DNA of 48,768 bases from an uncultured bacterium (GTDB taxonomy: Bacteria; Gemmatimonadota; Gemmatimonadetes; Palauibacterales; Palauibacteraceae), in NCBI GenBank assembly GCA_965364445.1, contig CBDTXM010000003.1:1-48768 (forward strand), given 5' to 3'. Positions 1 to 48,768 of this stretch are shown in pieces; positions within the stretch are counted from its first letter, which is position 1; each line of letters opens with the position of its first letter. The translations under genes were made by a program, and so were the position numbers. Under the pieces are notes generated by a model, which saw nothing but the letters and a program-made list of their open reading frames with translations, was not told the origin of the DNA and did not search any database.

Positions 1-168
1 TCTGATCTCGACCTGCATGTCTTTCGTCAGCGTGATCGACGCCGTAGCGGTCAGAACGGGGTCCTTCGCCTTCTTGCTGTTCCCCTGCGCGAAGCAGGGA
101 GCCGCAGCGGTCGCGCACAGCGTGGCGCCCAGCACAAGGCTGACGAGGAGGCTACGATTTGCATGCAT
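1..168 (-). CDS. Secreted protein, N-terminal part (runs off the left edge)
   Basis: Not in the ORF track. ATG at 168 with a GGAG RBS at 177-180. Translates MHANRSLLVSLVLGATLCATAAAPCFAQGNSKKAKDPVL..., a Sec signal peptide, open to position 1. Confidence 0.7.
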   Translation of the reverse strand, partial: MHANRSLLVSLVLGATLCATAAAPCFAQGNSKKAKDPVLTATASITLTKDMQVEIR

Positions 169-325
169 GGCGGTAACTCCCTGCCGATAGTCCGGGACGA
201 AAAGGCCTCGGTCTGCATTCGAGCACCAGAGAGAGCAGCATCCGTGCCGCCGTATTCACGATGTGATCCAGCAGGTTCGTCACCCTCTGCTTGGCAATCA
301 AGACCTCTCTGGCGATCTTCTGCGC

Positions 326-2419
326 ATGTCCAACGACACCCACGGCTACCAGCGGCTGTTCGCCGAGCTCAAGCGACGCCAGGTCTTCAAGGTGACCGCC
401 ATCTACGGGGCGGTTTCCTTCGGCATCCTGCAGGTGGCCGATCCGCTGGCCGGTGCGCTCGACCTCCCCGACACGTTCCTGCGTCTTGTCGTCGCACTTC
501 TGCTGTTGGGATTCCCGGTCGCCCTGGTGCTCGCCTGGGCGTTCGAACTCACGCCGGAGGGCGTGCGAAAGGCGGAGTCTGCGGCGCCGGGCGAGATTGA
601 AGCGATCGTCTCACAGCCCGCCTCCCGGCGCTGGCCCGCGGGTCTCCTGGCACTGGCCGGGATCGTAGCCCTGGTGGTTGGATCCGTCTGGGTGGGGAGA
701 CAGACAGCCCCCGTCCGGAATCTGAACTTCGCCGTTCCCGAGGCCCACGCATCGGATGTGTCCACGCTGGCGATCCTGCCGTTCGAGAACGTGGGGGACG
801 ACGAGGATAACGAGGTCCTCGCCTCGGGGCTGCACATGGACCTGCAGGATCAACTCGGTCGCCTGTCCGCACTGCGAGTCACCTCACCGATGTCGGTTCG
901 CGAGTACGAGGCGACGGAGAAGGGAGACCAGGAGATCGCCACCGAGCTCGGGGTCGACTACCTCCTGCGCGGCAGCGTGCGCCGCTCTGGAAGCAGGGCC
1001 CGCATCTTCGTGCAGCTCGTGGACGCGGAGACGAGCGAGAACCTGTGGACCGATCAATTCGACCGTGAAGTCACGGCGGAGACTCTGTTCGACATCCAGT
1101 CGGACATCGCACGGCAGGTGGCGGGGCAGCTGGCGAGCGAGCTCAGCCCGTCCGATCTCGCCGCGCTCGACGCCGGGCCGCCGAGTGATGACCTGGCGGC
1201 GCTCGCAGCATACAATCGGGCGCGCGAGGTGGCTTACACGCCTGGACGAGGGGACGAGTTCGAAGACGCGATAGTCTACGCGGAGCGGGCCGTCGAATTG
1301 GACCCGGAATTCGTGAGTGCCTGGGCATTCCTCTCTCGGCTTCGAACATCCAACGCGTATGGAGGCAACGCGGAGGCCGGGCCGGCCCTGGAGGCCGTGA
1401 TCCGGACCGAGGACCTCGCGCCCGGGAGCGTCGAGGCGATCACCGCCCGGGCGGTCTACACGGCCTACGTGGAGCAGGAGTATTCGACGGGACTCGAGCA
1501 ACTCCTGGAGGCCGAGCGTCTCGCTCCGTCCGACGCTGACCTTTCCAGTTCGATTGCCGCTCTCCATCGCCGTCTCGGGCAGTGGGACGAAGCGGTGTCC
1601 GCTCACCGACGGGCGCTCGAGCTGAACCCCCGGAGTCCAGCGTTTCTCAGTGGATACGCATACACCCTGCAATCGCTGGGGCGGTTCGTTGCGGCGGACC
1701 GGGTACTCGAGCGTGCCTTACAGGTCAGCCCGTCGATACCGAATGTCCGAGCTGAAAAGGTCTGGTCCACATTCCTGAGCACCGGCGATGCCGACCGGGC
1801 GCGGAGCCTGGCGGCCGAGCTCGGGCTGGATCCGACCGAGTACGTAGAAGCCTCTACCCTCTTTCGCCTGGCCTTGTACGGCGGCGACCTCGAAGCGGCC
1901 TCCCGTTTCGCCGACCGCCTTCCGCGCAGAGAGTCGGACCTCGGCGAGCTGGATCGACTGTGGCGCCGGGCATGGGTTGCGCGGCTCCGGGGTGAGGACA
2001 CCGAGGCGCTCGGCGATTCCCTGCTGGCGCTCGACTGGAGCAGCACCCAGGACTCCTGGGACGAGATGATGGAATTCATCGCCTACGCCATGAAGGGGGA
2101 CGAGGAGCGCGCCTGGCCGCTGCTGGACGAATCGATCCGGATCGCCCGGTCCCTTGACGACCGGTTTGCCTCGATCTACCAGCTCGGCAACGCCGCCTTT
2201 ATCGGCGCGATGTTCGGCCGAACAGAGGAATCGCTCGAACTGCTGGAAGAGATCGTGGACCTTCCTGGCAGCCATACCAGCCTCACGACTTTGCAGACCG
2301 ACCCGGCGTTCGACGCCCTGCGCGACGACCCGCGCTTCGAGGAGATCCTCGAGCGACGCAAGGCGTTCGAGGAGCAGGCCGATCGCGACGCGGAAGCGGA
2401 CCGGCCCTGGCTGCCGTAG
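326..2419 (+). CDS. Membrane protein with TolB-like domain and TPR repeats
   Basis: N-terminal 'LFAELKRRQVFK' plus 3 TM helices, TolB-like 'LAILPFEN...ELGVDYLLRGSVRR', then TPRs (AVELDPEF, ALELNPRS) and a C-terminal 'DPAFDALRDDPRF'. Start moved to ATG 326. Confidence 0.85.
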   Translation: MSNDTHGYQRLFAELKRRQVFKVTAIYGAVSFGILQVADPLAGALDLPDTFLRLVVALLLLGFPVALVLAWAFELTPEGVRKAESAAPGEIEAIVSQPASRRWPAGLLALAGIVALVVGSVWVGRQTAPVRNLNFAVPEAHASDVSTLAILPFENVGDDEDNEVLASGLHMDLQDQLGRLSALRVTSPMSVREYEATEKGDQEIATELGVDYLLRGSVRRSGSRARIFVQLVDAETSENLWTDQFDREVTAETLFDIQSDIARQVAGQLASELSPSDLAALDAGPPSDDLAALAAYNRAREVAYTPGRGDEFEDAIVYAERAVELDPEFVSAWAFLSRLRTSNAYGGNAEAGPALEAVIRTEDLAPGSVEAITARAVYTAYVEQEYSTGLEQLLEAERLAPSDADLSSSIAALHRRLGQWDEAVSAHRRALELNPRSPAFLSGYAYTLQSLGRFVAADRVLERALQVSPSIPNVRAEKVWSTFLSTGDADRARSLAAELGLDPTEYVEASTLFRLALYGGDLEAASRFADRLPRRESDLGELDRLWRRAWVARLRGEDTEALGDSLLALDWSSTQDSWDEMMEFIAYAMKGDEERAWPLLDESIRIARSLDDRFASIYQLGNAAFIGAMFGRTEESLELLEEIVDLPGSHTSLTTLQTDPAFDALRDDPRFEEILERRKAFEEQADRDAEADRPWLP

Positions 2420-2495
2420 AATTGTTCGGACCGCAGGACAGGCGCTCCCGGCCAACGCACGAACATCGAACCGTCGGACGCAGGAGACACGCTCG

Positions 2496-3230
2496 ATGAC
2501 TCGACAGACCCCCGAACCGGCCAGCACCTGGGTCGTTGTGCTTCTCACGATAGCCGCTCTCGCGGCCGCGACCGGAGCTGTCTTCTGGTGGCATGGCCCT
2601 CTCGGACTGGCTGCCCTGGTGACCGGTGCGTACGTGCTGCATCTGATCGCGATCCGCGTCTCGGCCACCGAAGCTGCGGCTCAGCATGGCGAGCTGGCGA
2701 AGCGAGAGGCCCGGGAATTGGAGCGCGAGTACGAGCGCAAACTGCTCGACGCCGACCTGGTTCGGTCAGAGCTCGATGCGGACCGGGTTCGGCTCCAGAA
2801 ACAGTGGGATCACCTGAAGGGCCTCGTCGAAGAGCGGGAGTCGAAGAGGCGCACGGTACGGGAGTTCGAGCGTGAGCTCGAGACGGTTCGGAAAGAGGCC
2901 GCCGAGTCACTCGCCGCCGCCCGACGCTCCGCGGCCAGCAAGGAGGAACGCGAGAGAGAACTCGAGGCTCGCATCGAGGAGCTCGAGAGCGAACAGGAGC
3001 GCGCCCTGGAGCGCGAGACGGAAATGCTGGCGCTGACCCGGCAGATCGAGGAGCTCGAGTCGGCACAGGAAGAAGCGGAGCTGGCGCTTCGTGAGGTCGC
3101 CTTGCGCCACCCCACGTCCGGACGGGCCGCGGCCGCGATCGCGGCCGGAGTCCATTCGCCCACGTCTCAACGATTGAGGGCGTGGCAGTTCATCTCGCAC
3201 CGGCAGAAGCAGACCCGTCGGTCAGTCTGA
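2496..3230 (+). CDS. Two-TM membrane-anchored coiled-coil protein
   Basis: AGGAG RBS before ATG 2496. Two hydrophobic helices, then a long E/R/L heptad-rich segment. Confidence 0.7.
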   Translation: MTRQTPEPASTWVVVLLTIAALAAATGAVFWWHGPLGLAALVTGAYVLHLIAIRVSATEAAAQHGELAKREARELEREYERKLLDADLVRSELDADRVRLQKQWDHLKGLVEERESKRRTVREFERELETVRKEAAESLAAARRSAASKEERERELEARIEELESEQERALERETEMLALTRQIEELESAQEEAELALREVALRHPTSGRAAAAIAAGVHSPTSQRLRAWQFISHRQKQTRRSV

Positions 3231-3258
3231 TTGACGGCTGTAGGATTCCGGGCGCGAC

Positions 3259-3280
3259 AAAGCCGCCCGGAGGCGGCTTC
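3259..3280. terminator. Hairpin, likely intrinsic terminator between convergent genes
   Basis: AAGCCGCC-CGGA-GGCGGCTT, followed by TTTGT on the minus strand. Confidence 0.6.
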
Positions 3281-3332
3281 ATCATGTTGGGTGGATCGAC
3301 CCGGCCCGTGCCGGGACTCTCCGCTGTTCTCC

Positions 3333-3473
3333 TCAGCTGCCTCTCTTCAGGCTCAGCCGATCCCGCCATGCGCAGTAGCCGCAGCGAGCGAAGAAGAAGG
3401 TGATCGCGTGGAGCATGCCGGCAATCGCCAGCAGTCCGAGAAAATATACGCCCTGTTCGATCGGCCAGTTCAT
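3333..3473 (-). CDS. Small single-TM protein (46 aa) with CxxC
   Basis: Below the ORF-track cutoff. GAGGGGG RBS, then MNWPIEQGVYFLGLLAIAGMLHAITFFFARCGYCAWRDRLSLKRGS*. Terminator downstream. Confidence 0.55.
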   Translation of the reverse strand: MNWPIEQGVYFLGLLAIAGMLHAITFFFARCGYCAWRDRLSLKRGS

Positions 3474-3568
3474 GAGTCCCCCTCGGGGCCCGCGTCGGTG
3501 TGCTCTGCACGGGTCGTTCTATGGTCATGGCGGCGGTCGCGTACCGCCTCCGCACGGGCGGAAGACGT

Positions 3569-3584
3569 CGCAGGTTCCATGCCG
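3569..3584 (-). promoter_or_regulatory. Candidate sigma54 (-24/-12) promoter
   Basis: Minus strand CGGCATGGAACCTGCG has GG-N10-GC spacing, close to TGGCACG-N4-TTGC. Confidence 0.4.
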
Positions 3585-3658
3585 ATCGGTACGGTTGTAC
3601 CGAATTGCGCACACTTCGTCACGAGAAGCCGCCGCGCGTCGCGGGAGATTCACGATTC

Positions 3659-3734
3659 GTGCATGATTTATGCACCATTGGGTGGGCTGAAAGGGTCGGC
3701 CAGGCTGTCTTGAAATTGTGACGAACTGTCACAA
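3659..3734. promoter_or_regulatory. Two perfect palindromes (candidate activator sites)
   Basis: GTGCAT-GATTT-ATGCAC (3659-3675) and TTGTGAC-GAACT-GTCACAA (3716-3734) in a locally AT-richer intergenic stretch. Confidence 0.5.
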
Positions 3735-3760
3735 GCCCGGTTAGAAATGCACCGCTTGTA

Positions 3761-4522
3761 TCATCCGGGTACGTTATCGATCAGCCGGATTCCACCGATT
3801 CGTACGGCCGCCAGAAGTCGTCCGTCCCGCCGTTCCAGGTAGTCGAGATCGAATCCCGCCGCTTCCAGGCCGGCGCGAACCTCCTCGGGAGTTCCGCCGG
3901 CACGGAGAATCGAGGCGAACTCGGCCGCCCGTCTGCGCGACTGCGGGTCGAGTCGCACGTTTCGCGAGCTCATCGCGAGCCCGTCTTCTTCGCGCACGAT
4001 GGGACAGCCGACGATTTCGGTATCGACAAACAGGGCGTCCACCATACCGCGCACCAGCTGCAGCTGCTGCCAGTCCTTCTCGCCAAAATAGGCGCGATCC
4101 GGTCTGACGAGCAGCAGAAGCTTGAGAACGACGGTGAGGACTCCATCGAAGTGACCGGGCCGGTGAGCTCCTTCGAGTTCGCGGCTCCGGGAATCCTCGA
4201 CGACCCTGTAGCGGTACCCGTCCGGGTAGATTGCCTCGGGGCTCGGAACGAACAGGGCATCGACGCCCTCGGCCTCGAGCACTGCCCCGTCACGATCGAG
4301 ATCGCGCGGGTAGGCATCGAGGTCTTCCTTGTCGTCGAACTGGGTGGGATTGACCAGGATGCTTACCGCGGTCCGGTCGTTCTCTGCCACGCTCCGCCGC
4401 ACCAGCGACAGGTGTCCCTCGTGAAGTGCGCCCATGGTCGGAATGAATCCGACGGTCTCTCCGGCGTCCGCCCACCCCTGCCGGGTGACGCGCCACTCAT
4501 CCGGAGTGCGGACGAGCTTCAC
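3761..4522 (-). CDS. panC: Pantoate--beta-alanine ligase
   Basis: PTMGALHEGH, NPTQF, RPGHFDGV, FGEKDWQQ, GLAMSSRN, RLIDN. GTG start overlaps the panB stop (GTGA). Confidence 0.96.
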   Translation of the reverse strand: MKLVRTPDEWRVTRQGWADAGETVGFIPTMGALHEGHLSLVRRSVAENDRTAVSILVNPTQFDDKEDLDAYPRDLDRDGAVLEAEGVDALFVPSPEAIYPDGYRYRVVEDSRSRELEGAHRPGHFDGVLTVVLKLLLLVRPDRAYFGEKDWQQLQLVRGMVDALFVDTEIVGCPIVREEDGLAMSSRNVRLDPQSRRRAAEFASILRAGGTPEEVRAGLEAAGFDLDYLERRDGRLLAAVRIGGIRLIDNVPG

Positions 4523-5307
4523 TCGTACGATTCCTCCACGGAGGGGAACTCGCCGTTCTTCACGGCCTCGTCGAAGGCAGTCACGGCGTCGAGGATCGTG
4601 CCGTAGCCATCGGCGAACGCGCGGACGAACTTCGGCTTCACCTCGCGCTGCAGTCCGGCCAGGTCGTGAAGCACCAGCACCTGGCCGTCCACGTGCGGTC
4701 CGGCCCCGATTCCAATCGTCGGAATCGAGACAGTCCCGGTGATCGCGCGAGCCACGTCCGACGGCACACCCTCCACCACGATCGAAAAACAGCCGGCTTC
4801 CTCGAGCTTGCGGGCTTCCTCCACCACTCGGGCGGCTGCGGGGTCGCTCCGCCCCTGCACCCGGTACCCACCGAACGCGTTCACCGACTGCGGAGTCAGT
4901 CCGACGTGTCCCATCACCGGCACGCCCGAGCCCGTGATGTGCCGGACGACCTCCTCGTGCCCCTCGAGTCCCTCGAGTTTCACGGCATGCGCCCCTGCCG
5001 TCAGAAAGCTGTCCACCACCTGCATCGCGGCCGCGACTCCCATCCGGTGGGATGGAAACGGCATGTCTCCGATGAGGAACTTCCCGGGAGCGCCGCGGGA
5101 AACGGCAGCGATGTGAAGGGACATCACCTCCGGCGTGGCCGGTATCGTCGTCGGGTGCCCGTGCATGATCATCGCGGCACTGTCGCCGACGAGGATCGCA
5201 TCCACGGGGGACGCCTCGAGGATCCGGGCCGACCACCAGTCGTAGCAGGTCGTCAGACTGAGCTTGCGGCTCTCGCGTTTCGCGGCGGCGAAGTCATGCA
5301 CGTTCAC
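4519..5307 (-). CDS. panB: 3-methyl-2-oxobutanoate hydroxymethyltransferase
   Basis: ILVGDS, GDMPF, AVKLEG, GHVGLTPQS, TIGIGAG, DGQVLVLHD. Confidence 0.97.
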   Translation of the reverse strand: MNVHDFAAAKRESRKLSLTTCYDWWSARILEASPVDAILVGDSAAMIMHGHPTTIPATPEVMSLHIAAVSRGAPGKFLIGDMPFPSHRMGVAAAMQVVDSFLTAGAHAVKLEGLEGHEEVVRHITGSGVPVMGHVGLTPQSVNAFGGYRVQGRSDPAAARVVEEARKLEEAGCFSIVVEGVPSDVARAITGTVSIPTIGIGAGPHVDGQVLVLHDLAGLQREVKPKFVRAFADGYGTILDAVTAFDEAVKNGEFPSVEESYE

Positions 5308-6041
5308 TCGGTCGTCTCCGGTTCCTTGTCGAGCATCCCGGGGCGCGCCGCCTCGACGATCGCACGATAGACATCGCTCCAGGCATCACCCTCGAGCGCT
5401 GTCAGGTTCGCCTCGATCGTCCGTCGGTCGCCCCGTGCCAGCGGTCCCGTCAGCGCGCCGGGACCGTGCTCCGCGACATTCGCGCAGGTCCGCTCCAGGT
5501 AGGGAATCGCTGCCTCGGGCGGCACGCCCAGCTCGCGGAAGATCTCCATCGCCCGGTTCCACAGCAACGTGCTGAAGTTTCCTCCCATCACGCAGGCCGC
5601 ATGGTAGAGGGGTCTCCGGTCGGAGGCGATCGTCCAGCTGGGGTTGGCGAGATCCGGAAACACCTGTTCGAATGACGGTCCTTCCTCGTCACAGACGAAC
5701 GGGATCGTCGGATACACATCGTCGGGGTAGAGCTCGGGCCCGAACGTATAGAGGGGGTGCATGGCGTGTGCGAGTGTCGTCTGCAGGCTCCCCGAAGCGT
5801 GGATCAGCGTGCGTCCGGTGAAATCCGTCCGCTCGAGGAATGGCTCGATCGCATCGTCGCGTATCCACAGGAGAACGACCTGACAGCCGGCCAGCGCCAA
5901 CTCCGGATCGGTGCCGGCGCTCCGCGTCCAGCGGCGCACTTCGAGCCCGAGGGATTCGAGGTAGTGGCCGAGATGCCGCGCGACCCGGCCGCCCCCCACG
6001 ATTCCGTACGGAGCGGCCGCGGACCCCGGCCGATCGGTCAC
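5304..6041 (-). CDS. panG: Rossmann-like/DUF2520 oxidoreductase, PanG-type ketopantoate reductase
   Basis: GIVGGGRV, HASGS, HPLYTF, LYHAACV, ALTGPLARGD. Sits inside the pan operon. Confidence 0.75.
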   Translation of the reverse strand: MTDRPGSAAAPYGIVGGGRVARHLGHYLESLGLEVRRWTRSAGTDPELALAGCQVVLLWIRDDAIEPFLERTDFTGRTLIHASGSLQTTLAHAMHPLYTFGPELYPDDVYPTIPFVCDEEGPSFEQVFPDLANPSWTIASDRRPLYHAACVMGGNFSTLLWNRAMEIFRELGVPPEAAIPYLERTCANVAEHGPGALTGPLARGDRRTIEANLTALEGDAWSDVYRAIVEAARPGMLDKEPETTE

Positions 6042-6042
6042 G

Positions 6043-6414
6043 TCAGGCGGGCAGCACCGTCGAAGGCTCTTCCACGAGATCGCGGACGAATCGGTTCTGT
6101 GCGTCCACGAGAATCGCCTTCGGCTCGAGAGGAACGGAGCTGAGCTCGAAGCCCATGATGATGACTTCGTCGCCCCGGTTGACCCTGTGTGCAGCGGCCC
6201 CGTTGATCTCCACGGCACCGGACCCGCGAGGTCCGGCGATCGTGTACGTCTCGATCCGGGCGCCGTTCGTGTTGTCCACGATCAACACCCGCTCGCCGGG
6301 CCAGAGCCCGACCCGGTCCATCAAATCCTCGTCGATCGTGACGCTGCCGACGTAATTCACGTCGGCTTCGGTCACGGTCGCCTTGTGTATCTTGGAACGC
6401 AGCACCCACCGCAT
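6043..6414 (-). CDS. panD: Aspartate 1-decarboxylase
   Basis: KIHKATVTEADVNYVGS (G/S cleavage), NGARIETY, INGAAAH. AAGGAG RBS. Confidence 0.97.
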   Translation of the reverse strand: MRWVLRSKIHKATVTEADVNYVGSVTIDEDLMDRVGLWPGERVLIVDNTNGARIETYTIAGPRGSGAVEINGAAAHRVNRGDEVIIMGFELSSVPLEPKAILVDAQNRFVRDLVEEPSTVLPA

Positions 6415-6562
6415 TCGCATTCTCCTTCCGAATTCCTGCCGGGTCCCGGCCGTCTCGACCGCCCCGGAATCTATGTCCTGTACCTGCCGGCCGCTCCCGA
6501 CTGCGCTCAGAAGCCCTGCCGCGCAGTCAGAACCCCGTGTCAGGCTTCGGGTTCCGCCTGAA

Positions 6563-7447
6563 TCAGGGCTCCAGCTGCGCCGGATCATGAACCATGATCT
6601 GGGGCGTGCCGCGGTGCAATTCGATCCTTCCGGCCACACATACGTGTCGTCCCCGCAATCCGGTTTCAGGACGACCCCCCATCAGGCGGCGCGCGCCGAT
6701 CGGGATCACGATGGTGAAGGGCTGGTCGGGGTATGGCCGCTCGAGGTTGAGGAAGGTGAGCCCATCGCCCCCCAGGTACCGTCCGTCGGCGACCAGGCCG
6801 CATACCGTCGCGACCGCACCTGCGTGCCGATTCGCGTCGAAGGCGTCGAGCCGCAGGCCGTCGCCGGGCCGGGCGTCGGACCCCTCCCGGCTCTGTTCGC
6901 TTCCCCGCTCCCGCAGCGAACCGTCGCCGAGCCGTCCGTCCCAGAGCCTGCGCCCCGCGGCGCGGGCTTCCGCTTCCGCCGCCCGAAGACGCTCCTGGTG
7001 ACGCACGTTCGGGGGGAAGCTGCGTGCGGCCGCGAACCCCTCCTGGACCAGCAGCTCGTTCACCAGGGTGTCGCCGATCCAGACGTAGGCGAGAAGTCGG
7101 CCGTAGGTGTCCCGGGACTGCACGTCCTGCTCGAGCCGAACCACCCGGCCCTCCACCAGCCGGCGGTTCGCATCCCGGGCCTCGCGTGCCAGCTCGAGCA
7201 CCGGCTCGCGGGTATCGCTCATTTCCGGGGTGTCGATTCCAATGTACCGGATCTTTTCGCTGCGCCCCGACAGGAGTGCCTCGATCGTGTCCCCGTCGTA
7301 CACTCGCGTGACTTCGGCCTCATCGCTGGGGCCGGGTCTCAGTTCGACGGCTGCCGCGGCGAGAAGTAGCGCGACGGCCGCTCCCACGAACAGCCAGCGC
7401 GAGGAAACCCGAGGCGCGATCCGGTTCTTCGAAGAGCCCTCTCTCAA
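6563..7447 (-). CDS. Thermonuclease (SNase) family protein with C-terminal OB-fold-like domain
   Basis: N-terminal TM/signal, DGDT, RYIGIDTPE, DTYGRLLAYV, then 'TFLNLERPYPDQPFTIVI'. Start uncertain. Confidence 0.85.
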   Translation of the reverse strand: MREGSSKNRIAPRVSSRWLFVGAAVALLLAAAAVELRPGPSDEAEVTRVYDGDTIEALLSGRSEKIRYIGIDTPEMSDTREPVLELAREARDANRRLVEGRVVRLEQDVQSRDTYGRLLAYVWIGDTLVNELLVQEGFAAARSFPPNVRHQERLRAAEAEARAAGRRLWDGRLGDGSLRERGSEQSREGSDARPGDGLRLDAFDANRHAGAVATVCGLVADGRYLGGDGLTFLNLERPYPDQPFTIVIPIGARRLMGGRPETGLRGRHVCVAGRIELHRGTPQIMVHDPAQLEP

Positions 7448-7470
7448 CTTTTCATCCCGTCGCGTGCACC

Positions 7471-7497
7471 TTATTATGATAATGTCATGTTAAAATG
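7471..7497. promoter_or_regulatory. AT-rich divergent promoter island
   Basis: TTATTATGATAATGTCATGTTAAAATG, with -10-like hexamers, between the nuclease and cytochrome genes. Confidence 0.45.
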
Positions 7498-7574
7498 AGG
7501 TCCCGTCGTCGTGGTGACGTGAGGATAGCCACCGAATACGGGGATCGCGACCCGAGATCGAGGAATGTACCGTC

Positions 7575-8837
7575 ATGTTCCCACGTAACGCTTTACTGCC
7601 TGCAGTGGTGATTGCGGCTGGCCTGCTCTTGCTCCGATCGGACGCTTCTGCACAGACATCGGATGCCTGCGTCGCATGCCACGCGAACGAGACGCCGCAG
7701 ATGGTCACCGACTGGAAGATCAGCCGACACGCCGAGCTCGGCATTGGCTGCGCCGCCTGTCACGGCACCCATTCCTCCGCCTCCGATACCGGAAATCTGC
7801 ACATGCCGACGCCCGAGACGTGCGGAACCTGCCACGCGGAGCGCGTAGCCGAATTCTCCGCCGGGAAACACGCGATCGCCTGGGCAGCTCTCACGGCGAT
7901 GCCGACCTTCCACGCGATGCCGGTCGCTCTCCGCGAAGGCATGAAGGGCTGCGGAGGATGCCACAAGATCGGCCTGAAGAGCGAGGCCGACCTGGCGGCT
8001 CTCAAGGAAGCGGGCGCCGGATACGGGAGGGCCTCCTGTGACGCATGCCATACCCGTCACACCTTCTCGGTGAAGGAGGCGCGGCAGCCCCAGGCCTGCC
8101 AGACCTGTCACATGGGATTCGACCACCCGCAGTGGGAGATGTACTCCTCCTCGAAGCATGGCGTTCGCTACCTGCTGAAGCAGAACGGCACCCTTCCGGA
8201 AGAGGTCGCGGCACCGACCTGTCAGACCTGCCACATGCCTGACGGAGACCACGAGGTGCGAACGGCGTGGGGCTTCCTCGCCGTCCGGCTGCCACTCTCG
8301 GAAGACCCCCGTTGGAAGGCCGATCAGGTGACGATCCTGCAGGCGCTGGGCGTCCTCGACCCGGAGGGGAACCCGACAGCGCGGCTCGACGTGGTGAAGG
8401 CGGCCGACGTGGCACGACTCACGCAGGAGGACTTCGACCGCGAGCGGAACGAGATGATCGGCGTCTGCAGCGATTGCCACTCCGAGAGCTTTGCCAGGGG
8501 CGAGCTGCAGCGCGGTGACGAGATGATCCGCGAGGCCGACCACCTGCTGGCAGAGGCGATCCGGGAGATCGCCGGGCTGTACGCCGACGGCTTGCTCGAG
8601 CGGCCCGAGGGATACGCCTACGACTTTCCTGATCTGCTCACCTTCCACGACGCTCCGACCGTGATCGAGCAGCGGCTGTTCGAGATGCACCTGAAGCACC
8701 GGATGCGAGCCTTTCAGGGCGTCTTCCACGCCAATCCGGACTATGCACTCTGGTACGGCTGGAGCGAGATGAAGCGGGACCTCACCGACATCCGGGCGAT
8801 GGCCCGGGAACTGAGGCACCGGCAAGGCGCCGAATAG
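7575..8837 (+). CDS. Octaheme c-type cytochrome, hydroxylamine oxidoreductase (HAO)-like family
   Basis: Sec signal and 8 CxxCH (CVACH, CAACH, CGTCH, CGGCH, CDACH, CQTCH, CQTCH, CSDCH). HAO-family motifs CHTRHTFS, GFDHPQWEMYSSSKHG, FHANPDY. Confidence 0.88.
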   Translation: MFPRNALLPAVVIAAGLLLLRSDASAQTSDACVACHANETPQMVTDWKISRHAELGIGCAACHGTHSSASDTGNLHMPTPETCGTCHAERVAEFSAGKHAIAWAALTAMPTFHAMPVALREGMKGCGGCHKIGLKSEADLAALKEAGAGYGRASCDACHTRHTFSVKEARQPQACQTCHMGFDHPQWEMYSSSKHGVRYLLKQNGTLPEEVAAPTCQTCHMPDGDHEVRTAWGFLAVRLPLSEDPRWKADQVTILQALGVLDPEGNPTARLDVVKAADVARLTQEDFDRERNEMIGVCSDCHSESFARGELQRGDEMIREADHLLAEAIREIAGLYADGLLERPEGYAYDFPDLLTFHDAPTVIEQRLFEMHLKHRMRAFQGVFHANPDYALWYGWSEMKRDLTDIRAMARELRHRQGAE

Positions 8838-8873
8838 AGAGACGGGAGGGCGCGGGGCGCGCTCTCGAGAACC

Positions 8874-9218
8874 TCAGACCGAGGTCGCGCCCTCGTCCCA
8901 CTCGATCTCGTCGTCCAGCGCATCCTGCATCGCCTCGACCGCGAGCTCGAGCACCTCGTCGAGGATCTCGGCAAACCGTTCCTCACCCGCCTCCAGCCGC
9001 TCGTCGATTTCCTCTCCGAGCGTTTCGATCAGGCCGTCCAGCGCGCCGAAATCCAGCCCCTCCAGGGCTTCCTCCACCCCGTCGGCATCGCGGCCAACGA
9101 GGGAACGGAAGAGGTGGGCGAGGTCGGAGTGCCCATCCTCGTCCAGGTTACGAGCAACCGCGTCGGCCCACAGCGTGAGGGCGTCCTCCTGCGCACGATC
9201 CTGCTTCGCGTCAGACAT
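8874..9218 (-). CDS. Highly acidic hypothetical protein
   Basis: GGAG RBS, 114 aa, about 30% Asp/Glu. Confidence 0.7.
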   Translation of the reverse strand: MSDAKQDRAQEDALTLWADAVARNLDEDGHSDLAHLFRSLVGRDADGVEEALEGLDFGALDGLIETLGEEIDERLEAGEERFAEILDEVLELAVEAMQDALDDEIEWDEGATSV

Positions 9219-9277
9219 GGCTCCGTCCGGTCGGTGCGTGCGGGGACCGGCCGCGATTCGGCCGTCCCCCGGGAACG

Positions 9278-10627
9278 CTATGGCTTGATGTGCCGGGTGG
9301 TCAATCCGGCGAGTACACCTGCGCGGACTTCAGCCCGGTTCACCTTGCCGGATACCGTCTCGGGAAACCGGTCCATCCAGACGAGCGTGCGTGGCCTCTG
9401 CCAGGGTGCCAACCCCTCGCGAATCAACCCGTTCAGGTCGGGATCGGAGCCGGCCGGATCCTGGCCTGCGCTCACTGCCCGCTCCAGCGCAGCGGCTACG
9501 GTCTCGCCCCACTCGGGGTCCTCGATCCCCAGCACGACGGCCCTCCCGACGCCCGGAAGCGCCTCGAGGAACCGCTCGACCTCCGCAGGATCGACATTCT
9601 CGCCGCCACTGAGAATCAAGTCGTCGGCTCGGCCGCGCACGGTGATCGATCCGTCCGGATTCACTCGACCGGCGTCCCCGGTGCGGAACCAGCCAGCTTC
9701 GTCTACCGGCCGCCCGCTGCCATCCCGGTCCAGGTAGTTCGAGAACAGCGCCTCTCCCCTCACCTCCAGACGTCCGTCGCGACTGCGGACCTCCCAACCC
9801 GCCAGCGGCACGGGTGCGCGCGGGGCACCGCCCGGGAGTGCCGTAGCGACCTGGGAGCAGGTCTCCGTCATTCCCCAGGTCTCGAGCACAGGCATGCCGC
9901 GTCCGATCACCTCGTCCCACAGCGCATCGGGCGCCGCTGCTCCGCCGAGCAGGATCGCCCGCAGCGAATCGAATCGGGCCTCGACCCGATCGCGAGGTCC
10001 GGCAGCGAGAAGCCGGGCGAGCATGGTGGGGACGAGCGAGGCCAGTGTCACCTGCTCCCGCCCGACGAGGTCGATGACGGATTCCGCGTCGAATCGGTCG
10101 GCGAGAACCACGGTGCGGCGCGCCGCCAGGCAGCGTGTGAGGATCGACAGCCCTCCGACGTGAGCCAGCGGCAGCACGCACAGCCAGCGATCTCCGTCGC
10201 GCCAGCCGAGTCGCCCGGCACTGGCGCGCGCCGATGCCAGAAACGCGGCGCGAGACAGCTCCACGCCGCGCGGTCGGCCGGTGCTCCCGGAGGTGAACAG
10301 GATCGCCATCGCGTCGGAGTGAGCTGCGAGTCGTGCGCGGCGGGCCTGGATCTCCCTGTCGGGCAATCTCGGGTCGATCGGAGCGAAGGGCACGCGGTCC
10401 TCGATCGCCGCGAGGATGCGGAATACGGTCTCGGGTTCGGGAGATGCGTCGATGATCGTCACTGGTCGGGGGGACTGCGTGTCGGCCTCGGGTGCAGGCA
10501 TTTCCTGTCGGACCCCCTCGACCTCGGCCGCCAGCTCCTGCCAGTTCCACCGCCTCCCATCGGCCGAGATGAGCGCGTGGCCCTTGGGATTCTCCCGGGC
10601 GGCCGCCCGTACCGACAGGGCGGTCAT
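9278..10627 (-). CDS. menE: O-succinylbenzoate--CoA ligase
   Basis: FTSGSTGRPRG, LPLAHVGG, WGMTET, FRTGDAG, ILSGGENV. In men operon. Confidence 0.9.
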   Translation of the reverse strand: MTALSVRAAARENPKGHALISADGRRWNWQELAAEVEGVRQEMPAPEADTQSPRPVTIIDASPEPETVFRILAAIEDRVPFAPIDPRLPDREIQARRARLAAHSDAMAILFTSGSTGRPRGVELSRAAFLASARASAGRLGWRDGDRWLCVLPLAHVGGLSILTRCLAARRTVVLADRFDAESVIDLVGREQVTLASLVPTMLARLLAAGPRDRVEARFDSLRAILLGGAAAPDALWDEVIGRGMPVLETWGMTETCSQVATALPGGAPRAPVPLAGWEVRSRDGRLEVRGEALFSNYLDRDGSGRPVDEAGWFRTGDAGRVNPDGSITVRGRADDLILSGGENVDPAEVERFLEALPGVGRAVVLGIEDPEWGETVAAALERAVSAGQDPAGSDPDLNGLIREGLAPWQRPRTLVWMDRFPETVSGKVNRAEVRAGVLAGLTTRHIKP

Positions 10628-11886
10628 ATCACGCCGTCGCCTCCGGCGCGCGCCACGAGGGCCGAGGGATCGATTCCATGTCCCGAGACCTCAGCCGGAA
10701 CGAGAAGGCTCCCCCGCAGCTGCGGCAACGGAATGTCCTCCCAGGTATCCAGCACACCGATCCGGTCCAGACCCTGCGCGAGAGGAGACTCGTCGGCGAC
10801 GGCCCGATCGAACGGGGCGAGGCCCAGCGCCAGCTCGCAGGCCGCGCCGTGGCCGACCGGACCTTCGAAGCTGTGGGTCACCACGCAGCGGCGACCGTTT
10901 CGGATGGCCCGCAGGCCGAGTTCGAAGCAGCGGTCGAGCCCGCCGAGCGACGATGGTTTGAGAACGAAAGCGCAAATCTCGGGCACCTCCAGCAGCCTTT
11001 TCGCCACCTCGACGTCCCGGAGCGACTCGTCCGCTGCCAGCGGCACGGGCGAATCCTCGAGCTCCACCATCGCGGTTCCCCGAACGGGCTCTTCGACGTA
11101 TTCGGGACGCAGAGCCGCGAGGCGCGCGAGGTTCTCTCGTGCCTCATCCAGCGACCAGGTCCCGTTCGCATCCAGCCGGAGAGCCAGATCGTCTCCGAAC
11201 TCGCCGCGCAGCAGGTGCAGCAGCTCGAGGTCGTGGTCGAATTGTTGGCCGGCGCCGAGCTTCGCCTTCAGAACCCGAATACCCCGCGCATGCGCAGCTT
11301 CGGCAGCCGTCAACGCCGCGGTGCGATCGGTCAGCGGAATCAGGGCGTTGATCGGATACCCGGAGGCCGTGGGACCCGAATCGAAGGATCCGGCGAACCC
11401 TCCCGAGGCCGACGACTCCGAGTCAGTCACCGATCGAAGGAGCAGCTCGTGAGTCGGAATTCCTGCCCGGCGGGCGGCGAGATCCGTCACCGCCGAAATC
11501 ACGGCGCTCCGGGCCGCGGCCGAAGTTCCGAGCAGATCGTCGAGCCGCGCCACCGCGGACGCGGCAGGAGAACCGCCGGGCACCCCGAACCCCGGCAGTG
11601 ACTCCGGTGTCTCGAGGACCGTGAGAAGCGCCGTCATCGCTTCGCCGTCCGCCAGCAGACGAAGCAGGGAGGCGGCGGCTTCCACCGGTCGCTCACCGGC
11701 GTACGAGGCCAGGGGTGACGCTTCTCCCCAGCCCGATCTCCCCTCGCCATCCCGCACTTCGAGAAGGAAGCCGGTCCGCCACGGTGTGACCTCCGACGCC
11801 TCGGCACCGGCATCCGACCCGTTCCGTCCGTCTCCCGTCGGAAGACGAAACCTCAAGACTCTGGCGCGGACAGGTGCGTCGCTCAT
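10624..11886 (-). CDS. menC: O-succinylbenzoate synthase (enolase superfamily)
   Basis: GWGEASPL, KAKLG, RLDANG, VEEP, ADES, VLKP. Confidence 0.85.
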   Translation of the reverse strand: MSDAPVRARVLRFRLPTGDGRNGSDAGAEASEVTPWRTGFLLEVRDGEGRSGWGEASPLASYAGERPVEAAASLLRLLADGEAMTALLTVLETPESLPGFGVPGGSPAASAVARLDDLLGTSAAARSAVISAVTDLAARRAGIPTHELLLRSVTDSESSASGGFAGSFDSGPTASGYPINALIPLTDRTAALTAAEAAHARGIRVLKAKLGAGQQFDHDLELLHLLRGEFGDDLALRLDANGTWSLDEARENLARLAALRPEYVEEPVRGTAMVELEDSPVPLAADESLRDVEVAKRLLEVPEICAFVLKPSSLGGLDRCFELGLRAIRNGRRCVVTHSFEGPVGHGAACELALGLAPFDRAVADESPLAQGLDRIGVLDTWEDIPLPQLRGSLLVPAEVSGHGIDPSALVARAGGDGVI

Positions 11887-12785
11887 CCCCGTCCGCCCAG
11901 CAGAAGTCCCGCGGAGAACAGAATCGACCAGATAAGAAACAGCCGGGCCGTGCCTGCGAGCGTCCGGTTCAAGACCGGCCCCCTTTCATCTCGGAGGGAT
12001 CGAAACAGAGGTACGGCAAGCGGCGCCGCAACGAGGACGAGAAGCACCGTCAGAGGCTGCTCGCCGGCCAGGACGGTCGCGACGGGCACGAGAAATCCCA
12101 GCGCCATCAGTACGGCATATTCGCCAACCCCCCACCCGCGACCGAATCGGACGGGAAGCGTCCGTTTGCCGGCCAGCCGATCCTGCTCCACGTCGCGGAC
12201 GTTGTTGACGACCAGGATCGCGCTCGCGAGGCAACCCGCGGCGAGCCCCGCCGGCCAGGCCGGGCGAGGGACGGCACCTGCCTGGACGAAGGCGGTCCCG
12301 CACACGGCGACGAACCCGAAGAAGACGAGCACGAACAACTCGCCGAGGCCGTTGTAGCCGAGAGGCCACGGGCCCCCCGTGTAAGCGATCGCCGCTCCGA
12401 TCGCCGCCAGGCCGATCGCGATGACCTGCCAGCCTGCCACGGCCGTGAGATAGATGCCCACGAGCATCGACGCGCCGAACACGACCGCCATGCCCCGTCG
12501 CACCTGCTCCGGCGTCAGGAGCCCTGCCTGCGTGACGCGCAGGGGACCGGTGCGGCCCTCCCGGTCGGCCCCGCGTTCGAAGTCGTAGACATCGTTCGCC
12601 AGGTTCGAACCGACCTGCAGCAACAGCGCCCCGAGCGCCGCGGCCGCGGCGGGGCCGGCCCGGAACCCGCCCGCACTCCACGCCACGGCGGTGCCGACGA
12701 GCACCGGGGCCAGCGCGGCGGGAAGCGTCTTCGGTCGCGCCGCGAGCACCCAGGTCTCGAGCACCCCCGGAGCGGGGTCGGTCAT
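11883..12785 (-). CDS. menA: 1,4-dihydroxy-2-naphthoate polyprenyltransferase
   Basis: AARPKTLPA, NLANDVYD, NNVRDVEQD...KRTL, multi-TM. Confidence 0.96.
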   Translation of the reverse strand: MTDPAPGVLETWVLAARPKTLPAALAPVLVGTAVAWSAGGFRAGPAAAAALGALLLQVGSNLANDVYDFERGADREGRTGPLRVTQAGLLTPEQVRRGMAVVFGASMLVGIYLTAVAGWQVIAIGLAAIGAAIAYTGGPWPLGYNGLGELFVLVFFGFVAVCGTAFVQAGAVPRPAWPAGLAAGCLASAILVVNNVRDVEQDRLAGKRTLPVRFGRGWGVGEYAVLMALGFLVPVATVLAGEQPLTVLLVLVAAPLAVPLFRSLRDERGPVLNRTLAGTARLFLIWSILFSAGLLLGGRG

Positions 12786-12790
12786 GCCGG

Positions 12791-13621
12791 TCAGGGAAAG
12801 CGAGGGAATTTCCCGAAATCGGGCTTCCGCTTCTCGAGAAACGCCTGTTTCCCCTCCTGCGCCTCCTCCGTGAGGTAAAACAGGAGAGTCGCATCGCCGG
12901 CCAGCTGCTGCAGTCCGGTCTGCCCGTCACAATCGGCGTTCAGCGAAGCCTTCAGAAGACGGATCGCGGTGGCGCTGTGCTGGAGGATCTCCAGGCACCA
13001 CTGGATGGTCTCCTCCTCGAGCCGCTCCAGCGGAACCACTGCGTTCACCAGCCCCATGTCCAGGGCCTGCTGCGCGTCGTACTGACGGCAGAGGAACCAG
13101 ATCTCACGCGCCTTCTTCTGTCCCACGATCCGGGCGAGGTACGAAGAGCCGAACCCGCCGTCGAAGCTTCCGACCTTCGGGCCGGTCTGCCCGAACCGCG
13201 CGTTGTCCGCGGCGATGGTGAGGTCACAGACCACGTGAAGGACGTGTCCCCCTCCGATCGCGTAGCCGGCCACCATCGCGATCACGGGCTTCGGCATGGT
13301 GCGGATCTGCCGCTGCAGGTCGAGCACGTTCAGCCGTGGAACTTCGTCACTGCCCGCGTAGCCGCCCAGCTTGCGGACCGACTGGTCGCCCCCCGAGCAG
13401 AACGCCTCGCCCCCGGCGCCGGTCAGGATCGCGACCCCGATCTCCGGATCCTGTCGAACGTCGGCGAAGGCCCGTTCCATCTCGAACACGGTCTGGGGCC
13501 GGAACGCGTTCCGTACGCGGGGCCGGTTGATGGTCACCTTCGCGATCCCCTGCTCACACTTGTGATACAGGATGTCCTCGAATCCGAAGTCATCCTGGAG
13601 AATCCAGTCTACGGCGCTCAT
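12791..13621 (-). CDS. menB: 1,4-dihydroxy-2-naphthoyl-CoA synthase
   Basis: [34 protein letters not shown]. Start at ATG 13621. Confidence 0.98.
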
Positions 13622-13800
13622 TCGCGTCGAACCTCCCGGGCGATCGGAGATCGCCTCTTCGCGTGTCGGTGTTCCGGGATGCGGACAGCGTCCCCTCGAT
13701 TGACGGAGGCAAAATACGACAGGTCGGCGCCGAGGAAACACGCCGGGCGCAGCTGGCTCGGCCCGTGCAGGACCGACCCCGCCGGCACGGCTTCGGAACC

Positions 13801-15579
13801 TCAGCCTTTTGCGGCGGCTTCCCCGAGCCGGACCACCCACTCCGCCGTCGGGAGTCCATCCAGTCGGGCCTCGATCACGGTCGCGCCGGTACGGCCGTGG
13901 GACTCGGCGATCGCATCGGCCAGCGCGGATGTCGAATCGACGGTCACACCCGTGACTCCGAAGGCAGTGGCCGCAGCCGTCGGGCTCACCTGGGGAGGCG
14001 TGTGGAAGAAGCGCGAGAATGCAGCCGGGTCTCCCGACAGTGCGTCACGAACGGGCAGCAGGTCGAAGAGACGACCCCCACCGTTGCACAGGACGACGAT
14101 CGCCAGGGAGCCCTGGATGTCGCGCGCCGCGGCCAGACCTCCGACATCGTGTTGGAACCCGACGTCACCCAGCAGCAGGAGTCCCGGAAATCCGGAGGCG
14201 CCGACGGCGCCGGCCGCGGTCGAGATCGCACCGTCGATCCCGCTCGCTCCCCGCTGGGAGAGGACCGCGATCGAGCGCTCGGACGCGGGGCAGAACAGGT
14301 CCGCTTCCCGGACCGGAAGCGAGTTGCCGAGCGACAGAAGACTGCCTGCCGCCAGGGATTCCAGGCAGGTGCGAACCGCGGCCGGCTCGGGAAACCCGCC
14401 CTGCGACGCGAGCATCCCGTCGAGAGCGTTCCACACCCGGTCGGACCCCCGTCTCGCACGCGCGGACCAGTCGGCCTCCGGGGCGATTCCGTCCAGCCGC
14501 TCGGACAGGCCGTCCAGCGCCCGGGCGGGATCCGTGATCCAGACATCCGCGGCGCGATTGAACGCTTCTGGATAGCCGCGCGCGGCGATGACGACCCGCT
14601 CGGGCGCCCGGTCGGAGGCGAGCCATCCGGCCAGACCGCGGCCGGTGGGTGCATTGCCGATCTGCAGGACGAAGTCGGGATGCAGGGATCCGTCTCCCCG
14701 GCCATTGCCGAGCAACGGCTCGAACGCATCCAGCATCAGCCGGCGGGGCACGCCCCCACCGAAACGAAGTTGACTCGTCGCTTCCGGCGCGAGCACGAAG
14801 CCCGAGCGTTCGAGGAAGCGAGTCACGACTGCCGCCGGAATCGCCCCGGTGACGGCCATCGGTCCGGCGAGCAGCACGCCCCGGTGGGCGCGATGCAGCT
14901 TCGTGGCGAGAGAATCCAGATCCTCGGGGCGGGGCTCGGGATTCGGGCGTCGCGGACGCGGGAGACCCGCAGCGAGTGCAGCGTCGGCGCGGGAGCGAAG
15001 GCCCGCGACCTCCGGCGTGTCGGCCCCGGTCGGCTGCAGCGGTTTGCGGAATCGCGCGTTCAAATGCACGGGACCGGGGTCGGGAGACAGTGCGGCCTGC
15101 ACGACCCGCGCTGCGGTCCTCGGCAGGCCGTCCCAGGCCCGGGGATCCGGGTCGGGGAGGCCGAGATCCAGCGCCATGCGTACCCATCGGCCGAAGAGGT
15201 GCGCCTGGTCGATCGTCTGATTGGCACCCCGGGACATCAGCTCGGGCGGCCGATCCGCGCTCAGGACCACCAGGGGAACGCCCGACAGCGAGGCCTCGAT
15301 GAGCGCCGGATAGTAGTGAGCGGCGGCGGTCCCCGAGGTGCAGACGAGCAGGCCCGGTTCACCGGTGACCCTCGCCTGGCCGAGCGCCACGAATCCGGCT
15401 ACCCGCTCATCGGCGACCACCATCGCCCCCAATCGGCCCTCCGCCTCGGCACGACGGAGTGCGAGAACGAGCGGAGTGGATCTGGATCCGGGGCTCACCA
15501 CCGCCCGTCGGACCCCGCTCGCGGCCAGCGAGTCGATCAGAAGGTCGGCCCAGGCGGCCTGAAGGTTCGCGTAGCTCAT
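13801..15579 (-). CDS. menD: SEPHCHC synthase
   Basis: [48 protein letters not shown]...NGGG ThDP motif. ATG 15579 overlaps the menF stop. Confidence 0.95.
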
Positions 15580-17054
15580 CCCGGAATCTCCGTGACACCG
15601 AGCGCCGACGACAGGCGTCCGAGTTTCGCCTCGGTCTCCCGGAACTCGGCCTCGGGATCGGAAGCGAGAACGATTCCCGCCCCCGCGTACAGCCAGGCCC
15701 GGTCCGGGCCGACGAGGGCGGACCGGATTCCCACCGCGATCTGTGCGTCGCCATCGGGCGTCACCCAGCCTACGGGCCCCGCGTACCAGCCTCGTTCCAC
15801 CGGTTCCCGCTCCGCCAGAAATCGCAGTGCCGCCTCCCTGGGAAGACCCCCGACTGCCGGGGTGGGATGGAGGGCGGTGAGGATCTCGAAAGGACCCACA
15901 CCGGGCCGCAGATCGGCCTCGATCGCCGAGCACAGGTGCGCGAGCCCGGTCAGACCCCGGACCTCGGGCCAGGGAGGAAGCTCCCGCCGGAGTACGATCG
16001 GCTCAAGCGCCTCTACGATCCCGCGCACCACCAGGGCGTGCTCCTCGAGATCTTTCCCACTCCCGAACAGCTGCTCGGCGGCCCGGGCCAGGGAAGCTGT
16101 CCGCTCGATGTCGGGGTCCAGTTGTCGGGTGCCCGCCAGTGCCTCGGTGCGCAGCCGGTCTCTCCGCTTCTCCGTCAGCAGTTCGGGGGAGGCGCCGAGG
16201 AAGGTCCGGTTGCCGCGACGCACCCCGAACACGTACTCGCGCTTCCGGGATGCCAGTCCGGAGAGGAGCCGGACAGGGTCGCACGGGGCAGGAAGTCGCA
16301 CCGTGCGTCGCCGGCAGACGACGACCTTGCGCAGGTCCCCGCTCCGGATCCGGTCCCGGGCTGCCTCGACGAGCTGCACCCAGTCGTCGGGCGCCGGCCC
16401 GACACCGGACGCGGGCCGCCGCGCGCCATCGCCGGGTGCAGATGACGTGTCCTGGCCGGCGTGCTCCGCGGGCCCCTTCCCACCCTCGGTTTCGAGGTCG
16501 CCCTCGGCTCCGGTGAGCAGCGCTTCGATCCAGGCGGTCGCCAGGGACTGGTTCTCCGAAACCGAGGACCCGTCGAGGGCCAGCCGGCCCCGGACGCATC
16601 CGTCTGTCTCCTCGACGACCAGCTGCGGAAGTACGAATCCACTCTCACCGAAGTTTTCCCACGCTCCCCGATCGGCGTTCGCCGAGAACGCTGCTCCCCC
16701 GAAGAGTCGGACCGGTTCCGGGCACGGTGCGCCGGATTCCAGATCGAGGTGAATGAGCCGATCGGCCAGCCGGGTCAGTGATTCTGCCGACCGGGCGGGA
16801 TCGGTACCCGGGCCGGCGGGCACGAACGCGACGTGGCCGGCCGAGGCGCTGCTCGGCCCGTCGGGCGATCGCCAGAAAGTGGCGTCCGAGTCCGGAAACG
16901 CCCGCCAGACTCGCAGTGGCTGAAACCCGGACGGCAAGTCGAAGGAGAGAACGAGCAGATCGTCGGATGCACCGAGCCCGGCCAGCCGTGACTGAAACGC
17001 TTCCTGCAGGTCCCGCGCAGTTGCGGGATCGCAGTTCCGGGTCCCGGTCGCCAC
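15576..17054 (-). CDS. menF: Isochorismate synthase
   Basis: KVV, GASPELL, EALAGT, KDLEEH, LHPTPAVGG, RGWYAG, AGAGIV. Confidence 0.92.
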   Translation of the reverse strand: MATGTRNCDPATARDLQEAFQSRLAGLGASDDLLVLSFDLPSGFQPLRVWRAFPDSDATFWRSPDGPSSASAGHVAFVPAGPGTDPARSAESLTRLADRLIHLDLESGAPCPEPVRLFGGAAFSANADRGAWENFGESGFVLPQLVVEETDGCVRGRLALDGSSVSENQSLATAWIEALLTGAEGDLETEGGKGPAEHAGQDTSSAPGDGARRPASGVGPAPDDWVQLVEAARDRIRSGDLRKVVVCRRRTVRLPAPCDPVRLLSGLASRKREYVFGVRRGNRTFLGASPELLTEKRRDRLRTEALAGTRQLDPDIERTASLARAAEQLFGSGKDLEEHALVVRGIVEALEPIVLRRELPPWPEVRGLTGLAHLCSAIEADLRPGVGPFEILTALHPTPAVGGLPREAALRFLAEREPVERGWYAGPVGWVTPDGDAQIAVGIRSALVGPDRAWLYAGAGIVLASDPEAEFRETEAKLGRLSSALGVTEIPG

Positions 17055-17074
17055 GGCGTCCGGCGGTCCCGGTC

Positions 17075-18079
17075 TCAGCCGGTCAGGGGGACGGCGAAGG
17101 GAAAGGGCGCGTCCAACTCCGCTGCGAGCGACTCGATCTCGTCGAACGTCAGCGCCTGGGGTCCATCGCTCATCGCATGCCCCGGGTCCGGATGCACCTC
17201 GATCAGCAGCCCGGCGGCGCCGGCGGCGATCGCGGCCCGGCTCAGGTGCGGGATCAGATCACGCCGGCCGAGCCCATGCGACGGATCGACGATCACCGGG
17301 AGGCCGTGAACGTGACGCAACAGCGCGACGGATCCGAGATCCAGCAGGTTGCGCGTCCGGTCGTCGAAGCTGCGGATGCCCCGTTCGCAGAACACAACCG
17401 AGGGCGCCCCACCCGCGAGGCAGTACTCGGCTGCCGAAAGCCACTCCTCCACCGTCGCCGCCATGCCCCGCTTCACGAGCACCGGCCGACCGCTGCGACC
17501 GGCCGCGTCGAGCAGTGCTCCGTTGTGCATGTTCCGGGAACCGATCTGGACCAGGTCCGCCACCTCGGCGACCGCGTCCACCGACCTCTCGGAGAGGGCC
17601 TCGGTGACCACCAGCAGGCCGTGCGCATCGGCCGCCTCACGCAACCAGCGGAGCGCGGAAGTCCCGACTCCCTGGAAGTCGTAGGGCGAGGTGCGGGGCT
17701 TGTAGGCGCCGCCGCGAAGAAAGCGGGTCCCGAGTCGTGCCAGTCGCTCCGCGGCTTCGTGGATGCTTCGCTCGGACTCGACGCTGCAGGGTCCGGCCAT
17801 GATCACGGGGTCGGCATCGCCGCCGATCTCGACGCCGCCGATCTCCACCGAGGGGCTGAGAATGTCCACCCTCGGGTGCCGCGATGCCGGTTCGGACACG
17901 TCGGCAACGCCCGGCACGCCGAGCAGTGCATCGCGATCTACGTTGCCGGAGTGCGAATGCACGTAGAGCTGCACCGACCCGCGCCTCCCTTCGAACGGGG
18001 AGGTCCACAGGCCGAGGGCGGCCAGGGCATCGCGAACGATCCCCGCATTCACTCCCTCTTTCAGCGTTACGATCATCAC
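17075..18079 (-). CDS. aroF: DAHP synthase, class I-beta
   Basis: MAGPCSVES, GGAYKPRTSPYDFQG, QIGSRNM, CERGIR, DPSHG, SDGPQ. Start is GTG 18079 or ATG 18076. Confidence 0.92.
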   Translation of the reverse strand: MMIVTLKEGVNAGIVRDALAALGLWTSPFEGRRGSVQLYVHSHSGNVDRDALLGVPGVADVSEPASRHPRVDILSPSVEIGGVEIGGDADPVIMAGPCSVESERSIHEAAERLARLGTRFLRGGAYKPRTSPYDFQGVGTSALRWLREAADAHGLLVVTEALSERSVDAVAEVADLVQIGSRNMHNGALLDAAGRSGRPVLVKRGMAATVEEWLSAAEYCLAGGAPSVVFCERGIRSFDDRTRNLLDLGSVALLRHVHGLPVIVDPSHGLGRRDLIPHLSRAAIAAGAAGLLIEVHPDPGHAMSDGPQALTFDEIESLAAELDAPFPFAVPLTG

Positions 18080-18210
18080 ATCAGTCGGTCGAGTGTCCGC
18101 GTTTCAAGGGGCGCGAAGGATGCGCAGAAACCCGCATCAATACAAGGTCTCTTTCGCGATCCCGGCGCGCCAGTACGGAGACCCGCGGGTGGGAGAGTTG
18201 TTCCGGAGGT

Positions 18211-18528
18211 CTACTTCGCGCCGAGGCGGGCCCTCCACTCGGCCTCCTCGAGCACCCAGCGCAGTTGCTTCCGGAGAGCCTCGCTCGACTCGAGCTCATC
18301 GACCATGATCCGGATCGCCTTCAGTACGTCGCGGTCCTTCTGCCGGCGAAGGGGCCCGTGCTGGGGAAGACGCCGCAACGCGCGCGCCGCCGCGCCTGCC
18401 GGATCGGCGTCCACCGAATCTCTCGTCACTTCCAGGTACAGCGCCACCAGGTGGCGCGCACGATCCGTCATCGCCGCCTGCCTGAGGAGGTCATCGGTGC
18501 TCGTCGGTAGCTCGGGTCGATGCGACAT
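18211..18528 (-). CDS. Hypothetical helical protein upstream of the men operon
   Basis: 105 aa, protein-like composition, purine-rich leader, same strand as aroF. Confidence 0.55.
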   Translation of the reverse strand: MSHRPELPTSTDDLLRQAAMTDRARHLVALYLEVTRDSVDADPAGAAARALRRLPQHGPLRRQKDRDVLKAIRIMVDELESSEALRKQLRWVLEEAEWRARLGAK

Positions 18529-18812
18529 CTCTGCTCTTCGGTATCGAGTTCTGGTTCGAGGCCCCGTCGGCCGCGTTCGGAAACGGAGAACGCAACGCCC
18601 GTGCCCATTCCCAAATCAATACCCAGAAACAAGTTAGGTTTTTCGAGCGTCGCCGGGAGTTGCAGAACCGCAACATCCCGTCTGCTACATTCTACCGGGT
18701 CCGGGCCTTCGCTGTCGCGGGAGGGCCGGGTGCTTGCGCCGGCACGGCTGCGGCCCGAGCGTTCGCCAGCGCCCGCGGCGTGCAGGGCGCAACCCCGCGA
18801 GGAGCGATTGCG

Positions 18813-19880
18813 ATGCGTGCCTCGATCCGAGTTCTGACGGCGTTGGCCCTGTTGCCGGGCGCCGCTTCCCTCTCGGCCCAGGACAGGACTGCCATGAGCA
18901 TTACCGACGTCCCCGGCATCCGGGTCGGGCATCACACACTGCCGGAGCGACCCACCGGGTGCACGGTCGTCCTCGCGCCGGAGGGAGCCACGGCCGGTGT
19001 CGACGTGCGCGGTGGAGCGCCCGGTACCCGGGAAACCGCTCTCCTCGACCCCGCGAACTCGGTGAGCCGGGTACACGCCGTAGTACTCTCCGGCGGCAGC
19101 GCCTTCGGCCTCGACGCGGCGACGGGGACGACCGGCTGGCTGGAAGAGCAGGGCATCGGATACGAGGCGGGCGGTTTTCGTGTCCCGATCGTGGTCGCGG
19201 CCATCCTGTTCGACCTGGGGGTCGGCGATGGCTCGATCCGACCCGGGGCCGACTGCGGATACGAGGCGGCGCGTTCCGCCGTCTCCTCCGCTCCGGCGGA
19301 GGGAAACGTCGGTGCGGGCGCAGGGGCAACGGTGGGGAAGCTGCGGGGCATGGAGCGTGCGATGAAGGGCGGCATCGGGTCGGTGTCGGTCCGCGGTTCG
19401 AACGACCTCGTGGTGGGCGCCCTGATCGCCGTGAACCCGCTCGGCGACGTGATCGACCCCGCAACGGGCGAAGTGGTCGCCGGGGTGCGAACGGAAGACG
19501 GGACCAGTCTGGCCGATGCTCGTAGAGTGCTGAGGAGCGGACCGCACGACATCGAGGCGGGCTCTCCCGGCAACACCGTGATCGGAGTCGTGGCGACGAA
19601 CGCGGCACTCACCAAGTCGGAAGCCACGATGGTCGCGAGGATGGCGCATGACGGACTGGCCCGTGCGGTGTGGCCCGCGCACACGCCGTGGGACGGCGAT
19701 ACCCTGTTCGTGCTCTCCACCGGAGAATCGAGCGACGCGGCGGTGAGCCCCCGGGCCGACCTGACCGAAGTGGGCGCGCTCGCCGCCGATGCCGTAGCCG
19801 AAGCGATCCTGCGAGCGGTCCGGGCCGCTGAGAGTCTCCCGGGTCTGCCCGCCGCCGGAGACCTCGGCGAATCCCCCTGA
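18813..19880 (+). CDS. Secreted P1/DmpA (S58) family peptidase
   Basis: GAGGAG RBS, signal peptide, SITDVPGIRVGH, DVRGGAPGTRET, GGSAFGL, GNT autocleavage site, HTPWDGD. Confidence 0.92.
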   Translation: MRASIRVLTALALLPGAASLSAQDRTAMSITDVPGIRVGHHTLPERPTGCTVVLAPEGATAGVDVRGGAPGTRETALLDPANSVSRVHAVVLSGGSAFGLDAATGTTGWLEEQGIGYEAGGFRVPIVVAAILFDLGVGDGSIRPGADCGYEAARSAVSSAPAEGNVGAGAGATVGKLRGMERAMKGGIGSVSVRGSNDLVVGALIAVNPLGDVIDPATGEVVAGVRTEDGTSLADARRVLRSGPHDIEAGSPGNTVIGVVATNAALTKSEATMVARMAHDGLARAVWPAHTPWDGDTLFVLSTGESSDAAVSPRADLTEVGALAADAVAEAILRAVRAAESLPGLPAAGDLGESP

Positions 19881-19884
19881 TCCG

Positions 19885-21348
19885 GTGAATGCCGCCCTCC
19901 TGCTGCTGGTGGTCTACTCGGCCGGTCTGGTCGGACTGGGCCTCTGGATCGGGCGGCGGGTCGAGTCGAGCAGCACCTTCTTCGTCGCGGGCCGACGACT
20001 CGGTCCCGGCCTGCTGTTCGCCACCCTGCTCGCGGCCAACATCGGAGCCGGTTCGACGGTGGGCGCGGCGGGACTCGGGTATCGCGACGGCCTGGCCGCC
20101 TGGTGGTGGGTCGGATCGGCGGGCATCGGCACTCTGGCTCTCGCTCTCTGGGTGGGTCCCTCGATCTGGCGCATCGCGCAGGAGAGGGAGCTCTACACGG
20201 TCGGTGACTACCTGGAGGTGAGGTACGGCAGTTCCGTCCGCGCGGTCGTCGCCGTCCTGCTGTGGCTCGCGACCCTGGCGATTCTCGCAGGGCAGCTGAT
20301 CGCGGCTGCGTGGGTGCTCAACGTCGTTGCCGGGCTGCCGAAGTGGCTCGGCTGCCTGGCGGCCGGGGGCGTGATGACCGCCTACTTCGCTTCGGGCGGG
20401 CTTCTGACTTCCGCCTGGGTGAACCTCGTGCAGCTCGCGGTTCTGCTCGCCGGCTTCGCCCTCGCCCTGCCCGTGGCCCTTCAGGGGGCGGGTGGCTGGG
20501 AGGCCGTGGTAGCGGCGGCGCCGTCGGACAACCCCGACTGGTTCGCGTTCGGTCGGAGCGGGGCTTCGGGCTGGACCTGGATATTCCTCCTCGCTCCCGC
20601 GTTCATCGTGTCGCCGGGACTCCTGCAGAAAGTCTACGGCGCCCGCGATGAAGCGACGGTCCGACGAGCCGGGGTCGCCTGCGCCGCGGCCCTTCTCCTC
20701 TTCGCCTTCGTGCCGCCCCTTCTCGGCATGACGGCTCGCGCGATCGCGCCCGAGCTCGCCAACCCGGAACTGGCGCTGCCGACCGTGCTGATGGACGGCC
20801 TGCCGGTGTTCCTCGGGGCGCTCGCCCTCGCGGCGGTGTTCTCGGCCGAGATCAGCTCGGCCGACGCGATTCTGTTCATGCTGGCCACGTCGCTGTCGGA
20901 AGACCTGTGGCGACGGTTCGTGCGTCCGGATGCCACGGATCGGCAGGTGTTGCGAATGGCACGCCTGGCGGCGTTCGGTGGAGGAGGGCTGGGAATCTGC
21001 CTCGCGCTGGCGTTGCCTTCGGTGATCGGAGCGCTGGCGATCTTCTATACGCTGCTTTCCGTGAGCCTGTTCGTGCCGCTGATCGCGGGCCTGAATACAC
21101 GCCGGCCCGGTCCCGCCGCCGCGCTCGCCGCGATCGCGGCCGGCGTGCTGACCGTGCTCGGAGCGAGGGCCGCGGGAGTCCCGGCCTCGGGTCTCTACTC
21201 TCCGTACGTCCTGGGGCTCGCGGCCTCGGCTCTCGCCTTTGGAGCCGCGTCCGTCGCCGAGCCAGTGCTCAAGCGATCGCGCACTCGTTCTTGCCCGCCT
21301 CGAGGAGGTCCGCCTCCGCCTGTCCCACCTCGACGAGGCCCACGTTGA
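19885..21348 (+). CDS. Sodium:solute symporter (SSS)
   Basis: FFVAGRRLG, many TM helices, AVFSAEISSAD. Confidence 0.9.
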   Translation: MNAALLLLVVYSAGLVGLGLWIGRRVESSSTFFVAGRRLGPGLLFATLLAANIGAGSTVGAAGLGYRDGLAAWWWVGSAGIGTLALALWVGPSIWRIAQERELYTVGDYLEVRYGSSVRAVVAVLLWLATLAILAGQLIAAAWVLNVVAGLPKWLGCLAAGGVMTAYFASGGLLTSAWVNLVQLAVLLAGFALALPVALQGAGGWEAVVAAAPSDNPDWFAFGRSGASGWTWIFLLAPAFIVSPGLLQKVYGARDEATVRRAGVACAAALLLFAFVPPLLGMTARAIAPELANPELALPTVLMDGLPVFLGALALAAVFSAEISSADAILFMLATSLSEDLWRRFVRPDATDRQVLRMARLAAFGGGGLGICLALALPSVIGALAIFYTLLSVSLFVPLIAGLNTRRPGPAAALAAIAAGVLTVLGARAAGVPASGLYSPYVLGLAASALAFGAASVAEPVLKRSRTRSCPPRGGPPPPVPPRRGPR

Positions 21349-22426
21349 TCGCCTTGATCCTGGGGTAAGCTCCAGGCGCCGGGCCCGTGTGAGCGTTGAC
21401 CCAGTAGAGAAACTGCTCCCTGTCGGCAGCCATCCGCAGCGCTGCGTTCGATTCGCGCAGGCGGCCGAGCTCCCGGCCCACGGTCCGGTCGGCGCACCGC
21501 TCCGATTCCTCGGCGTAGTGCGCCGGCAGAGCCAGCCAGCGCTCATCCCACTCCGTCAGCGCCGCGTGCGTGCTGGCCCACAGATCCCGGCTCCATTCCT
21601 CGGCGCGCCCTGCGAGATCGGGCCGACCCACAGACTCGACGAACAGGAAGTCCCCGGTGAGGGCCACCCCGTCGCCGGCGACCAGAGTCACGCTCCCCTC
21701 TGTGTGACCGGGTGTGTGAATGACCCGCACCCGTCCCCCACCGACCTGCAGTTCCCGACCGTTCTCGATCGCGGTGAAGGGAAGAACCCCTTCCGTTCCG
21801 TCGTACGGGTACACCATGTCCGCCGGGTGCAGGTACCAGGGCACCTCCAGGGCTGCCGCCAGGTCCGGTCCACCGCTGATGTAGTCGGCGTGCACGTGAG
21901 TGTCCGCGACTGCCGTGATCCGCGCACCCGCTCGTTCGGCCTCCTCCAGCCAGGGTCCCGGAAAGCGTGACACGTCTACCGCGATCGCTTCATCACCGCT
22001 GACCAGCAGGTAGCCGAGCGCCCCCTTTCCCGGCCGGTCGAATTGCACGAGCCCGTCGAATCCGCGTGGCGGTGGCAGGTGCCGGGGCAGGGAGAGGTGC
22101 ATCCAGGCCGTGATCCCCCCGGCGAGGGATCGCGCTTCATAACCGGCCACGGTCAGCCAGGCGGCGACACGAAGGCTGTCGTTACCCCGGCCACAGACGA
22201 CCACTACCTCGTCGTCGGAGGTCAGCCCGATCTCGGCCGGGTCGGACATGGCGACCAGTTCAGAGCCACGAACGTTGAAGAACCGGTCCGGCTCCACAGG
22301 ACTCACGACGCCGGCCTCCAGGCGCTCGGGCGCCCGGACGTCCAGCACCTGCAATCGATCGCCTTCCTCGAGTCGGCGGGCGAGCTCCGCGGGCGCGATC
22401 TCGAGCTGATCCCGGGTCAGCCGCAT
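21269..22426 (-). CDS. Rhodanese + metallo-beta-lactamase-fold fusion (persulfide dioxygenase-like)
   Basis: LDVR, CGRGNDS, LAGGITAW, then THVHADY, HTPGHT, TGDFLF, GRPDL, PAH. Confidence 0.85.
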   Translation of the reverse strand: MRLTRDQLEIAPAELARRLEEGDRLQVLDVRAPERLEAGVVSPVEPDRFFNVRGSELVAMSDPAEIGLTSDDEVVVVCGRGNDSLRVAAWLTVAGYEARSLAGGITAWMHLSLPRHLPPPRGFDGLVQFDRPGKGALGYLLVSGDEAIAVDVSRFPGPWLEEAERAGARITAVADTHVHADYISGGPDLAAALEVPWYLHPADMVYPYDGTEGVLPFTAIENGRELQVGGGRVRVIHTPGHTEGSVTLVAGDGVALTGDFLFVESVGRPDLAGRAEEWSRDLWASTHAALTEWDERWLALPAHYAEESERCADRTVGRELGRLRESNAALRMAADREQFLYWVNAHTGPAPGAYPRIKAINVGLVEVGQAEADLLEAGKNECAIA

Positions 22427-22433
22427 GGCTTCC

Positions 22434-23822
22434 TCACGGCGCGAGCAGGGACTGGACCTCTTCAGGCGCCTTCGGGATCGGCTCGCCGAGGATCCGATGG
22501 CCGGCGGCGGTCACGACCACGTCATCTTCGATTCTGACACCGCCGAATTCCTTCCACGACTCGAGCTCATCGTAGTCGATGAAGGAGGCATGCCGTCCGT
22601 CCGCCTTCCACCGCTCGATCAGGGCCGGAATCAGGTAGATGCCCGGCTCGACCGTGAGGACGAATCCCTCTTCGAGGGTGCGGCCGAGGCGAAGCGAGGC
22701 GAGTCCGAACTGCTCGCTGCGCTTCATATCGGATCCGTACCCGGCATACGTCTCGTCCAGGCCCTCCGCGTCGTGCACGTCGAGCCCCATCATGTGACCC
22801 AGGCCATGCGGCATGAACAGCGCATGTGCGCCGGCTGCCACTGCTTCGGCCGGATCGCCCTTCATCAGGCCGAGCGCGCCGAGGCCCTCGGCCAGGATCC
22901 GGCAGGCATCCAGGTGCACTTCGCGGTACGTGATTCCCGGTCTGACCGCCTCGACCGAGCGGACTTCGGCGTCGAGCACCAGATCGTAGATCGCGCGCTG
23001 CCGATCGTCGAAACGCCCACCGATCGGCAGGGTCCGCGTGATGTCACCGGCATACCCGGAAGGCGATACACCACCGGTGTCCAGCACGACGAGATCGCCG
23101 GCTTCGAGTGTGTTGTGGTAGTGGTGATTGTGAAGCGTCTCGCCGTGCTTCGAGCAGATGATCGGGAAGGACAGACGGCCGCCGTGGCGGAGGGCGACAC
23201 CCTCGACCGCGCCGGCCACCTCCCACTCTGCGACGCCCGGCCGGGCCACGCGCATGCCTTCGAGGTGCATCGCCCGCGTGATCGCCATCGCCTTCTCGAT
23301 CTCGGCGATTTCTTCGTCACTCTTGACGATCCGCTGGTCCACGACCGCCTCGATGAACGGCCTCGACACCAGTTCGTCCACCGCTGAAACCGTGATTCCC
23401 AGCCATTCCGCGACCCGGATCCGGCTCGAAGCTCGGTAGAGGGGCAGGATATGCACCGGCCGGCCGGAAGACCGCAGACTCCGGAGCCGCTCGGGCAGCG
23501 TTTCGATCGGCTCGGACCGGGTGGCTCCGATCCGCTCCGCCTTCGAGGCGATCGAAGGTTGGGGACCGGTCCACACGACTTCATCGATCGTCGGATCGTG
23601 ACCGAACAGGGTCGCATCGCCGCTCTCGAGGTCAATGAGCCCCGCCAGCCCCGGCTCATCGAGCCCCCAGTAGTAGAGGAAGCTGCGATCCTGCCAGAAC
23701 GGATACGGATTGTCCGCATAGTTCATCGGCTCCAGATCGTTGCCCACGAACAGCAGGACTCCCGACCCCACGCGCCGCGCCAGGTCGTTCCTTCGATCAG
23801 TGTACGTGCCCGCCTCGAACAT
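22434..23822 (-). CDS. pepP: Xaa-Pro aminopeptidase (M24B)
   Basis: TLHNH, DTG...YAGDITRT, HGLGHMMGLDVHD, TVEPGIY, GVRIEDD. Confidence 0.92.
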   Translation of the reverse strand: MFEAGTYTDRRNDLARRVGSGVLLFVGNDLEPMNYADNPYPFWQDRSFLYYWGLDEPGLAGLIDLESGDATLFGHDPTIDEVVWTGPQPSIASKAERIGATRSEPIETLPERLRSLRSSGRPVHILPLYRASSRIRVAEWLGITVSAVDELVSRPFIEAVVDQRIVKSDEEIAEIEKAMAITRAMHLEGMRVARPGVAEWEVAGAVEGVALRHGGRLSFPIICSKHGETLHNHHYHNTLEAGDLVVLDTGGVSPSGYAGDITRTLPIGGRFDDRQRAIYDLVLDAEVRSVEAVRPGITYREVHLDACRILAEGLGALGLMKGDPAEAVAAGAHALFMPHGLGHMMGLDVHDAEGLDETYAGYGSDMKRSEQFGLASLRLGRTLEEGFVLTVEPGIYLIPALIERWKADGRHASFIDYDELESWKEFGGVRIEDDVVVTAAGHRILGEPIPKAPEEVQSLLAP

Positions 23823-23860
23823 ATCGTTTCCCTTCCGTTGGCTGATTCCTCGACCGCCTG

Positions 23861-25177
23861 TCAGGATGCTCCGAGTGCGCTTCCCGCGAGCACTTCTCCG
23901 AGCTCGCTCACGACACGGTCGGCATCTGTCGCCTCGAACACCAGCGGTGGCTTGATTTTGATCACGTTCCGATAGGGACCGTCCGTGCTGAGCAGGATGC
24001 CACGTTCCCGCATTTCATTGACGATCGCCGACGCCCGGCTCGCAGCAGGTTCGAGCGTTTCGGGATCGAGCACGAGTTCGGCGCCGATGAAGAGGCCCAG
24101 TCCACGAACGTCGCCGATGATCGGGCAGCTCCTGGAAAGCTCGCGCAGACCTGCCTGGAATCGTTCGCCCACCGAGCGTGCGTTCTCCATCAGCTCTTCG
24201 TCCTCGATCACATCCAGGACGGCCAGGCCGACCGCACACGAGACCGGATTGCCGCCGAACGTGTTGAAGTACTCCATGCCGTTGTCGAATGCCTCTGCGA
24301 TGGCGCGGGTCGTGACTACGGCCCCCATCGGGTGACCGTTGCCGATCGGCTTTCCGAGGGTGACGATGTCCGGTATCGCTCCCTGCGCCTCGAATCCCCA
24401 CCAGTGGGTCCCGACTCTGCCGAATCCGACCTGTACTTCGTCGGCCACGCTCAGGGCACCGGCGGACCGCGCAGCTTCGAATGCCGCGGGCAGGAAACCG
24501 TGCGGGGGTACGATCTGACCCGCACAGCCCGGCACGGATTCCGCAAAAAACGCCGCAGCCGGGCGCCCCCTCGACTCGGCGGCTCTCAGTTCGTCCGTAA
24601 CGGTGAGAGCGTACCGTTCTCCCGCGGTCGGGTCACCGTACCGGTAGGGTCCGCGGAACGGATCCGGCACTGGCGCGACATGAACGTGCTCCGGTCGTCC
24701 GGCACCGCCGGGGCCGTTGAACTTGTACGGACTCAGGTCCACCGTCCCGCCCGTATTCCCGTGGTACGCCCCGTCGAGCACCACCACGTCGCGCCTTCCC
24801 GTAGCGGTCCGGGCCAGCCGCAGGGCCAGTTCGTTGGCTTCGCTGCCCGAGCAGACGAAGAAGCAGACTTCGAGAGGGTCCGGGAACAGGCCGCCGAGTC
24901 TGCGCGCGTACTCGACGATGTTCTCGTGCAGGTAGCGAGTATTGGTGTTCAGCTCGGCCATCTGCCGCGATGCGGCCTCCACGACCCGCGGATGTCCATG
25001 TCCGACGTGGCAGACGTTGTTGACGCAATCGAGATAGGCTCGACCCTCGGTGTCATACAAGAACTGTCGTTCGGCACGAACGATGTGCAGCGGATGCCGG
25101 TAGGACAGGCTGAGCGATCCGCCCAGGTGCTTGTCGCGGAGAGCGAGAATCTCGTTGGCGGTCAATCCTGTTGCCAT
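23861..25177 (-). CDS. Class III PLP enzyme, PHYKPL/ETNPPL-like phospho-lyase
   Basis: [64 protein letters not shown]. Confidence 0.88.
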
Positions 25178-26193
25178 GTCAACTCCGCGAATGCCGTTGC
25201 CAGACCGGAGCGGAACTCCTCCGCGGCGAGCCGCTCCAGCAACCGCCAGGCGGGAGCCTCCGAAACCGTGACGAACGCGTTGTCCGGGTCACGTGCGCGC
25301 TCGTACGCCGAGATCGCCACACTGGCGCAGAGCCGCGCTTCGATCAAGTCGGGCAGTAGCCCCAGTTCATCCAGCCCCAACGGCAACGCTGCCTGGTATC
25401 CGGCGAGCAGCGCGCCGGCAGCCTCGACCGGCTCTTCGCTCCCGAGCATCGCGTAGGTCATGGCGATCGCCGCCTCGGCTACCCGCGGGGTCCACAACAG
25501 ATCGCCGAAATCCAGCAGGGCGCAGGGAACGAACCTGTCCCCTGCACCGGCAGGTTGAACCAGGAGATTGTGATCGTTTGCGTCGTTGTGCACGACCTGG
25601 AAAGGCAGTCGCGCCAGGCGTGGAATCATGTCGGTTGCGAACCGGCGCAGACTGCGCAGGACGTGCTGGCGTCCGTCGGGATCCGGGATGTGAGCGGTGA
25701 GCCCGATGACGCCCGGCGCCCGCATCAGGTCCCAACGGAACTCACGGTGGACCGCGGGATCGTCAAATCCGGCAAGCCGTGCGTCGAGCTCGCCGAGCGC
25801 ACGGCCGAACTCCCGATGCAACGTGTGCGGCCTGGACTCGAGATGTGCGATTGGCTGCCCCTCCAGCCAGCTGACCAGCCAGACCAGGTGCCCTCTCGCA
25901 CGTATCGTCGCGTCACCGTTCGGACGGCGCGTGACGCAGGGCACGCGGAGAGCGATCGGAGGGTCTGCGGCCAGGTGCTCGAGCGCACGAACCTGTGCAT
26001 CCAGGAATTCCGGCAGTTCGGAGGAGTTGGAGATCTTGAGGACGAAGCTCTCCTCGCCCGCCGTATCCAGCCGGAAATTCTGATCGATCGAACTGGGCAG
26101 TGCGCTCGCCACCGCGTCGATTCCCCAGTGAACGCTCGCGAGTTCTTCTGCCTGGGCGGCCGTGAATCGGGGAACGATCGCGTTGCGGATCAG
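25162..26193 (-). CDS. Hydroxylysine-kinase-like phosphotransferase (APH family), probable CTG start
   Basis: [24 protein letters not shown]. The family-like N-terminus [17 protein letters not shown] lies upstream of the track start (26112). An in-frame CTG at 26193 overlaps the upstream stop. Confidence 0.82.
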
Positions 26194-26516
26194 ACGGTCG
26201 CCTTGTGCAGCTTTCGCTTGAGCCGATGGATCTTGCGGCGGATCCGCTTGAGTTCGACGGGATCCTTCGCCGCGAGAACCTCGTCGCGTTTCAGCTTCAA
26301 CTCCTTGATCTGCGCCTTGATCGCTGCCTTGTCGATCCCCACGACCTCGTGGTGGGCGTGGTCCTCGACACCGAGCACGTGGCAGAGGGCGGGAACGAGG
26401 TGTTCCTTGTGCATGGTCAGGAAGCCGTGAAGCTCGTCGTGGTCACCCAGCTCCTCTGCGATCTCCCGCAGCTTCTTCACCGGCATCTTGTGGAGGTCTT
26501 CCCATGTGTAATCCAT
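26190..26516 (-). CDS. Small protein: Rho-N/HeH-like N-terminus, His-rich linker, basic C-terminal helices
   Basis: GGAGG RBS before ATG 26516. LHKMPVKKLREIAEELG...MHKEHLV, then HAHHE, then KRIRRKIHRLKRKLHK. Confidence 0.8.
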   Translation of the reverse strand: MDYTWEDLHKMPVKKLREIAEELGDHDELHGFLTMHKEHLVPALCHVLGVEDHAHHEVVGIDKAAIKAQIKELKLKRDEVLAAKDPVELKRIRRKIHRLKRKLHKATV

Positions 26517-26689
26517 TCGCTTCCTCCAGGTATGGGTTCCGCGATCGCGACCGGGCGGCCGCAGGAGAGAATATATCCCGACGAGCACGTTTCCCGCACC
26601 GCCCGTGCCCTCTTAGCTTGCCCGCGTGACCCTGCGGGTCGGCGAGTGGCCGACACGTCCCCGAAGACCTGTCCGGCAAGGAGCTTCCG

Positions 26690-28003
26690 CTGACCAGAAA
26701 CGAGCTCCCCGAATCGACTCGTATCGTCGTGATCGGCGGCGGCGTCATAGGGGTCTGTGTCGCCTATTTCCTCGCCCGCAGCGGTGCGGACGTGGTCGTC
26801 CTCGAGCGGGGCGACCTGGCGGGGGGCGCGAGCCGGGGCAACGCGGGGATGATCTCGCCGGGACATCCCCCCATCAACGGTCCCGGCCGGATCCGGCAGG
26901 CGATTCGCTCGCTCGCCGACCCGTTGAGTCCGCTCTACGTCGCCCCCCGTTGGGACCCCGAGCTCGTTCGCTGGCTCTGGTCGTTCGCCCGTCACTGCAC
27001 GGAATCGCACCTCGAGTACGCCATGGCGGCACTCGCTCCGCTCGGACTCGCCACCCCCGGGCTTTTCGATGCCCTGGTTCGGGAAGAAGAGCTGGAATGC
27101 GACTACCGGCCATCGGGTTACCTGGAAGTCTGCCGCAGCGAAGCCGGGATGGACGCGGTCCGACGCGAGGCTCGGTTGATCGGCCGGTACGGGTTCGAGA
27201 CGGAGGAGCTGTCGGCCGGGGCGCTGCGCGAACGCGAGCCCGCGATTCGCGAAGACGTCATCGGGGGCTTCGCACACGCCGACGGATCGACGGTCAATCC
27301 GAGTCGGTTCGTGACGGAGCTGGCGCGCGCCGCGGCGAATCGTGGCGCCCGAATCCGTTCCGGGGTGACCGTGGAGCGAATCGAGGTGTCGGGAGATCGG
27401 GTGACCGGCGTCCGGATCCGAAGCAGCGGACGATCCGGTCGTGATGGGGATGCAGGTCAGGGCGAGAGTATCGAGGCCGGCACGGTCGTTGTCGCCACGG
27501 GCTCCTACAGCGGCGGGCTGCTGGAGAGGCTCGGCGTCGGACTCCCGATCCAGCCGGCCAAGGGCTACCACGAGGATCGGGACCCGGAACTTGCGAGCAC
27601 GCCTGACCTGAAGCAGCCCTGCCTGCTGGTTGAACGCTCCGTGTTCTGCACACCGATGGATGACTTCGTCCGATTCGCAGGCACGCTCGAATTCAGCGGC
27701 CTGAACCACGACGTCAGGCCCGACCGGCTCCAGCAACTGATGCGTTCCGCCTCACTCTATTTCGACGGTGTGCAGCTGGCCGAACCGCTGGATGTCTGGG
27801 TGGGTCTGCGGCCCTGCACACCCGACGGGCTTCCGGCGATCGGATCGATTGCCGGCTACCGGGGCCTGTACGCGGCCACAGGCCATGGAATGCTCGGTCT
27901 GACGCTCGGACCGGTGACGGGCAAACTGCTGTCCGAGCAGATCCTGGCGGGAACGGCTTCCCTGCCGATCGAGCCATTCGATCCCGGCAGGTTCCTGCGC
28001 TGA
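26690..28003 (+). CDS. DadA-family FAD-dependent D-amino-acid oxidoreductase, probable CTG start
   Basis: RIVVIGGGVIG, GASRGNAG, WVGLRPCTPDGLP, GHGMLGLTLG. AAGGAG lies 6 nt before the in-frame CTG at 26690. Confidence 0.88.
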   Translation: MTRNELPESTRIVVIGGGVIGVCVAYFLARSGADVVVLERGDLAGGASRGNAGMISPGHPPINGPGRIRQAIRSLADPLSPLYVAPRWDPELVRWLWSFARHCTESHLEYAMAALAPLGLATPGLFDALVREEELECDYRPSGYLEVCRSEAGMDAVRREARLIGRYGFETEELSAGALREREPAIREDVIGGFAHADGSTVNPSRFVTELARAAANRGARIRSGVTVERIEVSGDRVTGVRIRSSGRSGRDGDAGQGESIEAGTVVVATGSYSGGLLERLGVGLPIQPAKGYHEDRDPELASTPDLKQPCLLVERSVFCTPMDDFVRFAGTLEFSGLNHDVRPDRLQQLMRSASLYFDGVQLAEPLDVWVGLRPCTPDGLPAIGSIAGYRGLYAATGHGMLGLTLGPVTGKLLSEQILAGTASLPIEPFDPGRFLR

Positions 28004-28042
28004 GTGAATTCCGGGCGGGGAAGTGTAGACCTGAGCGGAGTG

Positions 28043-28070
28043 ACCGGGCCGCCCCGGAAGGCGGCCCGGT
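28043..28070. terminator. GC hairpin between convergent genes
   Basis: ACCGGGCCGCC-CCGGAA-GGCGGCCCGGT, no U-tract. Confidence 0.5.
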
Positions 28071-28079
28071 GGCCGGGAT

Positions 28080-29237
28080 TCAGCGATTCGGGCCCTGTCC
28101 GGGGATCGGCTTCACCGTCGCCCATACACCGGCGTGATCGCTGGGCCACAGGTCCGATGGGGTCTTCTCCGAGGGATCGGCACCGAGGCGCTCGGCCTGC
28201 ACGTCTCCGGCGATTCCGATCCCGCCGAGCGGAGCAGGATCCCGGAAGAACACGAGGTCGAACCTGCGATCGAGAAGCGAAACGGGATTCAACAGGTCGT
28301 TGTCCTGGCAACAGGTTGGGCCGGGATCGTCCGGCAGGGCGAGCGTCCACAGGTCGGTGAAACCGGCATCGGTGAACTTCCCATAGGAATCCGTCCACGT
28401 ATTCCCCGGTGCCGTGTTCAGATCGCCCATCACGAAGCTGGGACCATCCCATCCGTCCAACCACGTAATCAGCTCGTCCGCCTGCGCCAGCTGTTCGGTC
28501 TCGCCCTCTTCTCTCGGGGTGAGATGCGTGGACACGACCCTGTAAGGGAGACCCTTGACCTCGACCACGGCGCTGGCGAAGCCCCGGGTGATCTCGAGCG
28601 CCTGCCCCCCGACGATCAGCGACGGGTTCTCGGCGTAGTTCGCCGTGACGACGGAGTGCCAGGGCACATCGTCGCGCACCAGAACGACGTCCATGTCCTC
28701 GAGCCGGATGTCCACCAGGTCGGTGGCCGGATTCATGCCGAGCAGCGCCGGCACCTCGATTCCGAAATTGTCCACTACTGCCGCCGCGACGTAGGGAGCG
28801 CCCCGGTCGGCGAGCGCGGCAAGCAGGACGTCGAGGTAGTCGGTGTGTTCCGCCCACTCTCCCGGCGACCCGGTGACGATGCTGGGCGCCCGGAGGGAAA
28901 AGCGAGACACCTCCTGCAGCGCGACGGCGTGCGGACGTCTTTCGGCGATCGCATCGGCGATGGACTCGGCCCGCTCGCGGAAATCGGTCGCCTGCACGGC
29001 GGCCCATTCCAGTCCCGCGAGATAGACCAGCTCCTCGAGGGAACCGGCGTTCGCGATACTCTCGATTTCGCTGCCGACGTAGAGATTCCATGTCATCAGG
29101 CCGATCTCGGGCGAACCGGCACGCTCGATCCCCGCCTGAAGGTCGGAATCCTCCGGCCCCAGGATGTCGTCGCCGCAGGCGCCGACGCCGGCCAGGAGGC
29201 AGCAGACCAGTGTGAGGAACGTCATAATTCTCTTCAT
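28080..29237 (-). CDS. Endonuclease/exonuclease/phosphatase (EEP) family lipoprotein
   Basis: Lipobox VGAC, MTWNLY, ALQEV, STHL, MGDLN, RFDLVF, PSDHAG. Confidence 0.9.
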   Translation of the reverse strand: MKRIMTFLTLVCCLLAGVGACGDDILGPEDSDLQAGIERAGSPEIGLMTWNLYVGSEIESIANAGSLEELVYLAGLEWAAVQATDFRERAESIADAIAERRPHAVALQEVSRFSLRAPSIVTGSPGEWAEHTDYLDVLLAALADRGAPYVAAAVVDNFGIEVPALLGMNPATDLVDIRLEDMDVVLVRDDVPWHSVVTANYAENPSLIVGGQALEITRGFASAVVEVKGLPYRVVSTHLTPREEGETEQLAQADELITWLDGWDGPSFVMGDLNTAPGNTWTDSYGKFTDAGFTDLWTLALPDDPGPTCCQDNDLLNPVSLLDRRFDLVFFRDPAPLGGIGIAGDVQAERLGADPSEKTPSDLWPSDHAGVWATVKPIPGQGPNR

Positions 29238-29296
29238 CGGAACCCGTCTCCGCTTCGGGTGAACAGAAGGACTCTGCCCCCAGCCTTCCCGGAGCG

Positions 29297-29314
29297 GGTC
29301 AAGCCCGAGTCAAG
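29297..29314 (-). promoter_or_regulatory. Heptamer direct repeat with 11-bp period (candidate SARP site)
   Basis: Minus strand CTTGACT-CGGG-CTTGACC, about 60 nt upstream of the EEP start and just downstream of the SARP-type gene. Confidence 0.45.
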
Positions 29315-29323
29315 GAGGCACGG

Positions 29324-31219
29324 TCACGCTCCGGCGGCCTCCCGGATGCGGAGCCGCTGCCCCGATGTGAGCATGTCGCGCGCAATCACATCGCGGACGA
29401 TGCGAGCCACGAACGAGTATCCCCTCGCGTCGGCGCTCAGCCAGCGATGCCATTCGAGCTCGTCGAGCGCTTCGGCGAGCGTCGGGCCCTCGAAGCCGGT
29501 GACCCGCAGCAGCGTCGCGGGGGTCACGGGGCTCTCGAGAGCAGCCGCGGCCGCGAGGGTTTCCTGCGCCGTTTCGCTCAGTCGTCGGAATCCGATTCGG
29601 ATCGCGGCGGTGACCGTGTCGGGCAGGTCTCCCGGGTATGCCTGATCCATGGTCTTGAAGGGTTCCGGCCAGCTTTCCTGCTCCTCGAGCTCCAGGCCGA
29701 GTCGGACACCGTTCAGCAGATCGACCGCGAACAGGGGCAGGCCGGCAGAGTCGACCAGGATCCGTCGCGCGAGACGTTCCGCATCGGCCGGATCGAGGTC
29801 CGGCATCATCGCCCGGACGAGATCCTGCGTTCGTGTGCTGTCGAACGGTGGCACCGCGATCGAAACGCCGGCGATGTCGTGCCCGATCCGGCCGTGCAGT
29901 TCGTCCATACCGGGTGACGGAGGATACCCGCGCATCGTCATCATGAGCGTGCTGGGCGTCCCTGACAGGTCCCGCAACAGGCCCGGCAGAGCCCTGAGAC
30001 TCGAGGCGTCCACGTAGTCCGCTTCGTCGATCCAGAGGACCAGCGGTCGAAGCTCGGCCACGGCCCGGGCAACTTCGGTGAATGCGCCCGGGAGAGCCAT
30101 CGGTGCGGCGCCCGCGGCGTAGTCCCGTAGAGCCGGATCCTGCCACCCCGTGCGCTCGAGCAAGGCGGCGACACTTCGGGGATCGGCGACTGCGGCTCCC
30201 TCGGCTTCGAGCAGTCCACCCCGGGCGAGTCCCAGCAGGGCTGACCACTCGGAGCTTGCGTCGGAGGGCACGGACCGTATGCGTGCGATCGCCGCGCCCT
30301 CGAGACGGGCGCGAGTCAGGACCTCATCGGCGAGTCGGGTCTTCCCGGAGCCGGATTCTCCGTGCAGCACCACGAGTGCGGGCTGCCGGTCGGAAGCGCT
30401 GTCCCGGATGACACCGAGTGCCGTCGCCAGTTCACGTTCCCGTCCGATCAGTGGCGGTCTGCGGGACCAGGCTTCCTCACGGGAAAGCTCCTCGGGAGCC
30501 CGGAAACTCCTCTCTTTCTCCACGCGCTCGGCCAGCGCAGCCGTCTCGACCTCCGGCTCGATTCCGAGCTCGGCGGTCAGACGTGCCTCGAATTCCTGGT
30601 ACAGCCCCAGCGCCGAGGCCCGCTCGCCGCGCAGCGCCGCCGATTCCATCAACAGCCGGATCGCGCCGTCCGAAAAGGGATCGAGGCCGAGCGCGCGTCG
30701 TGCGAGCTCTGTCGCGGCGATCTCATCGCCGCGCGACAGGCGTGCCGTCCCCTGCTCCAGTAACGCCGTCGTTGCGATCCGATTCCAATGACTTCGCTCC
30801 GCGGCCAACCAGTCTTCTACTTCGTCGCAGCCCGGGACGGCAAACCCTTCCATCCACGAGCCCCGCACCATCGCCGCCGCCTCCTCCCACCGGGCGGCAT
30901 CGATCAGCCGCTCGAACTCCTCGAGGTCCAGCCGGACGCAATCGACGTCGAGCACGACCTGGTCGCCCACCGACTCCAGGGCGCCGGCCGCGCAGGCGCG
31001 TCGAAGGACACGCAGGGCTTCGTTCAGGGAATGCCGGGCCGTCGAGTCCGGACGGTCTCCCCACAGAATCCCGACGAGGTGCTCCCTGCTTCTTCGACCT
31101 CCCTTCGAGCGCGACAGGTACAGCAGGAGAGCGAGGTTCTTTCGCCAGAGCAGTTCCTTCGGGGGCTCTCCCCCGTCCACGAGCAGTTCGACGGGGCCCA
31201 ACGTTCGGATTTCGATCAT
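29324..31219 (-). CDS. SARP-type transcriptional activator: wHTH + BTAD + STAND AAA ATPase
   Basis: IRTLG, LALLLYL...REHLVGILWG, ALGLDPFSD...LGIEP, LIGREREL, Walker A GESGSGKT, Walker B LWIDE, GLPLF. ATGA overlap with the kinase stop. Confidence 0.9.
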   Translation of the reverse strand: MIEIRTLGPVELLVDGGEPPKELLWRKNLALLLYLSRSKGGRRSREHLVGILWGDRPDSTARHSLNEALRVLRRACAAGALESVGDQVVLDVDCVRLDLEEFERLIDAARWEEAAAMVRGSWMEGFAVPGCDEVEDWLAAERSHWNRIATTALLEQGTARLSRGDEIAATELARRALGLDPFSDGAIRLLMESAALRGERASALGLYQEFEARLTAELGIEPEVETAALAERVEKERSFRAPEELSREEAWSRRPPLIGRERELATALGVIRDSASDRQPALVVLHGESGSGKTRLADEVLTRARLEGAAIARIRSVPSDASSEWSALLGLARGGLLEAEGAAVADPRSVAALLERTGWQDPALRDYAAGAAPMALPGAFTEVARAVAELRPLVLWIDEADYVDASSLRALPGLLRDLSGTPSTLMMTMRGYPPSPGMDELHGRIGHDIAGVSIAVPPFDSTRTQDLVRAMMPDLDPADAERLARRILVDSAGLPLFAVDLLNGVRLGLELEEQESWPEPFKTMDQAYPGDLPDTVTAAIRIGFRRLSETAQETLAAAAALESPVTPATLLRVTGFEGPTLAEALDELEWHRWLSADARGYSFVARIVRDVIARDMLTSGQRLRIREAAGA

Positions 31220-34164
31220 CGCTCGCATCTCCGTTCGTTGGATTCCAGGTCCCGGGCGACCCGGGCGAGGAGCGGCTGGAGCGCCGGATCCGGATTCTGC
31301 CACAATCTCTCTGCCTCGCGGCCTCGACTCCGGACGAGATCACAGATCGGAAGACCGATTCCGCCGGCATCCGTCGGAAGGGCCGATGCGAGCTCGACGG
31401 TCCGGATTCGCGCATGGACACCGAAGGCGGCGTCGATCTCGGCTGCCTGGGCAATCCCCGGAGCCGTTCCCTCCTCGAGGTCCGTGTTTTCGTGCCAGTA
31501 CAGCGTGCGCAGAGCGGCTGCCGTGTCGCCCGCAGCAGCCTGCCACCGGGCGCGAAGCCAGTAGGTCACAGATCGACCGAACGGATAGCGATCGAGGGCG
31601 AGGGAATCGTATCGAACCAGGGCGTCCGTCCGCCGGAGCGCTTCCTCCGCACCCTCCCCGGCAGCGAGTTCCAGGGACTCCAGCAGCGCAGCGGCATCCC
31701 AGGCGGGAGGCGTCTCCCGAGACGCATCCAGGCTGAGCAGCGAGTCCAGCCATGGGGATCGATCCCCTCCGGACGCCGATCGGATCTCGTGGGACGCGAT
31801 CCCGAACGCGGCCCTCCGCCGGTGGTCCGGGTCGGCCCCTTCGGCCGCCCACACACCCAGCAGCTCCACTACCCCTGAATCCGCGCCGCTCGCCGGGAAC
31901 CCCTCCAGGCCGATGGCGTGCGGCAACACCCGCCACTCGGCGGCCTGCAGCCGGGCCTCGATTTCGTTCGTGATGGCGGTGATCGTGTCCAGTGCCGGCA
32001 GCGCCTCCCGGATTCGACCCTGGCCGAGTCGGCCGAGGGCTATGGCCAGCATCCCCTGCGCGGCATCACCGGGACTTCGAATCTCGCGGGCGAGATCGAC
32101 CAGTCGATGGCCCAGCATCTCCTGGCTTTCTGGAAGCTCCACGTACCGGACCCACCGGCACCCGATTCGCAGAAACTCGAGCGTGTTGGAGACCCACTCG
32201 GGCGAACCCGGCGAGCCGAATCCCGAGACGAGCTCTCCGAATCCCGCCCTTGCCTCGGCCGGGTCGGAGAATCTCTCCAGGTACGCCTGACGCCACACCG
32301 TGCAGTAGTCGACATCATGCTGGTCCGGCTGGCCCGAGACCGTGTTGAGAAGCTCGAGGCTCCGGGCGGACGGCTCTTCGTGACCCAGTCGGATCAGGGC
32401 CTGGGTGAGATGCTCGACGGCGGGAGCGAGCGTGGGATCCTTTCGGACGGCGACCGCGAACAGCGCGACCGCGGAATCGACCGGTTCGCCCCAGAGCCCG
32501 CCCCGATGGTACAGCTCATCGGCATACAACAGGGTGGGGTACGCTTCCTCGGGAAACCGGCTGGCTGCCGCTGCCAGCTGCACCGGCTTCTCCTCGTACG
32601 ACGCGATTCGCGCGGCCAACAGTACCGAGTCCCGCACCGGAAGCTTCGCCGATCCGGTTCTGTGCAGCTCTTCGAGGTCGACTTCCACCGCCGCGTGGGC
32701 GAGCCAGCGCTGCGATTCCGCAAGGTGCCATTCCGCCAGGGCGAAGTCGGGTTCCACGGCCAGGGCATGGCTGAACTGCACGACTGCGTCTCGCAGGGCA
32801 TCTTCCCGGAACCGCTGCTTCCCCTCGAGAAACGAGAGCACTGCGTCCGCCGAGTAGTCCCGCAGCACGCCGGCTTCGTCCGGGCTCACCCGGGTGAGGC
32901 CCGCACCGCCCATCCCTTCGAGAACGATGTGAAACAAGGCCTGTCCCGCACCGATCGTGTCGCCCGACGCCACGCTCTGCCGATACGGGCCCTCCGACGC
33001 ACTCCCCTGGTGCAGGCGCGCAGTCACGAGCCACTCGCCGTTCGTCTCCGAGATTCGACACTCCGTGACCCACTCCACGCCCAGTGCCTCGGACCAGCCG
33101 GGCCAGTCTTCGCTCGGCAACGCATCGCGGTACCGATCCCAGCTGCTGAGCGTCTGCCGCTCGCTGAGCATGCGGACGTCCCGGAGCGCATCGAGCTGCG
33201 TCGTGGCGTACGACCGGGCGTATCGAGCGATCTCGGGGTCGACACCGGGCGAGCTGCAAGGGAGCACGGCCAGGTCGGCGATCGCGGGCGGAAGCGGTCG
33301 GGGCCAGACCTGCCAGACGAGGTACATCGAAAGCGCTCCGAGAAGCAGAACCGCAGCGCGGAGCCCTACCGACCGGCGCCCCGACCCACGGCGGAAGGCC
33401 CGGAGAAAGGCTTCGGCGTCGGACCACCGGCGCTCCGGATCCGGATCCAGGGCGCGTGACAGCACGGAGCGCAGGCGCAGCGGAACTCCGGACCAGTGGG
33501 CATGTGCCGGCGCCTGGTACGTGATCCAGCGGCGGCCCGTGAAGGCCTCGTAGATGGCCATCGCGGCCGAATACAGGTCCGATCGCTCGGATGCCTCGCC
33601 GCCGGCCAGTTGCTCGGGGGACATGTAAGCGGGAGTGCCGGGCGATTCCGTCCCGGTCACCGTCGGCTCCGCCCCCGTCATCTCCTTGCTGATGCCGAAG
33701 TCCGCCAGCAGCGCGCGGTCGGGACGCACGAAGATGTTTCCGGGCTTCACGTCGCGGTGCACGCGCCCGCCCGCATGGGTCGCAGCCAGCGCAGAAAGCA
33801 GGTTCGTTCCGAGGCGGACGGCTTCGTCCCTGGAGAGCGCCCCTTCCTCGAGGAGTCGTTCCCGGAGGGTGGGCGCATCCACGAAGTCCATCACATAGTA
33901 CTGCAGGCCACCCGCGGAATCGCATTCGTGGATGGCAACAATGTTCGGATGGGACACGGCGGCTAGGGCACGGGCCTCTCGCATGAACCGCTCGGATCCG
34001 ACCGCGGTCGCCAGCTCCGGGCGGAGAACCTTGATGGCCACGCGCCGACCGAGTGTCGTGTCCTCGGCCTGGAATACGCGCGCCATGCCGCCGGCGCCGA
34101 TCTCACCGAGCACCGTGTAGCGAGACGCCACGGCAGAGGCGAGTCGGTCCGATAAAGAGCCCAT
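31216..34164 (-). CDS. Hanks-type Ser/Thr kinase with TM, TolB-like and TPR-like domains
   Basis: GAGGMA, VAIK, HRDVKPGN, DFG, GTPAYMSPE, TM AAVLLLGALSMYLVW, LAVLP, helical repeats (ALAVEPDFA, AVRKDPTLA). Confidence 0.93.
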   Translation of the reverse strand: MGSLSDRLASAVASRYTVLGEIGAGGMARVFQAEDTTLGRRVAIKVLRPELATAVGSERFMREARALAAVSHPNIVAIHECDSAGGLQYYVMDFVDAPTLRERLLEEGALSRDEAVRLGTNLLSALAATHAGGRVHRDVKPGNIFVRPDRALLADFGISKEMTGAEPTVTGTESPGTPAYMSPEQLAGGEASERSDLYSAAMAIYEAFTGRRWITYQAPAHAHWSGVPLRLRSVLSRALDPDPERRWSDAEAFLRAFRRGSGRRSVGLRAAVLLLGALSMYLVWQVWPRPLPPAIADLAVLPCSSPGVDPEIARYARSYATTQLDALRDVRMLSERQTLSSWDRYRDALPSEDWPGWSEALGVEWVTECRISETNGEWLVTARLHQGSASEGPYRQSVASGDTIGAGQALFHIVLEGMGGAGLTRVSPDEAGVLRDYSADAVLSFLEGKQRFREDALRDAVVQFSHALAVEPDFALAEWHLAESQRWLAHAAVEVDLEELHRTGSAKLPVRDSVLLAARIASYEEKPVQLAAAASRFPEEAYPTLLYADELYHRGGLWGEPVDSAVALFAVAVRKDPTLAPAVEHLTQALIRLGHEEPSARSLELLNTVSGQPDQHDVDYCTVWRQAYLERFSDPAEARAGFGELVSGFGSPGSPEWVSNTLEFLRIGCRWVRYVELPESQEMLGHRLVDLAREIRSPGDAAQGMLAIALGRLGQGRIREALPALDTITAITNEIEARLQAAEWRVLPHAIGLEGFPASGADSGVVELLGVWAAEGADPDHRRRAAFGIASHEIRSASGGDRSPWLDSLLSLDASRETPPAWDAAALLESLELAAGEGAEEALRRTDALVRYDSLALDRYPFGRSVTYWLRARWQAAAGDTAAALRTLYWHENTDLEEGTAPGIAQAAEIDAAFGVHARIRTVELASALPTDAGGIGLPICDLVRSRGREAERLWQNPDPALQPLLARVARDLESNERRCER

Positions 34165-34234
34165 GGCCTTCCCTTCGGATGGCGGACCTGACGGGGGCTG
34201 TCGGTCCCGGCGCGATGGGATCTCGCGTCGACTG

Positions 34235-34264
34235 AGTCTAGGATCGCACGGGAGGGTGAGTCAA
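34235..34264 (-). promoter_or_regulatory. Candidate sigma70 promoter for the kinase operon
   Basis: TTGACT-N18-TAGACT on the minus strand, about 70 nt before the kinase ATG. Confidence 0.45.
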
Positions 34265-34418
34265 GTCGCTGTGGTGCAATAAGAACGGGCTGCGCCGATC
34301 CCGGGTCGGACGGTCGCTGTCGAAGCGGCGTCGATTCCGGTAACTTCGGTGCGCCTGACCGGATCCGGTCGGCCCGGAACCGGCACCCAGAATCGCACAC
34401 CACCGATCGGATGCGTTC

Positions 34419-35072
34419 ATGTCAGTGATCTCCACCCTCCGCGCCATGTTGACGATCCGGAAGGGCGTGTTCACCGGTCTGGACGAGGAGTCTGTCGGGA
34501 CCGAGCCATTCGGTCTGTTCGATCGCTGGTACCTCGAAGCGCGACGTGCCGGTCTCTATCTACCGGAATCGATGACGCTGGCCACCGCTACGCCGGACGG
34601 AAAGCCCTCGGCGCGCCTCGTGCTGCTGAAAGGCCACGACGAAAGGGGATTCGTGTTCTTCACGAACTATGAGAGCCGGAAAGCGGCCGAGCTCGAATCC
34701 AATCCCGTGGCGTCGCTCGCGATTCACTGGCCGATCCTGCAACGACAGGTGCGGGTCGAGGGGAGTGTCGAGCGGATCACCGAGGACGAGTCCTATTCAT
34801 ACTTCAGCACCCGGCCGCGGGGCAGCAGGATCGGCGCCTGGGCCTCACCGCAGAGCCGCGTGATTCCCGACCGGGCCGAGCTGGAGAGGCGCGTGGCCGA
34901 ATTCGACGCAAGGTATCCGGGGGAGGAGATTCCGCTCCCTCCGCACTGGGGGGGCTACCGGATTCGACCGGATCGAATCGAGTTCTGGCAGGGTCGGGCG
35001 AGCAGGCTGCACGACCGCTTCCGGTTCTCGCGCGAAGGTGATGCGTGGAAGGTGGAGCGGCTCGCTCCGTGA
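34419..35072 (+). CDS. pdxH: Pyridoxine/pyridoxamine 5'-phosphate oxidase
   Basis: [46 protein letters not shown]. Confidence 0.97.
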
Positions 35073-35166
35073 GCCACGGTCGTGCTCGAGATGGGTTGGC
35101 GAATTCGCGGTTGAACGGCGATCTTTGTCCACTTGGAAGTGATATTCCCACCCCGAGGAGATAGAC

Positions 35167-36423
35167 ATGTCCCGAATAGCTACCGTGAGCCTCGTAACGG
35201 CCGCCGTGACGCTCGCCGCTTGCGGCGGCAGCGATGGCGGAACGGCGACGTCCGAATGGACCGGAACGTCGGTCGACAGCGCCGGAATTCAGGTGGTGAC
35301 CAACACGCTGAACCCGATCTGGAACGAGGGCGACGCCTGGTCCCTCGAAGAGGTCCTGACGATCGGGGCTGCCGAGGGTGACCCCGAGTATCAGTTCGGC
35401 CAGATCTCCGGTATCGGCCTTGCTTCGGATGGCCGTGTCGTGGTTTCCGACATGCAGGGCCAGCACGTGAAGGTCTTTGCGGCCGACGGAAGCTGGGAGC
35501 GGACCTTCGGCGAGGCCGGCAGCGGCCCCGGACAGTTCGGACAACAGGCCGGTCCGGTTCTCGTGGGCCGGGGCGACACGATCCTGGTGCCGGACATTCA
35601 GAATCAGCGCGTCAGTCTCATGACGGCGGACGGAGAAGACCTGGGGAGCTTCCGGATCGGCTTCGAATCGGGCGTGCCGATCCGCTGGGAGATTCGGGGC
35701 GATGGAGCGATGGTCACCCAGCTCCGGCAGCTCAACCTTCCGAACACGCCGGGCGAACCGGACACGCTGGATGCGATCGTCTCCCGCGGCTACGACGGCG
35801 TCATCTCGGACACCCTGTTCCGGGTCCCGGCGGGCAAGACTTTTTCCTTCTCAGGGGGTCAGCCGGAATTCCATTTCTTCTCGCCGGAGCCCGTGTGGGC
35901 CCTGCTGCCGGACGGGGGGATCGTTCTCGGTACCAATGACAGGTACCGGTTCGTATTCCACGGTCCGGACGGCACGCCGACCCGGATCGTGAACATCCCC
36001 TCGGAGCCGAACATGGTCACCGAGGAAGACAAGGAGATCTTCGTCTCGACGCTCGAATCGCTGTGGGGCGAGGCCGGCGTACCGCCGCAGGGCATCGAGC
36101 AGCTCAAATCAGGGATCAGCTTCGAGGACCGTTTTCCCGCATTCACGCAGGCATTGTCCGGTCCGAGCGGAACGCTCTGGGTTCAGAAGATCAGGGCTCT
36201 GAGCGAAATGAGCGCCGAGGAGAAGGAGAGCTTCAATCCGCTACAGAACATCGGCTCCGCCGAGTGGGATGTGTTCGATGCGGAGGGGCGCTACCTCGGT
36301 ATCGTCGAGATGCCCTTCCATTACCAGCCGCTGGGATTTGTGGGAGATCGAATTCTCGGCGTGTGGCGCGACGACCTCGACGTGCAGTACGTGAAGATTC
36401 TCAGGGTCGCCGGCCTGGACTGA
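35167..36423 (+). CDS. 6-bladed beta-propeller (NHL-like) lipoprotein
   Basis: GAGGAG RBS, lipobox LAAC, DSAGIQVV, GSGPGQF, WDVFDAEGRYLG, DDLDVQYV. Confidence 0.85.
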   Translation: MSRIATVSLVTAAVTLAACGGSDGGTATSEWTGTSVDSAGIQVVTNTLNPIWNEGDAWSLEEVLTIGAAEGDPEYQFGQISGIGLASDGRVVVSDMQGQHVKVFAADGSWERTFGEAGSGPGQFGQQAGPVLVGRGDTILVPDIQNQRVSLMTADGEDLGSFRIGFESGVPIRWEIRGDGAMVTQLRQLNLPNTPGEPDTLDAIVSRGYDGVISDTLFRVPAGKTFSFSGGQPEFHFFSPEPVWALLPDGGIVLGTNDRYRFVFHGPDGTPTRIVNIPSEPNMVTEEDKEIFVSTLESLWGEAGVPPQGIEQLKSGISFEDRFPAFTQALSGPSGTLWVQKIRALSEMSAEEKESFNPLQNIGSAEWDVFDAEGRYLGIVEMPFHYQPLGFVGDRILGVWRDDLDVQYVKILRVAGLD

Positions 36424-36438
36424 ACCTCTCCCGTTTCC

Positions 36439-36466
36439 GCCGGGACCGGCTCCAGCCGGTCCCGGC
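36439..36466. terminator. 12-bp perfect hairpin between convergent genes
   Basis: GCCGGGACCGGC-TCCA-GCCGGTCCCGGC. Confidence 0.55.
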
Positions 36467-36490
36467 ACCGGCCGATTCGGGATCCCCGAC

Positions 36491-37213
36491 TCAGTCGATC
36501 ACGAACACGGCGTGCACCGTGACCCGGATCTCCTTCTCCCGGGACGAGGTGTCGTAGATCCCGTAGGCGGCGACGTCGGTCGAGAACGGTTCGGTGATCT
36601 GGAACACGCCGGCGCGTGCCGAGGCGATCCCCTCGATGCCCTCGCCCGTTGCCGAGGCAATCTCCTCTGCCCGCATTCGGGCGTCTTCGGTAGCTCGGGC
36701 GAGCAGGGTGCGCTTCACCTCGGCAAGCCCGGAATAGAAATACTGAAGGCGCGAATTCTGAAGCAGCAGCCCTTCCGCCAGCAGGCCGGACGGATCGAGC
36801 GCGAGCGACTCGACCACGTCCAGGTCCTCCGAGACCAGGTAGAGCGTCTGGTTCACCTGGTACTCGCGAATGCCATCCGAACCGTACATCGGGTTCGTCG
36901 TCACCGGCTGAAGGACCACCGCTTCGCGCGGTACGCCGGCTGCGACAAGCCCGGCGACGACCGACTCGACATCGCGGTTGATCCTCACGTAGCCGTCGCT
37001 GAGTTGCGACACGGGCACCGTCCGACCCACGCCCAGGCTCCACTTCACCTGGTCGGCCTCGAACGGCTGCGATGCCATTCCCACGACCTGCACCGTGGCG
37101 CGCGAGTGGCGGGCCTGGTAGAAGGAACCACCAAGGATCATCGACGACACCACTATGGCGAGGGCCAGGATCCACGTCGCCCGAGCGCCACTCCGTCCTT
37201 TCGTTTCCGTCAT
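36491..37213 (-). CDS. SIMPL (DUF541) domain protein
   Basis: N-terminal TM, VQVVGMA, ATEDARMRAEEIA, GVFQIT, KEIRVTV. Confidence 0.85.
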   Translation of the reverse strand: MTETKGRSGARATWILALAIVVSSMILGGSFYQARHSRATVQVVGMASQPFEADQVKWSLGVGRTVPVSQLSDGYVRINRDVESVVAGLVAAGVPREAVVLQPVTTNPMYGSDGIREYQVNQTLYLVSEDLDVVESLALDPSGLLAEGLLLQNSRLQYFYSGLAEVKRTLLARATEDARMRAEEIASATGEGIEGIASARAGVFQITEPFSTDVAAYGIYDTSSREKEIRVTVHAVFVID

Positions 37214-38010
37214 TCTCCCCTGCTCTTCGTGTGGATCCGGTCCGTTTCGTTTCGAATCCGATTCATCAATGAACCTGCGTACGCAATTCCGCGCGGCGTG
37301 CGCGAGCCGTGCCAGCTGAGCAATTCCCCATCCACGATCCGGAACCGTGCGCGTGCGATGCCGGTCGCCGCCGACAGCTCGTCGGCGTGCGCCTCCCGGA
37401 ACGGGAATGGCTCGGTGGAAAGAAGAACCGCATCGGGATCGGCGGCGGCCAGACCCTCGATGCCGACGGACGGGTACCGGTCGGGAAAGCCTGCCCGCCC
37501 GTCGAACGCGTTCACGCCTCCCGCCAGCCCGAGCAGATCATCGATGAACGTGTCGGTACCGGCAGCCATCACCGGGTCCCTCCAGATCAGGTACGCGTAG
37601 CGGACCGGATCGCGTCCCACCGCTTCCTCCCGGACACGTCGAGCACCGACCTCGATCTCCACCGCGATTCGCTCCGCCTCCGCTGCGGCACCGATCGCCG
37701 CCCCGATGGATCGGACCATCGTCGCGGTCTCCGCCGCAGTCTTCGGAAAGCTCACGTGGCAGCAGACGCCGCGGTCACGCAGTTCATCGGCGTCCTCGAT
37801 CCGGTTCTCTTCCTCGTTCAACAGCACGATGTCCGGCGCGAGCTCGACGATCCTGTCCACCCGTGGGTTCTTCGTACCTCCGACCTTCTCGATCGGGGCC
37901 ACGCCTTCGGCCGGATGGATGCAGAACTTCGTCACGCCGACCAGGTCGTCGCCGTGACCGAGGTCGAAAACGAGCTCGGTGAGACTGGGACAGAGGGACA
38001 CGATTCGCAC
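37210..38010 (-). CDS. BtuF-like helical-backbone (cobalamin/Fe-siderophore-binding fold) protein
   Basis: RIVSLCPSLTE, VGVTKFCIHP, GGTKNP, EEN, VDGELLSWHGSR. No signal peptide. Confidence 0.85.
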   Translation of the reverse strand: MRIVSLCPSLTELVFDLGHGDDLVGVTKFCIHPAEGVAPIEKVGGTKNPRVDRIVELAPDIVLLNEEENRIEDADELRDRGVCCHVSFPKTAAETATMVRSIGAAIGAAAEAERIAVEIEVGARRVREEAVGRDPVRYAYLIWRDPVMAAGTDTFIDDLLGLAGGVNAFDGRAGFPDRYPSVGIEGLAAADPDAVLLSTEPFPFREAHADELSAATGIARARFRIVDGELLSWHGSRTPRGIAYAGSLMNRIRNETDRIHTKSRGE

Positions 38011-38124
38011 GCGCAGAATCTACGCGTGCCCGGCCGAGTCAGCACGCTCCGCAGGGGTGGTGCCCGCCGACATCCCCGAGGGAACTGCGCCGGCGAGCTC
38101 GTGGGCCGCTCTCGGCCCGGACTG

Positions 38125-39261
38125 TCAGTGCGGCGCAGCGGCCGTGGGAACGCTCACGTCGGGCAACGGCGTATCGGCCGTGTGAGGCGGAAGCACCGGA
38201 TAGTCCACCTGCGGCTGACGCCCGGTCAGGGTCTCGAGAAACGCCGTGATCGCCCTCACCTCATCCGGTGTCAGCACGGCTCCCAGCTGCGCCGATCCCA
38301 TGATCGACACGGCCTCTTCGAGCGACCATACCTTGCCGGAGTGAAAGTAGGGCGCGGTGATCTCGATGTTTCTCAGCGAGGGCGACTTGAAGACGTACTG
38401 GTCGGCCTCGGTGTTGGTGACGCTGAACCGGCCCAGGTCGCCCACCGGCCGAATCGCCTCGGGCGGCGCCTGGACGACACCGAACGGGAAGTATCCCTCT
38501 CCGCCGAAGTTCACGCCGGCGTGGCAGCCGGAGCAGCCCTTCGACACGAAGACCTCGAGCCCCTTCACCTGCAACTCCGTCATCGCCGCGTCATCACCGG
38601 CCAGCCAGCGGTCGAACGGGGAGCCGGGCGTTACCAGCGTGGCCTCGAACGCCTCGATCGCCCGCGCCATGTTGTCGAAGGTCACCGGCTCGCCTTCACC
38701 TGGAAACGCCTTCGCGAACAGATCTCGGTACTCGGGAATCGAGCGCAGCGTCGCGATCGCTCGATCCGGATCGCTGGCCATCTCCACGGAGGCCTGCACG
38801 GGGCCCTTGGCCTGCTCCTCCAGGTCGGCCGCACGCCCGTCCCAGAACTGGGCGAGGTTGAATACGGCGTTCAGCACCGTCGGTGCGTTTCGCGGGCCTT
38901 TCTGCCACCCGTGGCCGATCGAGGTCTCCATCAGGTCGATCCCGCCGAGCGACAGGTTGTGGCAGGTATTGCAGCTGATCAGCCAGCTGGAGGAGAGCCG
39001 GGGCTCGAAGTAGAGCATCTTGCCGAGTTCGACCTTCTCGTCCGTCAGAGGATTGTCGGCCAGCTCGGGTGCTACGGCCGGAACGACCTCGAACAATGCC
39101 GCGGCCTGTGCCCGTATCGCCGGTCCCTCGCCGGTGACGACGGTCTGAGGCGGCGCATCGGTCGCTGCAGATCCTTCGCCATCCATCGTGTCGTCGCCTG
39201 CGGAGCAGGCCGCTACTACGAATCCTACCGCCAGCCATGTCAGCAGTTGCAGGCTCTTCAT
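38125..39261 (-). CDS. ccpA: Di-heme cytochrome c peroxidase (lipoprotein)
   Basis: Lipobox VAAC, LGKMLYFEPRLS, CNTCH, PRNAPTV, QFWDGRA, CSGCH, FKSPSLRN, PYFHSG. Confidence 0.92.
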   Translation of the reverse strand: MKSLQLLTWLAVGFVVAACSAGDDTMDGEGSAATDAPPQTVVTGEGPAIRAQAAALFEVVPAVAPELADNPLTDEKVELGKMLYFEPRLSSSWLISCNTCHNLSLGGIDLMETSIGHGWQKGPRNAPTVLNAVFNLAQFWDGRAADLEEQAKGPVQASVEMASDPDRAIATLRSIPEYRDLFAKAFPGEGEPVTFDNMARAIEAFEATLVTPGSPFDRWLAGDDAAMTELQVKGLEVFVSKGCSGCHAGVNFGGEGYFPFGVVQAPPEAIRPVGDLGRFSVTNTEADQYVFKSPSLRNIEITAPYFHSGKVWSLEEAVSIMGSAQLGAVLTPDEVRAITAFLETLTGRQPQVDYPVLPPHTADTPLPDVSVPTAAAPH

Positions 39262-39574
39262 CTCTTGCCTCGTTCCGTTCGAGTGCCGCGTCCCGTTGCG
39301 CCGGATCACGGTTTCACCAATCGTGCCACGGTCCGCGGCGATCGAGGGACGTAACGAATCGGGCGGGAATCCCGAGACGGCTCGCTAACCGACTCAGGCA
39401 CAAGCGGTTTCGGACCCGCGTGCCGCCGCGGCGCGGGGCAGGGCAACTGCGTGGCGGAAAGGCTCGACGCGCGGACGGGCCAATCCGTGAAGGAACGCGC
39501 CATATCGTCCCGGCTGGAGACGACCGACGTACTCGACGGGAGCGGGACCCGGGAAAGATCGGGAGGGGATCACG

Positions 39575-40699
39575 ATGTCGGCCATGTACTCCACCTGCCT
39601 TTTCTGCAATCGGCCGCTGGGCCGGAACGAGGTGATCGAGTCCTTCCCGGTCGGACGACGGCTCGCATTCGACGAGGAGCGGGGCCGGCTCTGGGTCGTC
39701 TGCCGGAGGTGCGAGCGGTGGAACCTCTCTCCGCTCGAGGAGCGGTGGGAGGCGATCGAAGAGTGTGAGCGTCTGTTTCGTTCGACCCGGCTTCGGGTGT
39801 CCACCGACAACGTAGGTCTCGCCCGCATCGCCGACGAACTGGAACTGGTGCGGATCGGGCGACCGGTTCGGGGCGAGTTCGCGGCATGGCGGTACGGCGA
39901 CCAGTTCGGGAGACGTCGGAAGCGTGCCATCCTCTACACGACGGCCGGTGTCGGGGCACTGGGCCTGCTCGCCGCAGGCGGCGCAGCGGCGGGGATATCG
40001 CTGGGCGGCGGGTACTGGGGTTTCACGCAACTTATCCAGGGAATCAACGCCGAGAGGACCGCGGCACGTCTTCGCAACGAATCGGGCGAGCAGGTCCGGG
40101 TGCAGCTCAAGCACCTTCAGCGCTCGAGACTCGTGCCGGCGGACAATCCGGAGGGTTGGGAACTGCACGTGCGGCACACCCTTGGCTGGTCGGCGGGCAT
40201 ATCGACCGGTGACGACGAATTGATGGTCCTGTCCGGGCCCCGCGCCGTAGCCATCGCCGGGAAACTGATGGCCCGCGCCAACCGGCGTGGCGGCAAGAAG
40301 GAGACGATCTCGGAGGCGGTGCATCGGATCGAGGCCGTGGGACACCCGGAGGCGTTCCTCCTGGAGGCGACCCGTGAAGCGGACCGGCTGCGAGAGGCGA
40401 AGGCGAAGGGAAGCGAAAAGAAGCGTAACAAGACGCAGGCCGGATCGCTCGCCGGGTTGCCGGGCGAAATTCGCCTCGCCGTGGAAATGGCGACGCAGGA
40501 GGAAGCCGAGCGCCGGGCCATGGAGGGAGAACTTCAGGTTCTCGAGGAAGCGTGGCGGCAGGCCGAGGAGATCGCCGGTATTGCCGACAATCTGCTGATT
40601 CCGAAGTCCATCGAGGAATTGCTCCGAGAAGAGAAACGCCGGGCGGGACTCGACCCGGGCTCGATGCCCGAACCGGACGAGGAGGAGAGAGAATCGTGA
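39575..40699 (+). CDS. Conserved-looking hypothetical protein with N-terminal CxxC...CxxC Zn finger and Gly/Ala-rich hydrophobic segment
   Basis: GGAGG RBS, CLFC...CRRC, central hydrophobic stretch, C-terminal ERRAMEGEL...WRQAEEIAGIADNLL. Confidence 0.8.
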   Translation: MSAMYSTCLFCNRPLGRNEVIESFPVGRRLAFDEERGRLWVVCRRCERWNLSPLEERWEAIEECERLFRSTRLRVSTDNVGLARIADELELVRIGRPVRGEFAAWRYGDQFGRRRKRAILYTTAGVGALGLLAAGGAAAGISLGGGYWGFTQLIQGINAERTAARLRNESGEQVRVQLKHLQRSRLVPADNPEGWELHVRHTLGWSAGISTGDDELMVLSGPRAVAIAGKLMARANRRGGKKETISEAVHRIEAVGHPEAFLLEATREADRLREAKAKGSEKKRNKTQAGSLAGLPGEIRLAVEMATQEEAERRAMEGELQVLEEAWRQAEEIAGIADNLLIPKSIEELLREEKRRAGLDPGSMPEPDEEERES

Positions 40700-41178
40700 A
40701 CGACCCTCTGATTCGGCCCGCGACCCCAGCGGACGACGAAGCACTGGCGCGCATCATCCGCGATGGGATGAGCGAATTCGGAATCTGCGGCTCCGACGAG
40801 GATTCGGATCCCGAGCTTCGTTCGATCTCAGCTGCCTACGGGGCACCGCGGTCTGTCTACTGGGTGGTCGAGCTCGACGGACGCGTCCTCGGCGGCGGAG
40901 GGATCGGACCGATCGAGGGTGAGTCGGACGAGATCTGCGAACTGCGAAAGATGTATCTGCGTCCCTCGGCTCGTGGCCGCGGTGCGGGCCGGCGCATTCT
41001 GACGGCCTGTATCGACACCGCGCGGGATTCGGGATACTCGCGCTGCTACCTCGCGACGCTCGAAACGATGGAACGGGCGCGGCGTCTCTACGCCGCGTTC
41101 GGGTTCCGCCGCTCGGCTCACCCGCTCCCGGGCTCGGGCCATCTCGGCTGCGACACCTGGTATTCGCTCGATCTCTGA
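40696..41178 (+). CDS. GNAT family N-acetyltransferase
   Basis: IRPATPAD, CELRKMY, ARGRGAG, ARRLYAAFGF. GTGA overlap. Confidence 0.9.
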   Translation: MNDPLIRPATPADDEALARIIRDGMSEFGICGSDEDSDPELRSISAAYGAPRSVYWVVELDGRVLGGGGIGPIEGESDEICELRKMYLRPSARGRGAGRRILTACIDTARDSGYSRCYLATLETMERARRLYAAFGFRRSAHPLPGSGHLGCDTWYSLDL

Positions 41179-41240
41179 CTGGCGTGCGTCGGCCCGACCG
41201 GGCCAGTTTGCCGGACTTCGAACTCGTATCGGAGACATGC

Positions 41241-42299
41241 ATGAGCCTCGAAGGACTTCTCGCGCTCGGATTCGAGCCCGCGGGCATCGAGCCCACGGTC
41301 GTCGAGGCGGGCAGAGCGGACGGTGCATATGTCCTGGCCCTCGAACGACCCGGGATGGGCACGCGGATCGCCATCTCCCTGCGGGCCGACTCACCGGATC
41401 GCGCCGACGCAGCCGCCCGGGAGGCGTTCGCGCGACTGGACCGACTGACTGCGCTGTTGAACCGCTACGATTCGGCCTCCGCCCTCGCCACGCTCAACGA
41501 CGCAGGTTGTCTATCCGACGCTCCTGCCGCGCTCACCTCGGTCGTGGACATCGCGCTCTCCATGGGACAGGCCACCGGCGGCGCCTTCGATCCGACGGTC
41601 GCGCCGCTGGTCAACCTGTTCGGTGGTGGTGAGCCGCGCGTGCCCCCGGGAGAGCTCGCCCTCACGGGGGCTCCGGAGCGTCGTCATCGCTCGAGTCCGG
41701 CTCCCGATCCCGTGATGCTCGCGGAAGTCCGGGCCTTGATCGGATCGGAACACGTCAGGCGGCGCGGGCGAACGATCGGCTTCGAGCGCCAGGGGATGAG
41801 CCTGACACTGGACGGCGTCGCGAAGGGCTGGATCGTGGATGCCATCGCGGCCGGACTCCGCGACGCCGGGATCCACGACTTCCTGGTGGACGCCGGCGGA
41901 GACATTCGCGCGCACGGCCGACCGGAACCGGGGCGCCCCTGGACCGTGGCCATTCAGGACCCCGATCTCGGCGATAACTGGCCCGATGTCATTGCTCTGC
42001 ACGATCGGGCAGTGGCCACCTCAGGCAGTTACGAGTTCTACTTCGATCCCGGTCGTACCCGCCATCACATCGTGGCGGGACGCGAAGCGCGGTCGCCGAA
42101 CGAACTCGCAAGCGTCACGGTCAGCGCTCCGGACGCCGCCACAGCCGACGCGCTGGCCACGGCGGTATTCGTGCTCGGTCCGGATGCCGGGCCAGCATGT
42201 ATCGAACGCATGCCCGGCTGCGAGTGCCTGCTTGTGGCTCCTGACGGGGCCCGGCACGCGACTACGGGCTGGTCGGCCTTTTCCCTCCAAGGCAGGTGA
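41241..42299 (+). CDS. apbE: FAD:protein FMN transferase, no signal peptide
   Basis: MGT, GGAFDPTVAPL, LDGVAKGWIVD, DAGGD, ATSGSY, HI, ADALATA. GGAG RBS before ATG 41241; alternative start GTG 41184. Confidence 0.92.
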   Translation: MSLEGLLALGFEPAGIEPTVVEAGRADGAYVLALERPGMGTRIAISLRADSPDRADAAAREAFARLDRLTALLNRYDSASALATLNDAGCLSDAPAALTSVVDIALSMGQATGGAFDPTVAPLVNLFGGGEPRVPPGELALTGAPERRHRSSPAPDPVMLAEVRALIGSEHVRRRGRTIGFERQGMSLTLDGVAKGWIVDAIAAGLRDAGIHDFLVDAGGDIRAHGRPEPGRPWTVAIQDPDLGDNWPDVIALHDRAVATSGSYEFYFDPGRTRHHIVAGREARSPNELASVTVSAPDAATADALATAVFVLGPDAGPACIERMPGCECLLVAPDGARHATTGWSAFSLQGR

Positions 42300-42842
42300 A
42301 TGATGGCGAAGTATCCCTACGACCCGCTGTCTCACCCGTACGGCTTCTTCCAGGTCACGGCCCTCGTGGCCCTGCGATTCGCGATCGGATGGCATTTCTT
42401 CTATGAAGGACTGTCGAAGATCACCAATCCGTACTGGACTTCGGCTGGCTATCTGGATGCCTCGCAGGGCTTCGCGGCCGACTGGTTCGAATGGCTGGTG
42501 ACGGATCCCGGCCGCCTCGCGCTCGTGGACGCGCTGAACCAATGGGGTCTGCTGATTCTCGGGCTGTTGCTGATGCTCGGACTGTTTACCCGGACGGCGA
42601 CGGTGTTCGCCATCGTCCTGCTGGCCCTTTATTACGTCGCCGCGCCTCCCTGGGTCGGATTCGAGTACAGTTTCCCGCAGGAGGGAGCGTACGTGATCGT
42701 CAACAAGAACCTCGTCGAGCTCTTCGCGCTGTTCGTCACCCTGATGTTCCCCACGGGCCGCCTGATCGGACTGGACCGGCTGATTTGGTGGTCCCGCAAC
42801 ACGACCCCACCGGAACCGATTCCCGTCGGACAGCAGGCATGA
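42300..42842 (+). CDS. DoxX/DoxD (TQO small subunit-like) membrane protein
   Basis: LRFAIGWHFFYEGLSK, LGLFTR, VNKN, GLD, about 4 TM helices. Confidence 0.85.
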   Translation: MMAKYPYDPLSHPYGFFQVTALVALRFAIGWHFFYEGLSKITNPYWTSAGYLDASQGFAADWFEWLVTDPGRLALVDALNQWGLLILGLLLMLGLFTRTATVFAIVLLALYYVAAPPWVGFEYSFPQEGAYVIVNKNLVELFALFVTLMFPTGRLIGLDRLIWWSRNTTPPEPIPVGQQA

Positions 42843-42873
42843 GACCGAATCGGGTGAAACGGGAGATACGACG

Positions 42874-44604
42874 ATGAGCGACGAGATCCGGAACGAAGAC
42901 GGGATGAACGAGGAACGGGAAGACAGGGAGCGAGTCGACCACGAGGAACCGCTCGACGCGGGTACTGCCGCGGAGGGTGAGGCGACTCCGGAGCCTCCTT
43001 CGCCACCCTCACCGCCGCCCCCGCCGACCGCGGCGAGCGCGGAACCCGACCACGTCGCCTCCGGAATGAACCGGCGCGATGTGGTGAAGGCCCTGGCGAC
43101 GGTTCCGTTCGTCGGCGCCCTCGGGTACGAGACGATTCGCAAGTACGGCATCGAGGACGCCCGCAGCGAAGCGATCGCCCGGGAAGTGGGCATCGAGCTC
43201 GAGTCGCCTGCATTTTCGGAAGAGGCGATCAGTCGCAGCAGCCAGACCATCCGCATCGGAATCATCGGCAACGGCGGCGAAGGAGAGTCGCTGGTCCGCA
43301 GCCTCGGGTTCGCGCACCCGGACTGGATCCAGGATCGACGGACCAGCGCCGCGGAAGACCCCAAGGACCGGCACCTGCAGGAATGGCTCGCGCAGCAGGA
43401 TCTCAACGTCCAGATCACCGCGGTGTGCGACGTGTTCGACGTGAGGGCGGAGCGCGCGATCGCCGCCTCCACCCAACCGCTCCGGCCGGGTGGCGACACG
43501 CGCACCCTGCAGCCGGCGAAACGGTATCGGCACTACGAGGATCTGCTGGCGAGCCCGGATGTGGATGCCGTGATCATCGCGACGCCCGACCACCTGCACG
43601 CCACGATCACCATCGCGGCAGCCCGCGCGGGCAAGCACGTGTACTGCGAAAAGTGCATGACACGCACCTTCGAGGAGGTGTTCCCGATGGCGGACGCGGT
43701 CCGCGAGTCCGGGATCGTCTTCCAGCTCGGGCACCAGAACCGTCAGCTCGAGAGCCACGAGAAGGCGCGCGAGGTAGTGGCGAAGGGCCTGCTCGGGCCG
43801 CTGACCCTCGTCGAGACCACCACGAACCGCAACGATCCGTGGGGCGCCTGGGTGTGGGACATCCACCCCGAGGGAAACCGGAGCACGATCGACTGGGATC
43901 TGTTTCAGATCGCGGCCGGAAGCCGGGTCCCGTTCAGCCTGGAGCGCTTCTTCCGCTGGCGCTGCTGGTACGATTACGGCACCGGCCTTTCAGGGGATCT
44001 GCTCTCGCACGAGTACGACGCCGTGAATCAGATCCTCGGGCTCGGAATCCCGGCGACCGCCACGGCATCGGGCGGGATCTACTATTTCAAGGACGGACGG
44101 GACGTGCCCGATGTCTTCCAGGCCGTGTTCGAATACCCGTACCGCGACCTGACCCTGGTCTACAGCGCGACGCTGGCGAACGGGAATTACCGGGGCCAGA
44201 AGTACATGGGCCACGATGCGACGATGGAGGTGTCCAGCGGCCTCAAGGTCACCGCCGATGGGTCGTCCACGCGGTACAAGGAGATGCTCGATGACGGCAC
44301 GGTCAGTCCGCGCCGACCGATGCTCACCTACCAGAGCGGGTACAAGGGGCTCGACGCCGTGACCACGGCGACGCAGGAGTACTTCGCCAGCCGCGGCCTG
44401 ATGTTCACCTACAAGGGGGGGCGGCGGATCAGCACCTACTACCTGCACCTCAAGGAGTGGCTGCAGGCGATCCGCGACGGAACGCCGGTGAGCTGTGACA
44501 TCGAGCAGGGTGTCGAGGAAGCCGTGACCTGTCACATGGCGACGAAGAGCTTTCTCGAGGGCCGGCGCGTGGCATGGGATCCGACGACGAGGCAGATCGT
44601 CTGA
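42874..44604 (+). CDS. Gfo/Idh/MocA oxidoreductase with twin-arginine motif
   Basis: NRRDVVK plus a hydrophobic helix, IGIIGNGG, ATPDHLH, YCEKCM, WRCWYDYGTGLSGDLLSHEYD. Confidence 0.9.
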   Translation: MSDEIRNEDGMNEEREDRERVDHEEPLDAGTAAEGEATPEPPSPPSPPPPPTAASAEPDHVASGMNRRDVVKALATVPFVGALGYETIRKYGIEDARSEAIAREVGIELESPAFSEEAISRSSQTIRIGIIGNGGEGESLVRSLGFAHPDWIQDRRTSAAEDPKDRHLQEWLAQQDLNVQITAVCDVFDVRAERAIAASTQPLRPGGDTRTLQPAKRYRHYEDLLASPDVDAVIIATPDHLHATITIAAARAGKHVYCEKCMTRTFEEVFPMADAVRESGIVFQLGHQNRQLESHEKAREVVAKGLLGPLTLVETTTNRNDPWGAWVWDIHPEGNRSTIDWDLFQIAAGSRVPFSLERFFRWRCWYDYGTGLSGDLLSHEYDAVNQILGLGIPATATASGGIYYFKDGRDVPDVFQAVFEYPYRDLTLVYSATLANGNYRGQKYMGHDATMEVSSGLKVTADGSSTRYKEMLDDGTVSPRRPMLTYQSGYKGLDAVTTATQEYFASRGLMFTYKGGRRISTYYLHLKEWLQAIRDGTPVSCDIEQGVEEAVTCHMATKSFLEGRRVAWDPTTRQIV

Positions 44605-45824
44605 TGCGTTCGGCCAGGGTCCAGCTCGGGCTGATGATGTTCCTGCAGTACGCGATCTGGGGCGCGTGGGCCCCGGTGCTGTCGTCGTACATGCTCAACG
44701 ACCTCGGGTTCAGTGGATCCGAGGTCGGCTGGATCTACGCCCTGCTTCCCCTTGCCACGATCGTCGCCCCGCTGATCGGCGGGCAGGTGGCCGACCGCTG
44801 GTTCGCCTCCGAGAAGGTGATCGCCTTCCTGCAGCTCGGCGGCGGCGTGCTGCTGCTGGTCGCAGCGAGGATCTCCGACTTCGGCACGCTCGCCGCAGTG
44901 ATGCTGATGTACTGCCTGCTGTACGCCCCGACGCTGGCACTCACCAACTCGGTGGCGATGATCAACATGGAGGACTCGGAGAAAGAGTTCGGTGCGATCC
45001 GCGTATGGGGCACCCTGGGCTGGATCGCGGCGGGATGGATGCTCACCGGCTGGCGCTGGTTCGGCGAGAGCGGGACGCTGCCGGCGATGCAGGGAGACAT
45101 GCTGTTCCTGGCGGGATTGCTGTCGCTCGTGATGGGCCTGCAGGCATTCCTGCTGCCGCATACGCCGCCGCAGAAGGAGGGCGTGAGCCCCTGGGCCTTC
45201 CTCGAGTCCTTCAAGATGTTGAAGGTGAAGGACTTCGCAGTATTCGTCGGGATCACGTTCGTGGTCGCGACCGAGCTGGAATTCTACTACATCCTCACCG
45301 CGCCCTTCCTGGAGTCGGAGGCGATCGGCGTTTCCAGCCGGAACATCCCCGCAGTGATGACGATCGCGCAGTTCGCCGAGATCTTCGTCATGGCGTTCCT
45401 TCTCTCCTGGTCGCTGAAGCGCTATGGGATGCGAAGGACGCTCGCGATCGGAGTCGTGGCCTGGCCGATCCGCTACATCATCTTCGCGATCGGAAGCCCC
45501 GCCTGGCTGGTCATCGCATCGCTGGCCCTGCACGGATTCTGCTACGTGTTCTTCTTCGTGGCCGCGTTCATTTACGTGGACAAGATCGCTCCGCCCGACA
45601 TCCGGGCCTCCGCCCAGAGCCTGATCGCGATCATCGCGCTCGGGTTCGGCCGCTTTCTGGGGAGCCTGTTCGCCGGCTGGGTGCGGGACCTGTTCACCAC
45701 CGAGGCGGGAACGAACTGGACGTACGTATTCCTCGTCCCCTGCGCGTTGACGATCTGCTGCGCCGTGGCCTTCCTGATCTTCTTCCGGGATGAATCGAAG
45801 CCGATCGCACCGGCGACAGCCTGA
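44604..45824 (+). CDS. MFS transporter, nucleoside:H+ symporter (NupG/YegT-like)
   Basis: MMFLQYAIWGAW, ADRWF, IRVWGTLGWI, LHGFCYVFFF, IRASAQ. TGATG overlap. Confidence 0.9.
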   Translation: MRSARVQLGLMMFLQYAIWGAWAPVLSSYMLNDLGFSGSEVGWIYALLPLATIVAPLIGGQVADRWFASEKVIAFLQLGGGVLLLVAARISDFGTLAAVMLMYCLLYAPTLALTNSVAMINMEDSEKEFGAIRVWGTLGWIAAGWMLTGWRWFGESGTLPAMQGDMLFLAGLLSLVMGLQAFLLPHTPPQKEGVSPWAFLESFKMLKVKDFAVFVGITFVVATELEFYYILTAPFLESEAIGVSSRNIPAVMTIAQFAEIFVMAFLLSWSLKRYGMRRTLAIGVVAWPIRYIIFAIGSPAWLVIASLALHGFCYVFFFVAAFIYVDKIAPPDIRASAQSLIAIIALGFGRFLGSLFAGWVRDLFTTEAGTNWTYVFLVPCALTICCAVAFLIFFRDESKPIAPATA

Positions 45825-45849
45825 GCTCGAGCGAGATGGGAGAGACCTG

Positions 45850-47097
45850 ATGAACGATAGACTCGGTGTAGGTTTCGTCGGCGCGGGGTTCGTCACCGGC
45901 TTCCACATTCGGAGCTGGGTAGGCGTTCGCGATGCGGACGTCCTGGGCGTCGCCAGCCGCACCCGGGCGAGCGCCGAGGGGGCGGCGAGGCTCGCCCGCT
46001 CGCTCGGCGTCGGGGATGCGAAGGCGTTCCCGAACGTCACGGAGATGGTCGCGGATCCATCGATCGACGCCATCTGGATCTGCGCGCCGAATTACGCCCG
46101 GCTCGAGGTGATGGAGGAGATCGTCCACGCCCTCGACCGGGGAGACGGGAATCTGAGAGCCGTCGCCTGTGAAAAGCCGCTGGGCCGGAACGCCGCGGAG
46201 GCGAGAAAGATGCTGCAGCTCGCCGAGCAGGCCGGACTTCTGCACGGCTACCTCGAGAATCAGCTGTTCTCGCCCGGCGTCGTCCGTGGGCGGGAGATCG
46301 TCTGGGCCCGGGGCGCCGCGCTCACCGGGCCTCCCTACCTCGCACGCGCCGCCGAGGAGCACAGCGGGCCTCACATGCCCTGGTTCTGGGAAGGCGAACT
46401 CCAGGGCGGCGGCGTGCTCAACGACATGATGTGCCACTCGGTGGAGGTCGCGCGCTTTCTTCTCACGCCGCCGGGAGCGCCCCGCGAGGTGCTCACGCCG
46501 ACGAAAGTGACCGCATACGCTTCCTGCCTGAAGTGGCAGCGACCGCAATACGCAGAACAGCTGGCGGAGATGAGCGGCGGCTCGCTGGACTACCGCAGCC
46601 GCCCCTCGGAAGACTTCGCCCGGGCGCTGGTGGAGTACCGGGACGCGGACGGTGGACGGCGGATCGTCGAGGCAACGACCTCGTGGTGCTACGTCGGTGC
46701 GGGCCTGCGGCTCACCATGGAGCTGCTCGGCCCCGAGTACTCGATGGCAGTCAACTCGCTGGACGCAGGTCCGAAGGTGTTTTTCAGCCGGGAGGTGCAG
46801 GGTGACACCGGCGAGGACCTGGTCGAAAAGCAGAACGCCGAGACAGGCGTGATGCCGATCGTGTCCGACGAAGAAGCCGAGTACGGATACATTGGTGAGA
46901 ACCGGCACATGGTTCAGGCGTTCCGCGCCGGCGAGATGCCGATGGAGACCTTCGCCGACGGCGTGGCCGTCACCGACCTCCTGATGGCTGCCTACATGAG
47001 CGCAGAGCAGGAACGTACGATCGAATTCCCGCCGGAGGGCCTTGTCGGCTTCGTTCCCGCCGTGGCTCGGGGCGAGTGGAATCCCGGGAGGGAGTGA
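45850..47097 (+). CDS. Gfo/Idh/MocA oxidoreductase (cytoplasmic)
   Basis: GVGFVGAGF, CEKPLG, GYLEN, GGGVLNDMMCH. Confidence 0.9.
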   Translation: MNDRLGVGFVGAGFVTGFHIRSWVGVRDADVLGVASRTRASAEGAARLARSLGVGDAKAFPNVTEMVADPSIDAIWICAPNYARLEVMEEIVHALDRGDGNLRAVACEKPLGRNAAEARKMLQLAEQAGLLHGYLENQLFSPGVVRGREIVWARGAALTGPPYLARAAEEHSGPHMPWFWEGELQGGGVLNDMMCHSVEVARFLLTPPGAPREVLTPTKVTAYASCLKWQRPQYAEQLAEMSGGSLDYRSRPSEDFARALVEYRDADGGRRIVEATTSWCYVGAGLRLTMELLGPEYSMAVNSLDAGPKVFFSREVQGDTGEDLVEKQNAETGVMPIVSDEEAEYGYIGENRHMVQAFRAGEMPMETFADGVAVTDLLMAAYMSAEQERTIEFPPEGLVGFVPAVARGEWNPGRE

Positions 47098-47861
47098 TGA
47101 ACTCGATCCGGACTCTGATGGCGTTGATCGGCCTGGTAGCGGCCGGGATCGGTGTGTGGTTCTTCATGACCTACGATGGCGAGACGCAAAGGGGAATCCC
47201 GGAAGCCGCCGTCGTCGCGACCGCTGAACAGGAGGCGGGGATGGGACTTACGGAGCCGCGTGACGTGGATGGCCCGCCGTTCACGGTCGAAGAGGGCTTC
47301 GTACCTCTGCTGGGACAGTGGGGCGACGGCCGATATCACAAGGGTGGGTGGAATCATTACGGACCGGGCTGGTTCACGCTCGACCACGAGACGGGAGTTC
47401 TGGCCTCGCACGGGGGCATGGGACTGATGTGGTTCGCGGCGGAGCAGTTCGGAGACTTCGTGCTGCGGCTCCAGTTTCAGACGTCCGTGCCCGAATCCAA
47501 CTCCGGCGTGTTCCTTCGCGTGCCCGAGGTGCCGGCCAGCGACGACTACATCTACCACAGCTTCGAGGTGCAGATTCACGCCACGGCGCCCGACCCGATT
47601 CACCGCACCGGGGGCGTCTACGACGCGGTCGCCCCGTCCGAGCACCGCGAACGTCCGCCCGGCGAGTGGAACGACATGGAGATCTCGTTCGTCGGTGACC
47701 GTATCACCGTAGTGCTCAACGGCGCTCAGGTCGTGGACTGGAGCGCGGAGCCAGCCGGGAAGGTGGCCGACTTCGCGCCCCGGGGCTTCATCGGGCTGCA
47801 GAACCACGACTGGGAGACCAGCGTGTGGTTCCGCAACATTCGGGTGAAGAAGCTGGACTGA
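47097..47861 (+). CDS. DUF1080 (3-keto-disaccharide hydrolase family) protein, membrane anchored
   Basis: N-terminal TM, FGDFVLRLQF, NSGVFLR, EVQI, TGGVYD, GEWN, GFIGLQNH, FRNIRVK. TGATG overlap. Confidence 0.9.
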   Translation: MNSIRTLMALIGLVAAGIGVWFFMTYDGETQRGIPEAAVVATAEQEAGMGLTEPRDVDGPPFTVEEGFVPLLGQWGDGRYHKGGWNHYGPGWFTLDHETGVLASHGGMGLMWFAAEQFGDFVLRLQFQTSVPESNSGVFLRVPEVPASDDYIYHSFEVQIHATAPDPIHRTGGVYDAVAPSEHRERPPGEWNDMEISFVGDRITVVLNGAQVVDWSAEPAGKVADFAPRGFIGLQNHDWETSVWFRNIRVKKLD

Positions 47862-47864
47862 CGT

Positions 47865-48257
47865 TCAGGCGGCGCGGAGATTTCGCTCCCGTCTGTGCAG
47901 TCCACCGCGCAACGCCGCCCACAACAGGGCTGCGATCAGTAGGATTGCGAGTCCGGCAAGCGTGCTCGAGAACGACACCGCGAGCCCACCCCAGATGATC
48001 GGGGGTGAGACCGCCGGGGCCGTCGAGATCACCTTCAGCGCCTGGTAGATCCCGTGGAACTGGCCGAGAATCCCGACCACGGCCGCCACACCACCCCAGA
48101 ACAGCACGGCGTTCACGGTGTGCTCGACGGTTGCCGAGTCCACGGGCTCGGCGCGTCGGAGCCGAGTCGCCGAACTGATTGCAAGTCCCACCACGGCGAC
48201 GGCGATCAACGCCAGCGGCCAGAAGTAGAAGCCCATCTCGCGAATGAAGTCCATCAT
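47865..48257 (-). CDS. Small MotA/TolQ/ExbB-like 3-TM membrane protein
   Basis: MGFYFWPL, VGILGQFHGIYQAL, IWGGLAVSFSSTLAGL. ATGA overlap with the upstream gene. Confidence 0.75.
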   Translation of the reverse strand: MMDFIREMGFYFWPLALIAVAVVGLAISSATRLRRAEPVDSATVEHTVNAVLFWGGVAAVVGILGQFHGIYQALKVISTAPAVSPPIIWGGLAVSFSSTLAGLAILLIAALLWAALRGGLHRRERNLRAA

Positions 48258-48768
48258 CTCTTCTCTCCCTTCGGTTCTCCCAGCTCCTCGACGAGGAGCA
48301 TCTCGGCCTCGCCGCGCTCCACCAGCGCAGTGCGGCCCGCAAGAATCAGCCACAGGATTCCCAGCAGGATTGCCGCCTGGAGACTCACGACGACCGTTGC
48401 AGATCCAGCGGTCAGCCCGTCGACGAAATGCTTCGCCGCAAGGTCCGGGGAGGCCGCGGCCGCCTCTGCAACCCTTCGCAAGCCGAACCACCACAGTGTG
48501 AGTCCCGTAGCGACCGTCAGACCTCCGAGGCCGAGGATCGCATCGAGCCCCCGTCGCAGCCGCAGCGGATCGTGCTCGTCCCGTCCCCAGAGCGCGTACG
48601 CCTTCGAGACCGCGAGCAGGATGCCCGGGATCGCAACGATCGCGATGATCGACAGTCCCCTGCCGGTGTCGGCCAGGAGTCCCTGCGACGGCAGGAGCGC
48701 CCGGGTGCCGGCCAGCAGGAAGTCGAGGAGCGCACCGAGCGCAATTCGCTCCCAGCGGCGCCTGCCTC
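48254..48768 (-). CDS. Multi-TM membrane protein, C-terminal part (runs off the right edge)
   Basis: The frame of track ORF 48254..48481 stays open to the window end: ...WERIALGALL...GLDAILGLGGL...LLGILWLIL... Confidence 0.75.
   Translation of the reverse strand, partial: GRRRWERIALGALLDFLLAGTRALLPSQGLLADTGRGLSIIAIVAIPGILLAVSKAYALWGRDEHDPLRLRRGLDAILGLGGLTVATGLTLWWFGLRRVAEAAAASPDLAAKHFVDGLTAGSATVVVSLQAAILLGILWLILAGRTALVERGEAEMLLVEELGEPKGEKR

What the first reader, a model, noticed from the sequence alone, without database searches (positions are those of the whole stretch)
41241..47861. Candidate novel system: ApbE-flavinylated, DoxX/quinone-coupled glycoside dehydrogenase operon
Seen: tightly packed apbE-doxX-gfo(Tat)-MFS-gfo-DUF1080 (abutting, overlapping or about 25-31 nt apart). 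There is no standard ApbE substrate (NqrC/RnfG/FMN-bind) in the window. Established: Gfo/Idh/MocA plus DUF1080 proteins act in 3-keto-glycoside (oxidation/elimination/hydration) breakdown; ApbE attaches FMN to Thr/Ser; DoxD is the membrane subunit of a quinone oxidoreductase. Inference: an exported NAD-binding dehydrogenase re-oxidises its cofactor through a covalent FMN and DoxX into the (mena)quinone pool. This would link periplasmic sugar oxidation to respiration, with the MFS importing products for the cytoplasmic Gfo.
Basis: partly seen in the sequence, partly recalled or inferred. Interest (0 to 1): 0.85.

Follow-up and report, generated by a model that had tools for sequence, protein, structure and literature searches.

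The report
Flavin-tagged periplasmic sugar dehydrogenase with DoxX
A Gemmatimonadota operon pairs an exported NAD-type sugar dehydrogenase that carries a conserved flavin-attachment-like site with a DoxX membrane protein and its own flavin transferase, which suggests a so far undescribed way of feeding electrons from periplasmic sugar oxidation into the respiratory quinone pool.

Summary
The gene order apbE-doxX-gfo-MFS-gfo-DUF1080 is real. The link is far from chance. In 80 related genome loci DoxX sits directly upstream of the first Gfo in 69 of 69 assessable cases, and an ApbE sits directly upstream of DoxX in 58 of 60. In the reverse test, 12 of 12 orthologues of this ApbE are followed by DoxX. 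New here: this Gfo subfamily has an inserted loop with a near-canonical ApbE flavinylation motif, D-A-V-T-[S/T]-[A/P]-T (window 44353-44373). It is present in 75 of 75 close homologues and 16 of 16 assessable distant ones. It is fully canonical (DAVSGAT) in two distant representatives. It is absent, together with DoxX and ApbE, from 59 ordinary Tat-Gfo paralogue loci. One natural DoxX-Gfo fusion exists (L054). A second DoxX fusion family carries canonical motifs right after the same RR-anchor. The cluster ApbE has no signal peptide. Best reading: a Tat-exported, membrane-anchored, NAD-bound glycoside dehydrogenase is flavinylated and passes electrons through FMN and DoxX to quinone. Flavin attachment, substrate and quinone reduction are untested. 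I found no description in print.

The parts
41241..42299 (+). apbE: FAD:protein FMN transferase homologue without signal peptide or lipobox. An alternative GTG start lies at 41184.
   Evidence: PF02424 at E 1.5e-68. Best solved relative is V. cholerae ApbE 6nxi at E 1.8e-32; in that alignment the catalytic His (the residue changed in mutant entry 6nxj), the ATSGxY stretch and the TADxLAT stretch are kept. The N-terminus is a conserved non-hydrophobic 'LLxLGFE' segment in homologues.
42300..42842 (+). doxX: four-helix DoxX-family membrane protein, the proposed quinone-side partner
   Evidence: PF07681 at 36.9 bits; DoxD PF04173 is below its cut-off at 20.4 bits. Directly upstream of Gfo1 in 69 of 69 and 18 of 18 assessable loci. 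Fused to Gfo1 in L054.
42874..44604 (+). gfo1: NAD-type Gfo/Idh/MocA dehydrogenase. It has an acidic/proline-rich N-terminal tail (42874-43065), then an RR motif and a hydrophobic anchor (43066-43146), then the catalytic domain.
   Evidence: Pfam and NCBIfam hits. The 'MSDEIRN' start and the RRxxLK + helix + basic residues are conserved in homologues. AF2 model of residues 58-512: pLDDT 94.9, pTM 0.93. Gfo/Idh/MocA fold.
44353..44373 (+). Flavinylation-like motif D-A-V-T-T-A-T in Gfo1. The candidate FMN-bearing Thr is the last residue.
   Evidence: Translation verified. Conservation counts in 75 homologues. Canonical DAVSGAT in P0015 and P0018. Lies in a loop before a helix, in the lowest-pLDDT block of the model.
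44574..45824 (+). MFS transporter of the NupG/XapB-like Nuc_H_symport family
   Evidence: PF03825 at E 1.1e-100. TIGR00889 at 289.6 bits, below its cut-off of 446.
45790..47097 (+). gfo2: second Gfo/Idh/MocA dehydrogenase with no export signal, presumed cytoplasmic
   Evidence: PF01408 at E 1.9e-16. Co-conserved downstream with MFS and DUF1080 in 38 of 49 loci.
47076..47861 (+). DUF1080 / 3-keto-disaccharide hydrolase family protein with an N-terminal hydrophobic anchor
   Evidence: PF06439 at E 3.2e-38. Sequence.

Best explanation
The six genes form a periplasmic glycoside-oxidation module wired to the quinone pool.

Proposed sequence of events:
1. Gfo1 folds in the cytoplasm around a tightly bound NAD.
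2. The signal-less, cluster-encoded ApbE attaches FMN to the last Thr of the motif D-A-V-T-T-A-T (inferred).
3. Gfo1 is exported by the Tat pathway through its RR motif and stays anchored by the following helix next to DoxX (topology inferred from the sequence and from the natural DoxX-Gfo1 fusion).
4. In the periplasm Gfo1 oxidises a glycoside, most likely at C3. Family resemblance is shown; the substrate is unknown.
5. The bound NADH is re-oxidised by the tethered FMN, which takes the place of the second substrate in a ping-pong cycle.
6. FMN hands the electrons to quinone at DoxX (inferred).
7. DUF1080 cleaves the 3-keto-glycoside, the MFS transporter imports a product, and cytoplasmic Gfo2 reduces it (by analogy with the Bacteroides BT2157-BT2159 pathway).
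For: 1) Synteny. DoxX is directly upstream of Gfo1 in 69 of 69 genome loci with at least 800 nt upstream. ApbE is directly upstream of DoxX on the same strand in 58 of 60 loci with at least 2.1 kb upstream. The other two (L046, L079) have a lipoprotein-type ApbE on the opposite strand about 1.1-1.5 kb upstream.

2) Reciprocal test. Among the 29 best ApbE loci from a sample of 251 Gemmatimonadota genomes, the 12 orthologue-level ones (HMM score 384 or more) are all followed by DoxX, and by Gfo1 in the 11 where downstream DNA is held.

3) Motif conservation in 75 close homologues: D 73 of 75, T at position 4 in 75 of 75, S46/T29 at position 5, A61/P14 at position 6, T74/S1 at position 7.

4) Motif in distant homologues. 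Representatives at 42-43% identity read DAVSGAT, the canonical D-x-x-[S/T]-G-A-[S/T] (motif as given in PMC12052999). P0015 gives a sub-threshold FMN_bind hit that ends at the motif (18.7 bits, cut-off 22).

5) Natural control. Of 80 metagenome loci, 21 belong to the subfamily. The motif is in 16 of 16 that hold the C-terminus, and DoxX is in 18 of 18 with upstream DNA. The 59 ordinary Tat-Gfo loci have motif 0, DoxX 0 and ApbE 0.

6) Background. The relaxed motif occurs in 3 of 2082 gene-like ORFs of the own genome, and one of these is Gfo1.

7) Fusion. L054 encodes DoxX-linker-RR-helix-Gfo1 in one 695-aa frame.

8) A second DoxX fusion family. About 58 of 65 hits have DoxX, then the same RR-helix, then canonical xTGATxK/xSGAT motifs or their G-to-S variants such as DAVTSATIK, then an unknown domain. 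ApbE is adjacent in 2 of 8 of its loci.

9) The ApbE active-site residues are kept. The genome has a second, membrane-anchored ApbE and an RnfG-type substrate elsewhere.

10) Structure. The motif sits in an exposed loop before a helix in a confident model.

11) Complex prediction of Gfo1+NAD+FMN with DoxX gave weak support. Score 0.38, best of 3 controls 0.00. The mark was reached by 58 of 80 solved complexes and 2 of 110 mismatched pairs, but at 0.60 or under by only 7 of those 80 and by both mismatches. The runs agree in at least 67% of contacts and the partner's pLDDT is at least 78.

12) Passages of Liu et al. 2021 say that the acceptor of the related periplasmic BT2158 is 'as yet unidentified' and that the DUF1080 protein BT2157 hydrolyses 3-keto-trehalose (PMC8121099).
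Against: - The window's motif has T, not G, at position 5. In K. pneumoniae fumarate reductase, G-to-A lowers flavinylation to about 50% (review passage).
- No canonical [ST]GA[ST] is in frame in any cluster protein, and the window's Gfo1 gives no FMN_bind hit even at E 10.
- ApbE lies within the 5-kb flanks of only 5 of the 21 distant subfamily loci. Two of those are lipoproteins and two are signal-less, so the compartment of flavinylation is not uniform.
- A third arrangement (signal-less ApbE, DoxX, a 438-aa RR-Gfo: L204-L206, L209) shows no recognisable motif.
- Quinone binding by DoxX proteins is established only for the distant DoxD of Acidianus (as cited in PMC10084136). The DoxD Pfam model scores below its cut-off here.
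- I could not obtain coordinates, so the distance between the motif Thr and the nicotinamide is unknown.
- The Gfo scores only 107 bits against the BT_2158 glycoside 3-dehydrogenase model (cut-off 750), so the substrate class is a family-level guess.
- Nine of 49 loci lack MFS, Gfo2 and DUF1080 downstream.
Confidence: 0.55

Rival explanations
1. ApbE, DoxX and Gfo1 are a real functional module, but Gfo1 is not covalently flavinylated at the motif. ApbE then acts on another target, or supplies or hydrolyses flavin (an FAD pyrophosphatase-like role), and the conserved loop is structural or substrate-binding.
For: - The motif is non-canonical at position 5 in all 75 close homologues.
- The window's Gfo1 has no FMN_bind hit.
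- The third ApbE-DoxX-Gfo arrangement has no recognisable motif.
- ApbE-family members with pyrophosphatase activity exist (abstract of PMC4767422 in the listing).
Against: - Distant members carry the fully canonical DAVSGAT.
- The independent DoxX fusion family shows the same G/S alternation in an otherwise canonical motif.
- DoxX has no invariant Ser or Thr. Only T152 reaches 90% in alignment A3, and P0155 lacks it.
- The catalytic His of the transferase is kept.
Confidence: 0.2
2. The pathway is redox-neutral, as proposed for the Bacteroides enzymes. Gfo1's bound NAD is recycled by reducing a second sugar. DoxX serves only as a membrane dock or as a regulator-sequestering subunit, as described for BtdS, and carries no electrons.
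For: - Liu et al. propose a second sugar as acceptor for BT2158 (passage).
- BtdS, a DoxX/D-family protein, sequesters a regulator at the membrane (passages of PMC10084136).
- The complex prediction is only weak.
Against: - This reading does not explain why a flavin transferase and a flavinylation-like motif co-occur strictly with DoxX and are absent from 59 ordinary Tat-Gfo loci.
- BtdS is itself the small subunit of a membrane dehydrogenase.
Confidence: 0.1
3. Same hardware, opposite direction: quinol reduces FMN through DoxX, and the enzyme works as a periplasmic reductase, for example of keto-sugars.
For: Characterised flavinylated extracytosolic enzymes such as fumarate and urocanate reductases take electrons from the membrane chain (passages of PMC8238504).
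Against: - Electron flow from quinol up to a bound NAD is energetically unfavourable (established redox potentials, recalled).
- DUF1080, which acts on 3-keto-glycosides, is co-conserved downstream of Gfo1 in 40 of 49 loci. This fits oxidation as the first step.
Confidence: 0.1
4. The neighbourhood is a chance or lineage-specific juxtaposition with no shared function.
For: Most of the 80 genome loci come from one phylum and are related to each other.
Against: - Linkage persists down to 34-42% identity, in metagenome contigs and in Acidobacteriota.
- A fusion exists.
- The reciprocal ApbE test gave 12 of 12.
Confidence: 0.02

Closest known systems
Periplasmic glycoside 3-dehydrogenases of the 3-keto-glycoside pathway (B. 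thetaiotaomicron BT2158 with DUF1080 BT2157 and BT2159; Alistipes AL3, PDB 8tdf/8tdh)
   Same: Gfo/Idh/MocA fold, twin-arginine N-terminus, and a DUF1080 plus a second Gfo as neighbours. 8tdf is the best sequence match in the PDB (E 8.7e-28), and the fold match has TMq 0.64.
   Different: - Only residues 147-337 align by sequence.
- The NCBIfam BT_2158 model scores 107 bits against a cut-off of 750.
- The ordinary Tat-Gfo paralogue loci examined here have no DoxX, no ApbE and no motif-bearing insert. The BT2158 and AL3 loci themselves were not examined.
- The acceptor of BT2158 is unknown.
ApbE-flavinylated extracytosolic electron-transfer systems (NqrC/RnfG, NosR, PplA, fumarate and urocanate reductases, DUF2271, DUF3570; Meheust et al. 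2021)
   Same: An ApbE gene clustered with a protein that carries a D-x-x-[S/T]-G-A-[S/T]-like site and with a membrane partner. The logic is a covalent FMN that cannot diffuse away outside the cytoplasm.
   Different: - The carrier is an NAD-type Gfo dehydrogenase, not an FMN_bind domain.
- The membrane partner is DoxX, a word absent from the main text of both surveys.
- The ApbE lacks a signal peptide. [quoted passage not shown]
- Its supplementary tables could not be read.
DoxDA thiosulfate:quinone oxidoreductase, and BtdLS hydroxyhydroquinone dehydrogenase with the DoxX/D-family small subunit BtdS
   Same: A small four-helix DoxX/DoxD-family membrane subunit paired with a catalytic dehydrogenase subunit. 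Quinone is the acceptor in TQO (passages of PMC10084136).
   Different: - The DoxD model is below its cut-off here, and no DoxA was seen.
- Neither system is reported with ApbE or covalent FMN in the passages I saw.
- The family of BtdL could not be checked because Darley 2007 is not held.
Zymomonas glucose-fructose oxidoreductase (GFOR)
   Same: A Tat-exported Gfo enzyme with a tightly bound nicotinamide cofactor and a ping-pong cycle (as described in the passage of PMC8121099). It is among the PDB sequence hits (1ofg, 1h6a).
   Different: GFOR recycles its cofactor with a second sugar and is soluble. Here a tethered FMN and DoxX are proposed to take that role.
FAD-dependent glucoside 3-dehydrogenases with cytochrome c partners (LacABC, ThuAB)
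   Same: Periplasmic 3-oxidation of glycosides linked to the respiratory chain (named in the passage).
   Different: A different enzyme family and a different electron route (FAD and cytochrome c). No homology was tested here.
Cytoplasmic ApbE of Klebsiella pneumoniae, which flavinylates a soluble fumarate reductase
   Same: A signal-less ApbE paralogue beside a secreted one in the same genome (review passage).
   Different: Its substrate stays in the cytoplasm. Here the presumed substrate carries a Tat motif.

Membership tests
ApbE FAD:protein FMN transferase (PF02424) | Match to the family model over its full length | tested here: met
   231.6 bits against a cut-off of 25.6, profile positions 1-265 of 266. 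The E. coli-type equivalog NF007774 scores only 115 against a cut-off of 498.
ApbE FAD:protein FMN transferase (PF02424) | Catalytic His (His257 of V. cholerae ApbE) and conserved flavin/Mg-site stretches | tested here: met
   In the alignment to 6nxi and 6nxj, the His that is changed in mutant entry 6nxj is kept, as are ATSGxY and TADxLAT. The role of His257 comes from a review passage.
ApbE FAD:protein FMN transferase (PF02424) | N-terminal signal peptide or lipobox (the typical secreted form) | tested here: not met
   No hydrophobic N-terminus in the window or in the adjacent ApbE homologues of 58 loci. This is a cytoplasmic type, as known for K. pneumoniae.
ApbE substrate (flavinylation motif D-x-x-[S/T]-G-A-[S/T]) | All seven motif positions | tested here: inconclusive
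   The window's Gfo1 reads D-A-V-T-T-A-T. Positions 1, 4, 6 and 7 fit; position 5 is T, not G. The homologues P0015 and P0018 read DAVSGAT.
ApbE substrate (flavinylation motif D-x-x-[S/T]-G-A-[S/T]) | Covalent FMN on the last Ser/Thr | not testable with these tools
   Needs protein chemistry.
FMN_bind domain (PF04205) | Match to the domain model | tested here: not met
   No hit in the window's Gfo1 at E up to 10. P0015 is sub-threshold at 18.7 bits (cut-off 22).
Gfo/Idh/MocA oxidoreductases | N-terminal Rossmann domain plus C-terminal alpha/beta domain, GxGxxG, and the EKx lysine | tested here: met
   PF01408 and PF02894 hits. The Gly-rich stretch and E195-K196 are invariant in alignment A1. 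Fold matches.
BT_2158-family glycoside 3-dehydrogenase (NF058561) | Score above the equivalog cut-off | tested here: not met
   107 bits against a cut-off of 750, covering residues 213-403 only. It works like the family at best and is not a member.
Tat substrates | S/T-R-R-x-F-L-K-like motif followed by a hydrophobic stretch | tested here: met
   RRDVVKAL plus a hydrophobic stretch in the window. RR is invariant in alignment A1.
Tat substrates | Export by the Tat machinery; cleavage or retention of the signal | not testable with these tools
   Most homologues have no AxA-type site and have basic residues after the helix. The L054 fusion uses this stretch as an internal helix.
DoxX (PF07681) / DoxD (PF04173) | Match to the family models | tested here: met
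   DoxX scores 36.9 bits (cut-off 23.6). DoxD scores 20.4, below its cut-off of 22.7. So it is DoxX, not DoxD.
DoxX (PF07681) / DoxD (PF04173) | Quinone binding or reduction | not testable with these tools
   Inference from DoxDA TQO only.
DUF1080 / 3-keto-disaccharide hydrolase (PF06439) | Match to the family model | tested here: met
   132.1 bits against a cut-off of 26.8. Activity was not tested.

The most novel reading that the evidence does not exclude
One DoxX subfamily is a general quinone-side dock for flavin-tagged periplasmic enzymes. At least three architectures use it:
- ApbE-DoxX-Gfo1.
- DoxX fused to an RR-helix, a canonical flavinylation motif and an unknown ~300-aa domain.
- ApbE-DoxX with a 438-aa Gfo.

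In the Gfo1 type, a Tat substrate is loaded in the cytoplasm with both NAD and a covalently tethered FMN by a dedicated signal-less ApbE. The FMN then acts as a swinging arm. It replaces the second substrate of the Gfo ping-pong cycle and carries electrons from the bound NADH to quinone. That would be a new respiratory entry point for periplasmic sugar oxidation.
Probability: 0.4. Interest if true: 0.88.

Novelty: new variant of a known kind. Interest (0 to 1): 0.8.

Why it matters
Tat-exported Gfo-type dehydrogenases with a locked-in NAD(P) are very common: 35,080 representatives matched this one at E up to 0.001. How they get rid of their electrons in the periplasm is unsettled. For BT2158 the acceptor is called 'as yet unidentified'.

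This subfamily offers a concrete, testable answer: covalent FMN plus DoxX plus quinone.

If true, it would do four things:
- Add an NAD-type dehydrogenase and the poorly understood DoxX family to the list of ApbE-dependent extracytosolic electron-transfer systems.
- Give DoxX proteins a defined role.
- Show flavinylation taking place before Tat export.
- Link carbohydrate scavenging to respiration in Gemmatimonadota and Acidobacteriota of soils and sediments.

It also gives a simple sequence rule for finding such enzymes: the D-A-V-[S/T]-[G/S/T]-[A/P]-[T/S] insert with an upstream doxX.

Tried and rejected
- Canonical [ST]G[AS][ST] scan of all six frames. All hits in the cluster were out of frame, so a strictly canonical site is rejected for the window.
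- DoxX as the ApbE target. Rejected as unlikely: no invariant Ser/Thr in 44 sequences, and the one at 90% or more (T152) is missing in P0155.
- An FMN_bind domain inside Gfo1. None found.
- First AF2 model from 38 close sequences. Its C-terminal domain was unusable (pLDDT under 50 for 225-452). It was replaced by a model from 129 sequences.
- I could not obtain coordinates, so the distance from the motif to the NAD site was not measured.
- DoxX search among longer proteins. It found no ~700-aa DoxX-Gfo fusion among its 65 hits; only 8000 candidates were scored. It found the second fusion family instead. DoxX-Gfo fusions therefore rest on L054, and on L024, whose single frame still contains the usual 'MSDEIRN' start and may be a read-through or an assembly error.
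- Promoter and terminator scan. Nothing above the shuffles.
- Sequencing runs. No RNA holder listed.
- Identity of the ~300-aa domain of the second fusion family. No Pfam family other than DoxX, no PDB relative, and only an Atlas lead at 0.91 to clusters, one of which is auto-named NADH:flavin oxidoreductase.
- Literature searches: ApbE+DoxX gave 0 papers. DoxX+MocA+periplasmic gave 0. DoxX+Gfo gave 0. DoxX+flavinyl gave 2 copies of one unrelated paper. For flavinylation/ApbE/MocA, none of the 15 listed papers holds 'MocA'.
- Papers. Darley 2007 (BtdLS genes) is not held. The 2024 paper on the AL3 pathway is not in the library, so I saw only the PDB titles. The Sec/Tat dual targeting of actinobacterial Rieske proteins is recalled, not read.
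- Supplementary tables of Meheust 2021 are closed and might list such clusters.
- Unpublished genomes. The tallies include G053 and G360. No specific claim rests on either.

Full report
**What is there.** The window is contig C3 of a 2.66-Mb Gemmatimonadota MAG with 193 contigs, 92% complete. Its nearest named relative is a 'Candidatus Carthagonibacter metallireducens' MAG (L004, 96% identity in Gfo1).

Six genes lie on the + strand between 41184 and 47861:
- apbE: PF02424, E 1.5e-68.
- doxX: PF07681, 36.9 bits. The DoxD model is below its cut-off.
- gfo1: PF01408 and PF02894. The best NCBIfam model is BT_2158-family glycoside 3-dehydrogenase, at 107 bits against a cut-off of 750.
- An MFS transporter of the nucleoside:H+ symporter type.
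- gfo2, with no export signal.
- A DUF1080 / 3-keto-disaccharide hydrolase protein with an N-terminal hydrophobic anchor.

Upstream genes look unrelated: a GNAT, a protein with no family, a di-haem cytochrome c peroxidase, a periplasmic binding protein and a PNP oxidase. Downstream there is a convergent MotA/ExbB-like gene.

The genome has exactly one FMN_bind protein, an RnfG/NqrC-like subunit in an Rnf/Nqr-type operon on C17 with a canonical 'ITGAT' site. It also has a second ApbE on C5 that does have an N-terminal hydrophobic anchor.

**Is the linkage conserved?** A scan of one genome per species returned 80 loci with Gfo1 relatives at 59-96% identity. Most are Gemmatimonadota, with some Acidobacteriota, Aminicenantes and a few otherwise labelled MAGs. 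Counting only loci with enough flanking DNA:
- DoxX lies directly upstream of Gfo1 in 69 of 69.
- ApbE lies directly upstream of DoxX on the same strand in 58 of 60.
- The two exceptions (L046, L079) have a lipobox-bearing ApbE on the other strand about 1.1-1.5 kb upstream.
- Downstream, MFS, Gfo2 and DUF1080 are all present in 38 of 49 loci and all missing in 9 of 49.

So ApbE-DoxX-Gfo1 is the conserved core and the other three genes are a frequent accessory.

The reciprocal test started from the ApbE in a sample of 251 Gemmatimonadota genomes. I examined its 29 best loci other than the window's own. All 12 orthologue-level loci (HMM score 384 or more) are followed by DoxX, and by Gfo1 in the 11 where downstream DNA is held. 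The other 17 are more distant ApbE paralogues and are not.

**The new observation: a flavinylation-like site in Gfo1.** No protein of the cluster carries a strictly canonical [S/T]GA[S/T] in frame. Gfo1 does contain D-A-V-T-T-A-T (DNA 44353-44373).

Conservation in 75 homologues:

| Motif position | Residues |
|---|---|
| 1 | D 73, N 2 |
| 4 | T 75 |
| 5 | S 46, T 29 |
| 6 | A 61, P 14 |
| 7 | T 74, S 1 |

According to passages of the 2025 ApbE review, the motif is D-x-x-[S/T]-G-A-[S/T] with FMN on the last residue. G-to-A or A-to-V changes still allow about 50% flavinylation in one tested substrate.

A full HMMER search of 1.84 billion representatives gave 334 hits at E up to 1e-30. In an alignment of 60 full-length representatives, 15 of the 16 closest (42% identity or more; the 16th, P0013, did not align there) keep the segment, all with the same motif. 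P0015 and P0018 read DAVSGAT, which is fully canonical. Representatives at 42% identity or less (from P0021 on), which are ordinary 430-480-aa Tat-Gfo proteins, have a gap or unrelated sequence there. P0015 also gives a sub-threshold FMN_bind match that ends at the motif (18.7 bits, cut-off 22). The window's protein does not.

**A natural control.** A metagenome scan with the distant members returned 80 loci. They split cleanly.
- Subfamily, 21 loci: the motif is present in all 16 that include the C-terminus (variants DSVTSPT and DSVATAT included), and DoxX lies directly upstream in all 18 with upstream DNA.
- Ordinary Tat-Gfo paralogues, 59 loci: 51 are full length and 44 have at least 800 nt upstream. 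They have motif 0, DoxX 0 and ApbE 0.

In the own genome the relaxed motif occurs in 3 of 2082 gene-like ORFs, and one of these is Gfo1.

ApbE is less tightly linked in this distant set. It lies within the 5-kb flanks in 5 of 21 loci. Two of those (L091, L110) have no signal peptide, two (L089, L098) have a lipobox, and L093 is of the window's type.

**Fusions and a second family.**
- In L054, DoxX, a 20-residue linker, the RR motif, the hydrophobic helix and Gfo1 are read in one 695-aa frame.
- L024 is also a single frame, but it retains the usual start motif of Gfo1 and may be an artefact.
- A search for longer proteins with this DoxX found 65 hits. About 58 are 495-553-aa proteins from KSB1, Pirellulales, Hydrogenedentes, Bryobacterales and unnamed sources.
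- Their layout is DoxX (43-58% identical), then RR-x-x-L-K, then a helix, then basic residues, then a flavinylation motif, then a ~300-aa domain with no Pfam family.
- The motif there is canonical in many (for example xAVTGATIK, xSGATxK). In others it has exactly the G-to-S change seen in Gfo1 (DAVTSATIK, DTVSSATIK).
- ApbE is adjacent in 2 of 8 of its loci in Acidobacteriota genomes.
- Those genomes also show a third arrangement: a signal-less ApbE, DoxX and a 438-aa RR-Gfo (L204-L206, L209). I could not recognise the motif in it, and this remains unexplained.

**Topology and order of events (inferred).**
- Gfo1 starts with a conserved 'MSDEIRN', then a variable acidic or proline-rich tail, then RRxxLKAL, about 17 hydrophobic residues, and a cluster of basic residues with no AxA site in most homologues. 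This reads as an uncleaved Tat signal-anchor.
- By the positive-inside rule, DoxX has its N-terminus, its short second loop and its C-terminus in the cytoplasm (sequence).
- In the L054 fusion the RR-helix is therefore a fifth helix that places the Gfo domain in the periplasm.
- The cluster ApbE has no signal peptide, but it keeps the catalytic His and other conserved stretches of V. cholerae ApbE.
- The simplest order is: NAD binding and flavinylation in the cytoplasm, then Tat export of the loaded enzyme.

**Structure.** A model built on 129 sequences is confident (pLDDT 94.9, pTM 0.93) and has the Gfo/Idh/MocA fold. Its nearest folds include levoglucosan dehydrogenase, scyllo-inositol dehydrogenase and Alistipes glucoside-3-dehydrogenase AL3. 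The best sequence match in the PDB is 8tdf, at E 8.7e-28 over residues 147-337 only. The motif lies in a loop (model residues 366-377) that runs into a helix (378-385), inside a ~60-residue insert. It falls in the block with the lowest pLDDT (55), as expected for an exposed, cofactor-dependent loop.

A complex prediction of Gfo1+NAD+FMN with DoxX gave weak support:
- Score 0.38; best of 3 controls 0.00.
- The mark was reached by 58 of 80 solved complexes and 2 of 110 mismatched pairs.
- At 0.60 or under it was reached by only 7 of those 80 and by both mismatches.
- The runs agree in at least 67% of contacts, and the partner's pLDDT is at least 78.

**Mechanism proposed.** *Shown:* the gene module, the motif and its distribution, the fusion, the missing signal peptide, and the fold. 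*Inferred:* FMN is esterified to the last Thr. The tethered flavin re-oxidises the bound NADH in place of the second sugar used by GFOR-type enzymes. DoxX passes the electrons to quinone. The substrate is a glycoside oxidised at C3. DUF1080 cleaves the keto-glycoside, as BT2157 does with 3-keto-trehalose (passage). The MFS transporter and Gfo2 then handle the product.

**Comparison with what is known.** The two flavinylation surveys (eLife 2021 and mSystems 2024; passages only) do not contain the words DoxX, Gfo, MocA or PF01408. The first removed genes without a signal peptide or lipidation site from its analysis. My full-text searches found no paper that links DoxX with ApbE, flavinylation or Gfo. 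DoxX/DoxD proteins are known as small subunits of thiosulfate:quinone oxidoreductase and of the BtdLS hydroxyhydroquinone dehydrogenase (passages). I therefore file this as a new variant of the flavinylation-based extracytosolic electron-transfer systems. The dehydrogenase resembles glycoside 3-dehydrogenases but is not a member of the curated family.

**Verdict.** Confidence in the full mechanism is 0.55, and in the functional module itself about 0.9. Interest is 0.8.

Noticed in passing
P0151-P0209; loci L196-L203: A second protein family of about 500-550 aa. Its layout is DoxX, an RR-helix anchor, a canonical or G-to-S flavinylation motif, then a ~300-aa domain with no Pfam family and no PDB relative. 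One Atlas lead at 0.91 is auto-named NADH:flavin oxidoreductase. ApbE is adjacent in L197 and L198 only.
   Followed up: partly
L204, L205, L206, L209 (Acidobacteriota genomes G173, G091, G243, G151): A third arrangement: a signal-less ApbE, DoxX and a 438-aa RR-bearing Gfo of another subfamily. No recognisable flavinylation motif; a conserved 'RDAAG[ST]QV[ST]G' stretch sits at the equivalent place.
   Followed up: partly
window 42874-43065 and homologues: Gfo1 has a 20-110-residue acidic and proline-rich low-complexity tail before the twin-arginine motif, with a conserved 'MSDEIRN' start. This is an unusually long n-region for a Tat signal, and its role is unknown.
   Followed up: no
G000:C5:42308-46156 (L001): The genome's other ApbE, which has an N-terminal hydrophobic anchor, lies directly after a 443-aa ORF with several CxxCH haem-binding motifs. 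This may be another flavinylation-linked electron-transfer pair.
   Followed up: no
L224-L227 and L229-L236 (Gemmatimonadota genomes): A separate ApbE paralogue group, 37-40% identical to the window's ApbE, with no DoxX or Gfo1 nearby. Its context was not examined.
   Followed up: no
L024:5224-7539: DoxX and Gfo1 are read in one 772-aa frame, but the usual Gfo1 start motif lies inside it. This may be a lost stop codon, a read-through or an assembly error rather than a true fusion.
   Followed up: partly
window 29324-34260 (- strand): A 1014-aa Ser/Thr protein kinase next to a BTAD/AAA_16 regulator. Both look unrelated to the finding.
   Followed up: no
window 38125-39384 (- strand) and 39575-40699 (+ strand): A di-haem cytochrome c peroxidase (MauG/CCP family) and a 374-aa ORF with no Pfam family lie just upstream of the cluster. 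They were not among the genes tested for synteny, so their conservation is unknown.
   Followed up: no

What the first reader, a model, noticed from the sequence alone, without database searches (positions are those of the whole stretch)
44353..44373. Flavinylation-like motif DAVTTAT inside a Gfo/Idh/MocA enzyme
Seen: GLDAVTTATQEYF (D at residue 494) in a C-terminal insertion that the second Gfo lacks. Established: ApbE targets match D-x-x-[S/T]-G-A-[S/T]; this is a one-residue variant (G to T). It lies two genes from apbE and would define a new class of flavinylated protein.
Basis: partly seen in the sequence, partly recalled or inferred. Interest (0 to 1): 0.75.

Follow-up and report, generated by a model that had tools for sequence, protein, structure and literature searches.

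The report
Flavin-tagged exported sugar dehydrogenase with DoxX
An exported sugar dehydrogenase in this bacterium very probably carries a covalently attached flavin, put on by the enzyme encoded two genes upstream, which would let it pass electrons through a small membrane protein into the respiratory chain; no such enzyme has been described.

Summary
DAVTTAT (residues 494-500, nt 44353-44373) lies in a 576-aa Gfo/Idh/MocA protein in the gene order apbE-doxX-gfo.

A loose match like this arises by chance about 0.09 times per protein of this size. The case rests on these findings:
- **Conservation:** across 291 distinct orthologues from at least seven phyla, position 1 is D in 287 and the acceptor position is S/T in all 291. 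203 fit Dxx[ST][SG]A[ST], a consensus validated by experiment, and three carry the canonical DAVSGAT.
- **Synteny:** apbE lies upstream in 60 of 60 Gemmatimonadota-type loci with enough flank. It was linked again in Aminicenantes, with a different ApbE lineage and gene orientation.
- **DoxX:** doxX is always adjacent, and sometimes fused to the dehydrogenase.
- **Export:** a twin-arginine export motif is conserved.
- **Docking:** a complex prediction places exactly residues 490-503 in the conserved ApbE cleft (score 0.83; best control 0.00).

Best reading, at about 0.7: this is a Tat-exported, NAD-type glycoside dehydrogenase. FMN is attached covalently at Thr500 and relays electrons to quinone through DoxX.

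Nothing here is biochemically proven, and no paper I found links ApbE to these families. This scan had already noted the same module in other genomes.

The parts
41184..42299 (+). apbE: FAD:protein FMN transferase paralogue without a signal peptide. It is the dedicated partner of the module.
   Evidence: PF02424 E 1.5e-68; NCBIfam ApbE, 115 bits, below cut-off. No in-frame start lies further upstream, and no hydrophobic N-terminus is present. It is one of two ApbE genes in the genome. The docking interface covers 13 of the 32 invariant columns of the ApbE alignment: T60, K214, L234, G238, G239, D240, W253, P260, A278, T279, S280, G281, Y283.
42300..42842 (+). doxX: small polytopic membrane protein, the proposed quinone-side partner. 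Its start codon directly follows the apbE stop.
   Evidence: PF07681 E 5.9e-9. Hydrophobic segments at residues 75-93, 95-113 and 132-150. Adjacent to the Gfo gene in 68 of 68 loci with >=700 nt upstream. Fused N-terminally to the Gfo protein in some homologues.
42874..44604 (+). gfo1: Tat-targeted Gfo/Idh/MocA dehydrogenase, 576 aa, the candidate flavinylated protein.
   Evidence: PF01408, PF22725, PF02894. Fold matches levoglucosan, scyllo-inositol and glucuronide-3 dehydrogenases. Best NCBIfam match is the BT_2158 glycoside 3-dehydrogenase family, 107 bits against a cut-off of 750.
43072..43128 (+). Twin-arginine motif RRDVVK (residues 67-72) followed by a short hydrophobic stretch (to about residue 85): Tat signal or signal anchor.
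   Evidence: RRD[VIL]LK, a Pro/Gly-containing hydrophobic region and then basic residues are conserved in nearly all orthologues (consensus). Only a 13-residue hydrophobic peak at 70-82, and none with a 19-residue window.
43258..43284 (+). Dinucleotide-binding glycine motif GIIGNGGEG (residues 129-137) of the Rossmann domain.
   Evidence: Read from the sequence. G129, I130, G132, G134 and G137 are invariant in alignment A1. That it binds NAD(P) is an inference from the family.
43648..43653 (+). E259-K260 of the family's EKP-type catalytic motif (here EKC).
   Evidence: Y257, C258, E259 and K260 are invariant. The catalytic role of the Lys is recalled from the Gfo/Idh/MocA literature and was not tested.
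44353..44373 (+). DAVTTAT, the candidate ApbE flavinylation motif. Thr500 (nt 44371-44373) is the proposed FMN acceptor.
   Evidence: Conservation in 291 orthologues. The predicted ApbE interface is residues 490 and 492-503.
44574..45824 (+). MFS transporter of the nucleoside:H+ symporter family, a frequent downstream neighbour.
   Evidence: PF03825 E 1.1e-100. Present downstream in many, but not all, related loci.
45790..47097 (+). gfo2: second Gfo/Idh/MocA protein with no export signal and no motif, presumably cytoplasmic.
   Evidence: PF01408 E 1.9e-16. No hydrophobic segment. 26% identity to gfo1 over 133 residues.
47076..47861 (+). DUF1080 / 3-keto-disaccharide hydrolase family protein with an N-terminal hydrophobic anchor.
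   Evidence: PF06439 E 3.2e-38. Hydrophobic segment at residues 7-25. BT2157, of the same family, hydrolyses 3-keto-trehalose (PMC8121099, passages read).

Best explanation
gfo1 encodes a Tat-targeted, membrane-tethered dehydrogenase of the NAD(P)-dependent Gfo/Idh/MocA type. It is probably a glycoside or sugar 3-dehydrogenase. Its family-specific C-terminal loop GLDAVTTAT is a substrate site for the FMN transferase ApbE encoded two genes upstream, which transfers FMN from FAD onto Thr500 as a phosphoester.

Proposed electron path: sugar, then tightly bound NAD(P)+, then covalent FMN, then quinone held by the adjacent membrane protein DoxX. That would make the trio a periplasmic sugar:quinone oxidoreductase.

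The module's ApbE in Gemmatimonadota has no export signal, while the dehydrogenase has a twin-arginine motif. Flavinylation there most likely happens in the cytoplasm, before the folded holo-enzyme is exported by Tat. In Aminicenantes a lipoprotein ApbE would act after export. The downstream DUF1080 hydrolase, MFS transporter and cytoplasmic Gfo2 would process and import the oxidised product.

Shown by computation: the motif and its conservation, the synteny, the natural fusions, the export motif, and the specific docking of the loop in the ApbE cleft.

Inferred: covalent FMN itself, bound NAD(P), the substrate, electron transfer to DoxX and quinone, and the order of flavinylation and export.
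For: (1) Motif conservation. In 291 distinct orthologues pooled: position 1 is D in 287, position 4 is T/S in 288, position 5 is S 211 / T 77 / G 3, position 6 is A 246 / P 45, and position 7 is T 283 / S 8. The acceptor is S/T in 291 of 291, and 203 of 291 fit Dxx[ST][SG]A[ST].

(2) Experimental precedent for the motif variants. Published consensus D-x-x-[S/T]-G-A-[S/T]; G-to-A still gives about 50% flavinylation; D-to-A has a minor effect (PMC12052999, section 8 read). Kinetoplastid consensus Dxx(s/t)(s/g)AS, with DGRSSAS Ser9 proven as acceptor (bioRxiv 10.1101/2020.12.30.424822, passages). Natural FMN_bind and RnfD-like proteins have A at the Gly position: DAITAAT and DLVTAAT.

(3) Canonical DAVSGAT in divergent orthologues P0136, P0139 and L084. 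For these, Pfam gives a weak local FMN_bind hit at the motif (E 0.024 and 0.0028).

(4) Synteny. apbE is upstream in 60 of 60 loci with >=1900 nt of flank, and doxX in 68 of 68, although ApbE is only 38-46% identical in most of them.

(5) Second linkage. In Aminicenantes 14 of 16 loci have a divergently oriented apbE with a lipoprotein signal, from a different ApbE clade.

(6) DoxX-Gfo fusions, with DoxX at residues 14-105.

(7) A sister family of 58 DoxX fusion proteins carries an RR motif and then a homologous site. There position 5 is S 27 / G 23 / A 4 / T 2 and position 7 is S/T in 58 of 58. It includes DAVTTAT (P0297) beside DAVTGAT. ApbE is directly adjacent in 6 of 79 of its loci.

(8) Tat motif RRD[VIL]LK is conserved.

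(9) The genome has a second, membrane-anchored ApbE and other FMN clients, so the window's copy is a dedicated paralogue.

(10) Complex prediction, ApbE + FAD + Gfo residues 120-576. Median ipSAE 0.83; best of 3 controls 0.00. That mark was reached by 116 of 157 solved complexes and 2 of 215 mismatched pairs. The runs agree in at least 47% of contacts, and partner pLDDT is at least 86. The confident interface on the Gfo side is only residues 490 and 492-503. On the ApbE side it covers conserved motif residues. The calibration counts hold only roughly, because my own alignments and a ligand were used.

(11) Cytosolic ApbE paralogues are known: in K. pneumoniae one is needed for a soluble fumarate reductase (PMC12052999, passage).
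Against: - The window's own motif has Thr at the Gly position. I found experimental precedent only for Ser and Ala, not Thr.
- 45 of 291 orthologues have Pro at the Ala position (Ala-to-Val already halves flavinylation).
- In Bacteroidota no apbE lies within 6 kb (0 of 34).
- ApbE was not found in 3 of 47 genomes that carry the module without an adjacent apbE. Each of the three does encode two FMN_bind proteins, which also need ApbE, so a gap in the assembly or the data is likely.
- More distant relatives keep the insertion and a Ser/Thr at the last position but lose the Asp and the rest of the motif. That residue could therefore have a structural role.
- The single-chain AF2 model has pLDDT <50 over residues 475-509, and no FMN pocket is shown.
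- The Gemmatimonadota ApbE lacks a signal while its presumed client is exported, so an unproven pre-export step is needed.
- ApbE is common in bacteria, so genome-level co-occurrence discriminates poorly.
- The complex score is a model's confidence, not a measurement.
Confidence: 0.7

Rival explanations
1. The DA[VI]T[ST]AT loop is only a conserved structural or substrate/cofactor-binding loop of this DoxX-coupled dehydrogenase subfamily and is not modified. The neighbouring ApbE serves another client, or its linkage is about co-regulation.
For: The whole segment P.FTY.PG.KG.DA.T[ST]AT..YF..RGL..TY.G is conserved, not just the seven residues. Out-group relatives keep a Ser/Thr at the last position without the Asp. 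T or P appears at positions where the canonical motif has G or A. Bacteroidota copies have no adjacent apbE. The pattern alone is expected 0.09 times per protein.
Against: No other protein of the conserved trio has a candidate site. DoxX has only WTSAG, with Gly at the acceptor position. The canonical DAVSGAT appears at the same site in orthologues. G, S and T interchange at the equivalent site of the sister DoxX-fusion family. Two different ApbE lineages became linked to the module. The docking model picks exactly this loop, with controls at 0.00.
Confidence: 0.17
2. The adjacent ApbE homologue acts mainly as a flavin-trafficking enzyme (FAD pyrophosphatase or FMN supplier, as described for T. 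pallidum Ftp). It provides non-covalent FMN or FAD to the dehydrogenase or to DoxX, and no phosphoester bond forms.
For: T. pallidum Ftp has FAD pyrophosphatase activity in addition to transferase activity (PMC4436053, abstract and passages). In Aminicenantes a Tat-signal NusG_II gene lies beside the lipoprotein ApbE, hinting at a flavin-handling set.
Against: A signal-less ApbE in the cytoplasm, where FMN is already available, has no obvious trafficking role. An invariant acceptor Ser/Thr within a transferase-type motif is unexplained by this reading. Conserved transferase motif residues line the predicted interface with the loop.
Confidence: 0.07
3. The ApbE client in the module is DoxX, or the dehydrogenase domain sits in the cytoplasm in Gemmatimonadota and is flavinylated there as an ordinary cytoplasmic client.
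For: The Gemmatimonadota module ApbE has no export signal: 0 of 37 have a hydrophobic N-terminus. DoxX has a conserved loop NPYWTSAG.
Against: The DoxX loop ends in Gly, not Ser/Thr. The RR motif and short hydrophobic region of the dehydrogenase are conserved across phyla, including those whose module ApbE is a lipoprotein. In the fusions, four DoxX helices followed by the RR segment place the Gfo domain outside; this is an inference and the positive-inside rule.
Confidence: 0.05

Closest known systems
Established ApbE clients: FMN_bind domains of NqrC/RnfG, NqrB/RnfD, NosR, PceC, and DUF2271, DUF3570, FMN_red and Flavodoxin_4 (Méheust 2021, PMC8238504; Huang 2024 preprint 10.1101/2024.03.13.584918; passages read)
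   Same: A short D-x-x-[S/T]-x-A-[S/T] loop with an invariant acceptor Ser/Thr. A gene neighbourhood with apbE. An extracytosolic redox role with a membrane partner.
   Different: The host fold is the C-terminal domain of a Gfo/Idh/MocA NAD-type dehydrogenase, not an FMN_bind or flavodoxin-like fold. Position 5 is mostly S or T rather than G. The membrane partner is DoxX. The Gemmatimonadota ApbE lacks a signal peptide, and the 2021 survey removed such genes. Neither paper's main text mentions Gfo, MocA or DoxX.
Kinetoplastid fumarate reductase N-terminal flavinylation motif DGRSSAS (bioRxiv 10.1101/2020.12.30.424822)
   Same: Ser replaces Gly in the motif, and flavinylation is experimentally proven. 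203 of 291 orthologues here fit that same relaxed consensus.
   Different: A eukaryotic protein with its own fused ApbE domain. The motif is at the extreme N-terminus. The window's copy has Thr, not Ser, at that position.
Glycoside 3-dehydrogenases BT2158 / AL3 (Liu 2021, PMC8121099; Nasseri preprint 10.1101/2024.03.25.586180) and Zymomonas glucose-fructose oxidoreductase
   Same: Tat-exported Gfo/Idh/MocA enzymes with tightly bound NAD(P), clustered with a DUF1080 3-keto-disaccharide hydrolase and a second Gfo. Best NCBIfam and PDB sequence matches.
   Different: Only 107 bits against the family cut-off of 750, so this is not a member. Those enzymes are described as recycling NAD with a second sugar. 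The passages I read mention no DoxX, ApbE or flavin. Whether they have the insertion was not tested; the PDB profile alignment stops at residue 365.
Klebsiella pneumoniae cytoplasmic ApbE paralogue with soluble fumarate reductase (as summarised in PMC12052999)
   Same: One genome holds a secreted ApbE plus a signal-less ApbE dedicated to a particular client.
   Different: The client there stays in the cytoplasm. Here it carries a twin-arginine export motif.
DoxD/DoxA thiosulfate:quinone oxidoreductase and the DoxX family (PF07681)
   Same: A small polytopic membrane protein associated with quinone-linked redox reactions. Weak DoxD hits.
   Different: No DoxA partner. Here it is paired or fused with an exported protein bearing a flavinylation motif. 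Quinone binding by this DoxX is inferred, not shown.
Periplasmic 3-ketoglycoside dehydrogenases LacABC / ThuAB (named in PMC8121099)
   Same: A possible functional analogue: periplasmic sugar oxidation feeding the respiratory chain, followed by a 3-keto-glycoside hydrolase.
   Different: According to PMC8121099 these are cytochrome c-dependent dehydrogenases of other protein families. No sequence relation was tested here.

Membership tests
ApbE flavinylation substrate | Sequence motif D-x-x-[S/T]-G-A-[S/T] (strict published consensus) | tested here: not met
   The window has DAVTTAT, with T in place of G. Only 3 of 291 orthologues have G.
ApbE flavinylation substrate | Relaxed, experimentally validated consensus Dxx(s/t)(s/g)A(S/T) | tested here: inconclusive
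   Met by 203 of 291 orthologues (consensus). The window's own copy has T at position 5, which is untested experimentally. The identical DAVTTAT occurs beside DAVTGAT at the equivalent site of the sister DoxX-fusion family.
ApbE flavinylation substrate | Conserved acceptor Ser/Thr at motif position 7 | tested here: met
   T 283 and S 8 of 291.
ApbE flavinylation substrate | A cognate ApbE encoded nearby or elsewhere in the genome | tested here: met
   Adjacent in the window. 60 of 60 related loci. 44 of 47 genomes whose module has no adjacent apbE.
ApbE flavinylation substrate | Enzyme and client meet in the same compartment | tested here: inconclusive
   The window's ApbE has no signal, while the client has a Tat motif. 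This is compatible only if modification precedes export. In Aminicenantes both are extracytoplasmic.
ApbE flavinylation substrate | Recognition of the motif by ApbE's active site | tested here: met
   Prediction only. ipSAE 0.83 against a best control of 0.00; interface residues 490 and 492-503 against conserved ApbE residues.
ApbE flavinylation substrate | Covalent FMN phosphoester shown by fluorescence or mass spectrometry, lost in the Thr-to-Ala mutant | not testable with these tools
   Needs an experiment.
FMN_bind domain (PF04205) | Match to the domain profile above the gathering score | tested here: not met
   No hit for the window's protein or its 65-aa segment. Only sub-threshold local motif hits in the canonical-motif orthologues (15.7 and 18.7 bits; cut-off 22).
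Gfo/Idh/MocA oxidoreductase | Rossmann N-domain and alpha/beta C-domain profiles; glycine motif; EK(P) Lys | tested here: met
   PF01408 at 64.3 bits (cut-off 24), PF22725, PF02894. Invariant G129/G132/G134/G137 and E259-K260. Foldseek top hits are all family members.
BT_2158 glycoside 3-dehydrogenase family (NF058561) | Score above the equivalog cut-off of 750 bits | tested here: not met
   107 bits. A distant relative only.
Tat substrate | Twin-arginine motif (S/T-R-R-x-F-L-K-like) followed by a moderately hydrophobic region | tested here: met
   RRDVVK plus a 13-residue hydrophobic peak. No dedicated predictor was run, and export was not shown.
ApbE (PF02424) for the neighbour gene | Profile match and conserved motif residues | tested here: met
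   231.6 bits. DGxAKG, GGD, ATSG and HHI residues are invariant or nearly so. Their catalytic roles are recalled from the literature.

The most novel reading that the evidence does not exclude
A widespread, unrecognised class of respiratory enzymes may exist across Gemmatimonadota, Aminicenantes, Bacteroidota, Marinimicrobia, KSB1 and others. Each is a Tat-exported NAD-type sugar dehydrogenase carrying a covalently attached FMN that re-oxidises the trapped NAD(P)H and hands electrons to quinone through DoxX. This would answer how periplasmic Gfo/Idh/MocA enzymes can carry out net oxidation. In Gemmatimonadota a dedicated cytoplasmic ApbE would flavinylate the enzyme before Tat export, which would be the first case of ApbE modification preceding export. 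Together with the DoxX-fusion sister family, 'DoxX plus a flavinylated exported domain' would be a general electron-transfer architecture.
Probability: 0.5. Interest if true: 0.85.

Novelty: new variant of a known kind. Interest (0 to 1): 0.72.

Why it matters
Tat-exported Gfo/Idh/MocA dehydrogenases are common in polysaccharide-degrading bacteria and carry a trapped NAD(P). How they get rid of electrons in the periplasm is an open point. Liu et al. proposed 'another as yet unidentified sugar' as acceptor. Nasseri et al. proposed recycling by 3-ketoglucose.

A covalent FMN wired to DoxX would give these enzymes a direct route into the quinone pool. It would add a new protein fold to the list of ApbE clients, and it would assign a concrete role to the poorly understood DoxX family. 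It would also show that surveys restricted to signal-peptide-bearing ApbE miss whole systems.

The hypothesis is directly testable, because cultured carriers exist: Roseimarinus sediminis DSM 28824 and several Carboxylicivirga strains.

Tried and rejected
- **Single-chain AlphaFold2 model (48-row alignment).** Mean pLDDT is 65.7, and the motif loop 475-509 is below 50, so it says nothing about an FMN pocket. Coordinates are not returned, so the distance from Thr500 to the NAD site could not be measured.
- **PDB sequence search with the C-terminal 197 residues.** No relative was found; the only hit had E 0.99. The inserted segment therefore has no solved homologue by sequence.
- **Pfam scan of the window's own 65-residue motif segment at E <= 10.** No hit.
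- **Test of whether motif-less relatives also lack apbE and doxX.** The out-group query P0147 returned only 2 loci. One of them (L162, Planctomycetaceae) has no doxX but does have a 578-aa ApbE-domain gene 1.7 kb downstream on the other strand. The test is therefore uninformative.
- **Genome-level presence of ApbE.** 44 of 47. This is a necessary condition but a weak discriminator, because ApbE is common.
- **DoxX loop NPYWTSAG as an alternative target.** Rejected because the acceptor position is Gly.
- **Literature look-up of PDB codes 8TDF, 8TDH and 8TDI.** One unrelated paper. That 8tdf and 8tdh are AL3/BT3 is my guess from the neighbouring entry 8tdi.
- **Not read.** Supplementary file 1 of Méheust 2021, which lists gene clusters, could hold such loci.
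Full report
**The observation**

The ORF at 42874-44604 (+) encodes 576 residues. GLDAVTTATQEYF is present, with D494 at nt 44353 and T500 ending at nt 44373. Pfam gives these assignments for the neighbourhood:
- ApbE, 41184-42299
- DoxX, 42300-42842; its start codon directly follows the apbE stop
- Gfo/Idh/MocA, 42874-44604
- a nucleoside:H+ symporter-family MFS transporter, 44574-45824
- a second Gfo/Idh/MocA, 45790-47097
- a DUF1080 / 3-keto-disaccharide hydrolase, 47076-47861

The second Gfo shares only 26% identity over 133 residues and has no counterpart of the segment.

The loose pattern D..[ST].A[ST] occurs 10 times in 63,732 residues of open frames in the window, about 0.09 per protein of this size. 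The occurrence alone is therefore not significant.

**Conservation of the motif**

- *Closest homologues.* The 120 nearest homologues (59-91% identity, mostly Gemmatimonadota) all keep the site. 102 of 121 sequences, including the window's, match D..[ST].A[ST]. Of the other 19, 18 have DAVTTPT and 1 has NAVTTAT.
- *Distant representatives.* A search of 50%-identity cluster representatives shows the motif kept down to about 41% identity. P0136 and P0139 carry the fully canonical DAVSGAT. Still more distant relatives keep the inserted segment but lose the motif, and the rest of the superfamily lacks the segment.
- *Wider taxa.* Loci retrieved with P0136 come from Bacteroidota, Aminicenantes, Marinimicrobia, KSB1, Ignavibacteriota, Zhuqueibacterota and Gemmatimonadota. 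The Bacteroidota include cultured Carboxylicivirga species and Roseimarinus sediminis DSM 28824. All 77 with the region intact have D at position 1 and S/T at position 7.
- *Pooled counts.* Of 297 sequences, 5 are fragments without the region and 291 are distinct:

| Motif position | Residues (of 291) |
|---|---|
| 1 | D 287 |
| 4 | T/S 288 |
| 5 | S 211, T 77, G 3 |
| 6 | A 246, P 45 |
| 7 | T 283, S 8 |

203 of 291 fit Dxx[ST][SG]A[ST].

**What is known about the motif**

- The 2025 review gives D-x-x-[S/T]-G-A-[S/T]. The last residue is essential, D-to-A has minor effects, and G-to-A and A-to-V each give about 50% flavinylation (PMC12052999, section 8 read in full).
- The kinetoplastid fumarate reductase motif is Dxx(s/t)(s/g)AS. 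In T. brucei, Ser9 of DGRSSAS is the proven acceptor (bioRxiv 10.1101/2020.12.30.424822, passages). Ser at the Gly position is therefore validated.
- Bona fide FMN_bind and RnfD-like proteins in this genome and others show Ala there: DLVTAAT and DAITAAT.
- Thr at that position, as in the window, has no precedent that I found.

**Gene context**

- *Gemmatimonadota-type loci (80).* apbE lies upstream in 60 of 60 with at least 1900 nt of flank, and doxX in 68 of 68 with at least 700 nt. In most of these loci ApbE is only 38-46% identical. The downstream genes are often, but not always, present.
- *Aminicenantes.* 14 of 16 loci with flank have an apbE about 1-2 kb upstream on the opposite strand, with a Tat-signal NusG_II-domain gene between.
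- *ApbE types.* The Aminicenantes ApbEs have lipoprotein-type signals: 14 of 14 have a hydrophobic N-terminus. Of the Gemmatimonadota-type ApbEs, 0 of 37 do. The two groups fall in separate clades of an ApbE tree (25 of the Gemmatimonadota sequences were sampled at random for the tree). The link to ApbE therefore exists in two different forms.
- *Bacteroidota.* No apbE lies within 6 kb (0 of 34).
- *ApbE elsewhere in the genome.* 44 of 47 genomes with a non-adjacent module encode ApbE elsewhere. The three without a hit each encode two FMN_bind proteins that also need ApbE.
- *The window's genome.* It has a second, membrane-anchored ApbE on another contig, plus RnfG/RnfD-like clients.

**DoxX**

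Several homologues are natural DoxX-Gfo fusions, with DoxX at residues 14-105.

A search for longer relatives of the window's DoxX found 65 proteins. Of these, 58 (>=480 aa) form a fusion family: DoxX, then an RR motif, then a short site, then an exported domain that has no Pfam match.
- At that site position 5 is S 27, G 23, A 4 and T 2, and position 7 is S/T in 58 of 58.
- P0297 has DAVTTAT where orthologues have DAVTGAT.
- In 79 loci of this family, ApbE is directly adjacent in 6: L184, L187, L215, L218, L233 and L244.

G, S and T therefore interchange at an equivalent site of a related DoxX-linked family in which the canonical form is common.

**Localisation**

The dehydrogenase carries RRDVVK followed by a 13-residue hydrophobic peak. 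The pattern RRD[VIL]LK, a Pro/Gly-containing hydrophobic region and then basic residues recurs in nearly all orthologues. This is a twin-arginine signal or signal anchor.

With four DoxX helices before it in the fusions, the dehydrogenase domain should lie outside the cytoplasm. That is an inference.

The signal-less ApbE of Gemmatimonadota would then have to act before export. Cytosolic ApbE paralogues are known in K. pneumoniae (PMC12052999). Tat export of cofactor-loaded Gfo is known for Zymomonas (cited in PMC8121099).

**Structure and docking**

The fold is a standard Gfo/Idh/MocA fold. In the AlphaFold2 model the motif loop has low confidence.

A complex prediction used the ApbE alignment, FAD and Gfo residues 120-576.
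- *Score.* The three runs gave 0.83, 0.85 and 0.81 (median 0.83), against a best control of 0.00. That mark was reached by 116 of 157 solved complexes and 2 of 215 mismatched pairs. The runs agree in at least 47% of contacts, and partner pLDDT is at least 86.
- *Caveat on the counts.* They hold only roughly here, because my own alignments and a ligand were used.
- *Gfo side.* The confident interface consists only of residues 490 and 492-503.
- *ApbE side.* It includes T60, K214, L234, G238-D240, W253, P260, A278-G281 and Y283, which are 13 of the 32 invariant columns of the ApbE alignment.
- *Limits.* This supports recognition of the loop by the ApbE cleft but does not show it. I know of no solved ApbE-client complex (recalled, not checked).

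**Function**

The best NCBIfam match is the BT_2158 glycoside 3-dehydrogenase family, far below its cut-off (107 bits against 750). The neighbours mirror the 3-keto-glycoside clusters: a DUF1080 hydrolase with an anchor, a transporter and a cytoplasmic second Gfo.

In those clusters the fate of the electrons on the trapped NAD is an acknowledged gap. A covalent FMN passing electrons to DoxX and quinone would fill it. That chain of steps is inferred.

**Novelty**

- No paper in the library holds 'Gfo Idh MocA' with ApbE, DoxX with Gfo, or ApbE with DoxX.
- DoxX with flavinylation gave two papers, and the one listed is unrelated.
- None of the 10 papers listed by a five-term search held ApbE.
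- Méheust 2021 and Huang 2024 do not mention Gfo, MocA or DoxX in their main texts. The 2021 survey discarded genes without a signal peptide or lipidation site. Its supplementary tables were not read.
- This scan's earlier notes describe the same module in at least six other genomes, and the DoxX-fusion family in three. They are unverified AI notes. I re-derived the points I use.

**Verdict**

It is a new variant of ApbE-dependent extracytosolic electron transfer. Confidence is about 0.7 and interest 0.72.

Noticed in passing
P0272-P0330; loci L178-L256: A separate, widespread family of about 510-550-aa proteins: a DoxX domain 43-57% identical to the window's, then an RR motif, then a flavinylation-type site (DAVTGAT, DAVTSAT, DAVTTAT and similar), then an exported domain with no Pfam match. 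ApbE is directly adjacent in 6 of 79 loci. The cultured Mariniphaga sediminis SY21 carries one (L243).
   Followed up: partly
L093:4137-5117(-), L108:4175-5056(-) and other Aminicenantes loci: A gene with a Tat-type N-terminus and a NusG_II domain (PF07009, E about 1e-14) sits between the lipoprotein apbE and doxX, co-oriented with apbE. It may be a flavin-handling accessory. Its function was not examined.
   Followed up: no
G020 (genome of L116, a single 2.9-Mb record), G035, G046: No ApbE was found by family or protein search, although each genome encodes two FMN_bind (RnfG/NqrC-like) proteins and the DoxX-Gfo module. Either a gap or masked stretch hides the gene, or an unrecognised transferase is present.
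   Followed up: partly
L162:979-2403(+) and L162:4071-5807(-): A Planctomycetaceae out-group Gfo keeps the insertion with ...RSTPT... instead of the motif and has no doxX. A 578-aa protein with a C-terminal ApbE domain and an unassigned 280-residue N-terminal part lies 1.7 kb downstream on the other strand.
   Followed up: partly
L081 (own genome, contig C5): 2-1333(+) and 1339-2568(+): The genome's other ApbE has an N-terminal membrane anchor. It directly follows a 443-aa protein with several CxxCH haem-binding motifs and an N-terminal hydrophobic helix.
   Followed up: no
window 42874-43065 (Gfo1 residues 1-64): An acidic, proline-rich N-terminal extension precedes the twin-arginine motif. 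It is present only in the closest clade; homologues below about 67% identity start near residue 55-65.
   Followed up: no
window 37383 (-), inside the Peripla_BP_2 gene 37210-38010: DELSAAT also fits the loose pattern. It is one of 10 such matches in the window and was taken as chance.
   Followed up: no
window 38125-39309 (-) and 39575-40699 (+): A di-haem cytochrome c peroxidase (PF03150) lies upstream of the cluster. Next to it is a 374-aa protein with CxxC pairs and no Pfam match.
   Followed up: no
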